64,000 nucleotides of DNA from a virus. Its lineage: Duplodnaviria; Caudoviricetes. Of this stretch, positions 1 through 64,000 are shown piece by piece. The stretch spans positions 1-64,000 of the IMG/VR virus record IMGVR_UViG_2837218921_000006. One strand, 5' to 3'. The number at the start of each line of letters is the position of its first letter. Position 1 is the first letter of the stretch. The notes beneath the pieces were generated by a model. It saw only the letters and a list, made by a program, of their open reading frames with translations. It did not search any database and was not told the DNA's origin. The translations under genes and the position numbers were made by a program.

Positions 1-1236
1 ATGAGAAGTACATTTAAGGTATTGTTCTACGTGAAGAAAGGCAGTGAGAAACCCAACGGCAACCTGCCTTTGATGTGTCGCATTACGGTGGACGGAGAGA
101 TTAAGCAGTTCAGTTGCAAGATGGATGTTCCCTTGCGCCTGTGGGACGTGAAGAACAACCGTGCTTCGGGTAAGAGTGCCGAAGCGCAAAGAATCAACCG
201 TGCCGTTGACAAAATCAGAGTGGAGATAAACCGCCGTTATCAAGAGTTGATGCAGACGGACGGTTATGTCACTGCTGCCAAGTTGAAAGATGCCTATCTC
301 GGCATCGGTATCAAACAGGAAACCTTGCTAAAACTGTTTGAACAACACAACAGCGAATTTGCCAAGAAAGTGGGACACAGCAGGGCAAAAGGAACATTCC
401 GACGTTATGTTACCGTCTGCAAGCACATCCGTGAGTTCCTACCCCATACCTACAAGCGTGAAGATATTCCGTTAAAAGAGTTGAACCTCTCGTTCATCAA
501 CGACTTCGAGTATTTCCTGCGTACTGAGAAAAAATGCCGCACCAATACCATTTGGGGCTACATGATTGTGCTGAAACACATTATTTCCATAGCGAGGAAT
601 GACGGTCGTCTGCCGTTCAATCCCTTTGCAGGGTACATCAACTCTCCCGAAAGCGTGGACAGAGGGTATATTACGAGAGAGGAGATACACACAATGATGA
701 ACACCGATATGCCCGACAAGACACACGAGCTTGTCAGGGATTTATTTCTGTTCTCCACCTTTACAGGTTTGGCATATTCCGATGTCAAGAACCTTACGGA
801 AGACAACCTGCAAACATTCTTTGACGGAAATCTGTGGATTATCACCCGAAGAAAGAAAACTAACACGGAATCCAATATCCGATTGTTGGATGTTCCCCGA
901 AAGATAATAGAGAAGTACAGGGGTATGACAAGAGATAATAAAGTATTCCCCATGCCGAGTAACACGACTTGCAACAAGAAGCTGAAAGCCATTGCCAAGT
1001 TGTGCGGTATAAAAGTCCACTTGACCTATCATGTAGCAAGACATTCGGCAGCGACCACTGTGCTGTTATCCAACGGAGTACCCATTGAAACCGTCAGCCG
1101 ACTTTTGGGACATACCAACATAAAAACGACCCAAATTTACGCAAAAATCACAGCCCAAAAGATTAGTCAGGATATGGAAACATTGTCGCACAAACTGGAG
1201 GATATGGAAAAGAACATTTGCAATGCCATTCAGTAA
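1..1236 (+). CDS. Tyrosine recombinase/integrase (Bacteroidetes Arm-DNA-bind + SAM-like + catalytic domains) of a mobilizable transposon
   Basis: N-terminal FKVLFYVKK..PLMCRITVDG arm-binding motif; FTGLAYSDV, HVARHS and LLGHTNIKTTQIYA catalytic motifs. Confidence 0.95.
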   Translation: MRSTFKVLFYVKKGSEKPNGNLPLMCRITVDGEIKQFSCKMDVPLRLWDVKNNRASGKSAEAQRINRAVDKIRVEINRRYQELMQTDGYVTAAKLKDAYLGIGIKQETLLKLFEQHNSEFAKKVGHSRAKGTFRRYVTVCKHIREFLPHTYKREDIPLKELNLSFINDFEYFLRTEKKCRTNTIWGYMIVLKHIISIARNDGRLPFNPFAGYINSPESVDRGYITREEIHTMMNTDMPDKTHELVRDLFLFSTFTGLAYSDVKNLTEDNLQTFFDGNLWIITRRKKTNTESNIRLLDVPRKIIEKYRGMTRDNKVFPMPSNTTCNKKLKAIAKLCGIKVHLTYHVARHSAATTVLLSNGVPIETVSRLLGHTNIKTTQIYAKITAQKISQDMETLSHKLEDMEKNICNAIQ

Positions 1237-1254
1237 CCCTTAAATCAAACGATA

Positions 1255-1644
1255 ATGAAAGAGGAAAGAAACATCATAACAATGAACGAGTTCGGCAATG
1301 TAGTTATGCCGAAAGATATACAGGCAACCGCCATGAGTGAGTGGGAGCTTTGCGAGTTGTTCAATGTAACCGCCCCGACTATCAGGGCAGGGATAAAGAC
1401 ACTCTGCAAGAACGGCATTCTGAATGAGTGTGAGATAAGGCATACCATCCGACTGTCCGACAAGTGCAGCATGGAGGTTTACAGCCTTGAAACGATAATC
1501 GCCCTTGCGTTCCGTATCGGCACATACAGTGCGAAGCAGGTGCGCAATGCCGTTCTTGAAAGACTGTACTTGCGAAAAGAGAAAACAAGCATCTTCTTTT
1601 CGCTGAACACCAACGGCATAGCCAAAGCCGAATACTTCTCGTAG
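1255..1644 (+). CDS. Small integrase-associated protein, probable winged-helix DNA-binding/excisionase-like
   Basis: 129 aa directly after the integrase; MSEWELCELFNVTAPTIRAGIK HTH-like segment. Confidence 0.7.
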   Translation: MKEERNIITMNEFGNVVMPKDIQATAMSEWELCELFNVTAPTIRAGIKTLCKNGILNECEIRHTIRLSDKCSMEVYSLETIIALAFRIGTYSAKQVRNAVLERLYLRKEKTSIFFSLNTNGIAKAEYFS

Positions 1645-1954
1645 CTGAATTGGTTGCACGACTGACGGAATCCATTCATTCAGTCACGAATAGAGTAATC
1701 AAGCCAGCGTGTCAGCATATAATCTGACCGACATATCAACAGGAACTCCAATTTTTTCTCCCGAAAAGCGTAATCCCCACATTCGTTTTTTGGGAGTTTT
1801 TTCGTCTGTCCTGCCCGACTTCCGTTCCAAACCATTGAAAGTTTTTTCTTCGGGGGCTATTTGTCACCGTTCTGCCGCGTTTTGCGTAACAACTTATCCG
1901 ATAAATGCTTATACTTTTGTAGCTGGTATTTTTCAAACTTAAAACCATTTGATT

Positions 1955-3196
1955 ATGTCAGCTAACAAACAACAAGACAGCCACAGACCGCCATCGGATG
2001 GTGGCATGGCAAAGGAGGAATTCATCCGAGTGGGGACTACGCTTTACAAGATTGTGGAGCAGCCCAAACTGAACGGAGGGTATGTAAGGAAACGCATAGC
2101 ATGGAACAACGAAACCCTGCGCCAAGACTACGGCAAGGACTACATCGGCAGCGTTCCCAAGTATGACGGCTTCTGCACCGTACCCGAACACATCGGCTAC
2201 CATCCCGTGGTCGGCAAGTTCCTTAACCTCTATGAACCGATAGACCACCAACCTAAAGAGGGCGATTTCTCGCATATCCAATCTTTGGTAGGTCACATCT
2301 TCGGGGAGCAATACGAGTTGGGCATGGACTACCTACAACTGCTCTACTTGTACCCCATTCAAAAGCTGCCTATCCTGCTGTTGGTATCAGAGGAACGCAA
2401 CACAGGCAAAAGCACATTTCTGAATTTTCTAAAACTCCTATTTCAGAACAATGTAACCTTTAACACCAACGAGGATTTCCGTAGCCAATTCAATTCCGAC
2501 TGGGCCGGCAAACTGCTTATCGTGGTGGACGAGGTGCTGCTCAACCGTAGGGAGGACAGCGAGCGGTTGAAGAACCTAAGCACCACACTTTCCTACAAGG
2601 TGGAAGCCAAAGGCAAAGACCGTGACGAGATAGCGTTTTTCGCCAAGTTCGTGCTATGCTCCAACAACGAGTACTTGCCTGTAATCATTGATGCAGGGGA
2701 AACACGCTATTGGGTACGCAAGATAGACCGCTTGCAGTCTGATGATACCGACTTCCTGCAAAAGCTGAAAGCGGAGATACCCGCCTTTCTTCATTTCCTG
2801 CAACACAGAACACTATCCACCGAAAAGGAAAGCCGTATGTGGTTTGCTCCATCGCTGTTGCATACCGAAGCCTTGCAGAAGATAATCCGCAGCAACCGTA
2901 ACCGACTGGAGATAGAGATGCACGAGCTGATACTTGACATCATGGATAGTGTCGGCACGGACACATTCTCGTTCTGCTACAACGACATTCTTCTGTTGCT
3001 GGTACACTCGCAGGTAAAAGTGGAGAAGCACCAAGTCCGAAAGGTGTTGCAGGAGTGTTGGAAACTTACGCCTGCACCCAACGGACTGACCTATACCACC
3101 TACCAATTCAACTACAATCGGGAGTGTCGGTATGAGCCTGTAAAACGGGTCGGTCGTTTCTATTCTGTCACGAGGGAACAACTTGAATCCCTGTAA
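1955..3196 (+). CDS. Primase-helicase family P-loop ATPase (VirE/SF3-like)
   Basis: Walker A SEERNTGKST, Walker B LIVVDE, motif C VLCSNN; ATG at 1955. Confidence 0.85.
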   Translation: MSANKQQDSHRPPSDGGMAKEEFIRVGTTLYKIVEQPKLNGGYVRKRIAWNNETLRQDYGKDYIGSVPKYDGFCTVPEHIGYHPVVGKFLNLYEPIDHQPKEGDFSHIQSLVGHIFGEQYELGMDYLQLLYLYPIQKLPILLLVSEERNTGKSTFLNFLKLLFQNNVTFNTNEDFRSQFNSDWAGKLLIVVDEVLLNRREDSERLKNLSTTLSYKVEAKGKDRDEIAFFAKFVLCSNNEYLPVIIDAGETRYWVRKIDRLQSDDTDFLQKLKAEIPAFLHFLQHRTLSTEKESRMWFAPSLLHTEALQKIIRSNRNRLEIEMHELILDIMDSVGTDTFSFCYNDILLLLVHSQVKVEKHQVRKVLQECWKLTPAPNGLTYTTYQFNYNRECRYEPVKRVGRFYSVTREQLESL

Positions 3197-4033
3197 TATC
3201 ATTCTTTTTTTGTTGAATTGATGAATAAGGATATAACTATGCTGACAATAAACAATATACACTCTCAACAAAATCTCAACAATCGAAAAGAGAAGTTGAG
3301 AGAGGAACAGCACCCGATTGTTGATTTCTCTTTTGGCGAGTGGTTTGTTGAGAAGATGTTGAGCAAATATCTTTCTGTAAATAAATGTGTTATATAAGCC
3401 ATTCAACAAATCAACGTTTTTACAATCATCATCAAATCTATAGAATATCATGAACATACAAGAAGTTAAACAAATCAGAATCGCAGACTATCTGCAAAGT
3501 TTGGGTTACACGCCCGTCAAGCAACAGGGCAGCAGCTTTTGGTACAAATCACCGCTGAGAGAGGAAACGGACGCATCTTTCAAGGTAAACACAGAACTCA
3601 ACAAATGGTACGATTTTGGACTTGGCAAGGGCGGTAACATCATCGCATTGGCAGCGGAACTCTACCATACGGAAGATGTAACCTGCCTGTTGAAGCGCAT
3701 AGAGGAACGGACACCATACATCCGCCCTGCATCGTTTTCTTTTGGCAAGCAGCAATCCGACAACCGCACTTATCGGGTATTAAGAGTTGGCGAGCTGTCA
3801 TCACCTGCGCTCATTGCCTATCTGCAAGAAAGGGGGATAGACATTGAACTCGCCAAAAGGGAGTGTAAGGAACTGCGGTTTGAGAATGCCGACAAACCCT
3901 ATTTCGCCATCGGCTTCCCGAATATGGCAAGAGGGTATGAAGTGCGTTATCCAAACAAGAATAAAATCCAAACCTCTTCCGTAAAACCTATATTGTGTAG
4001 TCAGTTCTATATATAGGTTTGGATTTTATTTTC

Positions 4034-5089
4034 TCATTTTATGACACGGAGACCGCAGAGTTCAGCAAAAGATTGAGGAGCCTTCTTCCATTTTTTAGGT
4101 ATTTCTCTGTCTTTTTCGTTCTCAATTGTGGCAAGAGCCTTTTCTTCCTGCTCGGTTGTAATATCAAGATAAACCATAGTAGTTTTGACATCAGCATGTC
4201 CAAGGAGAAAAGATATCTGTACGATATTCATGCCATCTTCAAGCCAATGAGAGGCTTTCGCATGTCTTATTTGATGGGCGTGCAGGTTCAATGGGACTTC
4301 CGGGCATTCTCCATTAGCTACTGCCGCATATTTATGAAGTCGTTTTGCAATAGCAGGTTGAGTCATCTTGGTGCTAGTCCCTTTTATCCGTGAATAAAAT
4401 ACATAGGAATCCGGATCTAGTTGCGTTGGATGGAACTCCACTATATATTTTTCAAGATGCGCCACAACTTTTGGAAGCAGATAGAGGGTTCTGACCTTAT
4501 TCCCCTTTCCTATTATCGTAGCGTATGGCTTGGAGGCATGAAGATGAAGATGTTGTATCTTCATAGACAGCACCTCGTCTATTCGTGCGGCAGTGCCATA
4601 CATCAATATGAGAAACACGAGATCACGGCGTCCAGTTGAAGTATTCGTATCAGGTGCATTCAACAATGCTTTCACCGCATTCTTACTCAATCCCTCGACT
4701 TTCTTACGGACTGACCTCTGTCTTGGTATTTGAGCAGACTCGCAGGCCAGATATGTCAGGCTGACATCTTTCTCGGATAGGTATTTGATAAATGCCCTGA
4801 TGGATGCAAGGCGGTTGTTGCACGTTTCGGAAGAGTTTTTTCTGTCATTCTTCAGCCAAAGTATCCATTCTTCTATGACCTGACGTTCAAGAAGCTTGAA
4901 AGAGAAAGTCCTGGCATCAAGACCTTTTACCTGAGTTATAAAATGTAGGAACAGAGACAGTGCGTCATGATGGTTCTTCACTGTATGGGCGCTGCTTGAT
5001 TGGACGGTTGGCACATAGACAGTCAACCAGTCATTGATATGGCGCGAGAATGCAACGGCCTCTTTATTCGGTTTCTTCATGGTTGACAT
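4034..5089 (-). CDS. RIT tyrosine recombinase C
   Basis: YGTAARIDE, GKGNKVR, HQIRHAKA, LLGHADVKTTMVY. Confidence 0.93.
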   Translation of the reverse strand: MSTMKKPNKEAVAFSRHINDWLTVYVPTVQSSSAHTVKNHHDALSLFLHFITQVKGLDARTFSFKLLERQVIEEWILWLKNDRKNSSETCNNRLASIRAFIKYLSEKDVSLTYLACESAQIPRQRSVRKKVEGLSKNAVKALLNAPDTNTSTGRRDLVFLILMYGTAARIDEVLSMKIQHLHLHASKPYATIIGKGNKVRTLYLLPKVVAHLEKYIVEFHPTQLDPDSYVFYSRIKGTSTKMTQPAIAKRLHKYAAVANGECPEVPLNLHAHQIRHAKASHWLEDGMNIVQISFLLGHADVKTTMVYLDITTEQEEKALATIENEKDREIPKKWKKAPQSFAELCGLRVIK

Positions 5090-6038
5090 CGGTTAAATCA
5101 GGGACAATGTTATCGAAGGATTCTTGTGTCCTCTCTTCTATAATATCGGAGAGTCCGGGCACGAGGGAGTAGTAATAGGCAGTGCTCTCTATCACACTGT
5201 GCCCCATGCTCTTGGACAGATATAACAACTTTGAGTTAAAATCCATGCCGCGGTTAATCCAGTTGTTTATATTGGTTGTGGCATAATGATGTCTCAGCGC
5301 GTAGGGAACAGCATGACATGGACTTACATTTTTCCAGATTTTCCGAAAATTGTCAGATACCCATGAATTATCATGAAAAGAGTTATTTCTTGCGGGAAAG
5401 AAATAAGTCCGTTCAGGGAATATGTCAGCTATCGCCTTGTCGTATTCCCGCATAAGCTGAAGCATACTATCGTGTAGGACGACAAAGTGCTGGTCATATC
5501 CCTTAGATAGCCTGATATTGAGTACTCCAGTTTCAAGGTCGACATCCTCACATCTGAGCAGACGAGCCTCCGTAGTTCGCACTCCAGAACTGTATAGTAG
5601 TCTGAAGAATACCGGTATAGATATATTGCGGATTCTGTTTTGTTTGGTCAAAGGGCCGGACAGAGTGTCGCATCCATTGAAAAATCTTCGTAGTTCATCT
5701 TCTGAAAAAGCATGAGGGACGTATGTCGAACGCATCTTTTTGGGAAGCTTCGGTGGATTTACGTTGGTCAACCCTCTTGATTTGAGATATTTTACGAAAG
5801 CTATTATCGGATAGGCCCTTGTCTGGCACGATTTTCCACTTTCAGTATCCCGTTTGGCGCACCATCCATCAACCATTTGTTGAGTCAGAATGCTTTCGCC
5901 CGGATATCGGTGGTGGCAATATCGATCGAACAGACGCATGCAGACTTCATAAGAGGTGACATTCCAGTGTTCAGAAGCGACTCTGAAAGCGATAAACCGC
6001 TTTATCAACGGAGCTATCCCCGAAACAAATTCAGTCAT
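5064..6038 (-). CDS. RIT tyrosine recombinase B
   Basis: YSSGVRTTE, YALRHHYA, SMGHSVIESTAYY. Confidence 0.93.
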   Translation of the reverse strand: MTEFVSGIAPLIKRFIAFRVASEHWNVTSYEVCMRLFDRYCHHRYPGESILTQQMVDGWCAKRDTESGKSCQTRAYPIIAFVKYLKSRGLTNVNPPKLPKKMRSTYVPHAFSEDELRRFFNGCDTLSGPLTKQNRIRNISIPVFFRLLYSSGVRTTEARLLRCEDVDLETGVLNIRLSKGYDQHFVVLHDSMLQLMREYDKAIADIFPERTYFFPARNNSFHDNSWVSDNFRKIWKNVSPCHAVPYALRHHYATTNINNWINRGMDFNSKLLYLSKSMGHSVIESTAYYYSLVPGLSDIIEERTQESFDNIVPDLTDVNHEETE

Positions 6039-7239
6039 GGAATACCTCCTTTCTTACTGGGAACTGCTCTATGCTGAGAGCGCATTCTTTCAGATGGAGA
6101 AAATCCGCGCTCAGATATGGGTTCAACGAGGAAGGTGATGAATGGCCCAATACGGACGATACCACGGGCAGAGGAACACCCTCGTTCAGGAGAGATGTGG
6201 CGACATGATGCCGGAATATGTGGAAACCTTTGCGACTTCCCTTGTTCTGCCTTATGCCTGCGACTTTCATGATTCTTGCGGCAATATTATAGGTGTTGTC
6301 TAAGCGCAAGTGCAGAGGATACTGACTAACAAAGATTTCCTCGGTGCTGCAGGTTGGACGTTCATGGCAGATATAATCGTATATTGCATTGCCGACAATG
6401 GGACGTAAAGGTAGTTTCAGTGGGACACCGGTTTTCTCTTGATTGACAAGTATCACATCATTCTCCCAGTCTATATCAGTTAGTCTCAGGCCTAGAATGT
6501 CGCAGCCTCTCAACCCTGTGAATAAGGCAATAAGACCGATAGCCTTATCCCGCAAGCACAGATCAGAGTCCCGAGCTGTCAGAACTTTCTTTACACTGGC
6601 AATTTCTTCTGCTTTGAGATACTCGATGTTACGACGCTTGCTTCTTGTCATGGGAAGCAATGAGATGAAGTGTTCGCAAACGCCATCCTCAAAGAATGGA
6701 GCACAGCACCTGACCACCACTCTGATAACTTTCCTGTAACCACAGCAGTGTCCTGAAAAAGCTGTCTGAATGTGATTCTCACAAGCCTCGCTAAATGTGA
6801 AAACACCTTGTGTCTGCAACTCACAGAAGAAGTTCGTGGCGAGGCTTGCCTCACGCTTGATTGTCGTGGCCTTCTTTCCTGACTTTGGCTCTTCACGGCG
6901 ATAGATGTCTATTGCGCGTTGAAACTCTTTCGAGAGTGTGTCATACTTCTTTTCCCCGCCGCGAGGTGTATTGCCATGGCCCGGTAGAATACCGGTTCTA
7001 TCGAAATGTTCGATGGTAGCGAAGAGCCTACGCCAATGGTGAAGTGGACGGTGATTTGGATCCGCATCTACTTTGGATCGATAGATGTCTTCATAAGAGA
7101 TGCCGGGATGAACACTCCGAAGACGTAACGCATAATTAATCGCCAGCCGGAAAAGGTCAATGGTGTACTTTGAGTACCCATTGTCATGAAAGTGTCCAAG
7201 CAGAATTGATGCTTTGGATTTTAAATCCTGTTCTTTCAT
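6031..7239 (-). CDS. RIT tyrosine recombinase A
   Basis: FTGLRGCD, HIFRHHVA, VLGHSSPSSLNPY. Confidence 0.93.
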   Translation of the reverse strand: MKEQDLKSKASILLGHFHDNGYSKYTIDLFRLAINYALRLRSVHPGISYEDIYRSKVDADPNHRPLHHWRRLFATIEHFDRTGILPGHGNTPRGGEKKYDTLSKEFQRAIDIYRREEPKSGKKATTIKREASLATNFFCELQTQGVFTFSEACENHIQTAFSGHCCGYRKVIRVVVRCCAPFFEDGVCEHFISLLPMTRSKRRNIEYLKAEEIASVKKVLTARDSDLCLRDKAIGLIALFTGLRGCDILGLRLTDIDWENDVILVNQEKTGVPLKLPLRPIVGNAIYDYICHERPTCSTEEIFVSQYPLHLRLDNTYNIAARIMKVAGIRQNKGSRKGFHIFRHHVATSLLNEGVPLPVVSSVLGHSSPSSLNPYLSADFLHLKECALSIEQFPVRKEVFHD

Positions 7240-7879
7240 ATGAATGAATATTGATTACTGAAATTAATATAATAAAAATCAAAACAACATGATAGAATAT
7301 TCACTGGATTCCAGTTGATTATATATGATAGTTTGGATTTTATACTTGTTTGGATAACGAATCTTATCCAAACGTTTGGATAAGTTGCGTAATAGATACT
7401 TCAAGGGATGTGTCGCCCCGAAGGACATCACCCATATCCGACAGCAAAAAGAGCCACGAACCGTCTGTTATCTTTTCGAGGGCTTCATGGATTATCTCTC
7501 GTTCCTGACCATCCGAGTAAAGAACAATCCGCAACACCCACGATTGAATGCACAGGATTACGTCATTCTCAACTCCGTTTCCAACCTCTCGAAAGCGGAA
7601 AGCATATTGGCAACCTATACCCGAATCGGCTGTTTCCTTGACAATGACACAGCAGGACGGAACGCATACGCCAACCTGCAACGGATGTTGGGTGACCGCT
7701 TGCAGGATATGTCGGTTCACTATGCAGGGTATAATGACTTGAACGAGTACCTGTGCAAAAAACTCTTGTCCCAATCGACAGAGCCGATAAAGGAGGAGAA
7801 GCAAGTACAATCCGCAAGGCGGATGATGCAGCCACCGAAAAAGAAAGGGCTGAAAATATAGAGGGGAACAGGTTCGCTT

Positions 7880-7995
7880 TCCCAAGGGTATTTAGACAGA
7901 AATACCATAGCTCAATAGGGCGTTTTCTTCACGCATTACACGGTAATGCTAAAAACTCCCTATCGAGCCAAAGGGAAATCCCTTTGGAAACCCTG
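7880..7995. promoter_or_regulatory. Probable oriT upstream of MobV relaxase
   Basis: Nested inverted repeats (GCATTAC/GTAATGC, CTCAATAGGG/CCCTATCGAG, CCAAAGGG/CCCTTTGG) just upstream of mob. Confidence 0.55.
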
Positions 7996-8054
7996 AGAGC
8001 CAATGCCACAGGCAGAGAATACACTCATAACAATAACCGTAAAAATCAAACTAC

Positions 8055-9422
8055 ATGGGATATTTTTCATTGGACATAAAGAAAGCAAAAGGTTCATCGG
8101 ACACCGTACAATCCGACCATATAGAGAGAAGAATCATACCTAAAAACGCAGACCCGACAAGAACGCATCTGAACAGGGTACTTATAGAATACCCCGATGG
8201 CGTTCATGGCAGGGATGAAGCGATTGCCCACAGGCTGAACACGGCAGGCATCAAGCGGAAGATTACACATGACCAAGTCCGTGTAGTCCGAGTGGTTCTG
8301 TCGGGAACACATGAGGACATGATGGACATACAGGAAAACGGAAGACTTGACGAATGGTGCAGCGACAGCATCCAATGGCTGCAAGCCACATTCGGCAGGG
8401 AGAACGTGGTTGCCGCCCATCTTCACATGGACGAGAAGACACCGCATATCCATGCAGCCATTGTTCCCATCGTGACAGGTGAAAGGCGCAAAGCCAAGAA
8501 AGAGCAGGAAGACGGCAAACGGAAGTATCACAAGAAAGCAAATACCGTCCGTTTGTGTGCCGATGACCTGTTCAACCGTCAGACCTTGATTGCGTACCAC
8601 GACAATTATGCAAGGGTTATGGCTAAATACGGATTACAGCGAGGTGTGCGAGGTTCCGAAGCACGGCACACCACCACGACACAGTATTATCGGGACATAC
8701 AGAAAAAGAACGCTGCCCTTGATGCAGAAAACAAGCGGTTACAGGAGCAGAAAACCGAAACCGAACAGGAACTCAGACAAGCCAAGAAAGAGGTACAGAC
8801 CGAGAAACTGAAAGGTGCAGCCACCACCGCAGCGACCAACATAGCTGAAAGTGTCGGTTCTCTTTTCGGGAGCAACAAGGTCAAGACTTTGGAAAGGGAG
8901 AACACCGCCCTGTATCGGGAAGTTGCCACCCATGAGGAAACCATTGAGATACTGCAAAACCGCATACACACGATGCAAACCGAGCACAACCGCCAGTTGT
9001 TGGAAATACAGCAGAATCACCGTAAGGAGATGGCGGAAAAAAGTGTCAGACACAAAGATGAAGTATCAGGTTTGAAACGCATTATCGAAAAGCTGTGTGC
9101 ATGGTTTCCTATGGCAAAGGAAATTATGAGAATAGAGAGCCTGTGCCGCCTTGTCGGGTTCAATGAAAGGCAGACCACGACATTGACTTATGGTAAGCCT
9201 TTGATATACGAGGGCAAACTTTATTCGGAGGAACATAATCGGAGTTTTACGACAGAAAGAGCAGGCTTTCAAGTGGTGAAAGACCCTGCGGACAAGTCTA
9301 AACTGACACTCGTAATCAACCGCCAGCCCATAGGCGAATGGTTCAGGGAACAGTTCGACAGGCTACGGCAGAGCATACGACAGCCAATTCAACCACAAAG
9401 GAAAAGTAGAGGAATTACATAA
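8055..9422 (+). CDS. MobV/Pre family relaxase
   Basis: HIER..NADPTRTHLN and AHLHMDEKTPHIH motifs; coiled-coil C-terminus. Confidence 0.93.
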   Translation: MGYFSLDIKKAKGSSDTVQSDHIERRIIPKNADPTRTHLNRVLIEYPDGVHGRDEAIAHRLNTAGIKRKITHDQVRVVRVVLSGTHEDMMDIQENGRLDEWCSDSIQWLQATFGRENVVAAHLHMDEKTPHIHAAIVPIVTGERRKAKKEQEDGKRKYHKKANTVRLCADDLFNRQTLIAYHDNYARVMAKYGLQRGVRGSEARHTTTTQYYRDIQKKNAALDAENKRLQEQKTETEQELRQAKKEVQTEKLKGAATTAATNIAESVGSLFGSNKVKTLERENTALYREVATHEETIEILQNRIHTMQTEHNRQLLEIQQNHRKEMAEKSVRHKDEVSGLKRIIEKLCAWFPMAKEIMRIESLCRLVGFNERQTTTLTYGKPLIYEGKLYSEEHNRSFTTERAGFQVVKDPADKSKLTLVINRQPIGEWFREQFDRLRQSIRQPIQPQRKSRGIT

Positions 9423-9440
9423 GTAGTTAAAACAGATTGC

Positions 9441-9482
9441 AATAAGCCTCCGATAATCGTATTTCCCTATCAGAGGCTTATT
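9441..9482. terminator. Bidirectional hairpin between mob and mef
   Basis: AATAAGCCTC(C)GATA...TATCAGAGGCTTATT inverted repeat between convergent genes. Confidence 0.65.
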
Positions 9483-9511
9483 GCTGTTTAGATTTAGTTA
9501 CGTTTCATAAA

Positions 9512-10738
9512 TCATGATTTTTGTTTTTGATTGTCGACCTTTCTAAGTTGTGGAAGACATAAGGCTATTATAGCGAGAAGCAGAATAGCCATACCTGAGA
9601 ACAAAAACCAACGGTTTACCCCGATTTGGTCTGCAAATGCACCCGACACTACCAACCCAAGCGGCATGGCAAACGACATGATGCTGCCAAGAAGTCCGAA
9701 AACACGCCCTAAATACTCGGGTTGTATCTGTTCTTGAAATAGCGCGGTCTGTACTCCATTATAGAATGGGGCAGAAAAGCCCATCAACGTACAACATATC
9801 GCAAATATCATAAAACCATTGGTTGGTAGCAAGCCGGAAACAGTCAATGACACTCCCATAAGAAAGATAGAGCCGATGATATTTGCCATGCGCTTTTTGA
9901 AACCTCCCCATGCGCCCAATAGAAGTCCGCCCAACAACATACCAACTGCAAAAACAATTTCCACCACGGAAGCATGCAAGGTACTTCCCTCGAAATAATT
10001 CATACTCATCAGCGGAAATAGCGCATTGATTGGCATATAAATGAACATATTGATTGCTCCTATCCAAAGCAATGTGAAAAGAGCTTTATTTTGTCGTATT
10101 GCGTTATAGCCAATGCGCAGTTCGGTGAAAAAGTTTTCTTGCTGCAGCGCTTCAATCGGTTGTTTTGGGATGTGAACCATTGCAACAGTGATACAGGCAA
10201 TTATTGCTCCGAATACGTCAAGGGCAACCGCAGAATTCAACCCCCATTTTGCATAGAGAAAAGCGGCAATTGCCGGACTTAGGATGAAACTTGCCGATTG
10301 GATGGACTGGGTGTAGCCGGCACATTTGACTAACTGTTCTTCAGGCACTAAAAGAGGTGTTACCGCACTTAACGCAGGGGAATGGAATGCAGTGCCAACG
10401 CTTCTAATGAAGAGGATGAGCATTACTATCCATACAGGTAGTTCCGCTGACAGGGAAATTACGGTAAGTACCAGTCCAGCACAAGCTATGATGACATCTG
10501 CACCAATCATGACCATTTTCCGGTTCCAGCGGTCAACAAGTACTCCGATTGCAGAACCTAAAACCGCTTGAGGTAGAAACCCAACCAAGGTCGCCATTGA
10601 CAACACCATCGCAGACCCTGTTGTATTTGTCAGATGCCAGATGATGGCCATTTGAAGAACCCCACTTGTTATCAGGGACACAGCTTGCCCCGCCCATATT
10701 GTATAGAAATCTTGTTTCCAATTTCTGATTTTTTCCAT
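9512..10738 (-). CDS. mef: Mef-family MFS macrolide efflux pump (Mef(A)-like, divergent)
   Basis: MEKIRNWKQDFYTIWAGQAVSLITS...GTAFHSPALSAVTPLLVPEEQL...QTALFQEQIQPEYLGRVF closely parallels Mef(A); ATG 10738. Confidence 0.85.
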   Translation of the reverse strand: MEKIRNWKQDFYTIWAGQAVSLITSGVLQMAIIWHLTNTTGSAMVLSMATLVGFLPQAVLGSAIGVLVDRWNRKMVMIGADVIIACAGLVLTVISLSAELPVWIVMLILFIRSVGTAFHSPALSAVTPLLVPEEQLVKCAGYTQSIQSASFILSPAIAAFLYAKWGLNSAVALDVFGAIIACITVAMVHIPKQPIEALQQENFFTELRIGYNAIRQNKALFTLLWIGAINMFIYMPINALFPLMSMNYFEGSTLHASVVEIVFAVGMLLGGLLLGAWGGFKKRMANIIGSIFLMGVSLTVSGLLPTNGFMIFAICCTLMGFSAPFYNGVQTALFQEQIQPEYLGRVFGLLGSIMSFAMPLGLVVSGAFADQIGVNRWFLFSGMAILLLAIIALCLPQLRKVDNQKQKS

Positions 10739-11374
10739 TTGAATTTTTCCTTTTATCTTTTGAATGTTTCTTGATTTTATAGCACAAAAAATCTCTCGAC
10801 AAGCCTGAAATAGCATGCCGGATTACAAAGACAATGACATTCAAATCGAATTAATTAGATTTGAATGTGGAAAAATTACCAAGGTTTATGATATGCAATA
10901 TTAACGGTGTTTTTACCTGTTAATATTGTACAATTGTTCATAATCATATTGAAAACCACTATATATGTTGCGACTTATCTTAATTGGGATGGTATTATAT
11001 GCACACCGAATCCGCTGCAAAGTTACAATAAATTATTCGATTTTTGCACTAACTAAAGTAAAGAATTTCAATGCTTCCTGAATTTTGCCTTTCCTTTTTT
11101 ATCCAAATCTGCAAAAAATAACGGCATAAGCAAATAGGTATATATCGAAAGGCAAAAAATGGCGAATACTGTTTGTATTGGATACTATATCAAAGATTTG
11201 TCGTATCTTTGCACCTGAAAGAGTTATTTGATAGTAAAACACCGCAAAACGCTGAAAATCGCACGGTTTCCTAGTCGTTACCATTACTTTTCAGATACTC
11301 CGTTAAATGTTTATTCGGCTCAAGCCGAAAGCACGGTGCATATGTTAAATTGGGCAATTAGAAGTGTTAAATTT

Positions 11375-12340
11375 TTAGGCGTAGAGTTTGACTAATCGGA
11401 AGATGAAGAAGTCGCGGTCCCGGACACCACGCATTTGTGAGCGAAATATTTTGACTTTAGAGTTGAATGCCTCGGCAGAGGCATTGGTCGCACGACGACG
11501 GAAATAGTTCAGGATTGTTGGGGCGTGGTTCTTGAATGTTTTGATTACCGAGCGGAAGTTGTTGTTACCCAATGCCATTACCTTTTCATACCACTTGTTC
11601 ATCCTCCCCATGGCTTTTGTCGGTGAGATTTTAGCGTTGAAAATCTTGCGCAGCTCCATCGCAAGGCTGTATGCAGCCTTCAATATTGGATAGTATTTGA
11701 ACAGTATGTTGACACGATGGCGCTGTATGTCAGTCCATTTGTTCTGCGACATCATCAGAGTGTGTTTGCTGCGAGCCAGTATCTGGCGCATGGTCTCTCC
11801 GTTGGAGTACGTTACCGGCGGTTCGGACTTGTTGCGGTTGTTTTCCTCTGCGATGAGCTGTCGGCGAATGTCAATGCGGATTTCGTCAACGGCCTCATTA
11901 TAGACCTGTTGGACATGAAAACGGTCGTTGACTACATGGGCGTTATAGAACACTTCTGCGGCTATGAGCATCATTGATGGCGAGAGATCGCAGGTCACTT
12001 CCTTGACCCTGCGTCTGATTGATTTCTCCATAGCTCCGATGAGTATGGATATAATTTCGTCACTCTTTGTTCCGGGAATGGCTGCCGCAAGTGTTCCCTT
12101 GCCTCCGTGGCCGTCCTTGTTGGTCAGGAACGTCCATACCTCCCCGTTGCTCAGACACGTCTCATCAAGACTCATGTAAGGGCCGATATTATCGGCGTTG
12201 AAATAGAACCCACAGCCAAGCTCCTGTTCGCACCAGTCGGCGTAACCGCTTATCTTATTGCGGTACAAGTCGGCAAAATGTTTGCCGTTGACGCAGTACA
12301 TCTGCGCTATCTGTTTAATCGACAGGGCTGTCGTCTCCAC
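11375..12340 (-). CDS. ISL3-type DDE transposase, catalytic ORF
   Basis: SLDET, VTCDLS, DRFHV and TNASAEAFNSKVK motifs. Confidence 0.9.
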   Translation of the reverse strand: METTALSIKQIAQMYCVNGKHFADLYRNKISGYADWCEQELGCGFYFNADNIGPYMSLDETCLSNGEVWTFLTNKDGHGGKGTLAAAIPGTKSDEIISILIGAMEKSIRRRVKEVTCDLSPSMMLIAAEVFYNAHVVNDRFHVQQVYNEAVDEIRIDIRRQLIAEENNRNKSEPPVTYSNGETMRQILARSKHTLMMSQNKWTDIQRHRVNILFKYYPILKAAYSLAMELRKIFNAKISPTKAMGRMNKWYEKVMALGNNNFRSVIKTFKNHAPTILNYFRRRATNASAEAFNSKVKIFRSQMRGVRDRDFFIFRLVKLYA

Positions 12341-12686
12341 CTTCGTCTTTTAAAAAAGCCACGAACTCGGCGCTGAGTCGTGTTCCTTCCTCGTTGGGAA
12401 GTTCGAGATTGTAGCTGAAGATTTCGTTGGTCTGCCTGTCCCACCACTTGTTCTTGCGCATGTGAAGAAATACAGGCCGTCCACGCATCGGATAGTCCTG
12501 TATTGTTACATAATCCGTATAGCCTCGCGCTACGATATTTGGATTACGATAGTCTTCATCAGACAGTTTCTTCTTTTCGTCAAGCCATATGTCATAGGAC
12601 TGTTCCGTGCGCTCGAAGCGCACCATTTCAAATAGTTCGTCCATGCCCTCGGGCAGGCACATCCATATTGCATCTGCGGTTTTCAT
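12315..12686 (-). CDS. ISAon1-type transposase N-terminal region ORF
   Basis: IQDYPMRGRPVFLHMRKNKW motif; overlaps the catalytic ORF. Confidence 0.85.
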   Translation of the reverse strand: MKTADAIWMCLPEGMDELFEMVRFERTEQSYDIWLDEKKKLSDEDYRNPNIVARGYTDYVTIQDYPMRGRPVFLHMRKNKWWDRQTNEIFSYNLELPNEEGTRLSAEFVAFLKDEGGDDSPVD

Positions 12687-13087
12687 GCCACAAATTTAAC
12701 ACTTTTCTCAAAATTCATGCACCGTGCTTTCGGCTTGACCCGTTTATTCATCAAACGGTTAGACGAAACCGTTCAGAATTTAAAATAGTTGAATTAATTT
12801 GTCAATGGCTATAACACCGGAGATGTCTGATTTGTTTATTGATGCTGATGGAAAAATTCCTTGATCTTTTAGTCCTCTGAATAGATCGAATTTCCATGCC
12901 TTGTTGATAGACCGGTATACCGGTAGCTTGTTTTTTTGCAAATGGGGGAGGGAGAAGTTGTTGATCTATAACGAAACAAACTTCTTGGTAAGGTGCATAC
13001 CTGTCGGTAAGTTGTTGGTTTATTTTGGGTTCCATGTAATTTCGCAGTGTGAAAATAATAGGAACAAGATTGAAAATTAGTTAGACA

Positions 13088-13741
13088 ATGAAAAAAGTAA
13101 TAGTAATCAATGGCAGCCCCAGGCGTAATGGAAACACTCTTCGTATGGCTGATTCAGTGGTTGCCGGTATTCAAACTGTGCTTTCGGAAGTAGAGGTGAA
13201 GTGGTATGATCTTTATGAATTCAGGTATAGTGGATGTCGCAGTTGTTTTGCCTGTAAAGCGAAGGATGGTGGTAGCTATGGACGATGTGTGATTGGCGAT
13301 GATTTGTCAGCAGTGCTTGACCAGATCGCCGATGCAGATTGCCTGATAGTTGCATCGCCAGTATATCTTATGGATGTAAGCGGTCAGACACGGAGCTTTG
13401 CCGAGCGGTTGTGTTTCTCGTTGGGCTCATATGAAAAGGGCTACCGGTCGCTTGCGAAGAAAAATATGCCTGTCGTAACGGTCTACACCATGAATGCACT
13501 ACCAGAAATGGCCTCCTACAGGGCATTTGATAATATAGAATACTTCCTTGGACATATATTTTCACTACCACGGCGCCTGTGTGCACTCAATACTTATCAA
13601 TTTCAGGATTATACCAAATATGTAGTCGAGACATTCTCCGAGCTGGAAAAGGCATACTGGCGTGACGTGCATTTTAAGGATGATTTGCAAGCAGCTTTTG
13701 ATGCGGGCAAAGATATCGCCGGACAATTGCATGAAGGGTAG
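13088..13741 (+). CDS. Flavodoxin-fold iron-sulfur flavoprotein (NADPH-dependent FMN reductase family)
   Basis: INGSPRRNGNT, CRSCFAC...C cysteine cluster, ASPVY. Confidence 0.88.
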   Translation: MKKVIVINGSPRRNGNTLRMADSVVAGIQTVLSEVEVKWYDLYEFRYSGCRSCFACKAKDGGSYGRCVIGDDLSAVLDQIADADCLIVASPVYLMDVSGQTRSFAERLCFSLGSYEKGYRSLAKKNMPVVTVYTMNALPEMASYRAFDNIEYFLGHIFSLPRRLCALNTYQFQDYTKYVVETFSELEKAYWRDVHFKDDLQAAFDAGKDIAGQLHEG

Positions 13742-14158
13742 GGGACGGCGAAAGTCAGTTTCGGGCTTGTTTTTTTATATTGTTGTCATCGACATACGGC
13801 CCGGATGTCAAAAAAACAGAAATAATGACTCCCAAAAAATCGCATATGAAATAAGTTTGCAATTGTGACAGATATAAATGAATGTTTTTGTCTGGAAGAA
13901 TCAGTTTGTGCGGTTGATGATGCTGGTCTTACTGGCAATCATCTGATGTATAATGTGTTGCTGCTCATATGAACGGTGCGGAATGATCTTGAACACTGAG
14001 TTGAGAAGATAAATGCGAAAAGAAAAACGAAAAGAAAAATCATTTTTTTGAAAAAAATATTCAAAAATATTTGCATGATTAAAAAAAACTCTCTACCTTT
14101 GCATCGCTTTTAAGGAAAAGCCCACTTGAAAACTCAAGCGGTCACCGACCAAAGCATT

Positions 14159-14231
14159 GATTCGCTAGCTCAGCTGGTAGAGCACAACACTTTTAATGTT
14201 GGGGTCCTGGGTTCGAGCCCCAGGCGGATCA
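14159..14231 (+). tRNA. tRNA-Lys (anticodon TTT)
   Basis: Complete cloverleaf GATTCGC...GCGGATC-A; anticodon arm CAACA-CTTTTAA-TGTTG; GTTCGAG T-loop. Confidence 0.97.
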
Positions 14232-14240
14232 CTTGAAATT

Positions 14241-14275
14241 AAACCCAAACATCTATATATCAGATGTTTGGGTTT
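14241..14275 (+). terminator. Hairpin after tRNA-Lys
   Basis: AAACCCAAACATCT...AGATGTTTGGGTTT. Confidence 0.7.
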
Positions 14276-14443
14276 TCTTATTTTTGAAGATTGTCCACAA
14301 ATTGTCCACCAAATGAAGAGCTGCGCTGATGTGGACAAAAATTTTTCGATGTTGAGTGTTAAATTTTCTCAAACATTATGGCCGGGGTGCGTGTTTTGTA
14401 TTTCGGTGCGAATTTTTCGTGCTGCAACAACTATCCCCCATTT

Positions 14444-15433
14444 ATGAACAACGAGGAAAAAATTGAACACGCAAAAGGGCTTCTCCGCGAATGGAAAGCC
14501 ACACACCACGAGGAATACTGCAACTTCACCGACTGGATGCATGACCGCGAAGGCCCCGGCTTCATCGCGGTATTCAACCATGCCAAGGCTTTCATGCCGC
14601 AATTTGAGACAGCCGTGCTGCTGCATCTTAAAGATGACAGCTCGAATGATGTGGGCCATCTGGAAAAGATGCTTGTCGAGGGAGGCATGGAGAACCATCT
14701 GCTGACAGGGCTGAATACTCCCCACATACCCGGCAACATTTTCCTGCCGATGTTGGCATGGATGTTCTACGGGCGCAGCTTCGAGTGTATGGTGGAGTAC
14801 GGAGAAGACCTTATCAGAAATCCCAAGACTAATTTTCTTATACGCTTGGGAGCGAAACACCATATCAAGTGGATAATCAAGAGCAGCATAGCATTGAAAG
14901 GCCGAACAGAAGAGGACTGGGCTAACTTTGTCGAGGAACAGCGCGAGATGGGCAGCGAACCTAACGTTACCGCCAAGACCATCGCCAAGTTGAAGACAGC
15001 TTCGGAAGAAATACGGGAATTTGTAAAACCCGCAGGAAAGAAAGGTGCTCCGGGCAGAGCCGCCCGTCGTCGCCCGTTGACCGAGCTTTTGCCCAATGGC
15101 GACAATTATCTCTTTGACTGCATCGACAACCATGTGAAGATACGCAATAGCGGCAAGGATTTCGCCATGCTATTTATCGTGCTTAACGAGGGGCAGGCGT
15201 TGGCGAGAACCAATATCGTCGAGTTTCATTCCGCTCTCTCCGAAAGATACAAGGATAATCCCGGAATACCAATCCCAACCCCGCGCAGCATACAGGAGGG
15301 TCACAAGAGCTATATGGAGCTTACCGAGTACAAGGGCAACAAAATCCGAATGTTCGAGCGGCCGGAGTATATTTCCGAATACAATGACATCCGGGAGAAG
15401 CTGAGTGTAGCCGATTATATGTTTGCCGACTGA
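14444..15433 (+). CDS. Hypothetical protein of the IME
   Basis: Long ORF, ATG 14444, followed by a hairpin; no motif recognised. Confidence 0.7.
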   Translation: MNNEEKIEHAKGLLREWKATHHEEYCNFTDWMHDREGPGFIAVFNHAKAFMPQFETAVLLHLKDDSSNDVGHLEKMLVEGGMENHLLTGLNTPHIPGNIFLPMLAWMFYGRSFECMVEYGEDLIRNPKTNFLIRLGAKHHIKWIIKSSIALKGRTEEDWANFVEEQREMGSEPNVTAKTIAKLKTASEEIREFVKPAGKKGAPGRAARRRPLTELLPNGDNYLFDCIDNHVKIRNSGKDFAMLFIVLNEGQALARTNIVEFHSALSERYKDNPGIPIPTPRSIQEGHKSYMELTEYKGNKIRMFERPEYISEYNDIREKLSVADYMFAD

Positions 15434-15807
15434 CATAAGCGCTCGACCAAAACCATAATGCAGAAGCCATCTGACAATTTTGTCGGGTGGCTTTTGTCGT
15501 TTTTGGCAGTTTGGTTTACCCCTATTTCAGACAAATTTCTTCGTTTTATTTCGTTACGAACCAAAACGAATTTAACCCACTATCTATCAGTGTTATACAT
15601 TTGCAAGGGCACGAGATTTGTGCTTTCTTTGCACCGCTGTAACGCTGAAAACGCATAGTGGTAACGAGGCTCAACGGGGAAAATAGACCGGTCGCCCCCA
15701 ACGCCTCAATACGATTGCCGATGCGTCAGGCTGAACAGCCTTTGACTGCATTTAACTGTTGTCGGTGCGGTCAATGTCTTAACCCAGATGACGCGAATAA
15801 AATCAAC

Positions 15808-16125
15808 ATGACAGGTTTATCCGAACTTTTGCAGGAAGGAGTGGCCGGGCTTACACTGGCCATCCCCCTGTGCGACCTCAAGGAATTTGCCGACTATATA
15901 GTAGCAAAGACCAAGGAGGAACTGCTGCCTACGTTGAAGGCGGCGGACACAGATCCGCTTATTCCCCGTTTGGAGGTGATGCGGATGCTTGGTGTATGCG
16001 CCAACACCCTTAGAAACTGGCGTAGGAGCAAATATCTTGAAGCCGTGCTTGTGGGCGCGAAAGTGTATTACCGCACGTCGGCTGTTAACAAAGTCCTTAA
16101 TGAGTATGGAAAAGAACGTATCTGA
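15808..16125 (+). CDS. Helix-turn-helix excisionase-like protein
   Basis: PRLEVMRMLGVCANTLRNWRR...GAKVYY HTH_17-type motif. Confidence 0.85.
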   Translation: MTGLSELLQEGVAGLTLAIPLCDLKEFADYIVAKTKEELLPTLKAADTDPLIPRLEVMRMLGVCANTLRNWRRSKYLEAVLVGAKVYYRTSAVNKVLNEYGKERI

Positions 16126-17479
16126 CAGAAAAGGTATCGACCCGATGCTCGTGCTCGGCAAGGCCGTTGACATGAGCGTGAAGATTAAAGGCGGCGATTT
16201 CCCTTTGGGTGCCATGCCTATGAAGATTCAGCGTATCGTGCGGGAGGCGAATGAGTGTTACGGTTACCCGGTGGATTATCTGGCAGGAGCTATGCTTGTG
16301 GCTGTCGGGCTGGGTATCGGCAATACCCATTTCGCCCGGCTCAAAGGGAAATGGGATGAGAGCGCGATTCTTTTCATGGCTCTTGTCGGCAGACCCGGTG
16401 CCTGTAAGTCGCATCCGCTGAATTTCGCCATACGTCCGTTCACTGAGCTGGACGGTAAGGCAACACGCGCATACGTCAAGGAGTGCGAGGAATACGAGCG
16501 TCAGCGTGAACTGCCGATGAAGGAGCGTACAGCCCCACACCCTGTGGCCCCGGTATGCAAACGTTTTCTTATTTCTGATGCCACCCCGGAAGCCATGCTG
16601 CTTATTCACTCGCAGAATCTGCGTGGCATACTTATGTGGAATGACGAGCTTGCAGGATGGTTCAAGAACTTCAACCGCTACAACAAAGGTTCTGACGAGG
16701 AATACTGGCTCAAACTGTTCAATGCCAATCCGTCGTTCTCCGACCGCAAGGGCGTGAAAAACTCGGTTTATATCAGCCGTCCTTTTATCTCGGTTGTGGG
16801 AACTATACAGAACGGTATACTCAATGAGCTGGCTCAGGGAAGTCGCACCTCAAATGGTTTCATCGACCGTCTGCTGTTCGTTATGCCCGGCAATCAGGAC
16901 AAGCAGCCGTGGAGCGACAGAGAACCATCGTTCGACATAGAAGCGGCATGGGCTGACATCATCGGCAGACTTGTGGCAATGCCCTACGAAACCGATGATG
17001 ACGGCAATATCGTCGCTGGGATTCTGCCTTTCACTCCTGAGGCAAAATCGCGACTTTACGAATGGCAACGTCAGAACACTGAGGAATGTAACCGGGAGGA
17101 ATGTGACGCACTGAAAGGTGTCTATAACAAGTTCGATTTCCATGCCATACGCTTTTGTCTAATAATGCAAATGGCGCGCTGGGCATGTGGTGAAGCTGAC
17201 AAATCGGAAATAGAGCTTGTATCGGTTGAAAATGCCATATCACTTGTGGATTATTTCAAGACAACCGCCACAAGAGTGCAGGGCATTATCCGCGAGCTGT
17301 CGCTGTCGGAACTGCAAAGAGCCGTGATGTCGGCTCTACCCGATGAGTTCACAACTGAACAGGGTGTTGAAATCGCAGCCGACAATTCTATGCCGGAGCG
17401 TACTTTCAAGGATTTTATCAGGCGTTTCACCGGGATTCACTTTCAGAAAATACGTCATGGAATTTATGGCAAGATATGA
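16100..17479 (+). CDS. DUF3987/YfjI-like P-loop helicase-type protein
   Basis: GRPGACKS Walker A, DATPEA, NDELAGW, VGTIQ, NGFIDRLL. Confidence 0.82.
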   Translation: MSMEKNVSDRKGIDPMLVLGKAVDMSVKIKGGDFPLGAMPMKIQRIVREANECYGYPVDYLAGAMLVAVGLGIGNTHFARLKGKWDESAILFMALVGRPGACKSHPLNFAIRPFTELDGKATRAYVKECEEYERQRELPMKERTAPHPVAPVCKRFLISDATPEAMLLIHSQNLRGILMWNDELAGWFKNFNRYNKGSDEEYWLKLFNANPSFSDRKGVKNSVYISRPFISVVGTIQNGILNELAQGSRTSNGFIDRLLFVMPGNQDKQPWSDREPSFDIEAAWADIIGRLVAMPYETDDDGNIVAGILPFTPEAKSRLYEWQRQNTEECNREECDALKGVYNKFDFHAIRFCLIMQMARWACGEADKSEIELVSVENAISLVDYFKTTATRVQGIIRELSLSELQRAVMSALPDEFTTEQGVEIAADNSMPERTFKDFIRRFTGIHFQKIRHGIYGKI

Positions 17480-17569
17480 CTGTAAACCTGCATTTTCTGC
17501 ACTTTTTGCATTTTCCTCCAACCAAAATGCAGATAATGCAGATAGTGCGAACCGATTTTTTGAGAATCT

Positions 17570-18655
17570 ATGAATAATATACACCGATTCATTCTCCAGC
17601 CATACAAAGGAGTGGCTACACGACATCCCTGCCCCGCCTGCCACAAGAAACGTTGTTTCAGCCGGTATATTGACACCGAGAAACAAATCTCGTTTCCCGA
17701 CGATGTCGGCAGATGCGACCATGAACAGAGCTGCGGCTATCATCTTACGCCGAAGGAATATTTCGAGCGTAATCCACAGGCGAAGCCTGTGCACTGTGAT
17801 TTCGCAACTCCGTCAGCATGGCGAGCCAAACCGACCGAGCAGCTAAAGCCTACCTCCTTCATCGCGGCAGAGACTGTTTCACAGACTCTGCACGGATATG
17901 AGAAGAACAATCTCTATCTGTTCCTCCGCTCCAAGTTTGGGCCCGAGGACGCGCTCCGTCTGATGAAGGATTACCGCGTAGGCACATCGAAGCACTGGCC
18001 GGGATCATGCGTCTTCTGGCAGACCGATATTAAAGGTTGTGTCCGCACGGGTAAGGTCATGCTCTACAATGCCGAAAACGGCAAGCGTGTCAAAGAGCCA
18101 TTCAATCATGTGACATGGGTTCATTCGCTGTTGAAGTTGCCGGAGTTCAATCTGCGTCAGTGCTTTTTCGGCGAACACCTCTTGCCGATGAACCGAGGCA
18201 AACCGGTTGCCATTGTCGAGAGCGAAAAAACTGCAATCGTGGCATCTTATTATCTGCCGGAATATGTGTGGCTGGCAACAGGTGGTAAAAACGGTTGCTT
18301 TAATGCCGATGCACTTCGTGTTCTCCGTGGCTGTCAGGTTATCCTGTATCCCGATATTGGCGCGACCGACCAGTGGCGGCAGAAGCTGAGTTTGTTACGC
18401 AGTCTCGGTATCGAGGCAAGCATCTTCAACCTCCTTGAAGAAGTTGCCACTGATGACGAGCGAACAGCCGGACTCGACATAGCAGATTATCTGCTGCAAA
18501 TCGAGCCTGACCAAGCGATACTGCAATCAATGATACGCTGTAATCCGATTTTGCAGAAACTCATGGATGATCTGCAACTCACTCTTGTGTCAGTTGAACG
18601 GTATAACCCGGATACTGATACTATTCACAAACCCTCAAAAACTGATAAATCATGA
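17570..18655 (+). CDS. Zinc-ribbon + Toprim primase-like protein (DUF6371-type)
   Basis: CPAC...CDHEQSCGYH; IVESEKTA, WLATGG, LYPD. Confidence 0.82.
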   Translation: MNNIHRFILQPYKGVATRHPCPACHKKRCFSRYIDTEKQISFPDDVGRCDHEQSCGYHLTPKEYFERNPQAKPVHCDFATPSAWRAKPTEQLKPTSFIAAETVSQTLHGYEKNNLYLFLRSKFGPEDALRLMKDYRVGTSKHWPGSCVFWQTDIKGCVRTGKVMLYNAENGKRVKEPFNHVTWVHSLLKLPEFNLRQCFFGEHLLPMNRGKPVAIVESEKTAIVASYYLPEYVWLATGGKNGCFNADALRVLRGCQVILYPDIGATDQWRQKLSLLRSLGIEASIFNLLEEVATDDERTAGLDIADYLLQIEPDQAILQSMIRCNPILQKLMDDLQLTLVSVERYNPDTDTIHKPSKTDKS

Positions 18656-19131
18656 CAGCAAAGAAATCTCCGTCAACAACCGCATCCAAGTCAACTCAGT
18701 TGACCGATGCGCCCGAATCCAAAGTATCAACCCATAATCCCGATTTTATTATGAAGTCAGATAACTCAACCAACCCTGTCAATCCTGTTAACAGCGACAA
18801 CGCTGTCAACAGCACTTCTCCTGCAAACACAGACAATCTGTTCGACAACGAGCAGACGGCAACCGACACTACCGAGCCACCGAAGCAACAGCGCGTGGGC
18901 AAGCAACAGCGCAAATCGGATTACGCCGATTTCAAGGCTACCTATCTCACGCCGGCAAAGCTGGAGAAGCGTCACCCTGTCAACATTGAGGACAGCGTGT
19001 GGGAGAAGTTCGAACGCATCGCCCGTATCCTCGGCGACCGTGACACCACCGTCGGCAGCTACATCAACGCCGTCCTCTTGGAGCATCTCAATCTCTATGC
19101 CAACGACATCGAAATATGGCGTAAACTCTGA
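18652..19131 (+). CDS. DUF3408-like ribbon-helix-helix protein
   Basis: C-terminal TVGSYINAVLLEHL motif typical of Bacteroidetes mobilization modules. Confidence 0.7.
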   Translation: MTAKKSPSTTASKSTQLTDAPESKVSTHNPDFIMKSDNSTNPVNPVNSDNAVNSTSPANTDNLFDNEQTATDTTEPPKQQRVGKQQRKSDYADFKATYLTPAKLEKRHPVNIEDSVWEKFERIARILGDRDTTVGSYINAVLLEHLNLYANDIEIWRKL

Positions 19132-19139
19132 GATGATAA

Positions 19140-19295
19140 TGTCGGGATACCACTGCACCCGGTACACCGTGGGGCAGCTTCCCGATGAACGTAGTGAATT
19201 GGGAAGGCAAGGATATGTTTCGGGATTTCTTTTTCTCCGAAAACGACTCCCCAAAACTGCGCAGCATAAGCCGCTCTTTGCCTCCCCGATTCACA
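19140..19295. promoter_or_regulatory. Probable oriT region
   Basis: Non-coding gap before mobC/relaxase with GGGAAGGCAA...TTTGCCTCCCC and TTTCGG...CCGAAA inverted repeats. Confidence 0.5.
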
Positions 19296-19307
19296 TAAAC
19301 CACAACA

Positions 19308-19703
19308 ATGTCTACTATGAGTAAACCTACTGTCAGGAAGGGCGGTCGTCCCTCTAAACCGACCGATGAGAAGCGCACCCATGTGGTGACAATCAAACTG
19401 AACGATGCCGAATACTCCGACCTTCTGGAGCGGTCAAAAGCCGCCGGAGTAAAGATGGCGGAGTATGTCAGGCATGGCGCGTTCCGTCTCACTATCGTCA
19501 GTCGCCTGAGCGAGATTGAAAAGGAGATTGCCAAAGGAATACTAAATCTCAGCTCCGATTTCAATCAGGCAATGACCTGTTTTCATCAGCTCAAACTTCG
19601 CAGCGCGGCCAATAAATTAGCCGCCGTCGTCGATAAGATGTTTGACATTCTCAAAAAATTAAGACCCAATAAAGAGACTGACTATGTTTGCAAGAATACT
19701 TAA
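19308..19703 (+). CDS. MobC/MobA-like relaxosome accessory protein
   Basis: GGRP..KRTHVVTIKLNDAEY..AAGVKMAEYVR ribbon-helix-helix. Confidence 0.85.
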   Translation: MSTMSKPTVRKGGRPSKPTDEKRTHVVTIKLNDAEYSDLLERSKAAGVKMAEYVRHGAFRLTIVSRLSEIEKEIAKGILNLSSDFNQAMTCFHQLKLRSAANKLAAVVDKMFDILKKLRPNKETDYVCKNT

Positions 19704-20640
19704 AAGCGGCACGTTTCACGATGTCGTGGGGTATGTGACGCGCCAGTTCCACGACCCGAAAGAGTACACACCAGACACATGGCGCATCATCGGAAGCGAT
19801 AATATCTTCATCTCCGACTATGCGAAAATGGTTCAGTCGTTTGAAGCGATACATGGATTTATGCCCGGCAAGGAGAATCCGGCAGGACATATTTCCATCA
19901 GTTTTGACACCGCCGATGCGTCAAGACTGACCGATGAATTCATGGCTCAGCTCGCAAAAGAGTATATAGACGGTATGGGAATCAAGAACACCCAGTATCT
20001 TGTCGTGCGCCATCTGGAAACCGAACATCCGCATTTTCATATCGTCTATAACCGTGTGAATATGTCAGGCAATGCAGTCGACGAGCGCAAGAATTTCAGG
20101 CGCAGCGACCGTGTTGTAAAGGCTATCAAGGACAAATACGGACTCACATACTCGCCGCTGAAACAGAAATACGAGGACAAAATTCCGGTATTTAAGGAGC
20201 GGATCAGTCAGGCGATTTATGGCTGTAAGTCGTGGGATGAATTCTCGCGCCGACTCGCCTGTGCAGGAATTGAGGTAAAATTCCATGATGACCACAACAC
20301 CGGCAAACACATCGGAGTGAAATTTACAGACGGTGACATAACGGTCAACGGGTCTAAAATCGACCGTGCTTTCACATATCGCCGACTGAACAACCTCTTT
20401 GAGTTCAACCGCAGGCATGGGCAACAACAGTCTGATCATGCTCCGGCACACCCCAAAGTAACGGTCGAATATACCCCGACGCAAAAGCCCTCACTTGTAG
20501 AAGATGTGATTGAAGCCACCGTCGGGGCAATCGGAAATTTGTTCACTCTCGGCCCCGGCTTCGATCCTGAGGAACAGGCGTTTCAAAACGCCATCAAGAA
20601 AGAAGAAGCCAAACGTAAACGCAAATCAAGAAAAATCTGA
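19684..20640 (+). CDS. MOBP-type relaxase
   Basis: VGYV, GHISISF, VVRHLETEHPHFHIVYNRV (3H motif). Confidence 0.92.
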   Translation: MFARILKSGTFHDVVGYVTRQFHDPKEYTPDTWRIIGSDNIFISDYAKMVQSFEAIHGFMPGKENPAGHISISFDTADASRLTDEFMAQLAKEYIDGMGIKNTQYLVVRHLETEHPHFHIVYNRVNMSGNAVDERKNFRRSDRVVKAIKDKYGLTYSPLKQKYEDKIPVFKERISQAIYGCKSWDEFSRRLACAGIEVKFHDDHNTGKHIGVKFTDGDITVNGSKIDRAFTYRRLNNLFEFNRRHGQQQSDHAPAHPKVTVEYTPTQKPSLVEDVIEATVGAIGNLFTLGPGFDPEEQAFQNAIKKEEAKRKRKSRKI

Positions 20641-20642
20641 AT

Positions 20643-21380
20643 ATGTCAAAGCTATATGATGACGTCAAGAAACAAGGTGAGCAGATTGACGACCTGCAAA
20701 AGACAGTAACCAACCACACCACCCGCATCGAGACCCTCGAAACAAAAGCGAAGGCAACGCCACCGCCACAAGCAGTCAATCAAGGGCCGATAACGGTGAA
20801 ATTGCCCGACAACATAGCAACCAATGAAAGCATCGGCAAACTGCTTGATGAGAAGCTACTGGAAACTTCAACCGACGGCACACTCAAAAAAGTCATGGAG
20901 CAACTGCCGGGTAGCCTGTCGAAAGGAGTTGCGGATGTACTGTCCGACAATCTGGGAGACAAGGTCAAGGACGCTCTTTATGAAGGATTCCGCAGGGAGT
21001 TTGCGGATGAGCGAAGAAAGCTCTATGACGTGGTGAACGACATGCGCTACAAAGCTCAGTCGATAATTTGGGGGCAATGGTGGCGTGCTACCCCACATTG
21101 GGTCTATGCCATCTTTGCTGTTCTACTTATCGCCGCCGGAGGATTCGGTTATGGATTCTTCTATCAGCTCAACAAAAACTCAAAGCTAAAAGATGTGGAA
21201 TGGCTCTACCGTTACGAGCGTGGACTTAACCGCGACATGAATGTGGTAATGCACCGTGAACGCCTTATGCTCCACGGCAAGCCCAACGAAGTTGACAGCA
21301 TGAGGTCGCTAATCCGACATCAGGAGCATAGAACCCAAGCCGACACCACTTTTGTAAACTACTATCCTACCAATCCCTAA
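20643..21380 (+). CDS. Membrane-anchored coiled-coil mobilization-associated protein
   Basis: Directly follows relaxase; TM segment VYAIFAVLLIAAGGFGYGFF. Confidence 0.65.
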   Translation: MSKLYDDVKKQGEQIDDLQKTVTNHTTRIETLETKAKATPPPQAVNQGPITVKLPDNIATNESIGKLLDEKLLETSTDGTLKKVMEQLPGSLSKGVADVLSDNLGDKVKDALYEGFRREFADERRKLYDVVNDMRYKAQSIIWGQWWRATPHWVYAIFAVLLIAAGGFGYGFFYQLNKNSKLKDVEWLYRYERGLNRDMNVVMHRERLMLHGKPNEVDSMRSLIRHQEHRTQADTTFVNYYPTNP

Positions 21381-21389
21381 ATATATCCC

Positions 21390-21432
21390 ATGCCACCGGC
21401 TGCTACATGAGCTTTCGGTGGCATTTCTCTTT
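21390..21432 (+). terminator. Intrinsic terminator closing the mob operon
   Basis: ATGCCACCG...CGGTGGCAT followed by T-rich tail. Confidence 0.65.
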
Positions 21433-21536
21433 TAATCGGAGTAATACTGATATGTTTTTCAGCATATCGCATTGTTGGTTTAAATATTATCCGTAATTTT
21501 GTTAATTAAGATGGAATAGCAATCTCAACTCCTGTA

Positions 21537-23948
21537 ATGATTCTGACGCGATGTATAAGCATATCTATTGATAATGGTGTGACCTTAAATCAGACCAAGA
21601 CACGCCGCACTCTCATCGTGCCAAATCAGGCGATTGCAACCTACGTCACCCAGTGGACTTACGACAGCCACAACCGACTCATCGAGATGATCTATCCCGA
21701 CGAGGAGAAGGTTACTTATTCCTACAACCTCGGAGGTCTCCTTGAAAAGGTTCGCGGCGAGAAGTCATACGGCTATGACTACATCACCAAGTTAGGCTAC
21801 GACAAGTTCGAGCAGCGCAGCTACCTGAAGTACTGCAACGGCGCGGAGACATTCTACACCTACGACAACCGTCGCCGCCTGAGCAATCTCGCTGTCAACA
21901 GCGGAGGCACATCCATTATGGACAACGCCTATACGTTTGATGCGGTCAGCAATGTACTTTCGGTGGCAAATAATGCTTCTCTCCCTGCCAACGGCAATGC
22001 CGGCGGCCAGATGTCGCACACCTATACTTATGACGGTCTCTATCGTCTCGCCACCGCCAAAGGTACATACACCGGAGCAGACAACAAGTCCGCATCCTAT
22101 ACCCTCGCTATGGGCTATGACAATATGCACCGCATCAAGTCGAAGAGCCAGCATCTCACTCAGGACAACGTTCAGTTCAACGGCACCCTCAATGTCGGTT
22201 ACGACCTCACTTACGCCTACAGTTCGGAAGAAGGAAAGAAATTCCAACTCGAAAGTGTAAAGGATGTTAATTACCGCACTGAGGAGACTCCCGAAGGTCA
22301 ACAAGTGGAGAACGGTCACATCTACCAGTACGACAAAAACGGCAACCTTATTTACGTCAACACCAATCGCGTAATGACGGATGGCCATAGAGATAACAGT
22401 GTCGGAGAGCGCAAGCTTATCTGGGATGAGGAGAATCGTCTGCTTGCTGTTGACGACAACGGCTTCGTGTCCAACTACTGGTACGACGCCGACGGAGAGC
22501 GCACTGTCAAGACATCCGGAGAAAGCGATCAGGTCTATGTCAACGGAGTCTTCTCCGGTGGCTCGACCAACACCGCGAAATTCTCCCTCTATGTCAGCCC
22601 GTACCTCGTGGCTAATCAGGGAGGTCGTTACACCAAACATATCTACGCTGGTTCGCAGAGAATTGTGTCCAAGGTCGGCGATTTCGCCTCCTACGGCTCA
22701 GACCCGCGCCGCATAGAATATGCCGGTGCCAACACCGACGGCCTTTCGGTTGACTACAAGTCAAAGTATGCAGCGCAGCAGCAGGTTATCAAGGACAACT
22801 ACAAGTTCTTCGATGTACCGTACAACGGCACTGACAACGACAACTATGCTGACGGCGAAGGATTCTGCTGCAATGACGGTTCAATGGAGGCGGCTGTTGC
22901 GCAGGCTCGGAAGGCTCAGACCCGCGCGGTTTCGCGGTCTTTCAAAGATCCCGACAACTACGAGAACTTGCAGTTCTTCTATCACCCCGACCACCTCGGA
23001 AGTTCCAGCTTCATTACCAACCTTGACGGTGAAGTAGTTCAGCACATCGAGTATGTCCCCTTCGGCGAAGTCTTCATCGAGGAGCGCAACAACGTGTGGA
23101 ACACTCCTTATCTCTTCAACGCTAAAGAGTTCGATGAGGAGACAGGTATGTACTACTACGGTGCCCGCTACTATGACCCACGTATCAGCCTGTGGATGTC
23201 AACTGACCCAGCACAAGAAGAATATTATAGCCATTCTTCCTACTGTTTCTCAGGCAATAATCCTATAATATACATAGATTACAATGGAAAAGAATGGACT
23301 GATTTAGATGGGCAGGTCATAACAGATACTAAGAATATCAAGAAATTCATATTTTATTCAAAAGATTTCAGCAAACAAGCAAAAGTGCAATATAATGACG
23401 GCATCAAAAAGTATGGAGCTGGAAGTGTAGCCATGAGTCAGACAAGTACTACTCAGGCTTTCTCAGAAGATTGGAAAAATATGAATGGAACTGAGATTTC
23501 TGAAGTATTAATTATGACGCACGGGAAGAATCAATCAATTCTTGTTGGTGAAGGTCAGCAGTTTACGGCAACAGGAGATGGGAAAACTAATATTTCAAGG
23601 TCTCCTGCTCCAAATATTCAAGATCTTCCTCAACCGACTGGCAATATTGAAAATGCGATGTTATATATGTATTCTTGCCATTCTGCAGACACAAATCCAC
23701 ATCCACACGGAGAAGGAGATCATCAACAAGGAGCTTTGCTTGGGTCACAACGACCAATAGCGTATGTATTTGCTCAATATTTCAAATTTTATGGAGTGCA
23801 AGGCACAAGTGAATCTGTAAATTACCATTACGGCTTAATGGATTTATTTTCGCCTTCATCAGATTATTTGCAACCATATCCAGCAAATGGAGGTAAATGG
23901 CGCATTTACTACAATTCCAATAACTCATTAAGAAAGCAGGGCAAATGA
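21537..23948 (+). CDS. N-terminally truncated Rhs/YD-repeat protein with C-terminal toxin domain 1 (putative His-Gly/Ser-Cys cysteine peptidase)
   Basis: YD repeats; HPDHLGS, YYYGARYYDP, NNPIIYIDYNG core; variable tip containing IMTHG and MYSCHS. Confidence 0.88.
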   Translation: MILTRCISISIDNGVTLNQTKTRRTLIVPNQAIATYVTQWTYDSHNRLIEMIYPDEEKVTYSYNLGGLLEKVRGEKSYGYDYITKLGYDKFEQRSYLKYCNGAETFYTYDNRRRLSNLAVNSGGTSIMDNAYTFDAVSNVLSVANNASLPANGNAGGQMSHTYTYDGLYRLATAKGTYTGADNKSASYTLAMGYDNMHRIKSKSQHLTQDNVQFNGTLNVGYDLTYAYSSEEGKKFQLESVKDVNYRTEETPEGQQVENGHIYQYDKNGNLIYVNTNRVMTDGHRDNSVGERKLIWDEENRLLAVDDNGFVSNYWYDADGERTVKTSGESDQVYVNGVFSGGSTNTAKFSLYVSPYLVANQGGRYTKHIYAGSQRIVSKVGDFASYGSDPRRIEYAGANTDGLSVDYKSKYAAQQQVIKDNYKFFDVPYNGTDNDNYADGEGFCCNDGSMEAAVAQARKAQTRAVSRSFKDPDNYENLQFFYHPDHLGSSSFITNLDGEVVQHIEYVPFGEVFIEERNNVWNTPYLFNAKEFDEETGMYYYGARYYDPRISLWMSTDPAQEEYYSHSSYCFSGNNPIIYIDYNGKEWTDLDGQVITDTKNIKKFIFYSKDFSKQAKVQYNDGIKKYGAGSVAMSQTSTTQAFSEDWKNMNGTEISEVLIMTHGKNQSILVGEGQQFTATGDGKTNISRSPAPNIQDLPQPTGNIENAMLYMYSCHSADTNPHPHGEGDHQQGALLGSQRPIAYVFAQYFKFYGVQGTSESVNYHYGLMDLFSPSSDYLQPYPANGGKWRIYYNSNNSLRKQGK

Positions 23949-25280
23949 CAAAAAAAAGACTTTTTCTCATTGTCGTATTTACTGCGACAATAGTCTTAAG
24001 TCTACTCTCTATCGCTTATAGCAAGCACTATATCAAATATAGTGCTTGCTATAAGCTCACTACACTTAAGACTCCGTACTATCCTGATGCCTATAGGTTT
24101 ATAAATACTAAAGAAGATCTTGAGGTTTGTATTGAATCGGTGAACGATACTGTTGATGTTAAGAATTTCATTGAGTCCAATAAAATAGACTTTAGAAGAT
24201 ATTCCTATGTGATGGTATTTGGTGCCCCTATTAAGGAGATGTATTATAGTTTAAAAACAACTATTTTTGACGATAAATCACCAAGTTATGCAAAAGCAAT
24301 AAAATACAATAAAAAATGTGTTTTTATAAAATATGCTCATCCAACCGGGTATATATATATATACCGAATAAAAAAGGACCTAAGCCTAACAGGTTTCAAT
24401 GGAATCTAATGGCATAGTCTATGTAAACACCAACCGGGTTATGACTGACGGACATAGGGACAACAGTGTCGGTGAGCGCAAGCTCATCTGGGATGAGGAG
24501 AATCGTCTGCTTGCTGTGGACGACAACGGTTTCGTGTCCAACTACTGGTACGATGCCGATGGTGAACGCACTGTCAAGACTTCGGGCGAAAGCGATCAGG
24601 TCTATGTCAACGGAGTTTTCTCCGGCGGCTCGACCAACACCGCTAAATTCTCCCTCTATGTAAGCCCGTATCTCGTGGCAAATCAGGGAGGTCGCTACAC
24701 CAAGCATATCTACGCCGGTAGCCAACGCATCGTGTCCAAGGTCGGCGATTTCGCCTCCTACGGCTCAGACCCGCGTCGCATCGAGTATGCCGGTGCGAAC
24801 ACCGACGGTCTTTCGGTTGACTACAAATCGAAGTATGCAGCCCAGCAACAGGTAATCAAGGACAACTACAAGTTCTTCGATGTTCCCTACAACGGTACTG
24901 ACAATGACAACTATGCCGATGGTGAAGGGTTCTGCTGCAACGACGGCTCTATGGAGGCGGCGGTGGCAGAGGCACGGAAGTCTCAGACCCGCGCGGTTTC
25001 GCGGTCGTTCAAAGACCCCGACAACTACGAGAACTTGCAGTTCTTCTATCATTCCGACCACCTCGGCAGCTCCAGCTTCATCACCAACCTTGACGGTGAA
25101 GTGGTTCAGCACATAGAGTATGTCCCCTTCGGAGAGGTCTTCATCGAGGAGCGAAACAACGTATGGAACACGCCTTATCTCTTCAACGCGAAGGAATTCG
25201 ATGAGGAAACAGGTATGTACTACTACGGTGCTCGTTACTATGATCCACGTCTCAGTCTGTGGATGTCAACGGATCCAATG
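22345..25280 (+). repeat. Diverged direct repeat of the Rhs core, ~22345-23210 vs ~24410-25278
   Basis: Proteins almost identical from YVNTNRVM to LWMSTDP while DNA shows many synonymous differences. Confidence 0.93.
23945..24409 (+). CDS. Putative immunity protein 1 (exported or membrane-anchored)
   Basis: ATGA overlap with toxin stop; N-terminal hydrophobic segment; AT-rich. Confidence 0.7.
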   Translation: MTKKRLFLIVVFTATIVLSLLSIAYSKHYIKYSACYKLTTLKTPYYPDAYRFINTKEDLEVCIESVNDTVDVKNFIESNKIDFRRYSYVMVFGAPIKEMYYSLKTTIFDDKSPSYAKAIKYNKKCVFIKYAHPTGYIYIYRIKKDLSLTGFNGI

Positions 25281-25994
25281 GAAGAAATTTCGCCCGATAT
25301 ATCCAGTTATACTTTTTGTCATAACAATCCGATAAATCGTGTTGACCCATTAGGATTAACTGACTATTTTAACGAAAATGGAGCATATATTCAAACCATA
25401 GATGATCAAAAAGATGTCAGGGTAATGGTTTTTATAACGAAGAAGGATAAGGATAAAGCTGCACTCGCAGTCAGCGAAGGCAAATGTATGGCTGTTCCAT
25501 CAAGAGAAGTTGTAAAGACCATGAAAGAAACATATGATCTAACCGAGAAAACCGGCAATGAACATGGTTTCCGGGTTGGAAAAAACGGCACGATTTCCCC
25601 AATTGTTGAGGGAGAGGGCGATGTTGTTAACGATGCTCACTGGAAAGATGCAATTGACGCTCTTGTCAACGTTGGAGACAGGGTTTCCTATGATGTGCAT
25701 TCTCACCCGCAGTTAATCTTCCATGAAGGTGATAGCAAGTTATTATACAATAATTTACCCTCTCAAACTGACATAGATAATACTGTTGGAGATAGTCCTA
25801 ATGTAGTATTAGGTTATAAGATGGTTCAGCTTCCTAATAATCATAATACAATTGGTGGTTCACCAAATGTAACCGTTGAAAAACGAATACGATTCTATAA
25901 CAGGACTGGGGCATTGAACTCTGACAATTACAAATTCTCATCATTTGAGAGAGCTGTAGATAAGATTCATAAATGGAAACCAAAGACAAAATAG
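24399..25994 (+). CDS. Orphan Rhs core + C-terminal toxin domain 2 (JAB/MPN-like)
   Basis: Near-identical core copy; NNPINRVDPLG; tip with NEHGF...VHSHP...PSQTD (E..HxH..S..D JAB signature). Confidence 0.88.
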   Translation: MESNGIVYVNTNRVMTDGHRDNSVGERKLIWDEENRLLAVDDNGFVSNYWYDADGERTVKTSGESDQVYVNGVFSGGSTNTAKFSLYVSPYLVANQGGRYTKHIYAGSQRIVSKVGDFASYGSDPRRIEYAGANTDGLSVDYKSKYAAQQQVIKDNYKFFDVPYNGTDNDNYADGEGFCCNDGSMEAAVAEARKSQTRAVSRSFKDPDNYENLQFFYHSDHLGSSSFITNLDGEVVQHIEYVPFGEVFIEERNNVWNTPYLFNAKEFDEETGMYYYGARYYDPRLSLWMSTDPMEEISPDISSYTFCHNNPINRVDPLGLTDYFNENGAYIQTIDDQKDVRVMVFITKKDKDKAALAVSEGKCMAVPSREVVKTMKETYDLTEKTGNEHGFRVGKNGTISPIVEGEGDVVNDAHWKDAIDALVNVGDRVSYDVHSHPQLIFHEGDSKLLYNNLPSQTDIDNTVGDSPNVVLGYKMVQLPNNHNTIGGSPNVTVEKRIRFYNRTGALNSDNYKFSSFERAVDKIHKWKPKTK

Positions 25995-26512
25995 CTATTA
26001 AATTAGCAATTATGTTAATTGGTGTATGCACCCTGATTTCTTGTAAAGCAATTATCTCCCCCAACACGAATGGGGGAGATGATTACTCTCTCATAAAAGT
26101 ATTAGGATATGCCTATGCCAATCCAAGTTCTGGTGATACAATTAATACCATACCATCATATTCTTTCAATTTGCCTAAAAAAATGGTAAAAAGGGTGGAT
26201 TATGATATGGGGATAACTGTTGTAGAACTCAAAGATTATCAGTACATTTATATCATATATGAACCAAATAAGTTTTCGGATTATAGTGAACTTATTAGTC
26301 ATCTTAAAGTTTATTTGGAAGAGTCGGACAATTCTCGATTAAATAAACTTAGCAATCACATTAATCTAAATAAAAACACTAAGCGTTTAAATCGTTTTTA
26401 CAGAAAAGATAATTTTGAAATTGGCATACTCAATGTCCTTCCTCAAAATTACGAGGACCTTTTTAGTGTGATTGAAAACTCGTTTAATGTACAGTATCGA
26501 AGCCATAATTAG
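25973..26512 (+). CDS. Putative immunity lipoprotein 2
   Basis: Overlaps toxin end; signal peptide with LISC lipobox. Confidence 0.72.
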   Translation: METKDKIAIKLAIMLIGVCTLISCKAIISPNTNGGDDYSLIKVLGYAYANPSSGDTINTIPSYSFNLPKKMVKRVDYDMGITVVELKDYQYIYIIYEPNKFSDYSELISHLKVYLEESDNSRLNKLSNHINLNKNTKRLNRFYRKDNFEIGILNVLPQNYEDLFSVIENSFNVQYRSHN

Positions 26513-26592
26513 GTCATCACGAAATTCTCATATGAGTGTTTGGTGAGATACGATTGATAGATAAACAGAGTTCAATAAAATTCTCTTAGAAT

Positions 26593-26635
26593 TGAGGCTG
26601 GAATCAGGTTTTTACTAAAACTGATTCCAGCCTCA
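26593..26635. terminator. Strong hairpin after Rhs cassettes
   Basis: TGAGGCTGGAATCAG...CTGATTCCAGCCTCA perfect 15-bp stem. Confidence 0.75.
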
Positions 26636-26819
26636 TAATATAAATGTTTGTCGTTAAGCGTGACGTTCAGAAAATTAAACTATGACAAAATCTTTTAGGT
26701 GAATTAAAATTGGAAAATCTATATGCGGGTAGAATTATAATTTTGTACATCAAAATTCGCCCCTTGAAATTAAATTCACAAAAATTATTCCTATGTTTTT
26801 AATATACCTTCGAAACATA

Positions 26820-27008
26820 TCTATTTGGTATAATTCACAACATCGGTTATTTTGCTCATAAAGTCAACCTCCTCAATCATCAGGTCGTTGATGCTCTTGG
26901 TGAAATTCTTATAATGCCGAGAGCCTTGTATGAAAAGATTGAAAATAGCTTGTGCCGCATTTATTATACCGTAATTGTCCCTTAAATCATCCCGGACACT
27001 CTCAATCA
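26820..27008 (-). pseudogene. Remnant of a TetR paralogue C-terminus
   Basis: Translates as ESVRDDLRDNYGIINAAQAIFNLFIQGSRHY.. vs ERVRDDLRDNYGVENPSQAIFNLFIQGSKHY in the adjacent gene; no start or HTH. Confidence 0.8.
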
Positions 27009-27056
27009 GCGTAAAAATAATAGCATATCAAATTTACTGAAATGAATGATATATTA

Positions 27057-27599
27057 TTAATTAGAATCAAAATTCATTGACTCGATAAAGATATTTCCGA
27101 TATTCTCGACATAGACGCGGTTTAGGTCGAGAATGTTGTTTACACGGCCTCCGACTATGCGGCTCATGAAGTCTTGCTCCAGCTGCATCAGTTCGCCGAC
27201 GTTTGATGTGAATTGGTCGTAGTGCTTGGAGCCTTGAATGAATAGATTGAAGATTGCCTGTGACGGATTTTCGACACCGTAGTTATCCCTTAAATCATCG
27301 CGGACTCGCTCAAACGGGGTCTTGTATCTGTTATAGAAGTCGGAGACAGTAGCCTTGGATAGTTTCTCGCGTTCGTCATCCGAGAGCGCGAACACCGGGA
27401 AGAACAGTTCGTCGAGGATATTGGCGAAAAGAGTCTTTTTATTCTTGAAATAGTATGCGATAGCACCCCTTGTCTGCTTGATTACCTTTTCAATATCGGA
27501 AATCGCGATAGCGTCCCAACTGCCGATAGCAACCAGCGGATAGCACTTTCTAAGTATATCCGACCTATTTCTTAACGATTGTTCCCGATGTTTCGACAT
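27057..27599 (-). CDS. TetR/AcrR family regulator
   Basis: N-terminal ISDIEKVIKQTRGAIAYYFKNKKTLF HTH. Confidence 0.82.
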   Translation of the reverse strand: MSKHREQSLRNRSDILRKCYPLVAIGSWDAIAISDIEKVIKQTRGAIAYYFKNKKTLFANILDELFFPVFALSDDEREKLSKATVSDFYNRYKTPFERVRDDLRDNYGVENPSQAIFNLFIQGSKHYDQFTSNVGELMQLEQDFMSRIVGGRVNNILDLNRVYVENIGNIFIESMNFDSN

Positions 27600-27780
27600 T
27601 ACGCAAAAAGGGTATGGAGAAGCGTCGTATCTAACACGAGGGTTGTTGTGGAAGACCTGTAAGAAAGATACGGCGCAACCCCATACCCGTATGACGTATG
27701 GACTCGCGTTTCATATCTATCCGTCTTCTTACTAAAATTTTCCACGCAAAATGCGGATAATGCAGAAAATGCAGAGGAAA

Positions 27781-28386
27781 TTATGCTGTTATCAATTTTA
27801 GGTCGAAGAAGAAAATCCGGCTTTTCAAATCCTCATCGGCAGATATGCCAAACGCATCTTTCTCTCCTTGCTCGGTCTTATATAGAGGCTTAAAGCCGTT
27901 TTTCAGGTAGTAATGCAGAGTGGATTCGGTATTGTAGGCATCAACGAGCATATAGCGGCAAGCCGCCTTATTATTCTCGTCCATAAACCAGTATTTGAGG
28001 ACATCCATGAGCTGAGTGCCTATATTCAATCCTTGACCTTGAAATGTCTTGTTCACACCGAGGCGACCAATCAACACCGCAGGATAGCTGCGGTGGCGCT
28101 TTTGCTGGGGTATCTTTCGTTGGAGAGCATTTCGTGACGGATTGTCGAGTGTATAGGTCTTAATGCCATCGTAGGAGAGAGTGGCAATCGCCACAATTTC
28201 ACGCTGATTCTCTCGGTTTATCCAACAATACGTTTTGCCAAGCAATTCATCCTCATAGAGAAAGACATCATGGCTGAAAAAATCGTCAAGGTCGTAATCT
28301 CCACAAGAAAAGGGGTCACAGTAATCTGCGACCTCCTTGGTATAAGGCACCATAAAGGTGTTTTCTACGAAAATAAATTCAGCCAT
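27781..28386 (-). CDS. GNAT acetyltransferase, AtaT/TacT-like toxin candidate
   Basis: FSCGDYDLDDFF, YPAVLIGRLGV, QGQGLNIG, LVDAYN, YYLKNGF. Confidence 0.85.
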   Translation of the reverse strand: MAEFIFVENTFMVPYTKEVADYCDPFSCGDYDLDDFFSHDVFLYEDELLGKTYCWINRENQREIVAIATLSYDGIKTYTLDNPSRNALQRKIPQQKRHRSYPAVLIGRLGVNKTFQGQGLNIGTQLMDVLKYWFMDENNKAACRYMLVDAYNTESTLHYYLKNGFKPLYKTEQGEKDAFGISADEDLKSRIFFFDLKLITA

Positions 28387-28388
28387 TG

Positions 28389-28568
28389 TCAATTTTTCCG
28401 TGGAGGAAATATGATGTTCTTGGCACTCTCCAACATTGTGGAAAGCACCTTACGCTGTGATTCCGAGAGTTTTGGCGTAGGCAATTTGCCATTGCGCTCC
28501 GCTTCCTCGGTGAAGATTCTTGCATCTTCGCCCCAAAGTTCGGGGGATGTTTTAATTGTCATTGCCAT
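28389..28568 (-). CDS. 59-aa putative antitoxin (not in ORF track)
   Basis: MAMTIKTSPELWGEDARIFTEEAERN...FPPRKN*; stop 2 nt before the GNAT ATG. Confidence 0.7.
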   Translation of the reverse strand: MAMTIKTSPELWGEDARIFTEEAERNGKLPTPKLSESQRKVLSTMLESAKNIIFPPRKN

Positions 28569-28651
28569 AGTTTTATCTCCTTTTACTAATTCAATTACAA
28601 AGGTACAACAAATTTCTCACATAATCAGCTTAATAGGCTGATAAAATAACA

Positions 28652-29998
28652 TCAGTCGAGCAAGCTGACAAGTTCTTTTTTCAGATCCTCGTCAATCTCC
28701 CTGTATCTGGCGAAAGCCTTGCTGCCCTCTTTATGCCCTGACAAAGCCCCAACAAGACTGGGATCCTTGACTTTCTTGTATAGATTGCCGATGAATGTAC
28801 GCCGTGCCATGTGGCTGCTTGCAATCTCATTTATCGGGCGTTTCTCCTCTTCCCCGGTCTTTGGATTGCGTACAGTCACCATTCGGGTTATCTCGCAGAG
28901 AGTGAATATCTTTTTTATTGCCTCGTTGTATTTCTGTGCGCTGATGAAAGGAAACAGTTTCTCAGCTCCTTTGGCAGAATATTTCTCCACCAATTGCCGT
29001 GCGCGTGTATTCAGTGGCACTCGTACAACCTCCGGGCGTTCATTCTTGGTCTTGTTGGGGATGTACTCGATTGCACCGTTTATGATGCTTCCCGACGTCA
29101 TTTCCAACAAGTCCGACACTCGGCAACCGATAAGGCACTGAAAAACAAATATGTCGCGTTGCACCTCCAAAGCCGGTTTATCCGACAGGTCGAAATCGGC
29201 TATCAAATCGCGCTCCTCTATTGTGATATAGTAAGGAGTGCCGTATTTCTCACTGCCTATACCTGTGAAAGTTGCGAACGGAGTGCGGTCGAGATAGCCA
29301 CGTCTCACACACCAGTTGAAGAAAGCCCGAAGCCTTTTTAGTATCCCTATGACAGAATTCTCGCCGCGTTTCTCCGGGCGACGGGGCTTACGTGCAGTCT
29401 CAACGACATCAGAGGCGGTCTTGTATATTGAGGGATATTTGTCATAAATTTTCGGCTCATTGACCACAAATTCCTTGAACCGCTCTATCTCAGCGGAATC
29501 AAAGTCGTTGAGAATAAGCGTGAACTTTGTCCGGGTCGTTTTCTGCCTGTACAGCTCAAAGCGACGCAACAGTCGGGCAAGCACCTTGTAGTGGCCTGAC
29601 AGTGGTGCGCCGTCAAGATGCTTGTCGAGAAATTCATTGAACACATCGAAAAACGACATCTTCTTCGGAGCGGCCTCAAACAGTTCCGGGTGGTGGTGAC
29701 GCAGAATAGCGTCCTCGAAAAATTCTTTGGAGAGAGACTTTTGTGGTGTGCTTACACAGAGCGAAATCAGTCGGCTCTCCAAAGATATCAGATTGTCATT
29801 TATTATTTGTAACTTTGCTAGTGTCTTTCGGTCTGCGCGTGGCATAATGATCTTACCGTCACGAAAACGGGTAGCCTCAACAAAGATGCCGCTTTTCAGG
29901 CGCAGACGCAGTTCGCGCGACACCGACAGTCGCAACATGATTTCAGCTTCGCCATTGGCGTTGACCTTAGAGGATAGAGAGCGTGTTATGGTTGCCAT
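28652..29998 (-). CDS. Tyrosine integrase of the tRNA-Lys IME
   Basis: LIGCRVSDL, SHMARRTF, LSGHKEGSKAFARY; adjacent to att. Confidence 0.93.
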   Translation of the reverse strand: MATITRSLSSKVNANGEAEIMLRLSVSRELRLRLKSGIFVEATRFRDGKIIMPRADRKTLAKLQIINDNLISLESRLISLCVSTPQKSLSKEFFEDAILRHHHPELFEAAPKKMSFFDVFNEFLDKHLDGAPLSGHYKVLARLLRRFELYRQKTTRTKFTLILNDFDSAEIERFKEFVVNEPKIYDKYPSIYKTASDVVETARKPRRPEKRGENSVIGILKRLRAFFNWCVRRGYLDRTPFATFTGIGSEKYGTPYYITIEERDLIADFDLSDKPALEVQRDIFVFQCLIGCRVSDLLEMTSGSIINGAIEYIPNKTKNERPEVVRVPLNTRARQLVEKYSAKGAEKLFPFISAQKYNEAIKKIFTLCEITRMVTVRNPKTGEEEKRPINEIASSHMARRTFIGNLYKKVKDPSLVGALSGHKEGSKAFARYREIDEDLKKELVSLLD

Positions 29999-30754
29999 AT
30001 TCAGAGAGATTATTTTGATGTGGTACAAAATTACGCAATTTTGTACCACATGGCAAAATTTCCGTCCACGCTTTGTCCACATCTTCTGCCTCTACTTGCG
30101 CCCTGATGATTTCCAAAGTTCAATGTCTCGAATGGCTTTGTTATGATAAGGCGCTGATAATCAATCAATACGTAATAATTAGCTTTGAATGCTAAAATTC
30201 ATTACGATTCAATACGATTCACAAATGTCACTCCCAGGCGGATCACGATAAGATTTATCAAATCGAAGAAAACCTCTGAAAATCAACGATTTTCGGAGGT
30301 TTTGCTTTTTGCCTCTTACCCCAAATCGGCGCAATATACGGCAATATCCGGTGTGCAAAAAGGGAGCAAAGAATTTTATACTGAAATTGCTCCCTTTTTA
30401 GGGGATATTGGGTTGCTTTTCAATATTTTGCGCCGATTGCGACTACTTTATACCTGCTTCCTGAGGGAGCTTCAGAGGGAACAGTATGCAGACAATACAG
30501 CACTTTTGTCAAAGTATGCCAAACTCTGAATCCGGCTTGTCAACCACCTGTCGGCACTTTCTTTTTTAAGAATATTCCATTTGAATAATTGTTAAAAAAG
30601 GGAGCAAATCGGGGAGCAAATCAGCGAAAACCATAGAAAATATGATTTTGCTCCCTCTTTACACCCCGTTTTTCTGATGTCTTCTGGTATTTACAGATTG
30701 TAAAACTGAAAAATTTTGCGTATCTTTAAGATACCATTAAAGCCACAAGACAAA

Positions 30755-31557
30755 ATGAAACTATCCAATGAAAGCTACTTTTCCTTGAACTTCATCGCGA
30801 GGAAAAGAGCCAACAAGGAGGGTGAGCTGCCGATAACCCTCCGTATCACGATGAACGGACAGCGTGCAGAAATATATATTAACCGCACTGTCAGACCCGA
30901 TGACTGGAATGCCGCGAATGGTAAGTCAAAAGGCAAGTCAAAGAAAGACCTTGAGCTTAACCGCTATCTTGACACGGTGCGCACCAAGATCTGCGAAATC
31001 CACAACCGGCTCGTTATGCGTGACGAGCCGATAAATCCGGATGTGCTTAAACGAGCGTTCCTCGGCAAGCTCGAAAAGCCCAAGATGCTTTGCGAGGCTT
31101 TCCGTGAGGTTAACGTGAAAGTGAGGGAACAGTATGAGCGCGGCGACATCTGCAAGGCTACCGTGCTTCGCTGGGAACGCTGCGAGAAGTATCTGTCAGA
31201 ATTTCTGATGATGAAGGAGAATGTGTCCGATATTCCGATGAAGAACCTTACATCGGGAATGGTGGATGACTTCGAGCATTTCCTGCGTGTAAGAAAAATG
31301 TGCGCCAACAATGCCGCCGTGAAGTATATCCGCTATCTGAAGAATGTCGTGAGGGTCGGTATCGCCAACAAGTGGATTGATGACGATCCGTTTATCGGCA
31401 AGCGTTATACCCGCACAAAGGCTGACAGGGAATTTCTGAGCGAAAACGAGCTGAAAGCGATAATGAAGCTCGACCTTACGACACTCCCCCGTCTTGACCT
31501 CGTGCGTGACACATTCGTGTTCTGCTGCTTCTGCGGACTTGCCTTCGCTGACATATA
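30755..31557 (+). pseudogene. Second tyrosine integrase, truncated by prophage insertion
   Basis: Arm-binding and SAM-like domains up to FCCFCGLAFADI, then homology stops; no HxxR or catalytic Tyr; GGGAGCAAA arm-type repeats at 30361-30656. Confidence 0.88.
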
Positions 31558-31565
31558 TGGGGCAC

Positions 31566-31670
31566 AAAACGAAGCGTTTGATGTTGAGGTCGGCGGTTTT
31601 GAGCGAAAGCCTTTGAGTTTGCGGTAGTTAGACGAGGGTGGGGGAGTGCGGCGAAAAAAACGAAGCGTTT
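31566..31670 (+). repeat. Probable transposase-binding sites at prophage left end
   Basis: AAAACGAAGCGTTT at 31566-31579 and 31657-31670. Confidence 0.7.
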
Positions 31671-31893
31671 ACATTGCTTTAATTTCGGTTTAATTTTTGG
31701 CTTCACAGGTTTACACGAAGGCTACATGGGGCGCATGGTCGGCGATGATGGGTTTACGTCATTGATCCCAGTGGTCGGATAGGATAGGGCGGTCGGCTTT
31801 GTGCCGACTTTTTAGTGCCGGTTCTTGATTTATATAATTTCAAAAGGTTGCAAATAGCGGTTATTTGTGTATATTTGCGGAAAATTTACGAGT

Positions 31894-32130
31894 ATGAGAC
31901 AGACCAAATGCATCATCGTTCACTTGACAGGCAAGCGTAAAACCCTCGCTTTCGGCTCGATTGCCGCCATTTTCCATCATCTGACCCCGGAACAAGTAGG
32001 ATGTGGGTATGATTATCTGCGCCGCGCCGGGTTGAGTGGTGGCGGCACGGTCGTTACCAAACGTGCGATAATACAGCAAACTACGCTGCTCACAGCCCCT
32101 CGTGGAGCCGGTGATGGCGCAGATGATTGA
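31894..32130 (+). CDS. Small phage hypothetical protein near left end
   Basis: ATG 31894 preceded by TATATTTG promoter-like motif. Confidence 0.6.
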   Translation: MRQTKCIIVHLTGKRKTLAFGSIAAIFHHLTPEQVGCGYDYLRRAGLSGGGTVVTKRAIIQQTTLLTAPRGAGDGADD

Positions 32131-32240
32131 ATGACATAATAACGGCGTTTGAACGGCCTTAGAGAGCCGCTAAAACGCCTACATTCCGGGGGAGCCAAAC
32201 GGTTCCCCTATTTTGTGTTCGAAAGGCCGATTCTGAGGGG

Positions 32241-32297
32241 TGGATATTCAGGTGGATATTCAAAGTGGATATTCACTTTGGCTAAACTGGATATTCA
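32241..32297 (+). repeat. Four copies of TGGATATTCA
   Basis: Copies at 32241, 32253, 32266, 32288. Confidence 0.85.
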
Positions 32298-32567
32298 CAT
32301 TTGGGGTAATCGGGGGGGTAATAGAGTGGTGGAAAAATACCGTTTTTTCAAAATAGACCCCCGATTTCGGCATTTCACTATTAAGAAAAAACCTCCACTT
32401 TGCGCCCAGGTACCTTATTAAATATAGGAATTTCAAGGGTTTGAGCCGATTTAGACCCCATTTTGAGGGGGTAACACTCCGGGAAGGGGCGATTCGAGGG
32501 TATTCCGGGGTTTCCTTTGGTATCCGTTTCGTTCAGTTGGGGCATATTCCAAGCCTCTCCCATTCCT

Positions 32568-33050
32568 CTATAAGTCCACGGTGGATTTGGAAAGTTCCCT
32601 TGGGGCAGCTTGAAAGGATTCCTCGCCAACGTTTTTTTCTCGCTCAAGCTGCGCGATGCGCTCCTTGAGGCGACCTATCTCTTCTGCCTGTTCCTTTATA
32701 GTAGCCATAAAACGCTCGATGAGTATGGCATTAGAATCTTGCTGCGAAAATTTTTGAGGGTTATTTGCGATATTTTTCTCGGATGCCTCTTCGGGAGGTT
32801 CATCCGAGGGTACTGTTGTGTGATCTACTGAGTCTCTCAGCATATCCCCTTGGCCTGTCAATAGCCATACAGGAGAATATTTGGGAAATCTTTCACAAAT
32901 GAGTTCCAGCCACTTAGACTGTATATCGGTGCCCTTGGATATTGCTTTGGATATAACTCCTCTACTTGCACCTATTGCACGCTCAATGGTGCCGATGGAG
33001 ACCCCCTCGGCATCCGCTAAAACCTTTATGCGAGATAAAATTTTACACAT
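32568..33050 (-). CDS. Phage repressor (XRE-type HTH)
   Basis: MCKILSRIK..GVSIGTIERAIGASRGVIS..SPVWLLTGQGDM; divergent from early operon. Confidence 0.85.
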   Translation of the reverse strand: MCKILSRIKVLADAEGVSIGTIERAIGASRGVISKAISKGTDIQSKWLELICERFPKYSPVWLLTGQGDMLRDSVDHTTVPSDEPPEEASEKNIANNPQKFSQQDSNAILIERFMATIKEQAEEIGRLKERIAQLEREKNVGEESFQAAPRELSKSTVDL

Positions 33051-33052
33051 AA

Positions 33053-33141
33053 TGCGAAAATTATCGTCAATAAATTTGGTGGTGCGAAAATTATCGCTTA
33101 CCTTTGCAGCGTATTCAGTAATGAACGAGCGGCCAAAGATA
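33053..33141. promoter_or_regulatory. Lysis/lysogeny switch: two operators and face-to-face promoters
   Basis: TGCGAAAATTATCG at 33053-33066 and 33083-33096; TACCTTTG (+) 33099-33106; TATCTTTG (-) 33134-33141. Confidence 0.7.
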
Positions 33142-33174
33142 CGAAAAAACCGCGAGTTCTCAAAATTTACAGAT

Positions 33175-33585
33175 ATGAGCGAGACAAAGAAAATGACAAC
33201 GGAGGAGATTCTTGAAATCTTCAAGGGCGAGTACGACCGCCTTCTCCGTAAGTGCGAGCGCAGAGTTGAAAAATACGCCCTCAATATGAACGAGGACTAC
33301 GAATACTTCTTCCGTTGGCACGGTGATGACATGTATAAAGCCCAAGTCAACCTCAAGGCTATCCGGGGACTTCGCCCGGCCACTGCATGGGATGACCTTG
33401 AAAAAATCAAGACGTGGCTCGGAGGTCACATCAAGAGCATCGAACTCAACCTCATCGACGGAAGTCAGTACCCGACAAGCTCAAGCATCATGCACAATGT
33501 TGCCGAAACCCTTAGCCGGGTGGCTCAGCAGGAGCTAAGAGGAGAACTTCAAAGACTACTGTTTGCAATAACCTGTAACGAGTAA
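33175..33585 (+). CDS. Phage early hypothetical protein
   Basis: First ORF of the early operon, ATG 33175. Confidence 0.7.
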   Translation: MSETKKMTTEEILEIFKGEYDRLLRKCERRVEKYALNMNEDYEYFFRWHGDDMYKAQVNLKAIRGLRPATAWDDLEKIKTWLGGHIKSIELNLIDGSQYPTSSSIMHNVAETLSRVAQQELRGELQRLLFAITCNE

Positions 33586-33589
33586 CACT

Positions 33590-33862
33590 ATGAGCAAGAC
33601 GACCTATTGGTTTCAGATACATGACTTCTATACCGAACCGGATAAATGCCGCATAATCGAATTGGACGAGGATTATCCGACTGAGGACTCAGCGAAAGCC
33701 GCGGGATGGGCAATAATTGAAGCCTTTGCCAAAATACACGGACTCGGCTACGAGAATCAAGGCGACCAATACATGGCCTTCTATCAAGGTGGCGAGAATG
33801 ATGGACTCGGAGCCTTGACCATCGAGGTCTATGATTCCAGCGGGATGCCGGTGGACTTATAA
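33590..33862 (+). CDS. Small acidic phage hypothetical protein
   Basis: Tight operon spacing. Confidence 0.6.
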   Translation: MSKTTYWFQIHDFYTEPDKCRIIELDEDYPTEDSAKAAGWAIIEAFAKIHGLGYENQGDQYMAFYQGGENDGLGALTIEVYDSSGMPVDL

Positions 33863-33965
33863 GGGTTAGACCCAAGAGAGGGCGATCCTCCGGCAAGAGA
33901 GCCGGTTAAAGCCGAAAGGCACAACATTTGACCCCCCCGGCGTTGCCAAATGCGCCGGGGAATTC

Positions 33966-34040
33966 GGAAGGGTAGCTCAATTGGTAGAGTAGCCAAATAC
34001 AAAGTCGGAGATGCGGGTTCGAATCCTGCCCCTTCCACCA
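33966..34040 (+). ncRNA. tRNA-like RNA with degenerate anticodon arm and encoded CCA
   Basis: GGAAGGG/CCCTTCC acceptor stem + ACCA, intact D and T arms; anticodon stem GCCAA/GTCGG has only 2 Watson-Crick pairs. Confidence 0.8.
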
Positions 34041-34053
34041 AATTTCAGAAAAG

Positions 34054-34272
34054 ATGAAACAACATTCAGAGAAAAGAACCGAGGTCGCAGTCAAGCTGCT
34101 CATTGAGACCTTGACACAGAACCTCACCGACACCGGGGTTGTCCTCGATGAGTTTGAGGCAACTCACAACGACTGGGAGTGCGACCAATCCAAGCAGTAC
34201 TCTGCCCTCGTTGCCGGACACTTCGCTCTGAAAGAGGCCATCGACGAGATTAACAACCGACTAAATAAGTGA
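34054..34272 (+). CDS. Small phage hypothetical protein
   Basis: ORF in early operon. Confidence 0.6.
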   Translation: MKQHSEKRTEVAVKLLIETLTQNLTDTGVVLDEFEATHNDWECDQSKQYSALVAGHFALKEAIDEINNRLNK

Positions 34273-34280
34273 GAAAATGA

Positions 34281-34553
34281 CTAAAAGTAAGAATTTCCCT
34301 CAGAATCCCGAAGTTCCACATGATAGTGTGGGTTTCGGACCCGCAGGATGTTCAGAGCCTGTAAATACTCAAGTTGAATATGTTCGGGCAGAGCATCTAA
34401 ATCTACCTCGAAACAATCCATTCCGGGCATCATCAACTCTTTCAGAGGCTCAATACGAGCGATTCTCGCAAACGACAGTAGGTCGCGCTTATATTCGTCT
34501 CTTTGGGTATCGTCGCTGTACTCTACGACTTGAACCCGAATCTTGTATTTCAT
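34281..34553 (-). CDS. Counter-oriented small hypothetical protein
   Basis: ATG 34553, protein-like composition; competes with + strand ORF 34277-34555. Confidence 0.4.
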   Translation of the reverse strand: MKYKIRVQVVEYSDDTQRDEYKRDLLSFARIARIEPLKELMMPGMDCFEVDLDALPEHIQLEYLQALNILRVRNPHYHVELRDSEGNSYF

Positions 34554-34605
34554 AATTGGTTCAGTTGTGAATGAGATTGTAAAGATAATAAATAAAATCC
34601 AATAA

Positions 34606-34983
34606 GTGAGACAGATGATGAAAAAGAACATCGCAGTATCAAAAGAAACACGTGAGAAGATTGCCAAGCTCTTCAACGTGACCATGCGTTCAGTATGGAA
34701 TGCCCTTAATCTCGACTACCCCGAAACTGACCTGACAAAGCGTATCCGCAAGGTCGCAAAAGAGAATGGAGGCGTAGTAATGACTTCTATTCCGGCAGGA
34801 GAGGCCATCCACTTCTTTGATGGCACGATGAGAATGGAATTTGACAATGGTGCCATTTTGGAGTTCTATCGCAAGGATGGCACCGGCCACATCTACGTCA
34901 AGGGTGCAGAGGTTGAGGTTTATGAGAATGTAACCCTTCCGATGATTTATGAAATCAAGGAACGGGCAGCAGCTTTGAGATAA
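34606..34983 (+). CDS. Ner/Cro-like HTH protein
   Basis: REKIAKLFNVTMRSVWNAL; immediately upstream of transposase. Confidence 0.7.
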   Translation: MRQMMKKNIAVSKETREKIAKLFNVTMRSVWNALNLDYPETDLTKRIRKVAKENGGVVMTSIPAGEAIHFFDGTMRMEFDNGAILEFYRKDGTGHIYVKGAEVEVYENVTLPMIYEIKERAAALR

Positions 34984-34987
34984 GGGT

Positions 34988-36991
34988 ATGGAATATTGCA
35001 ACGGCAGACTTTGTATATCGACCCGCGAGTTATTCGACGGCGGCATCGTTACGGAATCCAATTATCGTAATTGGACGAACCGTAACCGTGTCGAGGTCGT
35101 ACAACGTGGCGGCGGTGCAAGGGGAAGCTACGCTCTCATTGCCGTTGACAGCTTACCCCAACGCTACAAAGACAAAGTTGAAGAAGTTTATCCCGGCGGC
35201 GCACAGGCTCGGCTTGAGGGCTGGGTCAAGAGCAACTATGAGGTCGATCAACAGGCCGTGGCCTTTTTCTTCTCCAAAGAGAAGTGCGGCATGACGCTCC
35301 CACGCGAGAAGGCACAGGAATACGTCACCAACGCCTCGGTTCTCAACACCTGCATCAAGCTCTACGACAGAGCGGCCACCGCCCAAAGGCTGTTCGGAGG
35401 CAAATACGACTGGAGTATGATGGCCGCGACCATTGAGGTTCTGCGCAAACACTTCGGCCACACCCTCCCGGCATCGACCCTGCGGTTTCGCAAGAAGGTC
35501 AACGACTACAAGGCTAACGGTTACGCCTGTCTCATAAGCGGCAAGTTCGGCAATCAGTGTGCCCGGAAGGTTGACCACAAGACCGAGCGTCTTATTCTCG
35601 GCATTGCAGTCCTTCCCAACAAGCCGTGGGGTACCAACGTCCTCGAACTGTACAACTCTTTCGTTACAGGCGAGCTTGACGTGTACGACCCGGAATCCGG
35701 AGAACTGTTCAACCCCGATGACTTTGCCGACAAGAACGGCGAGCCGATGGTTCTGAGCGAGGCGACCATCATCAACTATCTGAACAAGCCGAAAAACAAA
35801 ATCATCATAGACAAGGCGACTATGAGTTACACGACCTTCATGCACGAGACCATGCCGCACATGCACCGTCATCACGGCGAGTTCTCGCTGTCGAAGGTGT
35901 CATTCGACGACCGCGACCTTCCGCGCAAACTCAAGGACACCCGGATTCGCCCGAAGGCATATTATGCCTACGACGTGACAAGCGGCTGCTGTATCGGCTA
36001 CGCCTACAACCGCGCCAAGAACGTCGATCTTGTGGTTGATATGTTCCGCAATATGTTCAGGCTGCTCGACCGTCAAGGCTGGGGTTGCCCTGCCGAGGTC
36101 GAGGTCGAGAACCACCTCATGAGCCAATGGCGGGACTCTTTCCTCCGGGCAGGTGTTATGTTCCCATTCGTAAGGTTCTGCGCTCCGATGAACTCACAGG
36201 AGAAACACGCCGAACAGTTCAACGGTGCAAAAAAACGCAGCATCGAGCATCGCAACCATGTAGGCATCGGCAGGTTCTTCGCCAAGAGCCGACAGTACCG
36301 AACCGAAAGCAACAAGGTATTCGATGAGTTCAACAATACCTATGTCGAGAAGGAATACTACACTTGGGATGAGTTGATCGCTGACGATATGCGCGATATC
36401 TACGAATACAACCATGCCCTGCATCCCAATCAGAAAAAGTACAAGGGCATGACAAGGTGGGACGTACTTGTAGCCAACATCAATCCGACACTCCAACCCC
36501 TCGACAAAGCGACCATAGCCCGATATGTCGGCGAAAAGGTCAGCACCTCAATCCGGCGAAACTCATACTGCCGGGTAGCCGGAGCCGATTGGTGGCTGAG
36601 CAAGACCGAAGTCATCGAGCTGCTCGCCCCCAATGACTACAAGGTCGAAGCCTACTACCTCACAGACGAGGAGGGCAAGATCACCGATATGTTCATCTAC
36701 CAAGGCGATATGTATATCGACCGGCTTGAGAACCTCGGCACCTACAACACCGCCCGTGCCGAGCAGACCGAGGAGGACGAGAGAATCTTCACAGAGCAGC
36801 GAAAAAAGATCAGCCACTTCAACAAATATGTCGAAGACAACGCCATCGGGCGTGTGGGCGTAATAGAGCGCGACACACGGCCTCAGACGATCGAGGTGGA
36901 AGAAGTTATCGTCCCGGAGTCGGAAACGCGAGAAACGCAAGAATACGGCCTCAGTGAAGACTACGCCGCACGAGCCTTGCAAGACTTATAG
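34988..36991 (+). CDS. MuA-like DDE transposase
   Basis: 667 aa; SFDDRD..AYYAYDVTSGCCIGY RNase H-like core; precedes AAA ATPase. Confidence 0.82.
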   Translation: MEYCNGRLCISTRELFDGGIVTESNYRNWTNRNRVEVVQRGGGARGSYALIAVDSLPQRYKDKVEEVYPGGAQARLEGWVKSNYEVDQQAVAFFFSKEKCGMTLPREKAQEYVTNASVLNTCIKLYDRAATAQRLFGGKYDWSMMAATIEVLRKHFGHTLPASTLRFRKKVNDYKANGYACLISGKFGNQCARKVDHKTERLILGIAVLPNKPWGTNVLELYNSFVTGELDVYDPESGELFNPDDFADKNGEPMVLSEATIINYLNKPKNKIIIDKATMSYTTFMHETMPHMHRHHGEFSLSKVSFDDRDLPRKLKDTRIRPKAYYAYDVTSGCCIGYAYNRAKNVDLVVDMFRNMFRLLDRQGWGCPAEVEVENHLMSQWRDSFLRAGVMFPFVRFCAPMNSQEKHAEQFNGAKKRSIEHRNHVGIGRFFAKSRQYRTESNKVFDEFNNTYVEKEYYTWDELIADDMRDIYEYNHALHPNQKKYKGMTRWDVLVANINPTLQPLDKATIARYVGEKVSTSIRRNSYCRVAGADWWLSKTEVIELLAPNDYKVEAYYLTDEEGKITDMFIYQGDMYIDRLENLGTYNTARAEQTEEDERIFTEQRKKISHFNKYVEDNAIGRVGVIERDTRPQTIEVEEVIVPESETRETQEYGLSEDYAARALQDL

Positions 36992-37016
36992 AACGAAATT
37001 ATAACACTGTTAGAAT

Positions 37017-37889
37017 ATGATTACAACAGACGTCAAAAACAAAATCCTCGCCGCAATCAAGGCGAACCGCGCCAACTATCCGAGTGACGCGAAACACGCC
37101 GCCTCACTCGGCATCACGACCTCGGTTTACAGCGCGGTCAAGAACGGGCAGACCGACCGGGTTCTGAGCGATGCCAACTGGATAAGCATCGCCCGTAAGC
37201 TCGGAGTCAGCCTCCGGGGTGAAATCGAATGGAAGGTCGCCAAGACCCCGACCTTCATGTTCATCACGGCGCAGTTGGAGGCCTGTCAGTCGAGCGGCAT
37301 CAGCGCAATCCTCTGCGACCAGCCCAATATCGGCAAGACTTTCACCGCACGGCACTATGTCAAGACGCACCCCAACGCCATCTACATCGACTGCTCGCAG
37401 GTAAAGACCAAGCTCAAGCTCGTGCGCAAAATTGCCGCTGAGTTCGGTGTCGATAGCAAAGGCCGGTACTCGGATGTGTATGAAGACCTCGTTTACTACC
37501 TCGGCTCCATCGACTGCCCCCTCATCATTCTTGACGAGGCTGGAGACCTTCAGTATGAAGCCTTCCTCGAACTCAAGGCACTGTGGAACGCCACCGAGCG
37601 ATGCTGCGCATGGTACATGATGGGAGCCGACGGACTCAAGGAGAAAATCAACCGATCCATCGAGTGCAAGAAGGTCGGCTACACTGAGATGCTCAGTCGC
37701 TACGGTGATCGCTACAGCAAGGTTACGCCGGATGACAGCAAAGAGCGCACCAAGTTCCTCATTGAACAGGCGCGGATCGTTGCCAAGCTCAACGCACCGG
37801 AAGGCATCGATGCCGGGGAGATTGCCCGGAAGACGGGTGGCGGACTTCGCCGAGTTTACACTGAAATCGAAAAACTTAAAAGACAATGA
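37017..37889 (+). CDS. MuB-like AAA+ transposition ATPase
   Basis: N-terminal HTH; DQPNIGKT, IILDEAG, GGLRRV. Confidence 0.88.
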   Translation: MITTDVKNKILAAIKANRANYPSDAKHAASLGITTSVYSAVKNGQTDRVLSDANWISIARKLGVSLRGEIEWKVAKTPTFMFITAQLEACQSSGISAILCDQPNIGKTFTARHYVKTHPNAIYIDCSQVKTKLKLVRKIAAEFGVDSKGRYSDVYEDLVYYLGSIDCPLIILDEAGDLQYEAFLELKALWNATERCCAWYMMGADGLKEKINRSIECKKVGYTEMLSRYGDRYSKVTPDDSKERTKFLIEQARIVAKLNAPEGIDAGEIARKTGGGLRRVYTEIEKLKRQ

Positions 37890-38116
37890 TAATGATAAGC
37901 GTAATTGAAAAAGAATACATGGAGACCGTCATCAGAATGGGCAAGCGTCTCCAACGTGGCGAAATCGATTGGGAGCAGCGTCGATACGAGATAGCATTCG
38001 CCGTCTATATGGAGCGCAGAAAACTCTTGACATCAAGAGAGGATGATGTTAAGGACGCTGTAGCAGAGGCAGATTTGCTTATAGCGGAACTGAAAAAGCC
38101 TCAAGAGAAGAAGTAA
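37886..38116 (+). CDS. Small phage protein
   Basis: IDWEQRRYEIA...AVAEADLLIAELKK motif common in Bacteroidetes phages. Confidence 0.7.
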   Translation: MIMISVIEKEYMETVIRMGKRLQRGEIDWEQRRYEIAFAVYMERRKLLTSREDDVKDAVAEADLLIAELKKPQEKK

Positions 38117-38118
38117 CG

Positions 38119-38745
38119 ATGGCAAAGCGAGCATATAGTCCGAAAGAGGTTCTTGCCAAGACCTACAAAACCTTGCCGTGGGGTGAGCGGTGGAGCCGAC
38201 CTTTCGGCACCCCGACCATCAACGAGGCGTGGTTTATCAGCGGCGCGTCCGCTTCCGGCAAGAGCAGCTTTGTGATGCAGCTCGCCAAGGAACTCTGCAA
38301 CTACGGAATGACACTCTACTGTTCCTTCGAGGAAGGTGTGAGCCAATCGTTCAAGGAGCGTGTCGAGCGATTCAAGATGGGCGAGGTGCAAGGTCGGTTC
38401 CGGGTTGCGACGAGCGATACCTATGATGAGCTTATAGAGCGACTTGCCAAACCTAAAAGTCCCCACTTTGTGATTGTGGACAGCTTTCAGGTGGCAGGGT
38501 GGACATACGACCAAGCAAAGCAGCTGATAGACCGTTTCCCGGCAAAGAGTTTCATCTTCATCTCGCAGGAACACAAAGGTCAGCCAATGGGCAAAGCTGC
38601 CGTGCGGCTCCGCTACATTGCCGGGATCAAAGTCCGGGTGGTAGGTTACAAGGCATTTTGCCAAGGACGATTCACCGAAGATCCCGGCAGCTATTATGTA
38701 GTGTGGGAAGAAGGTGTTTTAAGAACTTCAAACAATATCGGATAA
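38119..38745 (+). CDS. RecA/RadA-like P-loop ATPase
   Basis: SGASASGKS, VIVDSFQ, IFISQ. Confidence 0.82.
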   Translation: MAKRAYSPKEVLAKTYKTLPWGERWSRPFGTPTINEAWFISGASASGKSSFVMQLAKELCNYGMTLYCSFEEGVSQSFKERVERFKMGEVQGRFRVATSDTYDELIERLAKPKSPHFVIVDSFQVAGWTYDQAKQLIDRFPAKSFIFISQEHKGQPMGKAAVRLRYIAGIKVRVVGYKAFCQGRFTEDPGSYYVVWEEGVLRTSNNIG

Positions 38746-38967
38746 ATGAGTACGAAAAAAGAAATGATAATACTTGAGCCGAACGGACGCATCCGAAAAG
38801 AAGGGTTCTGTTCCCGGCCAATGACCTGTCCGTACTGCGGCGGCAAAGGTTTCTTCATGGAGCGATTCCTGCCTTATGCGGATATAAAAAAGGATTGTCC
38901 CGACTGTGAAGGAACAGGCGAGGTAATCGCCTTGGTAACGATAGATTGGAAACCGAATAAACAATAA
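38746..38967 (+). CDS. DnaJ-type zinc-finger small protein
   Basis: CPYCGGKG...CPDCEGTG. Confidence 0.75.
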   Translation: MSTKKEMIILEPNGRIRKEGFCSRPMTCPYCGGKGFFMERFLPYADIKKDCPDCEGTGEVIALVTIDWKPNKQ

Positions 38968-38972
38968 ATAAC

Positions 38973-39191
38973 ATGGCACAAAACATCAATCAGGTCTTTC
39001 GTCAGTTAGGCCGATCCGAAAAAACTCAATTCATCGAGAAGAACCTTGAGTATGCCTCTGAATGGGCAATCGCCGAATATGTGGACACATATTTCTTAGG
39101 AGTGGCAAAGCACCTGCCTGAAGAGACTCTGATGGCAATGCTTCACTATAAACAAGAACAGAGCAAGAACGATGAAACAACAGGTAACTAA
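38973..39191 (+). CDS. Small phage hypothetical protein
   Basis: Operon spacing. Confidence 0.6.
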   Translation: MAQNINQVFRQLGRSEKTQFIEKNLEYASEWAIAEYVDTYFLGVAKHLPEETLMAMLHYKQEQSKNDETTGN

Positions 39192-39660
39192 CTTCGGGCG
39201 GTTCTACTCCGCCTTTCACAAGCTCACCATTCATGGCGAGCCGGACGAGGCAAAGCGTCAGTTTGTGTTGCAGTACACTGCCGGACGCACCGACTCCCTC
39301 AAGGAGATGACCCGGAAGGAATATGACGACCTCTGCATAGCCATCGAAGGCATGAACGGAACGAGAGATGAACTCAAGCGTCGCCGGAGCATTGCCCTCA
39401 AGCTGATGCAGGAACTTGAAGTTGATACGACCGATTGGGCGCAGATAAATGATTTCTGCCGCCACCCCCGAATCTCCGGGAAAGCCTTCGGGCAGCTCTC
39501 GATCGAGGAACTGATGGAACTGGCCACCAAACTCCGCTCCATAAAGCGCAAGGGATGGCAGCGCAAGAAGTCAGAACCGACGCAAGCCCCGGAAACACCT
39601 CAGCAACGTATAACATATCTCATAAACCTTGCCGCTCCCGGCATGACAAGCTACAACTGA
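39172..39660 (+). CDS. GemA-like phage protein (tentative)
   Basis: GRTDSLKEMTRKEY motif; position in Mu-like early operon. Confidence 0.55.
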   Translation: MKQQVTNFGRFYSAFHKLTIHGEPDEAKRQFVLQYTAGRTDSLKEMTRKEYDDLCIAIEGMNGTRDELKRRRSIALKLMQELEVDTTDWAQINDFCRHPRISGKAFGQLSIEELMELATKLRSIKRKGWQRKKSEPTQAPETPQQRITYLINLAAPGMTSYN

Positions 39661-39661
39661 A

Positions 39662-39826
39662 ATGAAGCAAGTAATAAAACAAATCGAAAACTACATTCAG
39701 CTCCACACCTCGGACATGGAGAACGGTGATTACATCGAACTCCTGCGAGAGATAGCTGAATGGGCGACGAACCAAGCCAACCTCGTCGAATTCCAATGTG
39801 AAGAGTTAATTCCCACCGAAGAATAA
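39662..39826 (+). CDS. 54-aa phage protein (not in ORF track)
   Basis: MKQVIKQIENYIQLHTSD...IPTEE* fills the gap between neighbours. Confidence 0.6.
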   Translation: MKQVIKQIENYIQLHTSDMENGDYIELLREIAEWATNQANLVEFQCEELIPTEE

Positions 39827-39847
39827 TCACCCTTTAAAATCATAATT

Positions 39848-40501
39848 ATGGAACAAGTTCAGATGTCCGCCGAAGAGCGGAAAGAGTTCGAGGCTTTCAA
39901 AGCCGAGCGCGAGAAAAAACGTCGCGAAGAAGAGCGCAAGCAGCAGCGTCAGCAGTATGCAGCTCTTGTCGATGACGAGATTGCGGCCACCATCCCCAAG
40001 CTACGGGAAGTGAGTGAAATGCTCAAGAATGCCAAGGATAAAATCTTTGGCAACTTCGAAACCATTCTCAAGATGAAGGCCGAGATAATCGGAGCCGCAC
40101 GTGATGGACAGTGCAGCCATACATTCACCAACTCCGACAGCACCCTCCGCATCATACTCGGAGTCAACTGCATCGACGGATACCGTGATACGGTAGAAGA
40201 CGGCATCGCAATGGTTAAGACATACATCGAGAGTCTTGCCAAGGATGAGGCTACCAAGTCGCTGGTCAACGCCGTACTGCGCCTTCTCAGCCGTGACGGG
40301 CAGGGTAACATCAAGGCAAGCCGAGTCCTTCAGCTCCGCAAGATGGCTGAGGACAGTGGCAATGAACAATTCCTTGAGGGTGTTCGTATCATCGAGGAGT
40401 CATATCAGCCCACAGTCAGCAAGAAGTTCATCCGCGCCCAATATAAAGATGATAAGGGTGCATGGCGTTACATTCCACTCGGCATGACAGATGTCGATTA
40501 A
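39848..40501 (+). CDS. DUF3164 family protein of Mu-like phages
   Basis: SHTFTNSD..GNIKASRVLQLRK..SKKFIRA..WRYIPL. Confidence 0.78.
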   Translation: MEQVQMSAEERKEFEAFKAEREKKRREEERKQQRQQYAALVDDEIAATIPKLREVSEMLKNAKDKIFGNFETILKMKAEIIGAARDGQCSHTFTNSDSTLRIILGVNCIDGYRDTVEDGIAMVKTYIESLAKDEATKSLVNAVLRLLSRDGQGNIKASRVLQLRKMAEDSGNEQFLEGVRIIEESYQPTVSKKFIRAQYKDDKGAWRYIPLGMTDVD

Positions 40502-40512
40502 ACCGATAGGCT

Positions 40513-40707
40513 ATGAAACGAGAAATATCAAGACCACCCAAGGTCGCCCTCTGCCGGGTCTGCAAAGGCACCGGCAGGGTGGCCGGGGATGAGGAAGGCG
40601 AGTTTCACACTTGCCTTCAGTGCGAGGGCAGCGGCAGGGTAACCGTGAGCTGCGAGATGACATTGGATATCAGACCGTATAAACCCCAACACTCTAAACG
40701 ACACTGA
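40513..40707 (+). CDS. DnaJ-type zinc-finger small protein
   Basis: CRVCKGTG...CLQCEGSG. Confidence 0.72.
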   Translation: MKREISRPPKVALCRVCKGTGRVAGDEEGEFHTCLQCEGSGRVTVSCEMTLDIRPYKPQHSKRH

Positions 40708-40710
40708 CGC

Positions 40711-40959
40711 ATGGGTAAGAAACCCGGAAAGAGTTATCAAAAGAGAGTTACAGACATCAACAGGATATATGACCTTCACGCCAAAAAGGGAATTCCCAAC
40801 CGGGAAATATGGCGCAGGTACATATATCCTGTGTATGGTATCTGTGAGCGTACTTTTTACAACCTTCTGAAGGCTCCGACAAAGCCGGGTTTCAGCGAGA
40901 CCTTACCCGATTTACCCAATCTTTTCGATATGTTTAAAGACACGGACGATGGCGAATAA
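40711..40959 (+). CDS. Small HTH protein, candidate late activator (Mor/C position)
   Basis: GIPNREIWRRYIYPVYGICERTFYNLL at end of early operon. Confidence 0.65.
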   Translation: MGKKPGKSYQKRVTDINRIYDLHAKKGIPNREIWRRYIYPVYGICERTFYNLLKAPTKPGFSETLPDLPNLFDMFKDTDDGE

Positions 40960-41506
40960 TTATGACCAGATAATCAAGAACATTCTCCGCGACATACAAG
41001 TGGAGATGACCGATGAGTTCGACCGCAATTTTGAGCGACAGGCTTTCTTCTCTGAGGCTTGGCAGCGCAGAAAAAGCCCCACCCGCCCCGGAGGTCATAT
41101 CCTCGTCGATACCGGTGGCCTTCGCCGCAGCATCATGAGCTATGAGACCGAAAACAGCATCGTGTTTCGTAGCGAACACCCGGCAGCGGCCATTCACAAC
41201 GAGGGCGGTGAAATCAAGGTCACAGCCAAAATGAAACGATTCTTTTGGTATAAATACTATTCGACCACCGGCTCTTTCGGCAGACGCAAGGATGGCTCAC
41301 AGCGTAAGGATAAGAGGACTGTTCAATTATCAACCGAGGCAGAGTTTTGGAAATTCATGGCCTTAATGAAAGTCGGCTCAACCATCAAGATACCACGCCG
41401 ACGATTCCTTGGAACCGCCCCGGAGGTCGAGCAGACCGTCAGGCAAATTATCGAAGAGAACATCACCGAATTTTTCAACACCGATTTCGATATTATAGAA
41501 CGATGA
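40949..41506 (+). CDS. Phage virion morphogenesis protein (Mu gpG-like)
   Basis: ILVDTGGLRRSI, AAIHNEGG, IPRRRFLG. Confidence 0.88.
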   Translation: MANNYDQIIKNILRDIQVEMTDEFDRNFERQAFFSEAWQRRKSPTRPGGHILVDTGGLRRSIMSYETENSIVFRSEHPAAAIHNEGGEIKVTAKMKRFFWYKYYSTTGSFGRRKDGSQRKDKRTVQLSTEAEFWKFMALMKVGSTIKIPRRRFLGTAPEVEQTVRQIIEENITEFFNTDFDIIER

Positions 41507-41994
41507 GAAAAGAACTTTACAACAAAATCAAACAGCGTCTGACACTCTTATGCGTCAACGCCGCCGGGGAGTATTACGAGGCTCCTCTTGACATGGACGA
41601 TGATGTACGCTTCCGTGCCATCAAACATATCGACCTGTGGAACCGAAACGTGGAATTCATCGAACAGGAAGCCGCATGGGAGCGTCCGGCTGTGTTCATC
41701 GAATTCGAGCCGATACACTGGACATCTATCGTGCCGGGCATAGAGTACCGTGCAGAGGCAAGAGTGCGACTGCATATCGTGACTGATTGGGCTCCTGCCG
41801 TAGCCGATGGTTCCGACGGTTCCGGCAGATTCTTTGAGTTGCCGGATAAAATCCACGATGTCCTTGCCGGACTCAATGGTGCAAACTTCAAAGATTTCAC
41901 CCTCGAAGAATCGCATACAAACCACGACCACGAGGATATCGTTGAAAGCATCGAAGTATATAACTTTATCGCGTTCAAACATACAGCCCAATAA
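41503..41994 (+). CDS. Tail completion/terminator-like protein
   Basis: IDLWN..PAVFIEF; follows gpG-like gene. Confidence 0.65.
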   Translation: MRKELYNKIKQRLTLLCVNAAGEYYEAPLDMDDDVRFRAIKHIDLWNRNVEFIEQEAAWERPAVFIEFEPIHWTSIVPGIEYRAEARVRLHIVTDWAPAVADGSDGSGRFFELPDKIHDVLAGLNGANFKDFTLEESHTNHDHEDIVESIEVYNFIAFKHTAQ

Positions 41995-42018
41995 ACGCGC
42001 TGTGTCGCGTATAAATGA

Positions 42019-42052
42019 GAGAGCCGTTACCTTTATCGGGTGACGGCTCTCT
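42019..42052. terminator. Hairpin between convergent operons
   Basis: GAGAGCCGTTACC...GGTGACGGCTCTC. Confidence 0.7.
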
Positions 42053-42078
42053 TGCGATATATGGGCGAGAAAAAGGCC

Positions 42079-42951
42079 TTATGCGGCGTTGTCGGGAGGA
42101 AGGTCGGGTATCGTGAACAGCATGATGTCCGTGTACCGGGCATTGTAGTTCATCGTCGCTTTAAACTCCCTCCTTTGACAACGGGCAAACGGGTCGCCGA
42201 GCGAGGGGTGGCGACCCATCCACTCGCACAGTTCGACAATGCACGATTTCTCGGAAGTAAAATAAATGAAGTTGTGTCCGGGCAGAACCGACAGCACATC
42301 GAGGTAATCGGCGAGTCGCCAATACATACGATAGGTTCCGACATCGGTGGAAAGGTATGGCGGATCAACAAGGAACACCACACCCGGAGTGTCTTTAAAT
42401 CTCTCGAACAGTTCCCGGTAATCACAGGATTCTATCTCAAGACCGGCGAGATAATCCGGGCAGGGAGCATAGTCGCTCTTACGGACATTGTTATACAATA
42501 CCTCGGAGCGCATATCTTCGATGCTCAGTTTATACTTCATAGAGAACATCAATGAAGACGAGAGCGTGATGAAGTCGAGATAACCGGACTCCTGTTCCTC
42601 CTGTTCGAGCAGTTTGAATATCTGCTCGCGAGACTCACCGGTGATAGGCTTGTGCCTGTCGAAACGGTCTGAGATAGGCCGTATAAGGGAGAGTAGCCGG
42701 TTGGTGCGCCCGATATTGTTGATGCGGTGTCGGTAGTTGTCGAAGTCGTTGTAGATCACCCTTGATTCCGGGTGGTAATATTTGGTGATGTGGGACAGTA
42801 GGCCGGAGCCGCCGAACAGATCGACAAAGACCGTACCGGGTGGATACTGTTTGATTACTTCGATGAAATGCTTTGCAAACATTCGTTTTTGTCCTACGAA
42901 TGGAAGCGGAGCGGAAAGGTATAATGTATGTGGATGATTGGATGTCGCCAT
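42079..42951 (-). CDS. Dam-like DNA adenine methyltransferase
   Basis: PFVGQK, DLFGGSG (motif I), DPPY (motif IV). Confidence 0.9.
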   Translation of the reverse strand: MATSNHPHTLYLSAPLPFVGQKRMFAKHFIEVIKQYPPGTVFVDLFGGSGLLSHITKYYHPESRVIYNDFDNYRHRINNIGRTNRLLSLIRPISDRFDRHKPITGESREQIFKLLEQEEQESGYLDFITLSSSLMFSMKYKLSIEDMRSEVLYNNVRKSDYAPCPDYLAGLEIESCDYRELFERFKDTPGVVFLVDPPYLSTDVGTYRMYWRLADYLDVLSVLPGHNFIYFTSEKSCIVELCEWMGRHPSLGDPFARCQRREFKATMNYNARYTDIMLFTIPDLPPDNAA

Positions 42952-43233
42952 TTTTTGATTGTTTAGACAATGCAAAGTTAGTGTACAGGCGACCGCAGCA
43001 CACTATCGACGTGACGAATTACACTGCAGCCGGATTGCAGTCGCTTTGGAACCGCTTGATTAGAGTATATACCTTGCGCTCTGATACTCGATAATTGGTG
43101 GCAAGGCAAGCCACCGCATACGACACCTTTTCCCCGTCGGCAACCATTTTGTTGAAGTCAACAAAAAGGTCGATGTAGTCGGCATCCTCAAGTCTAATTC
43201 CGGATTGACGGAGCCTGTTAAGCAGTTCCCGAT

Positions 43234-44770
43234 CACGGCTCTTTCATTTAACCTAAAATAAATAGCATATCTTCCCTTACCCGGTTCATTGAGAATCGGG
43301 TAATTTTTCCATGTCTGTATATCAAAGAGTTATTCTGGTATCAAAATCTTATTTTTTTCACTTTTGACTTAAAAATCGAATCAGTCTGGTAAAGCTCATC
43401 GAGATATGTCTGATCAGTTCGGCTATGCCTTTATTCTTATCTGATTGTTTCTTGCGAAGTCCTTTCCATATTGAGAACACCGAGTAAACTATTCTTTGTA
43501 TGGTATCGAGGTTTCTGGCGGCTCTCGTCGACTTGCGTTTTATATTGTCCTGCTGAAGATTGTAGTCCAGCCCCCAGTGCATACTTTCTATTGACCAATG
43601 GTTGCGCACGAAGATTCCTGGCTTCGGAGTATGCGTAGGCATACTGCTGACGTACAGGCGTTTTTCTGAGGTGTGTACTCCTGTTGACTTTTTGACTGTG
43701 GACGATTCATACTCTATGATGGTCATGTTTCCGCCCCATTTCTTCTTGTCTGCGATAATGTCCAGTCCGTCATATACGCGGTAGGTTCTCGTCTCTATCC
43801 TGCCGTGGGCCAGTTCGGGACCTTCGGTGTAAGAATATACCGGTGTGTGTTCCACTAGCCTGTCCTCAATGCCGTATCGCAATGACGGCTGGTTGGCTTT
43901 GAGTTCTATCAGAAAGTCTCCGCCTTTCTTTCTGATTTTCTCGACAATATCCTTCTGCATAGACATTGCGTCGGCTGTGACAATCTTTCCTGCGACATCT
44001 ATTTTATCAAGAAGTATCGGTATGGCCTTTATCTCGTTGCTCTTTTCCTGACAGGCTTCGGTGGCGATTGTTATGCCGGTGCTGAACGAATAGGCAGAGA
44101 CGATATCCGGGCTTCGCCCGTTTTCCTGAACGGTGCCGCGCTCGGCTTTGCCGTCAATGCAGATTATTTCAATGATGCGGCTGGCGCAAGTAAGTCTTTC
44201 AAGGAATATGTCTGCGAACTGCTGCATCCTGTCGGCCATATCCATATCGTTGATGCCGTTCTCCACACGGCAAAGCGTGGCCTCAGATGGTACGCCGTTC
44301 CTTAACAGGCCCATTTTGTGTAATTTGTTGAGGTTGTATCTGCCGAACTCCAATATCTCGGCTCGTCCGATGCATCCGGCCATACGTCCGAGTATCATCA
44401 GCATGATGATATCGTTGAGGCTGTGACGGAAATTGCCTTTGTCCAATCTACGGAAATCCGGCACGGATGAGGCAAACGCTCGAAGTTCTTCCATGATACT
44501 GCGCCTTGTGTCAAATTTATTGTGTACTTTTGCGGTATGATCAGGCGCATAGGCGTCAGTCGAACAGACTTGGTCAAGTGGCTTCATTTTTTTTGGCGTA
44601 ACTCTTTGATTATCACCTATAAAGTTACTAAAAATCTGCCACTTGGCCAAATTTTCATTGCACTTATTTTCTTGAAAATCAGAGGTTAAAGCCTCTCCAC
44701 CCGTACTGCTCTCGCTATAAAATAACACATTTGTCGAGAATGAGACGAAATCTTAAATGAAAGAGCCGTG
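43234..44770 (-). mobile_element. ISAs1 family insertion sequence
   Basis: 18-bp IR CACGGCTCTTTCATTTAA; 9-bp TSD GTTCCCGAT at 43225-43233 and 44771-44779. Confidence 0.95.
43358..44587 (-). CDS. ISAs1 transposase
   Basis: IDGK, KSNEI, VTADAM, KANQ, HGRIETR, RNHWSIE motifs; start uncertain. Confidence 0.93.
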   Translation of the reverse strand: MKPLDQVCSTDAYAPDHTAKVHNKFDTRRSIMEELRAFASSVPDFRRLDKGNFRHSLNDIIMLMILGRMAGCIGRAEILEFGRYNLNKLHKMGLLRNGVPSEATLCRVENGINDMDMADRMQQFADIFLERLTCASRIIEIICIDGKAERGTVQENGRSPDIVSAYSFSTGITIATEACQEKSNEIKAIPILLDKIDVAGKIVTADAMSMQKDIVEKIRKKGGDFLIELKANQPSLRYGIEDRLVEHTPVYSYTEGPELAHGRIETRTYRVYDGLDIIADKKKWGGNMTIIEYESSTVKKSTGVHTSEKRLYVSSMPTHTPKPGIFVRNHWSIESMHWGLDYNLQQDNIKRKSTRAARNLDTIQRIVYSVFSIWKGLRKKQSDKNKGIAELIRHISMSFTRLIRFLSQK

Positions 44771-44833
44771 GTTCCCGATTGAATTTCAGTATTTCAAATA
44801 TGGTCATGTCCCGAAAAATTATTAAATTTGCAG

Positions 44834-44963
44834 CGTCTCACTTATAAAACACCCGCGTAGGGAAGCTCAAGGAGGACTTAATGCCCCCGGCGAGCTTCCC
44901 TACGCGGGTTGTGTTAAAAGTAAGTGAGACGACTATTAACAGGCCGGGGGCATTTTTATGCCC
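44834..44963 (+). ncRNA. Candidate pseudoknotted small RNA
   Basis: TAAATTTG at 44823-44830; stems 44834-44844/44921-44931 and 44851-44868/44892-44909; loop 44880-44891 complementary to 44943-44954. Confidence 0.6.
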
Positions 44964-44983
44964 TCCCCCGATGGGCAGATGGG

Positions 44984-45469
44984 TCAGTTCACTCGGTAGA
45001 GTTCCAAGTCAATCGCATCCTTGGCATTCCAACCGTCGAGCAGCGTCTTCTGAACGAACTGCATTGCGCCGGTGTAGAAGGCTGTCAAGGTGTCAAGGGT
45101 CTCGAAGGTGACATATTCCGGATTGTCATCATCTCCGAGCTTGAAGGTTACGGGCAATGTCGCTCCGGCAGTCTGAACCGCGAGGTCGTAAGCGGCCTTA
45201 TAGTTAAACTGATTTTCGGTGGAGAGCCACACCATTTTGCCATCGTATCGATAGCCGGAGAGAATTCGGGAATCGGTCTGAGAGTTTATCCAACCGCTGA
45301 TGATGGATTTGATTTCCTCCTCGGATGGCTTATGGTTGAATTCTTCCTCCATGTAAGAGGTGATGCCGGATTCATCGACGGACACGTCCCAACGGACACG
45401 CCATTTGTTTCTTACCGGGTTTGTACACTCAAGCAGAGCGACATCGGGATTGCCTTGGACTCGTTTCAT
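44984..45469 (-). CDS. DUF4376-like protein directly downstream of DGR RT
   Basis: VWLSTENQFNYKAAYDLA..LPVTFKLG; 2 nt after RT stop. Confidence 0.72.
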   Translation of the reverse strand: MKRVQGNPDVALLECTNPVRNKWRVRWDVSVDESGITSYMEEEFNHKPSEEEIKSIISGWINSQTDSRILSGYRYDGKMVWLSTENQFNYKAAYDLAVQTAGATLPVTFKLGDDDNPEYVTFETLDTLTAFYTGAMQFVQKTLLDGWNAKDAIDLELYRVN

Positions 45470-45471
45470 GT

Positions 45472-46776
45472 TTAAGTAAAGACGTATTTGGTTTTACCTT
45501 TGCCGAAGGTCTCCGCCTTGATGGTGGTCTCGAAAGGGAAACCGTCCGGCATTTCACTAACTTGTTGGAGGATGTTTTTCATCTCCTCCGAGTTGGTGAA
45601 GAACTTCTTCTGTTCACCGTTCTGCTCGATGGCGACAACGCAGCGGTCTTCACCCTGCGAGGTCTTGACACCCATCTCGAAGTCGCGGACTACGATGGGA
45701 AGGTTCACCAGTTCCCGGATACTTACCACCGCTCCGGGGAATCGCTTCTTGCCGTCATCAGGCTTGTAAGCGACATTGAGGTCTTTGAATGATTTCATTT
45801 CTATGCCTGTTAATTTGTTAAAGAGATTATTACATTGCGCGTGCTTGGCCATTCCGTAGAACGAGGCAACAAGCACACGTCGTCTTTTACGACTTTTCAC
45901 CTCGCCCATCTTCCGGGCGAACTTTTTCTTTATGCGCTTGCGGATGAGCGCATGGTCGGGATAGATGACGTATCCCAAAAAATCAATACCCTCGGTTACC
46001 GGGAAGACACGCTCGTTATATTTTATCTTGAGTCCGATGCATTCCACGCACTCGTGAATGATGTCCCGGATTCTCCACAGTTCCTCTTTGGTAGAGGCAA
46101 GAACGGCACCATCATCACAGTATCGATAATAGAAAGGCACTCCGAGACGGTCTTTAAGAATGTGATCGAGGTGAACCGACAGTAGCAGGTTGCAAAGTCC
46201 TTGGGAACTTCTCAAGCCTATACTCACCCCGGAAGGCATCATACGGATGAACCGCTCAAGTATCACAATCAATTTCTCATCCTTGAAGATGCGCCGGACG
46301 CAATTGATAATGGACTGCTGACTGACGCTCTCATAAAACTTTGAGATGTCGAACTTGTAGCAGAACCGGGTCTCATCCGGGTGTTCCCGGAGATCACGCT
46401 CGATGTAAGCCTTGAGGTCGTGCATACCGCGACCTTTGATGCTTGCCGAAGTCGTGCGGATGAAGCGGCGTTTCAGATGCTCATCGACAACAGACATCAC
46501 AGCATGGACGGCGATGCGGTCTTTCATCGTGAGAACCTGTATGTGCCGTTCTTTGCCGCCCTCGATGATTGTGCGTTCCCTGTAACCACCGGCGATGAAA
46601 TAGCTGCCGTCGGCAATCTGAGCCGAGAGTTCCGCTATCACCTCCTCCCGGTGTGCCAATAGCCAACGACCCTGTCGGCTCCGCTTCCGGCTTGTGCCTC
46701 GCAGAACTTGGTCGAATGACTGTGCCATATTTGGATAAGCGACAATCTCCTCTATGATATGTCCTTCTCGACGCAT
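45472..46776 (-). CDS. DGR-type reverse transcriptase with ~105-aa C-terminal extra domain
   Basis: KER.I, DRIAVHA, KGRGMH, KFDISKFY, GVSIGLRSSQ, YYRYCDD, GIDFLGY; ATG 46776. Confidence 0.93.
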   Translation of the reverse strand: MRREGHIIEEIVAYPNMAQSFDQVLRGTSRKRSRQGRWLLAHREEVIAELSAQIADGSYFIAGGYRERTIIEGGKERHIQVLTMKDRIAVHAVMSVVDEHLKRRFIRTTSASIKGRGMHDLKAYIERDLREHPDETRFCYKFDISKFYESVSQQSIINCVRRIFKDEKLIVILERFIRMMPSGVSIGLRSSQGLCNLLLSVHLDHILKDRLGVPFYYRYCDDGAVLASTKEELWRIRDIIHECVECIGLKIKYNERVFPVTEGIDFLGYVIYPDHALIRKRIKKKFARKMGEVKSRKRRRVLVASFYGMAKHAQCNNLFNKLTGIEMKSFKDLNVAYKPDDGKKRFPGAVVSIRELVNLPIVVRDFEMGVKTSQGEDRCVVAIEQNGEQKKFFTNSEEMKNILQQVSEMPDGFPFETTIKAETFGKGKTKYVFT

Positions 46777-46982
46777 GGTGCGGAGCGTTTTAGAAATTTG
46801 TAACAACAGGCTCCTTGAGCCTTCCTTCTCTGAGTCCGGGTTCTTCGAGCTTTCGCCTACCAAACCCTACTCGTTCACTTGGTGTTCCGGCTTTCCGGCT
46901 TTCGCCGCTGTTGCCGAGGCTCATCCCTCTCGGCACCTCGGTGGGAACACGTTCCCGGTGATGTATGCCGATTGTTGGTTGT

Positions 46983-47094
46983 CCAGCCGCGAGCCGACAT
47001 TCGTGTTCGCATTCGAAGCATCGTTATTCGCATTCGCGTACGACACGCCGCCATTCGCATTCGCGTTGTTGTTGCCGCGATAGACCACACGGCC
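46983..47094 (-). ncRNA. DGR template repeat (TR)
   Basis: Reads GRVVYRGNNNANANGGVSYANANNDASNANTNVGSRL with 11 AAC/AAT codons and a GC-rich end GTCGGCTCGCGGCTG; lies upstream of RT. Confidence 0.92.
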
Positions 47095-47121
47095 TATTGA
47101 GGGACTCTGCCTTTTGAACTG

Positions 47122-47129
47122 CAAATTTA
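47122..47129 (-). promoter_or_regulatory. Bacteroidetes -7 promoter element for TR-RT transcript
   Basis: TAAATTTG (TAnnTTTG) about 30 nt upstream of TR. Confidence 0.6.
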
Positions 47130-47159
47130 CTCATAATTTGGCGTTCAGCAGTGAACATA

Positions 47160-47393
47160 TCAAATTATAAGCCAAAACACAGCGGCGATGGCACCTCCGG
47201 CAACGGTAAGAATCCAATCGACCCAATCCCAATAGCAGCCGTGTAGCCTGTCTTTCAACTCAAGACATGACGCCGCCACTACCGAGGCGTATATGGCCGG
47301 GATAGCACCAAGGGCAAACAGCCCTACGAGAAGACCGCCAATGAGGTGCTTGTAGCGGTTGGAGGTCTTGAGGAATAATAAAATCTTGTCCAT
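47160..47393 (-). CDS. Small membrane protein
   Basis: 77 aa, hydrophobic helices, HLIGG..ELKD..WDWVDW. Confidence 0.7.
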   Translation of the reverse strand: MDKILLFLKTSNRYKHLIGGLLVGLFALGAIPAIYASVVAASCLELKDRLHGCYWDWVDWILTVAGGAIAAVFWLII

Positions 47394-47432
47394 AAACTTT
47401 TGTATGTCAGAAATTGTTTGTATTTTTGCATT

Positions 47433-47502
47433 CAAGAATCGCACTGTGTGTGGGCTAAACTTGCGTAAAGCATAAGGGGTCGCCACAGTCGGTTCTTTTT
47501 TT
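47433..47502 (+). ncRNA. Candidate small RNA convergent on MuF gene end
   Basis: TATTTTTG at 47421-47428; AAGAATCG-C-ACTGTG...CACAGT-CGGTTCTT stem followed by T-tract. Confidence 0.5.
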
Positions 47503-48802
47503 ATTGTATGGCATCTGTTATCGAATACAGGAATCGGTCATGTCTGATTTTGCCGGTACGCGATATGATGTCGGTCTCTCCGACATTGAGATAGACCTTC
47601 CTGCCGTGCAGTTCAGCCTCATAGTAGTAGAATCTCTCGATGCGGTCGCGGCGTGGTTTTGATTTCGCCACTTTTTTTATGAATTTCGCTCCGGCCAAAA
47701 GAGAATCAAGCGAGGCGAGATCATCTTTAGTCAGTACGGAACTTCTCCCGAAAGTATCGGCATATAAATGCTTGTTCCCATATTTGGAGAATCCGACATT
47801 CATAGGATGGCCGTTGCCGTTGACAGAAATTTTCTTTGTAAGGAGCGGTTCCATCTCACGCATATAATGCTTTTTGACAACGGCACTTTCGGATTTTGAA
47901 AGGTCGTTGTAACACTCATTTATAATGGCACACGCCTCGCACAGACTGTTCATCGGCCTAAATGCGAATTTCCGTTTGTTTATATCGCAGTCCCGGCAGC
48001 GGCGTATAGTGTATGGATTGTAGTCCGGCACCGTCTTTTGCTCAAGTCCGGGATTGAATCGGAATATTCCTTTGCTGTCGCGTTGCAGAGCCTCGTCGCC
48101 AAGCCTCATCGCCTCCGCGTGGGATGTCGCCGGATACTTTGACTTGCGAACCTGTACGACAGTGCATCGGCAGTTCCATCCATTCGGAGGATAGAACTCC
48201 GCCCAAAACGGGTCAGACGGAGGCAGGGTCACACCATCGAGGGCGGCGTGTTCCGGGCGAACCTTATCATCCTTTTGAGTTCGGTATTGGAGATTGTATC
48301 GGTCTCCATCCTGCATGAATCCTTCCCATTTAGCAGCCATTTCTGCCGAAGCGGTGACAAAGTTATACTCAGCCCGGAGGTAGTTTGCATTATAGGTTTG
48401 GTCGATGCTTCGAACATCGTTCAAAAAGCGTTCAAACGATTTTCGTTCGCCGTTCTCATCTACAAGTGAGGGGAAAGCCTCGTTGAGTTCGTGGAATGTT
48501 TTAATGCCAGAGAAAATAAAGTCCGAGCGGTGGAGCCTTTTGCGCATGGCATCGGACATCTTGACTTGCTCGAATGACGAGTCAAGGGCAGACGCATGGC
48601 TCTTGATGAATTCCCGGACTTGCGGAGTGGATAGAATATCGATGGAGAGCTGCGCACCTTCAGTTTTATACACAGCCTTCATCATTCCGTTGAACAGAAC
48701 GGAGAGCTGCTTGCGTATTTCGTCCTCACGCTCTTTGCGCCCGGCCATGAACACCTCCGGCATATCCTTGAGCAGACGGGCATAGCGTTCATGCAGCCCC
48801 AC
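47501..48802 (-). CDS. Phage head morphogenesis protein (Mu gpF) with C-terminal extension
   Basis: DDKVRPEHAALDG..FWAEFYPPNGWNCRC; about 130-aa basic C-terminal domain. Confidence 0.88.
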   Translation of the reverse strand: MGLHERYARLLKDMPEVFMAGRKEREDEIRKQLSVLFNGMMKAVYKTEGAQLSIDILSTPQVREFIKSHASALDSSFEQVKMSDAMRKRLHRSDFIFSGIKTFHELNEAFPSLVDENGERKSFERFLNDVRSIDQTYNANYLRAEYNFVTASAEMAAKWEGFMQDGDRYNLQYRTQKDDKVRPEHAALDGVTLPPSDPFWAEFYPPNGWNCRCTVVQVRKSKYPATSHAEAMRLGDEALQRDSKGIFRFNPGLEQKTVPDYNPYTIRRCRDCDINKRKFAFRPMNSLCEACAIINECYNDLSKSESAVVKKHYMREMEPLLTKKISVNGNGHPMNVGFSKYGNKHLYADTFGRSSVLTKDDLASLDSLLAGAKFIKKVAKSKPRRDRIERFYYYEAELHGRKVYLNVGETDIISRTGKIRHDRFLYSITDAIQ

Positions 48803-48816
48803 ATAGTCAGTGGGGC

Positions 48817-50154
48817 TTAGTCGAAAAAAGGTCTGCCGTTCTTTTGCTTGCCCTTATCATCCGCCTTCGTGTCATCGCCATCTTCCCCATCACCTCCGGG
48901 TGGTATGATTGGTGCGGTCTCCCGACGGTCTCCCACAGGCATGCCGTATTTGTCGGCAAAGTATGAAGGGTCAACATCGAAATTGTTGAGAACCATAGTC
49001 TCGTATGCAATCTGTTGTTCCGGGGTATAATCCACTGCATCGTCCCATTCAAAGCGCAAGCCTTTGAGGGGGAAACCGTGCTTGATCATCCGGGGAATAA
49101 GCTGATTGTTCACGATGTCGCGGAGCATATCGCGGTCGGACTCCACAAGGTTCTCGAAAACCTGCAAGTGTGTTTCTGACTGCGACAGTGAAGAACCGTC
49201 CTCAATGGTCATGGTCTGGCCGATGGTCAGTTTCGACAGTTCCGAATTGGCACGGTCAATGCGCTTGTCATATACATTGAAGGCATCGCCTTTGCCGGAT
49301 TCGACAAACTGAACTTCCGTCTCCATGCCGGTCACCATGCCGAGATTGCTTCCGGCTTCCTGTATCATCTGCTCAAGGCGTTTCCACTCCTTTGGGTCGC
49401 GTGTTGTTGTCTTTGCGACACGCATAGGCATACCGAATATTTCGGCAAAGGCATCCCAAAACGCGAGTGCGTTCTTTTTGGGTATTGTCTGTTGTGCCGC
49501 TTTGAGGAAGAGTCCGAGATCATCGGGTTGTCCGGCTTCTATCAACCAATCCGAATATGGCCTTTCGTGGTAGTCTATGCCCGAAGTCCAGTCATCCCCT
49601 ACATTTTGGACACAGCGGTGATACTCCGAGATAACGTGCTTGCGAGGTATAAGCCGGACACCGTCATAAGACAGGCACCCGTCCCCGTCCTGCGTGAGCT
49701 CTCCGAGTTCAATCAATGAGTGGCCGAACCACAACGAATCGTGGCACAGGCGCAGAAGCTGTTTGAACCAGGATTGATCGAAATAATGCATGGCAGACTC
49801 ATCCTCGTCGCCGGATTCATTGACGAGCTTAAACGAGCGTGACATTACGAACCCTCGCCGCTGCTCGATACAGCCGGAGAGGTGGAGGTCAACGGCAACG
49901 TCCCTGTAAATGTCATAAAGACGCTGCCGGTTAGGGTTGTCAACATTTATTGCGAGCTGCCATGCCGCCCTCCAATCCGCTATGTCCTTTCGCGTCAGTG
50001 CATCGGTAGTCCGATGTATGTCCATGACGATGCTCTGAAACTTTGCCCGGTCTTTCGGCTTGGCAAGATTCAGTTCTCCGTATGGGGTCTGGAGTATCAT
50101 GGGGTCGCTCTTTTTGGAGCGGAAGTTCTCAAGGAATTTGTCGAGTACGCCCAT
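48817..50154 (-). CDS. Portal protein (DUF935 / Mu gp29-like)
   Basis: FAEIFGMPMRVAK, ELSKLTIGQTMT, VNNQLIP. Confidence 0.88.
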   Translation of the reverse strand: MGVLDKFLENFRSKKSDPMILQTPYGELNLAKPKDRAKFQSIVMDIHRTTDALTRKDIADWRAAWQLAINVDNPNRQRLYDIYRDVAVDLHLSGCIEQRRGFVMSRSFKLVNESGDEDESAMHYFDQSWFKQLLRLCHDSLWFGHSLIELGELTQDGDGCLSYDGVRLIPRKHVISEYHRCVQNVGDDWTSGIDYHERPYSDWLIEAGQPDDLGLFLKAAQQTIPKKNALAFWDAFAEIFGMPMRVAKTTTRDPKEWKRLEQMIQEAGSNLGMVTGMETEVQFVESGKGDAFNVYDKRIDRANSELSKLTIGQTMTIEDGSSLSQSETHLQVFENLVESDRDMLRDIVNNQLIPRMIKHGFPLKGLRFEWDDAVDYTPEQQIAYETMVLNNFDVDPSYFADKYGMPVGDRRETAPIIPPGGDGEDGDDTKADDKGKQKNGRPFFD

Positions 50155-50158
50155 AGTA

Positions 50159-50575
50159 TTACCAATTATGACGGAGCCGTGGCTCCGAGTGAAATATTGT
50201 GCCGTTCATGACGGGAGTGTGCTCTTCCTCAATCAGCGGCAAGTCCGGGATGATTTTGCCTGACTGAACACCCTCAAGCCATTCGATAGCCCGTTCATAA
50301 CGCTCCTTGCGTATCTCGATACCCATCTTCTGAGGGAGTGAGGCAACAAGATGATAGAGGGCTATGTCGGCAGTCCGCATGACAATAAGCCTGTTCCGGG
50401 CATCCCCTTCGGCTGAAAAAATCGCCTCGCAATCATAGACAGGACGCAGATACCCGGAGATTTCCTCGATTGCCTCAAGTTCCGCGTTGGCGCGGTTTTC
50501 CTCAGAGGCACGTGAGATAACCTTGAGCGCATCTTCGCCTATGACCACGGCGTAGTCGGTGTCGGTGATAAACAT
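50159..50575 (-). CDS. Head-tail adaptor (Mu gp36 / DUF1320-like)
   Basis: EISGYL..DIALYHL..RYERAIEWLEGVQSG. Confidence 0.82.
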   Translation of the reverse strand: MFITDTDYAVVIGEDALKVISRASEENRANAELEAIEEISGYLRPVYDCEAIFSAEGDARNRLIVMRTADIALYHLVASLPQKMGIEIRKERYERAIEWLEGVQSGKIIPDLPLIEEEHTPVMNGTIFHSEPRLRHNW

Positions 50576-50585
50576 GATGCTGAAG

Positions 50586-50816
50586 TTAAGTTGTTACGAA
50601 AAGAGCGTGTCTCTCGATATCCTCGACGGTCACGCCTTTGCGGAACCGTTTGCGCTTGATAAGTTCCTTGATTGTCTGTTTCGGGACGACTTTGAGAGAG
50701 CCGCCGAGGTTGATGACGTAATACTTCCTGCCGAACAGTCCGGCGAGTTTTTTTGCTTTGCGCACGGCTCTCTTGAAACGCCATGCGGCATAATACTTTT
50801 TGATGGTCTTGAACAT
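50586..50816 (-). CDS. Small basic phage protein
   Basis: ATG 50816 coupled to terminase stop. Confidence 0.65.
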   Translation of the reverse strand: MFKTIKKYYAAWRFKRAVRKAKKLAGLFGRKYYVINLGGSLKVVPKQTIKELIKRKRFRKGVTVEDIERHALFVTT

Positions 50817-50817
50817 A

Positions 50818-52386
50818 TCACCATGAATTTTTAGGGTGCCGACGCGGTATCGACACCGGTTTGAATGTCTCTTGTCTCGTGCTTCGCTGTAGAAACCATA
50901 TAGCACCTTCGTCTGCGTCCGGCGCGTCATCATGGACACGGGAGCCACGTTCAAGTGCAAGAGTCTGCTCTATGCCTACCTCCATGTCCGGGGTACCCTT
51001 GAGAGCTTCGTTGTAGAATACGAATCCACGCTCCCACAGAGGCGAGACCGCCTCGATGCGTTGAATCTTCTCTGGCTTTTTTCGGGTGTCCGGCATGATT
51101 GGCAGCTGATAGCCGCGAATGTTTCCTTCAGTCGCAAACTCATCGAGGATAATATCCTGCATAAAATTCGCCTCCATATAGAATGTCACTACGACATTCT
51201 CCGGCAAACTTTCATAGAGGTTGTATAGCCAACGCACCATCCCGGAAACGGTATCCTGTCGGACGTATGTGTCGATAAGGTGCAGCTCGGTTCCTATCTT
51301 ACCCCACAGGCGACACGCCTTGTAGTCATTGGCTGTGGTCGACTTGAAAGACGGGTCGGTGTAGCAGACAAGCATATCGTACTTGTCGAGTTTGGGCATA
51401 CGCTTGAACCGAATCCATTCATGCCTGAAGATGGTGCCGTCCGTGATGGGGTTGTGCATCATCTCCTTTTCCCATGCCCTGTATCCGACAAAATCCTTAT
51501 ATTCCTGTGCTTCCTCCTTAGTCCATTTTTCAGCCCATACAGGGTTCCCATCGCTGTCAACGGCCTTTATCTCGGACACATGAACACCTTTGGAAGCGGC
51601 AATATTGGCAAGCACAGAGTTTTTGGAGATAAGGTTGCCGACCATGATAAAACGACCACGGCCAACGTCGAGCGCACCGAACAGAGCCTCCTTCACCCAA
51701 TCGGTCAAATCTTTTATACGCTTTTCATTCCGGCATATCTCGTCATCGTCCAAGTCATCGATGACAATATAGTCCGGGCGAGCCTCGCGGTCACGGAGAC
51801 CACGGGGAGACTGTCCACGGCCAACAGCGAGGAACTTGGCACCGCCCTTGGTCTTGAATTCCCCCTCAAGCCAAGAACCGAGGTTTTTTTGCTCGCCGAA
51901 GTCAGCGATCAATTTCTGATTGAATTCAAGTTCGGCCTGTAAATCGCCGAGCAGACGTATTGCGTTGTCCTCGGACTTGCCGACGGTTATCATAAAATTG
52001 ATGAGTCTCTTCGGTTGGAAAATAAGCCAAAGAGGAATGAACACACCGATATGGGTTGACTTGGCATGACCTCTCGGCCATTTGAACACAGCCTTGAGGT
52101 TGGGGGTATTCCTTATCTTCAGAGCGGCCTTCGTGTGGAATGGAGCGTTGTGTATCGTCTTGATGATCTCGCCGGTTGTCTTGTCGCGCAATGTAAGGAA
52201 ATGGGCGAAGTAATACTCGCAGAACTCGTCATAGTTCGAGAGCAGCCGCTTTATGCGCCTGTCGCGTTCAACCGGGGTCTCTTTGGCGATAGCCATAGAC
52301 ACAGCCGTCAGCGTCTGAACCTCCCGGCAATGTTCCTGCCACCGTTCAAACGCCTCCTTCTGCTCTTTTGTCCATTTAGTCGCCAT
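50818..52386 (-). CDS. Terminase large subunit
   Basis: PRGHAKST Walker A, IVIDDLDD, YTDPS, HDDAPDA nuclease motif. Confidence 0.92.
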   Translation of the reverse strand: MATKWTKEQKEAFERWQEHCREVQTLTAVSMAIAKETPVERDRRIKRLLSNYDEFCEYYFAHFLTLRDKTTGEIIKTIHNAPFHTKAALKIRNTPNLKAVFKWPRGHAKSTHIGVFIPLWLIFQPKRLINFMITVGKSEDNAIRLLGDLQAELEFNQKLIADFGEQKNLGSWLEGEFKTKGGAKFLAVGRGQSPRGLRDREARPDYIVIDDLDDDEICRNEKRIKDLTDWVKEALFGALDVGRGRFIMVGNLISKNSVLANIAASKGVHVSEIKAVDSDGNPVWAEKWTKEEAQEYKDFVGYRAWEKEMMHNPITDGTIFRHEWIRFKRMPKLDKYDMLVCYTDPSFKSTTANDYKACRLWGKIGTELHLIDTYVRQDTVSGMVRWLYNLYESLPENVVVTFYMEANFMQDIILDEFATEGNIRGYQLPIMPDTRKKPEKIQRIEAVSPLWERGFVFYNEALKGTPDMEVGIEQTLALERGSRVHDDAPDADEGAIWFLQRSTRQETFKPVSIPRRHPKNSW

Positions 52387-52864
52387 AGCAAACGAGAGTT
52401 CCCTTGTTAAAAGATTCTATGAGGAACCCGTCCTGCAACCTGTTTACAGTCTTGATAAGCTCAAGTGTGATCTCTGGGTCTGTCTTAGCACGGAATTCAA
52501 GATATTTCGAGAAGGCGGTGAATACTTCTATTGCCGCCACGACGTTAGCCTGTGACTTGTCAAGTTTATCAATGGCGGCTGTCAGTTTGGACAGCTTGTC
52601 TCCGAGACTGTCGATAAGGTTGAGGTCGCCGGAGGCGTTCACTTTGTCAAGAAGGGTGTTTGTGGCAAGCAGCAGCTTCTTGATCAGTTCCGGGCGTGAT
52701 ATTGTTTTTGCCGCACGGGTTTCCTTCCATCCGTCGGCGGTACACCATTTCGATATAGTTACCCTCGATACGCCGACCATGTCCGCGATCTCGGTCTGCT
52801 CCTTCCCGGACATATACAAGGTACGGGCAAGGTCTTTTTTTCTTTCGAGTTCTGCTTTTGTCAT
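52376..52864 (-). CDS. Terminase small subunit-like HTH protein
   Basis: ARTLYMSG..EIADMVGVSRVTISKW; upstream of terL. Confidence 0.78.
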   Translation of the reverse strand: MTKAELERKKDLARTLYMSGKEQTEIADMVGVSRVTISKWCTADGWKETRAAKTISRPELIKKLLLATNTLLDKVNASGDLNLIDSLGDKLSKLTAAIDKLDKSQANVVAAIEVFTAFSKYLEFRAKTDPEITLELIKTVNRLQDGFLIESFNKGTLVCYGD

Positions 52865-52960
52865 GTTGATAATGATTTTGCGCGGTTACATTTCGGCAAG
52901 CATGATGGTGTCGAGCCGAAAAACTATGCAAATTTGGAGAGTTCACGCCTAAGAGCAAAA

Positions 52961-53006
52961 AAAGTGTGCAACGGTTTCATACAAGTGTGCAACCGTTGCA
53001 CACTTT
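52961..53006. promoter_or_regulatory. Repeat operator between divergent late operons
   Basis: 16-bp IR AAAGTGTGCAACGGTT (52961-52976 / 52991-53006) plus an internal third copy at 52983. Confidence 0.7.
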
Positions 53007-53065
53007 CTTGTCGGGCAGAGGATTACGTCGTAATATTGCACCGAATTTCAAACGCAACGACCGCA

Positions 53066-54010
53066 ATGGGAAAAAGAGTAAGAATGACTGATGACAGTCT
53101 CAACAGCCACGGAAGCCGGGTATTGACAGCCGGGTGTGACACCGCACAATATGAGCGGAACCCTGTGCTGCTGTACATGCACGAGCGCGGCAAGGTCATC
53201 GGTTACATGAAGGACATCGAGGTCAAGAATGGCGAGATCAGCGGCGAGCCGGTCTTCGACTGCGCGACTGAATTGTCCAAGCAGTGTAAAAAACAATGGG
53301 AGGTAGGTTCTCTCCGAATGGTCAGCATCGGAATCGATGTCCTTGAGCTTAGTGAAAAGCCGGAACATCTCGTTGCCGGGCAGACTGCGCCGACCATTAC
53401 GAAGAGCAAGATCTTCGAGACCTCCATAGTTGACATCGGAGCCAATGACAATGCCATAGTCATGCGCCACAACGGAAAGCAGATAACGCTGGGCAGGGAC
53501 AGCGAAAATCCCCTGCCTATGCTCAGTAATAAACCTCAAACAACAAAACAACAAATGGAACTCAAGACCATCGCCCTCAAACTGGGTTTGCCGGAAACGG
53601 CTGACGAGACCGCCGTGCTTGCAAAAATCGGCGAGCTGAACCTTACTGCCGCAGAAGTGGAGCAGCTCAAAAAAGACAAGGATGCGCTGACTCTCTCGCA
53701 GGTTACTTCTGCCGTCGAGACCGCCATCAAGGAAAACCGTCTCACACCCGATAAGAAGGAACATTTCATCAACCTTGGCAAGACAATCGGCATCGACAGT
53801 CTCAAGGCGACCCTCGACGCAATGACCCCGGCGGCAAAGCTCAGTAAAACCATCACTCCGTCTAACGGTAGCACACCCCCTGCCGGTCAGAAGACCTACA
53901 ACAAGTTCCGCGAGGTTCCCGAAGATGAACTCCGCAAAATGCGCAGCGAGAATCCGACAGAATATCGCCGTCTCTTCAAAGCCGAATATGGCTACGATTG
54001 CAACATCTAA
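53066..54010 (+). CDS. Prohead protease / scaffold
   Basis: NPVLLYMH..VSIG..ETSIVDIGAN; Mu gpI-like C-terminal scaffold IALKLGLPETADE. Confidence 0.85.
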   Translation: MGKRVRMTDDSLNSHGSRVLTAGCDTAQYERNPVLLYMHERGKVIGYMKDIEVKNGEISGEPVFDCATELSKQCKKQWEVGSLRMVSIGIDVLELSEKPEHLVAGQTAPTITKSKIFETSIVDIGANDNAIVMRHNGKQITLGRDSENPLPMLSNKPQTTKQQMELKTIALKLGLPETADETAVLAKIGELNLTAAEVEQLKKDKDALTLSQVTSAVETAIKENRLTPDKKEHFINLGKTIGIDSLKATLDAMTPAAKLSKTITPSNGSTPPAGQKTYNKFREVPEDELRKMRSENPTEYRRLFKAEYGYDCNI

Positions 54011-54025
54011 CCAAAAATATCAACA

Positions 54026-55120
54026 ATGATGAAAACAGCATCCAAAACCATCTGCGCTCTGCTTTTCAATATGCTCATGGGCGCAATCATCGCAACGCTT
54101 CTCGGCGTTCCCCCTCTCGTCGGTATGCTCTTCATGGTGGCCATAGGCATCACCATGAGCTTCGCGCCGGTCCCCAAAGGCGCACTCCGTGCCGGAGTCT
54201 ATACCGAGGTATGGACAGGCGAGCTTGTGAAAGGACTCCGCGAGTTCCTAACAGGCTCATGGCTCGACGGTGTTCCTGACCAATCGTCTATCGTCAACAA
54301 CGATGTCATCCACCTTGTAGAAGTGGGTGTTGACCCCGATGTCCTCATCAATAACACGACCTATCCGATTCCGCTTCAGGCACTCGAAGATAAGGATATC
54401 GCCATCTCGCTCGACAAATTCCAGACAAAGGTCACTCCCGTCACCGACGATGAACTGTATGCCATTTCGTATGACAAGATGTCCCGTGTCAAGGAAAGCC
54501 ATGCCAACGCCCTCAGCGATGCTAAATTCGCAAAAGCGGCACACGCACTGTGCGCACAGGAGAATACAGACAAGACACCCGTCCTTAAGACTACCGGCGC
54601 AGCAGACCCCACAACAGGCCGACATCGTCTTACCCTTAACGACCTAATCAGTCTGAAAGAGGCTCTCGACAACCTCAAGGTGCCGGCCTCGAATCGTCGT
54701 CTTGTCCTTTGCCCCGACCATGTAAACGACCTGCTGCGTTCCGAGCAGACATTCCGTGAGCAGTTCAATATCAACCGCAATACCGGCACTGTCGGCAATC
54801 TGTATGGCTTTGACATCTATACTTACGGAGACAACCCTGTCTATACAACCGCCGGTAAGAAAAAGGCAGTCCAAGCAGCTGCAAGTGCAGGTGAATTCCA
54901 GTGTTCATTTGCCTTCTATGTTCCCCGTGTGTTCAAGGCTACCGGCTCCACAAAGATGTATTACAGCGAGGCTTCGACCGACCCCGAATACCAGCGTAAT
55001 AAAATCAACTTCCGCCATTACTTCATCGCAATGCCTAAGAAGGCTGATGCCGGTGCTGTAATGATGAGTGGCTATACCGCTCCGACTACAGGTGGCGGTA
55101 CACAGACTGAAGGTAAGTAA
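54026..55120 (+). CDS. Major capsid protein with hydrophobic N-terminal leader
   Basis: Follows protease; EVWTGEL, LDNLKVP..RRLVL, GNLYGFDIY capsid-like motifs. Confidence 0.78.
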   Translation: MMKTASKTICALLFNMLMGAIIATLLGVPPLVGMLFMVAIGITMSFAPVPKGALRAGVYTEVWTGELVKGLREFLTGSWLDGVPDQSSIVNNDVIHLVEVGVDPDVLINNTTYPIPLQALEDKDIAISLDKFQTKVTPVTDDELYAISYDKMSRVKESHANALSDAKFAKAAHALCAQENTDKTPVLKTTGAADPTTGRHRLTLNDLISLKEALDNLKVPASNRRLVLCPDHVNDLLRSEQTFREQFNINRNTGTVGNLYGFDIYTYGDNPVYTTAGKKKAVQAAASAGEFQCSFAFYVPRVFKATGSTKMYYSEASTDPEYQRNKINFRHYFIAMPKKADAGAVMMSGYTAPTTGGGTQTEGK

Positions 55121-55123
55121 CGC

Positions 55124-55627
55124 ATGGCAAGACTCAAGTATCTTGTAATTCACTGCACCGCCACCCCGGAGGGTCGTGATGTGTCCGCCGCAGACATACG
55201 GCGTATGCATTGCTCCCCGGTGAGTGCCGGTGGCAGGGGATGGAAGCAGGTAGGCTACACAGACCTGTTCCGGCTCGACGGCACAGTCGAGCGTCTTGTG
55301 AATAATAACGAGGATGCCAATGTCGATCCGTGGGAAGTTACCAACGGAGCCAAGGGCTACAACTCCATCAGCCGACACATCGTGTATGCAGGTGGCTGTG
55401 ACGAGTCTATGAATCCGAAGGATACCCGGACAGCGGCTCAGAAAAAAGCAATGGCCGCTTACGTCCTCAATTTCCACCGCCGGTTCCCCGATGTCAAGAT
55501 CATAGGACACCGCGACCTGTCGCCCGACCTTAACGGCAATGGCATCATCGAACCCTTCGAGTTTATGAAAGCGTGTCCGAGCTTTGAAGTTTCGGAGTGG
55601 CTTAAATCTATCGGCATCAACCAATAA
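55124..55627 (+). CDS. Endolysin, N-acetylmuramoyl-L-alanine amidase (T7 lysozyme-like)
   Basis: VIHCTAT, GHRDLS, KACPSF. Confidence 0.92.
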   Translation: MARLKYLVIHCTATPEGRDVSAADIRRMHCSPVSAGGRGWKQVGYTDLFRLDGTVERLVNNNEDANVDPWEVTNGAKGYNSISRHIVYAGGCDESMNPKDTRTAAQKKAMAAYVLNFHRRFPDVKIIGHRDLSPDLNGNGIIEPFEFMKACPSFEVSEWLKSIGINQ

Positions 55628-55646
55628 TCAACAAATCCGAGTGGCT

Positions 55647-56144
55647 ATGACATTCAGTGAAATTCTTAACATACTTCTTGGCGGTGGCTTCCTTGCCTTA
55701 ATGGTGGGTGTCATTACGCTCAAGGCGACAGTCCGAAAGGCCAACGCCGATGCCGAGAGAGCAAAGGCCGATGCCGAAAGTGTGCGCATCACCAACACTG
55801 AGAACGCCACCCGGATTCTTGTAGAAAACATCGTCAAACCTTTAAAAGAGGAACTCAATGCAACCAGAGAAGACCTACAGGCAACGAAAAAGGAGATGGC
55901 CTCTACCAAGAGAGAGATGGCGCGTCTCCGCAAGGCTGTCGAAGCTGCTTCCGGCTGTCCTCATTCCGATGGCTGTCCTGTGCTGCGTAAGTTGCGCGAC
56001 AACCAAAAAGACACAGACGGAACAGATTCAGGCAGTGCAGACGGTAGAGAAGCACGATACCATAACAGTGATAAGGCAGATACACAAGGAGACGGTGCCG
56101 ATGAGTCAGGCTCGGATAACCGTATCCGTGGACAGCCTCCTTAA
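55647..56144 (+). CDS. Holin-like single-TM coiled-coil protein
   Basis: N-terminal TM, coiled coil, follows endolysin. Confidence 0.65.
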   Translation: MTFSEILNILLGGGFLALMVGVITLKATVRKANADAERAKADAESVRITNTENATRILVENIVKPLKEELNATREDLQATKKEMASTKREMARLRKAVEAASGCPHSDGCPVLRKLRDNQKDTDGTDSGSADGREARYHNSDKADTQGDGADESGSDNRIRGQPP

Positions 56145-56448
56145 ACTCCCGGCAGGAGCGTCGTACCATAAGCGCAGCGGTCAAGCCGGAGCCGAGGTCT
56201 CCTTAAGAGGCGACACAATCTTCGTCACCGCGACCTGCGACAGTCTTCAGCGCGAAGTGGAATATTACGAGGAGCAATACCAAGCCACCCTCGAAGCTCT
56301 CGACAACCTCAAGGAGAGCGTTCAAACGGAGCGCGAACACCGTTCAAATCCAATTAAAATCGCATTGGCGGCATTTATTGCCGGACTGTTTGTCGGCGTA
56401 CTCTCAACAATAATCATCTTATCAAAATCCCGATATGGAAAAAAATAA
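55858..56448 (+). CDS. Unimolecular-spanin-like lipoprotein
   Basis: Hydrophobic stretch + CVSC lipobox; C-terminal TM IALAAFIAGLFVGVLSTIIIL; start uncertain. Confidence 0.65.
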   Translation: MQPEKTYRQRKRRWPLPRERWRVSARLSKLLPAVLIPMAVLCCVSCATTKKTQTEQIQAVQTVEKHDTITVIRQIHKETVPMSQARITVSVDSLLKLPAGASYHKRSGQAGAEVSLRGDTIFVTATCDSLQREVEYYEEQYQATLEALDNLKESVQTEREHRSNPIKIALAAFIAGLFVGVLSTIIILSKSRYGKK

Positions 56449-56932
56449 AAACTTCCTGTATGGCATCGGCTCGCTTGCTTTCGATGACTTTACGATGGGC
56501 TACATCGAAAAAGGCTCATTCGATTTCGGAGGCACCAAGCCGGAATCCGTCGATGTGGAGGCCGAGCAGGTTCCCGATGCGCCGGTTCTGACCCTGCTTC
56601 AGAAAAATGGTCAGATTGCCCCGACCTTCAACCTCATTCAGCTCAACTACGAGAATATCGCGGCTGTGCTCGGTGGCAAACTTATCGGCACCAAACCGAA
56701 CTACACCGGCTGGGAGGCTCCTTCCGACCTCGTTCAAAAGTCCGGCAAGTGGACAATCAATCTCGTTTCCGGCCAAGTGATCACCATTCCCAACGGCACC
56801 ATTCTCGCAAGCCTTGCCGGTAAGCTCACACTTACCGAAGTCGCAAAGCTCGAATGTCAGCTCAAGGTCAACAAACCGACCGATGGCTCTGCGCCATATT
56901 CCATCAAAGACGCTCCGGCTTCGGCAGGTTAG
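56435..56932 (+). CDS. Major tail tube protein
   Basis: Size, beta-rich pattern and position before chaperone and tape measure. Confidence 0.68.
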   Translation: MEKNKNFLYGIGSLAFDDFTMGYIEKGSFDFGGTKPESVDVEAEQVPDAPVLTLLQKNGQIAPTFNLIQLNYENIAAVLGGKLIGTKPNYTGWEAPSDLVQKSGKWTINLVSGQVITIPNGTILASLAGKLTLTEVAKLECQLKVNKPTDGSAPYSIKDAPASAG

Positions 56933-56938
56933 TAACGT

Positions 56939-57415
56939 ATGAAGGACAAGACCATCAGAATGATCCAACAGGAGGCAGCGGAGGCACTCTTAAACGTGGG
57001 TGTCTCCCTCCCCCTGAAGGAGTTCCGGCTACCGTTCAGAAAACGACCGATAGTCTTTAGGGTGACGATGCGCCGCCCCTGCATGTCCGGCCAAATCGAA
57101 ATTGCCCGGACTTATTTGTCAATGGGGGTCAAAAGCTCCGATATGGAGAAATTCTCCAAGGAAGAGCAGATGGAGTTCCTCGCCAAACATGGAGGCAAGA
57201 TCTGTAGGATGATCGCCCTGACTCTTGGCCGAACAGTCTATGTGAAGCCGTTGACATGGTTCGTGCGCCATTTTGTCCGCTATGAATATCAGATAGCGGC
57301 TGTGAGGGAATTCGTCCGTCTCATGGGAACCGACCCTTTTATACCTATTATCAGATCAGCCGAGAAGACAAATCCGATGCGGCTGAGACTGAGCCAAAAA
57401 AAGAAGGGGAGTTAA
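56939..57415 (+). CDS. Tail assembly chaperone (G-like)
   Basis: Between tube and tape measure; slippery heptamers near 3' end. Confidence 0.7.
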   Translation: MKDKTIRMIQQEAAEALLNVGVSLPLKEFRLPFRKRPIVFRVTMRRPCMSGQIEIARTYLSMGVKSSDMEKFSKEEQMEFLAKHGGKICRMIALTLGRTVYVKPLTWFVRHFVRYEYQIAAVREFVRLMGTDPFIPIIRSAEKTNPMRLRLSQKKKGS

Positions 57416-57651
57416 CGACTCACTACGAGAATTCCCATAGCCCCTTCGGATTCCTGTGGCAAGTGGCTACCGCCACGGGATGGACGATTGACTACATACT
57501 CCACAAGGTCAATTATCAGACACTCATCATGATGTTGAGCGATGCGCCCCGGTATATCGAGAAACGAACCTCAAAGCCGGAGGCCGGAGGTTCGGCAGAG
57601 GATGAAGCCAACGAAGTAGCAGGATTTTTCAGAAGCAATCTCTTACAATGA
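57397..57651 (+). CDS. Tail assembly chaperone -1 frameshift extension (T-like)
   Basis: -1 frame open from 57286 to 57651; A AAA AAG at 57397-57403. Confidence 0.7.
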   Translation, partial: KKEGELTTHYENSHSPFGFLWQVATATGWTIDYILHKVNYQTLIMMLSDAPRYIEKRTSKPEAGGSAEDEANEVAGFFRSNLLQ

Positions 57652-60382
57652 AACCGGTCGAAATAGAATTCTTGATGAAAGACGGACTGACTCCCGGCTT
57701 GAAAAACGCCGGGAGGATAGTCCGTCAGTTCTCCGATGACGCAGCAGCCGAGTTAAAGGAAGTGTCAGAGTCTCTCAAATTGCAGAGGCAGCACGTCTCG
57801 CGCCTTGAAAAGACTCTCAAGGAATTGGAGAAGGCATCCAAGAGTGCTGCGCCCGGTGCTGAGTGGAGCAAAGCCAAAGCTCGTATCGAGGAAGTCAGGA
57901 AGGAACTCGAAGACGAGAAAGCCGGACTTGCCGAGCTTGTCGATATGGAGAATCAGCTCAAGGCTGCGTCGGAGGGAGCGGATGTCTCCCTCCGGCAGCA
58001 GCTCCGCAATCTCACTCAAGAGATAGCCACACTCATGGTCGCGTATGCCCAACTCAGCGATGAAGAGCGTGCCACAGCCGAGGGAAAGGCTCTGCAACGT
58101 CATATCGAGGAGCTGACCGAACAGGCCGGTGTCTTGAGAGACGCGATGGGCGATACCACTGCGGCCATTAACAACGCAGCTTCCGACACACGAGGCTTCG
58201 ATCAGTTGACGGGAGCCCTTCAGCTTGCCATCGACAGTTTCGGCTTGGCGACCGCCGGAGCCGAGATGTTCGGAGTCAGCCAAGAGGATTTGGTGGAGGC
58301 TCAGACAAAATTACAGGCAGCTCTTGTAGCGAGCAACGCACTCAGTTCCATTCAGAATAACTTGCAGAGGCAGTCTGCACTCATGCAGGGCATCGGAATT
58401 ATTCAGACCAAGGCTGCTACTACTGCCGAAACGATAAAGACTGCCGCGCAGGGTCGCGGGGTTATTGTCACTAAGGCCGCTACAATCGCACAGGCGGCGT
58501 TTAATGCGGTTGCCAAGGCGAATCCTTATGTCTTGCTTGCTATGGCCTGTGTGACGGTCGTAGGGGCTTTGTATGCCTTTGCCAAGGGTAGTAAGGCAGC
58601 TCAGAAAGCAGAGGAAGAGCGTCAGGAACAAATGGAGAAAGCGCGTGAGGAGCAGGAGGAATTTGCCCGGACGGTAGCCACTGCTGCCGGAGAGCAGATT
58701 GCGTCTTTCCTCAAATTGAAACGTGCATGGGAGAACCTTGGAGACAGTTTCGATAAAAAGAAGAAGTTTATAACAGATACCAAGGAGGAATGGCGCAAGC
58801 TCGGTAAAGAGATAGACAACGTCAACGATATGGAGAAGATATTCCGTCAGCATACGAAAGATATGATGACGGCGATCATTCTCCGCGCAGAACTGAAAGC
58901 CTATGAGACCCGTATTCAGAATGTCGCAGACCAGATGGTCGAGAACATTGAAAAGAATAAAACATATAAATATGTTCCGGCGACTACCGAAACAAGATTC
59001 GTAGATCTGACTGAGGCCGAGAAAGCGGCCATCTCCGATCGGGACAGTGCCGGAAACTTTGTAACAGGCGGTCGTGGGGAACGAAATCTCCGAATGGTAA
59101 AAGGAGCCTCTTCATATTGGGCTCTTACTGACGAGGGTGCGCGTATTGTCACTCAGATGCGCAGGGATGCCGGTAATGCTTCGGCTTTGGCCGCTCAGAA
59201 CAATGCCCGGACAAATGCCGAAAGGACTATTCAGGAATATATCGGTGAAATGAATCGACTGGCCGATCAACTTGATGCTACTATGGCAAATATTCCCGGT
59301 ACAAATGTTGATCCGGATGGTGGTAAGCCGGACAAACCCGATAAGCCGGACAAACCCGACAAAGATGATCGTGTCGAGCAGGAACGTCGTGTCGCAGAGG
59401 AACTGCGCAAACTGCGATGGAAAAATCAGCAAGAGGAAATCGACCAACTTGAGGATGGTGCAGAGAAGCGTCGCCGTCAGATTGCCCTTGACTATGAAAA
59501 GCAGATGTCCGAAATACAGGATCAAGAGGATAAGTGGCGAGAGATGCAGAACGGCACGTTGTCGCCGGAGCAAACCGAGGCTATTGCCGAGGCTCGCCGT
59601 CTCGCCAACCAAGGTATGCAGAATGCCATTCGTGAGGTCGAGAATGACGAAGTTGCAAAGAACCGGGAAAAGCTCAATGAGCTGCTTGAGCAGTATAAGG
59701 ACTATGATCAACGCCGCAGGGATATAGAATCATCCTATAAAGCCGATATGGAAACCCTCAATGCTGAACTCGCCCGGCTTGAATCGGAGGGATTGGACAC
59801 CACCGAAATCAAGTCGGCAATATCAGCCCGCGAACAGGCTTACCGTTCCTCTATTTCATCGCTTGAGGGAGAAATATTGCAGGCAAGCGATTTCTATGAC
59901 AAACTGTTCGGCACGGTATCCGACCGAGGATATAAAGTCCTCAAGGATTTCTATGCACAGGCAAAGGAGACTCTTGAGAATGCAAAGGTTGACGGCGACG
60001 GTGTCGAAATAACCATCCCGGTAAAGGATGCCGACGGCAAGTTTGTAAAGAAGGCGGTCAAAATAACAGTCGATGAGTACCGGCGAATGCTCAAGCAGGT
60101 GCAGGAAATCAAGAAGCAGCTTGAAAAGAATAATCCTTTTGCCGCTTTCAGGACTTCATGGTCTGAACTTAACAAAGCCATCAAAGAGGGAGGTGATGTG
60201 TCCGGCGCACTCAAAGACCTCAATGCAAAGGGGAAGGAAGTGACAAGTACCATACGGGGCTGGGGAGAATCCCTCGGCTCAGTGTTTGGTGATAACTTCA
60301 AGAACTCGATGAATGAGATTCTGACCTTCTGCGACGGAGCAATGGATATGGGTACCGGCATCGCGCAGATATGGTCGGGAGA
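57648..60382 (+). pseudogene. Tape measure protein, C-terminally truncated at IS21
   Basis: Long Ala-rich coiled coil, AKANPYVLLA motif; ORF stop at 60404 lies inside the IS inverted repeat. Confidence 0.88.
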
Positions 60383-60494
60383 TGGAAAACCCAGGCTCGG
60401 ATGACCCCTTAGACCAAGGTTGAATTGACCCCTGAAAATATTTTGAATTGACCCCTGAAAACGTTCTGGCCGACGGGGTCAATTTTATTTTGTC

Positions 60495-61280
60495 TTATCG
60501 GCTTTTTATAGCTTTAAGCTTACGGACGCTTTCGCCGGTAAGCGTGATTCGATGAGCAGTGTGGACAATGCGATCGAGTATTGCATCTGCCACTGTGGAG
60601 TCACCGATTGCTTCGTACCAGTCCAGTTCGGGGAGCTGTGATGTCACGATGATTGATTTGCGACCATGGCGGTCTTCGATGATTTCCGTAAGGTGTGCGC
60701 GTTCCTTGGCGTCGAGAGGCACCAGGAAGAGATCGTCGAGGATCAGGAGCTGCGTTTTTTCGAGTTTCTTGAGCTCCGTTTCGATTGTTCCTTTGTTTTT
60801 GGCGATTTTCAGGGTCCCCATCAGTTTGGATGCGTTCGCGTACAGTACGCGCATACCGGCCTTGCATGCCTCGTATCCCAGTGCTGTTGCCAGATAGCTT
60901 TTGCCCGTACCAGAACAGCCTGTGATGAACAGGTTTTCACCTTTACGGATAAAGTCCAGCGATGCGAGACGCTCCATCTGATTACGATCCAGGCCACGCG
61001 GAAGGTTATAGTCAATCTGCGCCACCGACGCGTCATCGTATCTGAAGTTTGCGTTTTTCACCAGGCGCTCAATATTGCGTGCGGCCCTGTAGTCCCATTC
61101 TCTGGATAACAGCCAGTTCAGAAAGCTGTCAGGTGTCATTGTCTCGGCGAATGTGGCCTGAAGACTTTCGGAAAACGCTGCCGACATGCCGTGTAAGCGC
61201 ATACGGTGCATCAGATCCAGAGAGATGGAGTTGCGGTCTTTCTCCGCTGTTATTGGCGTGGTTTTATTGTTCGTTTCCAT
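60495..61280 (-). CDS. istB: IS21 helper ATPase IstB
   Basis: GCSGTGKS, LILDDL, IVTSQ, ILDRIVH. Confidence 0.95.
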   Translation of the reverse strand: METNNKTTPITAEKDRNSISLDLMHRMRLHGMSAAFSESLQATFAETMTPDSFLNWLLSREWDYRAARNIERLVKNANFRYDDASVAQIDYNLPRGLDRNQMERLASLDFIRKGENLFITGCSGTGKSYLATALGYEACKAGMRVLYANASKLMGTLKIAKNKGTIETELKKLEKTQLLILDDLFLVPLDAKERAHLTEIIEDRHGRKSIIVTSQLPELDWYEAIGDSTVADAILDRIVHTAHRITLTGESVRKLKAIKSR

Positions 61281-62811
61281 GTTGTTCGTTGTTGTTGGCT
61301 GATAGTTTTATGCTCGCGGCAAAATATTCTTTACCGCGTATGTTCCGGTGGGATGGTGTCTGACGGTCATTGCCGTCAGCATCAGCCCCCGGCAAATAAT
61401 CTGCATCGGCTCCGGACTCAAGTATGTCCACCATGTCGCTGACACTGTAAAGGCGTGCGTCCATTGCCGCGGCGCATCCTGACACAAGCCGTTTCAGTCC
61501 ATACTTTTTCTCAAGTTTCATGATGCCACGGCAGACTCTGAAGGCAAGTTCCGGATAACGCCTGTCCTCGATGACAGCACGCAGATAGTGCAATACGATG
61601 TTGTCGATCTGTGCAGCGCGTGAAAGCAGTTCCGCAATGTCGCTCTCGCAGCTCCCCTTGCGTCCGGGCAGATTGTGTGACGGTTTCGTTGTATATTCAT
61701 ACGGAGTATCGTTGCGGTGATGCGTCGCCACATGGGTAAAGCCATGAAAGATGTCGATCGTGTCAGTGTCGTAGACCAGTTCCACACGTTTGCCTACATA
61801 TTGCACAGGCACACTGTAGTGATGCTTGTGCAGAGTTACGTAGCTGTTACGCTGTACTGTCGCGACAGCCCGCTGTTTCATCTGATAGCGGTTCGCAGGC
61901 AATGGCCGGAGATTGTCCCGCTCCACAGCCTCAAAGAGCTGACGGCGTGATTCCTTTCGACGCGTCAGATTACGCGCGTTGAACTTCTCCAGAGACCTGA
62001 GGATTGCTTCGTTAAGCGACTCCAGATTATGGAAAATCTGACCTTCAAGGTCTACGTACACAGACCGATACATCAGTTTTACTGCATTTTCCACCAGGGC
62101 CTTGTCCTTTGGATGCCGCACACGGGCAGGCACCACGGCGCAGCCGTAATGCTCGGCAAAGGATTCGAAGTCAGGATTTATGACCGGCTCGTCGCGGCCA
62201 CTGCGCGTGACTGCAGATTTCAGGTTGTCAGGCACAATCGCACATGGTGCGCCGCCGTAGAAACGGATGGCGTTTTCGCAGGCCTTTATCAGATCTTCCT
62301 TCTTCTGCGTCCACACTGCCTCGCAATATGTGTAGTGGCTACATGGAAGTATCGCCACAAACACCTCGACCTTTCGTATCCCGGCTGTTGCCTCATCGAC
62401 TATTTCCAATCTGTCTCCGGCAAAATCGATATACATCTGGTCTCCGGCGCGGTGCTTCACATGCCCGATGGCGTTGGTCTGCAGCATGAACTGCCTGAGT
62501 TTCATCCCGAAAGATGCCTTCAGATAGCCATCGGGATGGCCGGTATGATACTCTTCATACAACTTCTTGACCGTCATGCCCTTTCGAGAAAGTCGCGCCG
62601 CATAATCGGGCAATAGGGCTTCAAGCCAGACCTGCCGCTCCGACGGTTTACGTTCCTTTGCCCCTGGTATGGCAAATAGTTCCTGTAGCCGCGCATCACT
62701 CAGCGACGGCAGCTTCTCAGCGGGTATACCGCTGTCCTGATACATTCTCACATAGCGGCGCACCGTGTTCCGGGATATGTCAAAGGCACTACTGATGCCT
62801 TTTATGCCCAT
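61264..62811 (-). CDS. istA: IS21 transposase IstA (upstream ATG 62856 separated by in-frame stop)
   Basis: YIDFAG, VPDNLK, PKDKALVE, YSVP motifs. Confidence 0.92.
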   Translation of the reverse strand: MGIKGISSAFDISRNTVRRYVRMYQDSGIPAEKLPSLSDARLQELFAIPGAKERKPSERQVWLEALLPDYAARLSRKGMTVKKLYEEYHTGHPDGYLKASFGMKLRQFMLQTNAIGHVKHRAGDQMYIDFAGDRLEIVDEATAGIRKVEVFVAILPCSHYTYCEAVWTQKKEDLIKACENAIRFYGGAPCAIVPDNLKSAVTRSGRDEPVINPDFESFAEHYGCAVVPARVRHPKDKALVENAVKLMYRSVYVDLEGQIFHNLESLNEAILRSLEKFNARNLTRRKESRRQLFEAVERDNLRPLPANRYQMKQRAVATVQRNSYVTLHKHHYSVPVQYVGKRVELVYDTDTIDIFHGFTHVATHHRNDTPYEYTTKPSHNLPGRKGSCESDIAELLSRAAQIDNIVLHYLRAVIEDRRYPELAFRVCRGIMKLEKKYGLKRLVSGCAAAMDARLYSVSDMVDILESGADADYLPGADADGNDRQTPSHRNIRGKEYFAASIKLSANNNEQHGNEQ

Positions 62812-64000
62812 CCCTGATGCGTGACATAGGAGAATATTCTTTTATCTTGTGTTCATGTTTTCTTTGAATTATATCCCCCGTCGGCCAAAACGGAATTCAA
62901 AGATACATATAAAATCCCCTGCTGACATTACGTCGACAGGGGTCATTTTTATATTGGGCAAAAGGGTCAGTGATATTTTGGCTTAAGGGGTCAATTCAAC
63001 CTGGTCTAAGGGGTCATCCGAGCCTGGGTTTTCCATCGGAGAGAGAAGCTTGGAGAAGATTATATAAATTCATTGTGAGGTCTGAATTTAAGATTTTACG
63101 CCGAAACAATACATTGCCACATCTCCGGCGCTTTCGAGCGGTGACAACGGTCTGTAATGACATAGAGGATGCTGTCAGCTTGTTTCATTAAAGCCAACAA
63201 TTGTTGCTGCCAACCAATAGAGGTAAGCAAAAGGCGTAGTTCTCCCATGCCGCTTGTGTTCGCAAAAGCCAACAGCAGTAGCGGTCCACCTTTTTGAGGG
63301 CAGAATACGCTTTGTGTTCGGTTGCAAATCTTTGCAATCGGAACCTTTCTTCTAATGTTACATTGAGGTCACCTTACCCTGTGCTATCCTATTATATAAT
63401 TATGCGCCAGATGCTTGGAACCTACTACATATCTCCTCTACTTAACGCCGCCACTAAATCCAAAAAAATCCGGCGTGTTTTGGCAATATACAGTAATGTC
63501 CGTCAGTACATTATGACGCGCACAGAGCGTCAGTATTTTCAATTCTCAGTAGCCGCTGACTGAGGAATAAGCCCGTTAAGCATCGCTTCCTTACGGCGAG
63601 TTGTTTAGGGCTGGCGGTACAGGCCGCCACCTTACGGCTTCTCATAAGTTCATAGTACATCGGGTGCCTTTTCACCCGACTAAGATAATTACGTGTCGCA
63701 ACGACAATTAGGCATAGCAACGTCAAAGAGCATCATTCCTAATCCGGGCAATATGGTTGAACGTGTCGGACGGATGCTTCTGCCTCGTAGCGTTACATAA
63801 AGATACGAAAAAAATCTCATATCTCCAAAAGAGCACAATCTATAAAGTGGTAATCCTGTATCTCAGCCATCGCTATAAATTGGAGTATAGCCATAGCTTC
63901 CATAAGTGCAACATCAAACAACAACAGCCGGCATCAGCGTAAAGTCGGGTCTTTGCCCGCACGCCGATTATAATCGCGTTAGTAAAGTTTCCGGTTACGA

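Follow-up and report, generated by a model that had tools for sequence, protein, structure and literature searches.

A mobilizable element at tRNA-Lys of a gut Muribaculaceae carries truncated Rhs toxin/immunity cassettes apparently captured from chromosomal toxin loci

Results

An integrative mobilizable element carries two truncated rhs modules

The stretch of DNA that was analysed here (the window; 64,000 nucleotides) contains at 14233-30246 a ~16-kb integrative mobilizable element (IME), which is inserted at tRNA-Lys in a mouse-gut Muribaculaceae chromosome. The tRNA-Lys(ttt) gene (14159..14232, plus strand; ARAGORN) ends in a 14-nt direct repeat (14219-14232), the left att site, and a repeat search placed the right 14-nt att repeat at 30233..30246 (plus strand). 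These repeats coincide exactly with the limits of homology to sibling elements in other genomes, which begins at 14233 (G003, G341, G005) and stops at 30246 (L012, L015). Pfam annotation of the left backbone (14378..21380, plus strand) yielded DUF6043, HTH_17, DUF3987, a Zn-ribbon/DUF6371 primase-like protein, DUF3408, a NikA-like protein, a MobA/VirD2 relaxase (19684-20640, plus strand) and, as the last gene, one encoding a 245-aa protein (20643-21380, plus strand). The latter is followed by an inverted repeat (hairpin) and then a T-rich run, which were read off the sequence (21390..21423, plus strand); class B siblings possess another hairpin at the same site. On the right, the minus strand encodes a GNAT acetyltransferase of the backbone that is kept in siblings (27781..28392) and a tyrosine integrase (28652..30082), both assigned by Pfam. 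With an integrase, a relaxase and att repeats at a tRNA gene, and without conjugation machinery of its own, the region has the predicted make-up of an IME. The annotation found no secretion-system gene within it.

Between the mobilization genes and the integrase lie two tandem Rhs modules. The first, ORF1 (21537..23948, plus strand; 803 aa), is composed of a 19-codon leader with its ATG (21537..21593, plus strand), which is unrelated to full-length rhs in alignments to full-length relatives, 538 codons of Rhs core (21594-23210) and a unique tip, tip1 (23211-23948). It is followed by imm1 (23945..24409, plus strand), whose 154-aa product bears an N-terminal signal or membrane anchor. The second, ORF2 (24399..25994, plus strand; 531 aa), combines a shorter core (24417-25287) with tip2 (25290-25994) and is followed by imm2 (25973..26512, plus strand), encoding a 179-aa protein with a lipoprotein-like signal. 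The Rhs_assc_core model TIGR03696 matched residues 506-584 of ORF1 (E 5e-18) and 241-320 of ORF2 (E 2.1e-22), and residues 453-585 of ORF1 align to the shell end of TccC2, TccC3 and YenC2. The core of ORF1 is homologous to full-length genes from nt 21594/21595 onward, which equals residue 2319/2320 of a 3,130-aa relative, and that of ORF2 begins at about residue 2571. The second core copy comprises 858-871 nt (24417/24420-25277/25287 versus 22353-23210) and is 89.6% identical to the first at the DNA level and near-identical as protein. Neither ORF1 nor ORF2 has a signal peptide, a delivery domain or a complete shell; each module, with its truncated core, unique tip and adjoining small gene, corresponds to an orphan rhs-CT/immunity unit. 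No full-length rhs lies upstream in the same locus, and the 85-kb record from which the window was taken holds no further core.

An earlier sequence-only reading of this DNA had described two tandem units of Rhs core, tip and small exported gene, located in an att-flanked element with a relaxase and no secretion genes; neither unit was to have a secretion N-terminus, the first beginning mid-repeat at ~21585 and the second copying only the last ~870 bp of core. All of this was borne out. The same reading had called the modules 'start-less', which is incorrect: both ORFs open with an in-frame ATG, and the ATG of ORF1, its leader and the upstream motif TAATTTTG are kept in siblings. This motif (21494..21501, plus strand) sits 36 nt 5' of the ATG and matches TAnnTTTG, the Bacteroides -7 promoter motif. 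It is conserved in both of two diverged leader classes, between which the surrounding spacer is just 40-55% identical; TAnnTTTG as such is enriched in the window (59 observed versus 34.8 expected). A scan for sigma-70 promoters and terminators was uninformative, the genome being that of a member of the Bacteroidota.

Downstream of imm2 follows a chromosomal-type 3' flank (26513..26869, plus strand; 99.1-99.4% identity to L004 and L009) with an inverted repeat at 26593-26635. Identity to chromosomal loci stops at 26869. Next comes what is left of a TetR-like gene, a piece of its C-terminal half (26854..27012, minus strand), recognized as repeat D2 and by tblastn, in which it matched residues 94-149 of the intact gene at 64%; L005, L008, L012 and L015 have comparable remnants. 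The intact gene (27057..27599, minus strand; 180 aa) gave a weak TetR_N match in Pfam and shares 45-60% aa identity with its counterparts in L004/L009 (176 aa) and L016 (179 aa). Homologues of it also close chromosomal rhs loci.

The modules derive from the C-terminal end of SpvB/TcB-TcC-like Rhs proteins

The full-length relatives are Rhs proteins of ~3,100 aa resembling SpvB/TcB-TcC, with an N-terminal signal-like segment (predicted Sec export); 7,997 candidates in the size class 1,407-4,015 aa were scored, of which 908 matched at E<=0.001. They carry SpvB, FG-GAP, TcdB_midN, DUF6443 and RHS domains, as exemplified by P0001 (SpvB 1.6e-23, TcdB_toxin_midN 5.2e-18, RHS_repeat 1.8e-14). The domains of the TcB-TcC cocoon are present in the full-length relatives only, the window containing the TcC-like end alone. 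The full-length toxin system occurs in Muribaculaceae and Prevotellaceae. Full-length genes were detected in 13 of 401 sampled genomes, three of the 13 being remnants, while fragments are widespread. A comparison of the core with full-length rhs genes revealed compatible genes that are up to 97-100% identical across the core. Moreover, tip1 is the main tip of the full-length gene in L004, and tip2, an orphan in L004, is the main tip in L009, L010 and L011. The gene located 5' of the full-length rhs encodes a protein of 734-991 aa, in which a T9SS C-terminal sorting domain is weakly recognized, with a score below the Pfam cut-off.

Tip1 is predicted to be a caspase-like cysteine protease of clan CD, with the caspase/hemoglobinase fold and a His-Gly ... 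Cys dyad; tip2 is a predicted JAB/MPN-like peptidase with a deaminase-like fold and an E ... HxH ... S..D motif. The closest solved structure to tip1 is Tce1, for which the authors, in the portion of their article available (PMC13323088), consider an anti-eukaryotic role possible, so that the target of tip1 need not be bacterial. The tip1-imm1 linkage was found in L003, L004 and L005 and the tip2-imm2 linkage in L004, L009-L011, L080 and L106; the partners were paired, the immunity gene always 3' of its tip, in every examined locus with that tip. None of the 27 relatives of imm1 is named. Searches with the tips and immunity proteins gave chance-level matches only in Pfam (E<=1) and, in the ESM Atlas, unnamed Bacteroidota clusters plus a 13% DUF4347 lead for tip1; NCBIfam had no match for imm1 or imm2, and a sequence search of the PDB returned none for tip1 and two, both chance-level, for tip2.

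Sibling elements share one junction and differ in their tips

The exact truncation point of the core (residue 2319/2320) is common to 11 other loci. The ATG, the 19-codon leader and TAATTTTG are kept in all nine other loci with the junction pattern and also in L006, even though only 6 of 19 leader residues are common to both classes. The junction occurs on backbones that are only ~80% identical and is found across several genera as well as in a single MAG from the human gut, and the leader is absent from all chromosomal arrays examined. As the sequence-only reading had anticipated, the cargo varies among siblings: seven distinct tips occur across the junction-sharing loci and change position between them. 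Tip2 opens the array in L106, L007 has in second place the tip that leads in L012/L017, and L017 has in second place the one that leads in L015. This pattern points to one ancestral junction that has received many tips, and to cassettes that also move within arrays. In eight of nine complete cases, the ORF of the first module is full-size; in L107, it is truncated to 240 aa.

A whole-element DNA search of 401 genomes, in which the best two candidates per genome (one in some) were scored, gives no full map. Fifteen sibling loci have the same mob module and no rhs; their cargo includes a SUKH-1 immunity-family gene, SNF2/DUF4391/methylase sets and CHAT/caspase genes. Scanning metagenomes for the junction pattern yielded just four loci, and a scan of viral contigs with ORF1 yielded three, all of which lack the element junction. 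The idea that orphans universally begin at nt 21594 was considered and rejected: chromosomal orphans start at many positions from 2022 to 2794 (P0001 coordinates), and blastn matches in many genera only appear to start at 21594 because the core of the window itself begins there.

Cassettes appear to be copied from chromosomal rhs loci into the elements

Positions 21595-26869 of the window are 99-99.9% identical to the 3' end of a chromosomal rhs locus in an unrelated Muribaculaceae genome, L004, in which a 3,103-aa gene is followed by the same imm1, ORF2 and imm2. Identity amounts to 99.9% over 4,956 nt (21595-26550) and 99.1% over 26543-26869, and the L004 genome has almost nothing in common with the window flanks or the IME backbone. 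Likewise, P. intestinale contigs are 99.9-100% identical to the window in the cargo and just 95% in the backbone. In L106, the core differs from that of L009 by ~8% mismatches, then by a single mismatch from ~8,700 to 10,153; the two are 100% identical over 11,591-12,250, running into the chromosomal TetR-like gene, within which L106 changes to element-type sequence inside a common 39-nt stretch. L106 thus shows a double crossover, one in the core and one in the TetR-like gene, and the core fragment and the TetR-like gene act as left and right homology arms. Taken together, the comparisons show that elements have received entire tip/immunity cassettes as copies from the chromosomal rhs loci of other species, and the 99.9% identity suggests that the capture across species was very recent. 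Wherever a direction of exchange can be read from the sequences, it is from chromosome to element only. In a tree, the cores of elements are scattered among the chromosomal ones and do not group by leader class. The median dN/dS of the core is 0.047 for 28 element pairs versus 0.050 for 55 chromosomal pairs, a sign of strong purifying selection on the cores.

Most hosts of rhs-bearing elements yielded no full-length gene

Among the seven genomes with an rhs-bearing element, an intact full-length rhs was found in one (G003; 3,157-aa gene), and G001 retains a 392-aa N-terminal remnant only. In the other five (G004, G005, G093, G344, G403) no full-length gene was found; as several of the hosts are draft assemblies or MAGs, it may have been missed. 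The resident core of G003 is only 84-88% identical to element cores, the longest stretches without a mismatch being 41-44 nt.

RNA-library contigs of four runs from four studies were compared with positions 19600-27700; such contigs may also include DNA. They covered the cassettes, parting from the window at 26869 in all four runs, and their loose ends at 21594 and 26869 run on into chromosomal full-length context, so that no transcript could be assigned to the element's own copy and the comparison is uninformative on its expression. No contig in the four runs bridged 21315-21594, and in the element-specific bin 21226-21496 the RNA depth was 0 in three runs and 9 in one. One contig of run X20 passes from the core straight into the tip2 module.

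Discussion

Competition between gut strains is thought to hinge on their holdings of toxins and antidotes. Mobile immunity islands are known for Bacteroides type VI secretion toxins, and orphan rhs arrays are known as silent stores beside the main gene. The case described here joins the two in a different toxin system, that of Sec-exported SpvB/TcB-TcC-like Rhs proteins. We consider it somewhat probable that the element carries a mobile mini-rhs locus which takes up cassettes through homologous recombination and serves chiefly to spread immunity, with tip donation being secondary. The cargo consists of a promoter-like motif and leader fused to the last 538 shell codons of a ~3,100-aa Rhs toxin, followed by an array of the caspase-like tip with its exported immunity gene, a short core with the JAB-like tip and its lipoprotein immunity gene, the chromosomal-type flank and the TetR-like gene. 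A helper conjugative element would mobilize the IME and bring the cassettes to new hosts, where the element's own promoter would drive the array. The chief benefit would be immunity against neighbours' toxins, similar to acquired interbacterial defence (AID), because most hosts are without a full-length gene; the toxin tips would ride along because the homology arm lies on one side of them and the immunity genes lie on the other. A resident full-length gene may receive a tip as a secondary effect. If immunity were all that counted, the toxin parts should decay; the first ORFs are nevertheless mostly full-size, and the cores under purifying selection. Steady renewal from chromosomal copies could explain these intact toxin parts, and a function of the toxin parts equally could.

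A less probable, though still quite conceivable, reading is that of a dedicated cassette shuttle, in which the mini-rhs with its own promoter and two arms undergoes allelic exchange with the rhs of each host and transfers tip/immunity pairs community-wide. Immunity, and sometimes the weapon, would then spread horizontally faster than the toxin genes themselves.

The sequence-only reading had proposed a transferable tip-swap and immunity library for a full-length Rhs encoded elsewhere, and only part of this stood. In such a scenario the element would bring new tips to a resident full-length rhs, core recombination displacing the old tip and arming the host with toxin and immunity. Compatible genes, seven tips and visible recombination are in line with a library, as are the interchange of orphan and main positions in nature (tip2 in L004 versus L009-L011), the X20 contig that links the core straight to the tip2 module, the intact toxin ORFs, and G003, which has both the element and a 3,157-aa gene. 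However, this is the only intact gene found in seven hosts, and its core shares identical runs of 44 nt at most with the element cores; all exchanges with a readable direction run from chromosome to element; and the element leader is missing from the examined chromosomal arrays. We therefore regard tip swapping as unlikely to be the main role, and the immunity half of the proposal fits better than the tip-swap half because only chromosome-to-element exchange is visible.

It is improbable that the promoter-equipped truncated Rhs and its immunity gene form an intracellular toxin-antitoxin pair that stabilizes the element. Conservation of the promoter-like motif, ATG and leader, together with intact ORFs, would suit an addiction module, and the available part of PMC7043789 provides a precedent in Salmonella, where Rhs toxins, main as well as orphan, act as such modules when expressed inside the cell and where orphan tips have their own promoter (here, a promoter-like motif) and start codon. 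In that account, however, immunity is cytoplasmic and the promoters lie within the core near the tip; here the motif is in element DNA, and both immunity proteins have export signals that the truncated Rhs lacks, so that toxin and antidote would occupy different compartments. The leader peptide, moreover, is not conserved between the classes. There is similarly little to recommend a neutral passenger, that is, an rhs fragment arising as a by-product of core recombination, of no benefit and kept intact in appearance only by gene conversion. Rampant recombination, the many unrelated cargos in the slot and the truncated first ORF of L107 speak for it; against it stand the same junction in two diverged leader classes on diverged backbones of several genera, including the human-gut MAG, the retained promoter-like motif and start codon, and cassettes that are always whole tip/immunity pairs. 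Very improbable is a split subunit, with ORF1 as a free-standing TcC-like protein completing a shell with a TcB-like partner as in insect-pathogen Tc toxins: ORF1 (803 aa, tip 245 aa) is close to TcC in size, and orphan TcC is known (PMC7861908 and PMC11067744, in the portions available), but it lacks the first ~80-100 TcC residues (aligned to TccC2 and YenC2) as well as the signal peptide, whereas the full-length protein is Sec-exported, and a TcB-like partner gene is absent from the element.

The preferred reading, a mobile locus that chiefly spreads immunity, draws on two known systems. From what the accessible text of PMC2935791 and PMC3967940 conveys, the orphan rhs-CT/immunity arrays of Enterobacteriaceae, with their C-terminal displacement, are likewise built from modules in which a core truncated at its 5' end is joined to a unique tip and an immunity gene. 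They trade tips with the main gene via the common core, as the modules described here may do, and offer parallels to a tip that is an orphan in one place and the main tip in another. Unlike those arrays, the one described here is on a tRNA-integrated mobilizable element rather than 3' of the main gene, its copies have one truncation point, leader, ATG and promoter-like motif, a second arm (the TetR-like gene) joins the exchange, and the parent is an SpvB/TcB-TcC-like fusion with a Sec signal and not a T6SS PAAR/VgrG-linked Rhs.

As for AID, a mobile element can supply Bacteroides with orphan immunity genes that protect it (bioRxiv 10.1101/471110, available in part). As with AID-1, which is on an ICE, and rAID-1 in that source, imm1 and imm2 are putative orphan immunity genes of gut Bacteroidales that a mobile element carries, here an att-flanked IME, and five of seven hosts yielded no full-length toxin gene. 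By analogy, the benefit is most likely the same, protection from neighbours' toxins. The AID systems, as portrayed there, are arrays of immunity genes against T6SS effectors; here, full tips and part of the shell are retained, and homologous recombination with the very locus that encodes the toxin is the source of the cassettes. The element does not have the layout of rAID-1 (5' XerD-like recombinase, co-directional low-GC array, repeated intergenic motifs): its integrase gene is the most distant from the array's start and is encoded on the other strand, and the direct repeats show no repeated intergenic motif.

The parent toxins resemble the Bacteroidetes TcdB/TcaC-type toxins surveyed in PMC3482391, with signal peptide, SpvB, beta-propeller, RHS and variable tips including Tox-JAB and a caspase-type peptidase; the text of the survey at hand describes toxins and not a mobilizable carrier of truncated copies (0 occurrences of 'mobile element'). 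Our literature search, outside which most subscription journals fell, returned no paper on Muribaculaceae Rhs toxins, nor any on orphan rhs modules that a mobilizable element carries.

A store of cassettes on a mobilizable element retains the homology to reload from chromosomal toxin loci. If the immunity genes are expressed and protective, it would provide a route for toxin resistance to spread through the community. Such a route would likewise account for the rarity of full-length genes (13 of 401 genomes, including three remnants) alongside widespread fragments.

The element and its two Rhs modules

The two Rhs modules lie on a 16-kb integrative mobilizable element at a tRNA-Lys(ttt) gene (14159-14232) of a Muribaculaceae chromosome. 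It is enclosed by a 14-nt direct repeat, formed by the last 14 nt of the tRNA gene and found again at 30233-30246. Since similarity to sibling elements of other genomes begins at nt 14233 and ends at nt 30246, these boundaries are real. The element encodes DUF6043, HTH_17 and DUF3987 proteins, a Zn-ribbon/DUF6371 primase-like protein, a DUF3408 protein, a NikA-like protein, a MobA/VirD2 relaxase and a 245-aa protein and, on the opposite strand, a weakly TetR-like 180-aa protein, a GNAT acetyltransferase and a tyrosine integrase. Among the element genes (14233-30246), none for conjugation or secretion was found. Directly right of the repeat, an integrase-like ORF (30716-31627) with arm-binding and SAM-like domains, which lacks a catalytic-domain match, may be left over from a different element at this tRNA site.

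The conserved parts of ORF1 (21537-23948; 803 aa) and ORF2 (24399-25994; 531 aa) both end in an RHS-associated core domain, past which the two proteins diverge completely. The second core copy comprises 858-871 nt and is 89.6% identical to the first as DNA and almost identical as protein. Behind each ORF lies a small gene whose product starts with an export signal; judging from sequence, this is a hydrophobic signal or anchor in imm1 (154 aa) and a lipoprotein-like signal in imm2 (179 aa). The sequence-only reading had thus described the anatomy correctly: two truncated core-plus-tip modules, each with a small exported gene, on an element flanked by att repeats and devoid of secretion genes. 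The variable ends, tip1 and tip2, look like peptidases by prediction, and they probably act outside the cytoplasm, because the putative immunity proteins carry export signals. ARAGORN placed a tRNA-Ala inside the ORF2 core coding sequence (24482-24569), probably a false call, and a 'tRNA-???' with a 4-nt anticodon at 33966-34040.

The cargo matches the 3' end of a chromosomal rhs locus

In Muribaculaceae Isolate-036 (locus L004), tip1 is the tip of a full-length 3,103-aa gene, behind which come exactly imm1, ORF2 and imm2 of the window, plus one extra 1.55-kb insert. This locus is 99.9% identical to window 21595-26550 over 4,956 nt and 99.1% identical to 26543-26869; the rest of the genome matches the window flanks and backbone only in pieces of 165-593 nt with 68-94% identity. 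At three further loci (L009, L010 and L011), tip2 and imm2 form the main tip of a 3,087-aa gene and are 98.9% identical to the window. Carriers of a full-length tip2 gene include isolates C36_59_MI_BP and C34_57_MI_BP. In Paramuribaculum intestinale DSM 100749, the cargo is 99.9-100% identical to that of the window, but the backbone only 95%; of its full-length gene only residues 1-392 are left, ending in a multi-copy repeat at the contig end. By these identities, the cargo was copied very recently from the 3' end of a chromosomal rhs locus and has moved across species and backbones.

The insertion in L004 (14958-16506) lies in the tip2/imm2 3' flank, has an 8-nt repeat (window 26543-26550) on either side and holds a 414-aa ORF with no Pfam match. 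RNA run X17 showed loose ends at this site.

Six RNA runs contained 82-93% of the sampled words of 21381-26900, and contigs were placed for four runs from four studies. These contigs cover the cassettes, but they come from chromosomal loci, because a loose end before 21594 leads on into full-length coding sequence and the contigs of all four runs diverge past 26869. The element-specific junction was bridged by no contig in these four runs, whose cassette contigs are chromosomal.

Sibling elements share the truncation point and vary in their tips

Similarity of ORF1 to full-length rhs genes first appears at nt 21594/21595. The truncation of the core at residue 2319/2320 is common to 11 other loci (L003, L006, L007, L008, L012, L015, L017 and L104-L107; L006 is an rhs-bearing sibling element in MAG HGM05194, whose label assigns it to a human-gut collection). 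Ordinary orphans that lie downstream of chromosomal genes have many start points in the core other than this one. Upstream of the junction, the siblings fall into two leader classes, A and B, that are only 40-55% identical to each other. Both have the core joined at the same nucleotide, an ATG exactly 19 codons upstream of the junction, TAATTTTG about 36 nt 5' of this ATG and a hairpin behind the 245-aa gene. The -7 promoter motif of Bacteroides is TAnnTTTG, and we take TAATTTTG upstream of ORF1 (21494-21501) to be a match to it; the motif occurs 59 times in the window compared to 34.8 expected, a number reached in none of 100 shuffles. The modules had been called start-less, which is wrong given the ATG and TAATTTTG kept in both classes. 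At the sequence level, this is good evidence for a kept promoter and start. The case for a functional leader peptide is a weak one, since its sequence differs between the classes, with 6 of 19 residues shared.

The siblings sharing this truncation carry seven different tips, which change position between loci, so that the cassette variation looked for among sibling elements is present. Tip2 occupies the first position in L106 (100% identical), L012 and L017 share a first tip that comes second in L007 (100%), and the first tip of L015 recurs as the second of L017 (99.6%). A Segatella copri rhs locus (L036) harbors a 58% identical imm1 homologue, with tip1 not detectable there.

Recombination links element and chromosomal loci

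In a tree, the element cores were interleaved with chromosomal cores and formed no single group, nor did they agree with leader class. Median dN/dS was 0.047 for 28 element-core pairs compared to 0.050 for 55 chromosomal main-gene pairs, and dS reached about 1. The clearest case is the sibling L106, which differs from chromosomal L009 by about 8% mismatches along the core, but by one mismatch from the core/tip boundary to position 10,153. Past a 1.44-kb insertion, 11,591-12,250 is 100% identical to L009, reaching 407 nt into the chromosomal TetR-like gene, and from 12,212 element-type sequence follows (95% to the window). L106 is thus the product of a double crossover, with one exchange in the core and the other within the TetR-like gene. 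Its insertion (10154-11590) differs from that in L004, sits in the same 3' flank and is flanked by a 10-nt repeat (window 26702-26711).

Homologues of the TetR-like gene (45-60% aa identity) close chromosomal rhs loci, and the window as well as L005, L008, L012 and L015 have remnants of its C-terminal half beside the intact gene. In the window, chromosomal-type DNA extends to 26869, whereas element-type DNA starts at 26841, an overlap of 29 nt. The backbone is itself mosaic, being class B-like (90-98%) up to about 21211 and then class A up to the junction (98-100% to L008). The structure of the cargo and its recombination history are well supported.

The rhs modules occupy a general cargo slot

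The same mobilization module occurs without an rhs core in 15 of the 19 regions compared. Cargo was annotated in 12 of these 15 (L092, L094 and L096 were left out) and includes a SUKH-1 immunity-family gene, SNF2/DUF4391/methylase sets, a YhcG nuclease, two-component systems with outer-membrane proteins, and CHAT and caspase genes. Given this variety, the slot is a general cargo site, often with defence-type genes, and rhs is one cargo lineage among several. In the rhs-less sibling with the nearest backbone (L082; 96%), the slot (7255-10384) holds five small minus-strand genes, one of them in the SUKH-1 (SMI1_KNR4) family.

The parent toxin and its distribution in hosts

Longer relatives of ORF1 have about 3,100 aa and share up to 97% identity with its residues 20-570. 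The full-length relative P0001 has a signal-like N-terminus and SpvB, FG-GAP, TcdB mid/N, DUF6443 and RHS domains, and the shell end of TccC2, TccC3 and YenC2 aligns with ORF1 453-585. The parent is a TcdB/TcaC-type polymorphic toxin of Bacteroidetes, a group catalogued by Zhang et al. (PMC3482391). Upstream of full-length rhs lies a gene for a 734-991 aa protein (L004 38-3007; L009 59-3034; L016 707-2911) with a weak match to the T9SS C-terminal sorting domain (E 1e-3 and 8e-5, under Pfam's cut-off), which may bear on the route of the giant toxin to the surface. Inactivation of full-length genes seems frequent: many of the relatives P0004-P0017 are 1,675-aa forms with IS66 transposase domains at the start, fused to the TcdB-mid/RHS part, and three genomes (G001, G194 and G210) retain just 220-392 N-terminal residues.

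A sample of 401 Muribaculaceae species genomes gave matches to the N-terminal half of the toxin in 13, of which three are remnants of 220-392 residues, and matches to the start of the core in 17. Seven genomes host rhs-bearing elements. Of these, G003 has an intact 3,157-aa gene beside the element, with a resident core 84-88% identical to the element cores, and G001 has a remnant only; in G004, G005, G093, G344 and G403 a full-length gene was not found, the appropriate wording as several of the seven are drafts or MAGs. Barnesiella sp. WM24 (G005) has, besides the element, short chromosomal core fragments on contig C6 (55113-59836; residues 2213-2300, 2570-2646, 2699-2885 and 2733-2884), with no full-length gene there. 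Muribaculaceae Isolate-013 is likewise an element carrier in which a full-length gene was not found.

Possible functions of the cargo

We place acquired immunity first, as suggested by sequence context and analogy, because the weapon is missing from most hosts, the slot tends to hold defence cargo and Bacteroides provides a tested precedent (bioRxiv 10.1101/471110). The main argument against acquired immunity is that the toxin parts are intact. This intactness speaks for a supply of tips to full-length rhs genes, which stays alive as an alternative. The proposal of a tip-swap and immunity library for a full-length Rhs elsewhere holds insofar as compatible full-length genes exist and G003 has one; it is weakened by the five hosts in which none was found and by G001 with its remnant. 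Also alive, by analogy, is a toxin-antitoxin-like role of truncated Rhs and immunity gene, for which the intact toxin parts and a Salmonella precedent (PMC7043789) can be cited; the export signals on both immunity proteins speak against it.

Published work already covers orphan rhs arrays, C-terminal displacement, mobile immunity islands and the TcdB/TcaC-type toxins of Bacteroidetes. Our literature search, with most subscription journals outside it, found neither a mobilizable element with promoter-equipped truncated rhs reloaded from chromosomal loci nor work on Rhs toxins of Muribaculaceae.

Other elements in the window

The window belongs to an 85-kb IMG/VR 'provirus' record, a class probably owed to a Mu-like prophage (34988-60404) separate from the element, with AAA_22, DUF3164, Mu F, Mu portal and Gp36 as well as Mu-like protease, capsid and amidase genes. 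Inside it, a reverse transcriptase (45472-46776) adjoins a DUF4376 protein (44984-45469), a pair that could constitute a diversity-generating retroelement. A second mobilizable unit (1955-9422) encodes a DUF5906 primase-like protein, CHC2 zinc finger, Toprim and Mob_Pre relaxase, and three tandem tyrosine recombinases on the minus strand (4034-7239).

What the first reader, a model, noticed from the sequence alone, without database searches (positions are those of the whole stretch)
46983..47094. Intact DGR with no variable repeat in the window: orphaned or trans-acting
Seen: I found no second TR-like copy and no ORF ending in a G-x-R-L CLec-type terminus; the prophage stops inside the tape measure gene, ahead of where distal tail/receptor-binding genes should lie. 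RT and TR look undamaged. Inference: the target was remote from the cassette and was deleted or relocated, or this RT/TR now diversifies a target on another prophage or a host gene.
Basis: partly seen in the sequence, partly recalled or inferred. Interest (0 to 1): 0.75.

Follow-up and report, generated by a model that had tools for sequence, protein, structure and literature searches.

The report
Orphaned template half of phage DGR
This is the template-plus-enzyme half of a known kind of phage mutagenesis device whose target gene normally lies 26 kb away in the same prophage, and here that target was lost when a mobile element cut the prophage short, so the finding is real but ordinary.

Summary
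A DGR template repeat (TR, 47101-46983, minus strand) and a full-length RT (46776-45472) lie in a Mu-like, Hankyphage-related prophage. No variable repeat (VR) exists in the window or in the whole 85,394-bp record, which is all that is held of this genome.

In this Muribaculaceae/Bacteroidales phage clade, TR-RT natively sits beside the Mu F head gene. The VR lies 25.6-26.1 kb away on the opposite strand, at the 3' end of a ~2,300-aa tail gene. 17 of 17 assessable relatives have it, and the TR/VR differences are almost all at TR adenines.

Here homology to intact relatives stops at 60383, inside the tape measure gene, at the end of an IS21 element. That element has no target-site duplication and an unrelated right flank. 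The distal tail genes and the target are therefore missing.

The trans-acting reading could not be tested because the host genome is not held. In the relatives' genomes this TR type has only its own phage VR.

The scan noted the 26-kb split design before, on other DNA (e1-3977387). Verdict: an orphaned half-DGR in a truncated prophage, of low to moderate interest.

The parts
46983..47101 (-). Template repeat (TR), 119 nt, 29 adenines
   Evidence: It is 95-98% identical to the TRs of relatives that have a VR partner. The limits are set by the TR/VR homology in relatives.
47122..47129 (-). TAAATTTG, a possible Bacteroidetes-type -7 promoter box about 20 nt upstream of the TR (inferred)
   Evidence: The sequence is shown. 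The TAnnTTTG consensus is recalled and comes from no call. The same word stands upstream of the TR in G010. This is weak evidence.
46777..46982 (-). TR-RT spacer (206 nt)
   Evidence: It aligns at 83-96% identity with the same region of the relatives with RT identity of about 70% or more. No structure analysis was done.
45472..46776 (-). DGR reverse transcriptase, 434 aa, with a fused ~105-aa C-terminal domain (residues ~330-434 of the 434-aa protein)
   Evidence: In the 463-aa ORF searched, the C-terminal part (residues 356-462) matches PHROG 19665 (E 5e-21).
44984..45469 (-). DUF4376 gene that follows the RT, as in Hankyphage p00
   Evidence: Pfam DUF4376 (E 4.5e-7). 60% aa identity to p00 40032-40523.
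43234..44770 (-). ISAs1-family insertion sequence (1,537 bp): a simple insertion with 18-bp inverted repeats and a 9-bp duplication GTTCCCGAT (43225-43233 and 44771-44779)
   Evidence: NCBIfam transpos_ISAs1 at 228 bits against a cutoff of 70. It is absent at this site in the relatives aligned.
42079..42975 (-). N6-adenine DNA methyltransferase. It belongs to the module that lies at the right end of p00 and here lies inverted between the early genes and Mu F.
47160..47486 (-). Small membrane-like protein between Mu F and the TR (PHROG 38535). It is not an Avd.
   Evidence: No Pfam or NCBIfam match.
47501..52386 (-). Head and packaging block: Mu F-like (47501-48802), Mu portal (48817-50154), gp36-like adaptor (50159-50575), large terminase (50818-52386)
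34988..37889 (+). Mu A-like (34988-36991) and Mu B-like (37017-37889) transposition genes
52934..57415 (+). Protease/scaffold, major head protein, amidase and proximal tail genes
57648..60383 (+). Tape measure gene, 5' part only (about 912 codons). The reading frame runs 21 nt into IS21 before a stop.
60381..63037 (-). IS21-family element (istA 61264-62811, istB 60495-61280) with 36-bp perfect terminal inverted repeats, no target-site duplication and an unrelated right flank. This is the breakpoint of the prophage.

Best explanation
The element is the TR-RT half of a Hankyphage-type, Avd-less diversity-generating retroelement.

In this clade of Mu-like Muribaculaceae/Bacteroidales prophages the DGR is natively split. 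The TR, spacer and RT lie next to the Mu F head gene. The VR lies about 26 kb away on the opposite strand, at the 3' end of a ~2,300-aa tail protein gene near the phage's right end. In an intact phage, the RT copies the TR RNA into cDNA with errors at adenines, and that cDNA replaces the distant VR. This step is inferred from the family. DGR activity was shown experimentally for Bacteroides Hankyphages, not for this clade.

In this window the prophage is cut inside the tape measure gene at an IS21 element. The last ~380 codons of the tape measure gene, two tail genes and the VR-bearing target are absent from the record. The cassette can at most still make cDNA but has nothing to home into, so it is an orphan in a defective prophage.

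Shown: the anatomy, the native split design, the breakpoint, and the absence of a VR from 85 kb. Inferred: that the missing part is gone from the cell, and that the RT is still active.
For: (1) RT and TR identity and integrity.

(2) The split design is native. Of 62 RT loci fetched, 54 hold a TR. Of those, 37 have a Mu F homologue 0.3-1.8 kb upstream of the TR and no second TR-like copy within about 10 kb. 14 have a classical adjacent VR, and 3 are too short to judge. The 13 loci printed are colinear with window 35-57 kb.

(3) In 20 relatives' whole records or genomes searched with the window's TR, 17 have a cognate VR. 16 of these are on the same contig, 25.6-26.1 kb away on the opposite strand; one of those has a run of N as its core. 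One has the VR on another contig. In the other 3, the contig ends before the expected site.

(4) TR/VR differences lie mostly at TR adenines: 9/9, 10/10, 9/10, 8/10 and 13/15; 7/8, 10/11 and 9/14.

(5) Homology to intact relative G001 ends at window 60383, which is G001 27834, inside a 1,295-aa tape measure gene. Nothing else in the 85-kb record matches G001's right 20 kb except the TR against its VR.

(6) The breakpoint is the end of an IS21 element with 36-bp perfect inverted repeats, no duplication and a non-tape-measure right flank. All matches in 36 of 401 family genomes stop at that same position.

(7) In 4 of 4 public runs from 4 studies, a contig carrying the window-like 5' part of the tape measure gene ends 26-27 letters past that breakpoint.

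(8) In the RT tree the window lies inside a starred clade (100/99) of 20 split-type rows. 8 loci with broken or short RT matches were left out of that tree.
Against: Only this 85-kb record of the genome is held, so absence of a VR from the cell is not shown.

The join from IS21 to the right flank has no independent support. Exact 40-mers of the junctions found nothing: the right-junction word in metagenome contigs, and the left-junction word in metagenome contigs and viral contigs (the window's own record may be left out there). The public contigs break at the IS. A mis-join at a repeated IS, or an IS21-mediated relocation, would look the same.

The RT and TR show no decay (98% aa identity to intact relatives). 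Window 56500-63500 is held by 22 runs of 13 studies. That fits a recent loss, but it also fits a cassette that is still used.
Confidence: 0.65

Rival explanations
1. The DGR is still complete in the cell. The distal tail module with the VR lies elsewhere in the same genome, either moved by IS21-mediated inversion or translocation, or only apparently separated because the assembler joined the wrong flank across a repeated IS21. The TR-RT would then still rewrite its own tail gene, from a greater distance.
For: IS21 is a repeat. One family genome (G323) has at least two 99%-identical copies. Public contigs break 26-27 nt into it in 4 of 4 runs. There is no target-site duplication at the IS, which a mis-join or recombination between two copies would also produce. 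The RT and TR are undecayed. This DGR clade already works over 26 kb and across strands, so distance is no bar.
Against: The record runs on for 22 kb beyond the IS21 into unrelated mobile-element DNA: integrases, AbiEii, a type I R-M system and relaxases. It holds no phage tail remnant. No positive trace of the missing part with window-like similarity was seen.
Confidence: 0.2
2. The cassette is trans-acting. Having lost its own target, the TR-RT diversifies the VR of a related Hankyphage-like phage that co-resides in or superinfects the same cell, or a host gene with a matching VR.
For: DGR components work in trans: avd-TR-brt supplied from a plasmid, as cited in the passages read from Wu et al. 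2018, PMC5758913. The TRs of related phages are 95-98% identical to this one, including the 3' end. The same gut communities hold a second related prophage with a target and VR, and a TR whose downstream 30 nt differ at one position (tables 5, 7, 8). The cassette is intact and widespread.
Against: No VR-like sequence lies in the 85 kb held. In the relatives' genomes searched, the only adenine-specific partner of this TR type is the phage's own tail gene. The extra TR-like copies aligned (79% identity; G006 and G008) differ at G, T and C, keep the AAC codons, and are therefore templates of other DGRs; G151's was not aligned. The contig depths of the second prophage do not track those of the window-type contig across runs (20 vs 105-135 in X15; 34 vs 24-28 in X20). 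That is a weak hint that it sits in another organism.
Confidence: 0.08

Closest known systems
DGR of Bacteroides/Phocaeicola Hankyphage p00 (BK010646.1; Benler et al. 2018, PMC6199706, passages read; DGR activity shown in B. thetaiotaomicron Hankyphages, PMC12135933, passages read)
   Same: The RT is 72.4% identical over 94% of its length. The module order TR, spacer, RT, DUF4376 gene ... N6 methyltransferase is the same. No Avd homologue was found. The phage chassis is Mu-like, with the Mu F/portal/terminase block divergent from the capsid and tail block. In relatives the target is a >2,200-aa tail protein with a C-terminal VR.
   Different: In p00 the VR lies 255 nt upstream of the TR at the phage's right end. 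In this clade the TR-RT-methyltransferase module lies inverted between the early genes and Mu F, 26 kb from the VR. Most other proteins are only 25-60% identical. This copy has lost the target altogether.
Phage-associated DGRs with only a non-adjacent target (Wu et al. 2018, NAR 46:11, PMC5758913; passages read)
   Same: [quoted passage not shown] This is the same design as the clade found here.
   Different: I did not see their supplementary table, so I cannot say whether those two are members of this clade. The window's copy has no target at all in the DNA held.
Bordetella phage BPP-1 DGR (paradigm; known to me from the passages)
   Same: TR-templated, adenine-specific rewriting of a C-terminal VR in a tail fibre gene.
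   Different: BPP-1 has Avd and an adjacent VR. Here there is no Avd, the RT carries a fused C-terminal domain, the target is remote in relatives, and there is no target in this copy.
Cellular DGRs with remote targets (Treponema denticola and others; PMC5758913 passages, PMC4891356 seen in the search listing only)
   Same: The TR-RT acts on VRs that are not adjacent.
   Different: Those are non-phage DGRs with several targets more than 100 kb away. Here there is one target, inside the same phage, in relatives.

Membership tests
Diversity-generating retroelement (DGR) | Reverse transcriptase of the DGR lineage | tested here: met
   Pfam RVT_1 and PHROG 1423. 72.4% identity to the p00 DGR RT. 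It sits in the RT tree among elements with TR/VR pairs. IGLRSSQ and YCDD are present; that these motifs mark DGR RTs is recalled. No NCBIfam model reached its cutoff.
Diversity-generating retroelement (DGR) | Adenine-rich template repeat next to the RT | tested here: met
   119-nt TR with 29 A, lying 206 nt upstream of the RT start.
Diversity-generating retroelement (DGR) | Variable repeat in a target gene that differs from the TR only at TR adenines | tested here: not met
   None in the window or in the 85,394-bp record. Present in 17 of 17 assessable relatives. The rest of the host genome is not held.
Diversity-generating retroelement (DGR) | Accessory protein (Avd or other) | tested here: not met
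   The neighbouring small ORF (47160-47486) has no Pfam or NCBIfam match and looks membrane-embedded. There is no homologue of p00's small ORF. An accessory protein is not required for membership: 29% of DGRs lack accessory genes (PMC5758913).
Diversity-generating retroelement (DGR) | Ongoing mutagenic homing | not testable with these tools
   There is no VR to examine. Only contigs, not reads, were available for the runs.
Hankyphage-like Mu-type transposable phage | Mu A/Mu B transposition genes and Mu-type head genes (portal, Mu F, gp36) | tested here: met
Hankyphage-like Mu-type transposable phage | Complete structural module and right end | tested here: not met
   Homology ends at 60383 inside the tape measure gene. 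The distal tail genes and the target are absent from the record.
IS21 family | IstA transposase plus IstB ATPase, and terminal inverted repeats | tested here: met
   NCBIfam transpos_IS21 at 211.7 bits against a cutoff of 160. Pfam IstB_IS21 (E 2.2e-63). 36-bp perfect inverted repeats.
IS21 family | Target-site duplication flanking a simple insertion | tested here: not met
   The flanks are TCGGGAGA and TCGGAGAG / GGAGAGAG, not a duplication. The right flank does not continue the tape measure gene. This fits a deletion, a rearrangement or a mis-join.
ISAs1 family | Transposase above the curated cutoff, inverted repeats, target duplication | tested here: met
   228 bits against a cutoff of 70. 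18-bp inverted repeats and a 9-bp duplication.

The most novel reading that the evidence does not exclude
The orphan TR-RT is kept intact, and is found in many mouse-gut samples, because it still works in trans. In this reading, a defective and immobile prophage supplies mutagenic cDNA that rewrites the receptor-binding VR of related Hankyphage-like phages entering or co-residing in the cell. Those phages' templates are 95-98% identical to this one. A dead prophage would then reshape the host range of live phages. The natively split design of this clade (26 kb, opposite strand) already shows that its homing does not depend on proximity.
Probability: 0.07. Interest if true: 0.65.

Novelty: new member of a known kind. 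Interest (0 to 1): 0.25.

Why it matters
For this window it matters little. It is a truncated prophage carrying a stranded half of a known retroelement.

The wider point is modest but useful. A whole clade of gut Bacteroidales phages keeps its DGR template 26 kb from its target, on the other strand. Pipelines that look for a VR within 20 kb of the RT state that they do not detect remote targets (Roux et al. 2021, PMC8144416, passages read). They would therefore report these phages as RT-only or 'orphan' even when they are complete. This window shows what a true orphan looks like, and how to tell the two cases apart by using synteny with intact relatives.

If the stranded cassette proved to be active in trans, it would be a natural case of one phage remnant editing another phage's receptor-binding protein.

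Tried and rejected
(1) Inversion hypothesis. I first took the minus-strand terminase/portal/Mu F block facing the plus-strand capsid block for an IS-mediated inversion. I rejected this because p00 and all aligned relatives have the same divergent layout.

(2) Megablast of 44900-47500 against the phage collection gave no match. The protein search was needed.

(3) Search for the host genome.
- No genome of 401 sampled from the family spans the tape measure/IS21 junction.
- G323 and G347 carry the IS21 at 96-99% identity but hold neither the prophage nor the right flank.
- L064, with 100% identity over the last 93 RT residues, is only 86% identical in DNA.

(4) Exact 40-mers of the IS21 junctions. 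The right-junction word found 0 matches in metagenome contigs. The left-junction word found 0 matches in metagenome contigs and in viral contigs. The window's own record may be left out there.

(5) Laying public contigs on relative G001's right 20 kb.
- Beyond the breakpoint, two of four runs (X16, X20) show no cover over L076 4003-4669 (the tape measure 3' part) at 80% likeness.
- The cover further on comes from contigs with 15-20% other letters, that is, from a second and more distant prophage.
- The tool warns that a hole proves nothing, so this counts neither for nor against loss of the target.
- All four runs proved to be communities, not single isolates (0.2-1.7 million records each), so they could not stand in for the host genome.

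(6) Extra TR-like copies at 79% identity in G006, G008, G151 and G323 were considered as possible trans targets. Those aligned (G006, G008) were rejected because they differ at G, T and C and keep the adenines. G151's and G323's were not aligned.

(7) G411 at first looked like a second orphan, with no VR at E<=1e-8. Its VR is in place, but its core is a run of N.

(8) Earlier notes on this genome: none.

(9) No fold, complex or RNA-structure job was run. None would change the verdict.

Full report
WHAT IS THERE

The window is the first 64 kb of a single 85,394-bp virus record. That record is all that is held of this genome.

On the minus strand, 47101-46983 is a 119-nt template repeat with 29 adenines and 5 AAC codons. 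In frame it reads ...GRVVYRGNNNANANGGVSYANANNDASNANTNVGSRL. A 206-nt spacer follows. After it comes a 434-aa reverse transcriptase (46776-45472, ATG to TAA) with no internal stop.

- The RT matches Pfam RVT_1 (E 2.7e-14) and PHROG 1423 (E 4.8e-108).
- Its last ~105 residues match a separate PHROG (19665).
- The motifs IGLRSSQ and YCDD are present. That they are typical of DGR RTs is recalled.

An adenine-tolerant scan of both strands of the window and of the whole record finds the TR itself and nothing else. The next best places mismatch at 45-48 of 86 non-adenine positions.

THE SETTING

The cassette lies in a Mu-like prophage.

- Plus strand, early region: Mu A-like (34988-36991) and Mu B-like (37017-37889) genes, with early genes up to about 42 kb.
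- Minus-strand block: N6 methyltransferase (42079-42975), a small ORF, an ISAs1-family IS (43234-44770), a DUF4376 gene (44984-45469), the RT, the TR, a small membrane-like ORF (47160-47486), Mu F (47501-48802), portal, gp36-like adaptor and large terminase (up to 52386).
- Plus strand again: protease, major head protein, amidase, proximal tail genes and a tape measure ORF (57648-60404, 918 aa).
- Then an IS21 element.

The RT is 72.4% identical to that of Hankyphage p00. ORF-by-ORF tblastn shows synteny with p00 at 25-72% identity.

In p00 the DGR sits at the right end of the phage, in this order: giant tail ORF with VR (38049-38164), small ORF, TR (38419-38534), RT, DUF4376..., methyltransferase. 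In the window that TR-to-methyltransferase module lies inverted between the early genes and Mu F.

THE SPLIT DESIGN IS NATIVE, NOT DAMAGE

I fetched 62 loci encoding relatives of the RT: 38 from viral contigs and 24 from genomes, mostly Muribaculaceae and other Bacteroidales by their record titles. Their arrangement is as follows.

- 8 do not reach the TR.
- 54 hold a TR.
- Of those 54, 37 have a Mu F homologue 0.3-1.8 kb upstream of the TR and no second TR-like copy within the ~10 kb held on each side. All 37 have RT identity of 70% or more.
- 14 have a classical VR a few hundred nt (about 140-290 nt) upstream of the TR, with 7-18 adenine-site differences. Their RT identity is 47-55%, plus L058 at 74%.
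- 3 are too short to judge.

The 13 loci printed are colinear with window ~35-57 kb. The one exception is the ISAs1 element, which is absent from them.

In an RT tree of 34 distinct rows, the window falls inside a starred clade (100/99) of 20 split-type rows. One split-type row (L057) groups, without strong support, with the classical p00 and L058. Eight loci were left out of the tree because their best RT match was short or broken.

WHERE THE TARGET NORMALLY IS

I searched the whole records or genomes of 20 relatives with the window's TR.

- 16 have a second copy on the same contig, 25.6-26.1 kb away, on the opposite strand. One of them, G411, has matching VR edges around a run of N.
- One (G415) has the second copy at the start of another contig.
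- In three (G410, G413, G414) the contig ends before the expected place.

That makes 17 of 17 assessable. G001 and G007 carry the same VR, so the count is of records and not of independent phages.

The differences from each phage's own TR fall at TR adenines in 9/9, 10/10, 9/10, 8/10 and 13/15 positions, and in 7/8, 10/11 and 9/14. G010 has none; see 'Noticed in passing'.

In G001 the VR (40635-40753) is the C-terminal end of a 2,321-aa ORF (33856-40821). That ORF follows a 1,295-aa tape measure protein, a 155-aa tail protein and a 1,261-aa tail protein.

WHAT HAPPENED HERE

DNA homology between the record and G001's right 23.9 kb covers window 56861-58963 and 59280-60383, the latter matching G001 26731-27834. 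It then stops. The only other match is G001's VR against the window's TR.

Position 60381-60384 is the end of a 2.65-kb IS21-family element.

- It has IstA and IstB. The NCBIfam score is 211.7 bits against a cutoff of 160.
- It has 36-bp perfect terminal inverted repeats.
- It has no target-site duplication.
- Its right flank does not continue the tape measure gene.

In 401 genomes sampled from the family, 36 match the 1.4-kb junction probe. Every match covers either the tape measure side or the IS side and stops at that same position.

Beyond the IS, the record runs 22 kb through integrases, an AbiEii gene, a type I R-M locus and relaxase genes.

By contrast, the ISAs1 element downstream of the DUF4376 gene is a clean insertion with a 9-bp duplication.

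So the last ~380 codons of the tape measure gene, two tail genes, the 2,300-aa target with its VR and the phage right end are missing from the record. The prophage is defective and the DGR has no target in the DNA held.

INDEPENDENT SUPPORT AND ITS LIMITS

22 public runs from 13 studies (mouse gut metagenomes, and runs labelled 'organism A') hold 88% or more of the sampled words of window 56500-63500. I laid the contigs of four such runs (four studies) on G001's right 20 kb.

- In all four, one contig covers the shared 5' part of the tape measure gene, with 108 and 52 other letters. It ends 26-27 letters past the breakpoint, inside the IS21 repeat.
- This supports the tape measure/IS21 junction in many samples.
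- It says nothing about what lies on the far side of the IS.

The same runs hold contigs of a second, more distant prophage (15-20% other letters) that cover the distal tail genes and a VR. They also hold two TR-type loose ends behind the VR position, so related DGR phages share these communities. The contig depths of the two sets do not keep a constant ratio between runs. That is a weak hint that they lie in different organisms.

The host genome itself could not be reached.

HOW IT WORKS (INFERRED)

In an intact phage of this clade, a TR-spacer RNA is copied by the RT into cDNA with misincorporation at adenines. The RNA is possibly transcribed from a TAAATTTG box at 47129-47122; that consensus is recalled. 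The RT has no Avd and carries a fused C-terminal domain. The cDNA then replaces the VR 26 kb away.

This is the mechanism established for BPP-1. DGR activity has been shown experimentally in Bacteroides Hankyphages (PMC12135933, passages read). It has not been shown for this clade.

In this copy the first steps may still run, but there is no homing site.

RIVALS

(a) The target still exists elsewhere in the same genome, through IS21-mediated relocation or an assembly mis-join at a repeated IS. I give this 0.2. The IS is multi-copy in at least one family genome, and the right junction is unverified.

(b) Trans action on another phage's VR or a host gene. I give this 0.08. It is mechanistically possible: trans complementation is cited in PMC5758913, and related TRs are 95-98% identical. 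However, in the relatives' genomes this TR type has only its own phage VR. The 79% TR-like extras aligned (G006, G008) keep their adenines and differ at G, T and C, so they are templates of other DGRs; G151's was not aligned.

COMPARISON WITH WHAT IS KNOWN

The element is a member of the Hankyphage-type DGR lineage by its RT, TR and gene neighbourhood. It fails the VR criterion in the DNA held.

Phage DGRs with a single non-adjacent target are in print. Wu et al. 2018 note two with the only target 20 kb away, and 29% of DGRs without accessory genes (PMC5758913, passages read; supplement not seen).

Roux et al. 2021 searched for repeats within 20 kb of the RT and state that remote targets are not detected (PMC8144416, passages read). 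Intact members of this clade would therefore be missed or look orphaned.

A full-text search for DGR plus Muribaculaceae plus prophage gave one unrelated review. I cannot claim more than that about what is in print.

This scan had already noted the 26-kb detached-target design on another genome (e1-3977387), and the Avd-less RT with a fused domain (e1-3905704). My calls reproduce the first independently and the second in part.

VERDICT

The first half of the interpretation (remote target, lost) is supported. The second half (trans-acting) is untested and unlikely.

This is an ordinary decay product of a known phage family, and a new member of a known kind. Interest is 0.25.

Noticed in passing
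L084 (G010:C67:24051-27173), against L082: In one relative (a Prevotella sp. CAG scaffold) the VR-site copy is 100% identical to the TR over 152 nt. It also carries 41 nt of the TR's own 5' flank in place of 11 nt of the target gene, in frame. None of the adenines is changed. This could be an aberrant non-mutagenic homing or gene conversion event, or an assembly artefact.
   Followed up: partly
L112 (G411:C23:61201-64222): The VR core of this relative is a run of 85 N between intact VR edges, 25.8 kb from its TR. Either it is masked, or the assembler could not resolve a hypervariable stretch.
   Followed up: partly
window 43225-44779: An ISAs1-family IS (1,537 bp, 18-bp inverted repeats, 9-bp duplication GTTCCCGAT) is inserted between the DUF4376 gene and the next small ORF of the DGR module. 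It is absent in the aligned relatives.
   Followed up: yes
L089, L094 (G006); L090 (G008); G151:C21; L109 (G323): Several family genomes hold further TR-like sequences, 79% identical to this TR. Those aligned (G006, G008) keep the AAC codons and so are templates of other DGRs. Muribaculaceae genomes therefore often carry more than one related DGR.
   Followed up: partly
L001 3954-12420 (record 67954-76420): A type I restriction-modification locus (hsdR, hsdM) has three S-subunit genes or fragments on both strands and an integrase-family gene beside them. This is the layout of an invertible specificity-switching locus.
   Followed up: no
window 1-34000 and record 64-85 kb: Both sides of the prophage are a patchwork of other mobile DNA: three integrase genes, two relaxase/mobilisation modules, a DUF3987 primase-like gene, an RHS-repeat protein (21537-23948), AbiEii, and another DDE transposase. 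The 85-kb 'virus record' is therefore much more than one phage.
   Followed up: no
L025-L028, L053, L061: In these split-type relatives the best tblastn match to the RT covers only 259-360 of 434 residues. This may mean frameshifted or otherwise broken RT genes. They were left out of the RT tree.
   Followed up: no
public runs X15, X16, X17, X20 laid on L076: The same gut communities hold a second Hankyphage-like prophage (15-20% different from G001 in the tail genes) with its own target, VR and TR. Its contig depths do not track those of the window-type prophage.
   Followed up: partly
window 45472-45800 (RT residues ~330-434): The RT carries a fused ~105-aa C-terminal domain (PHROG 19665). 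Phage records annotate it as a separate hypothetical protein under the same match. This was not tested here.
   Followed up: no
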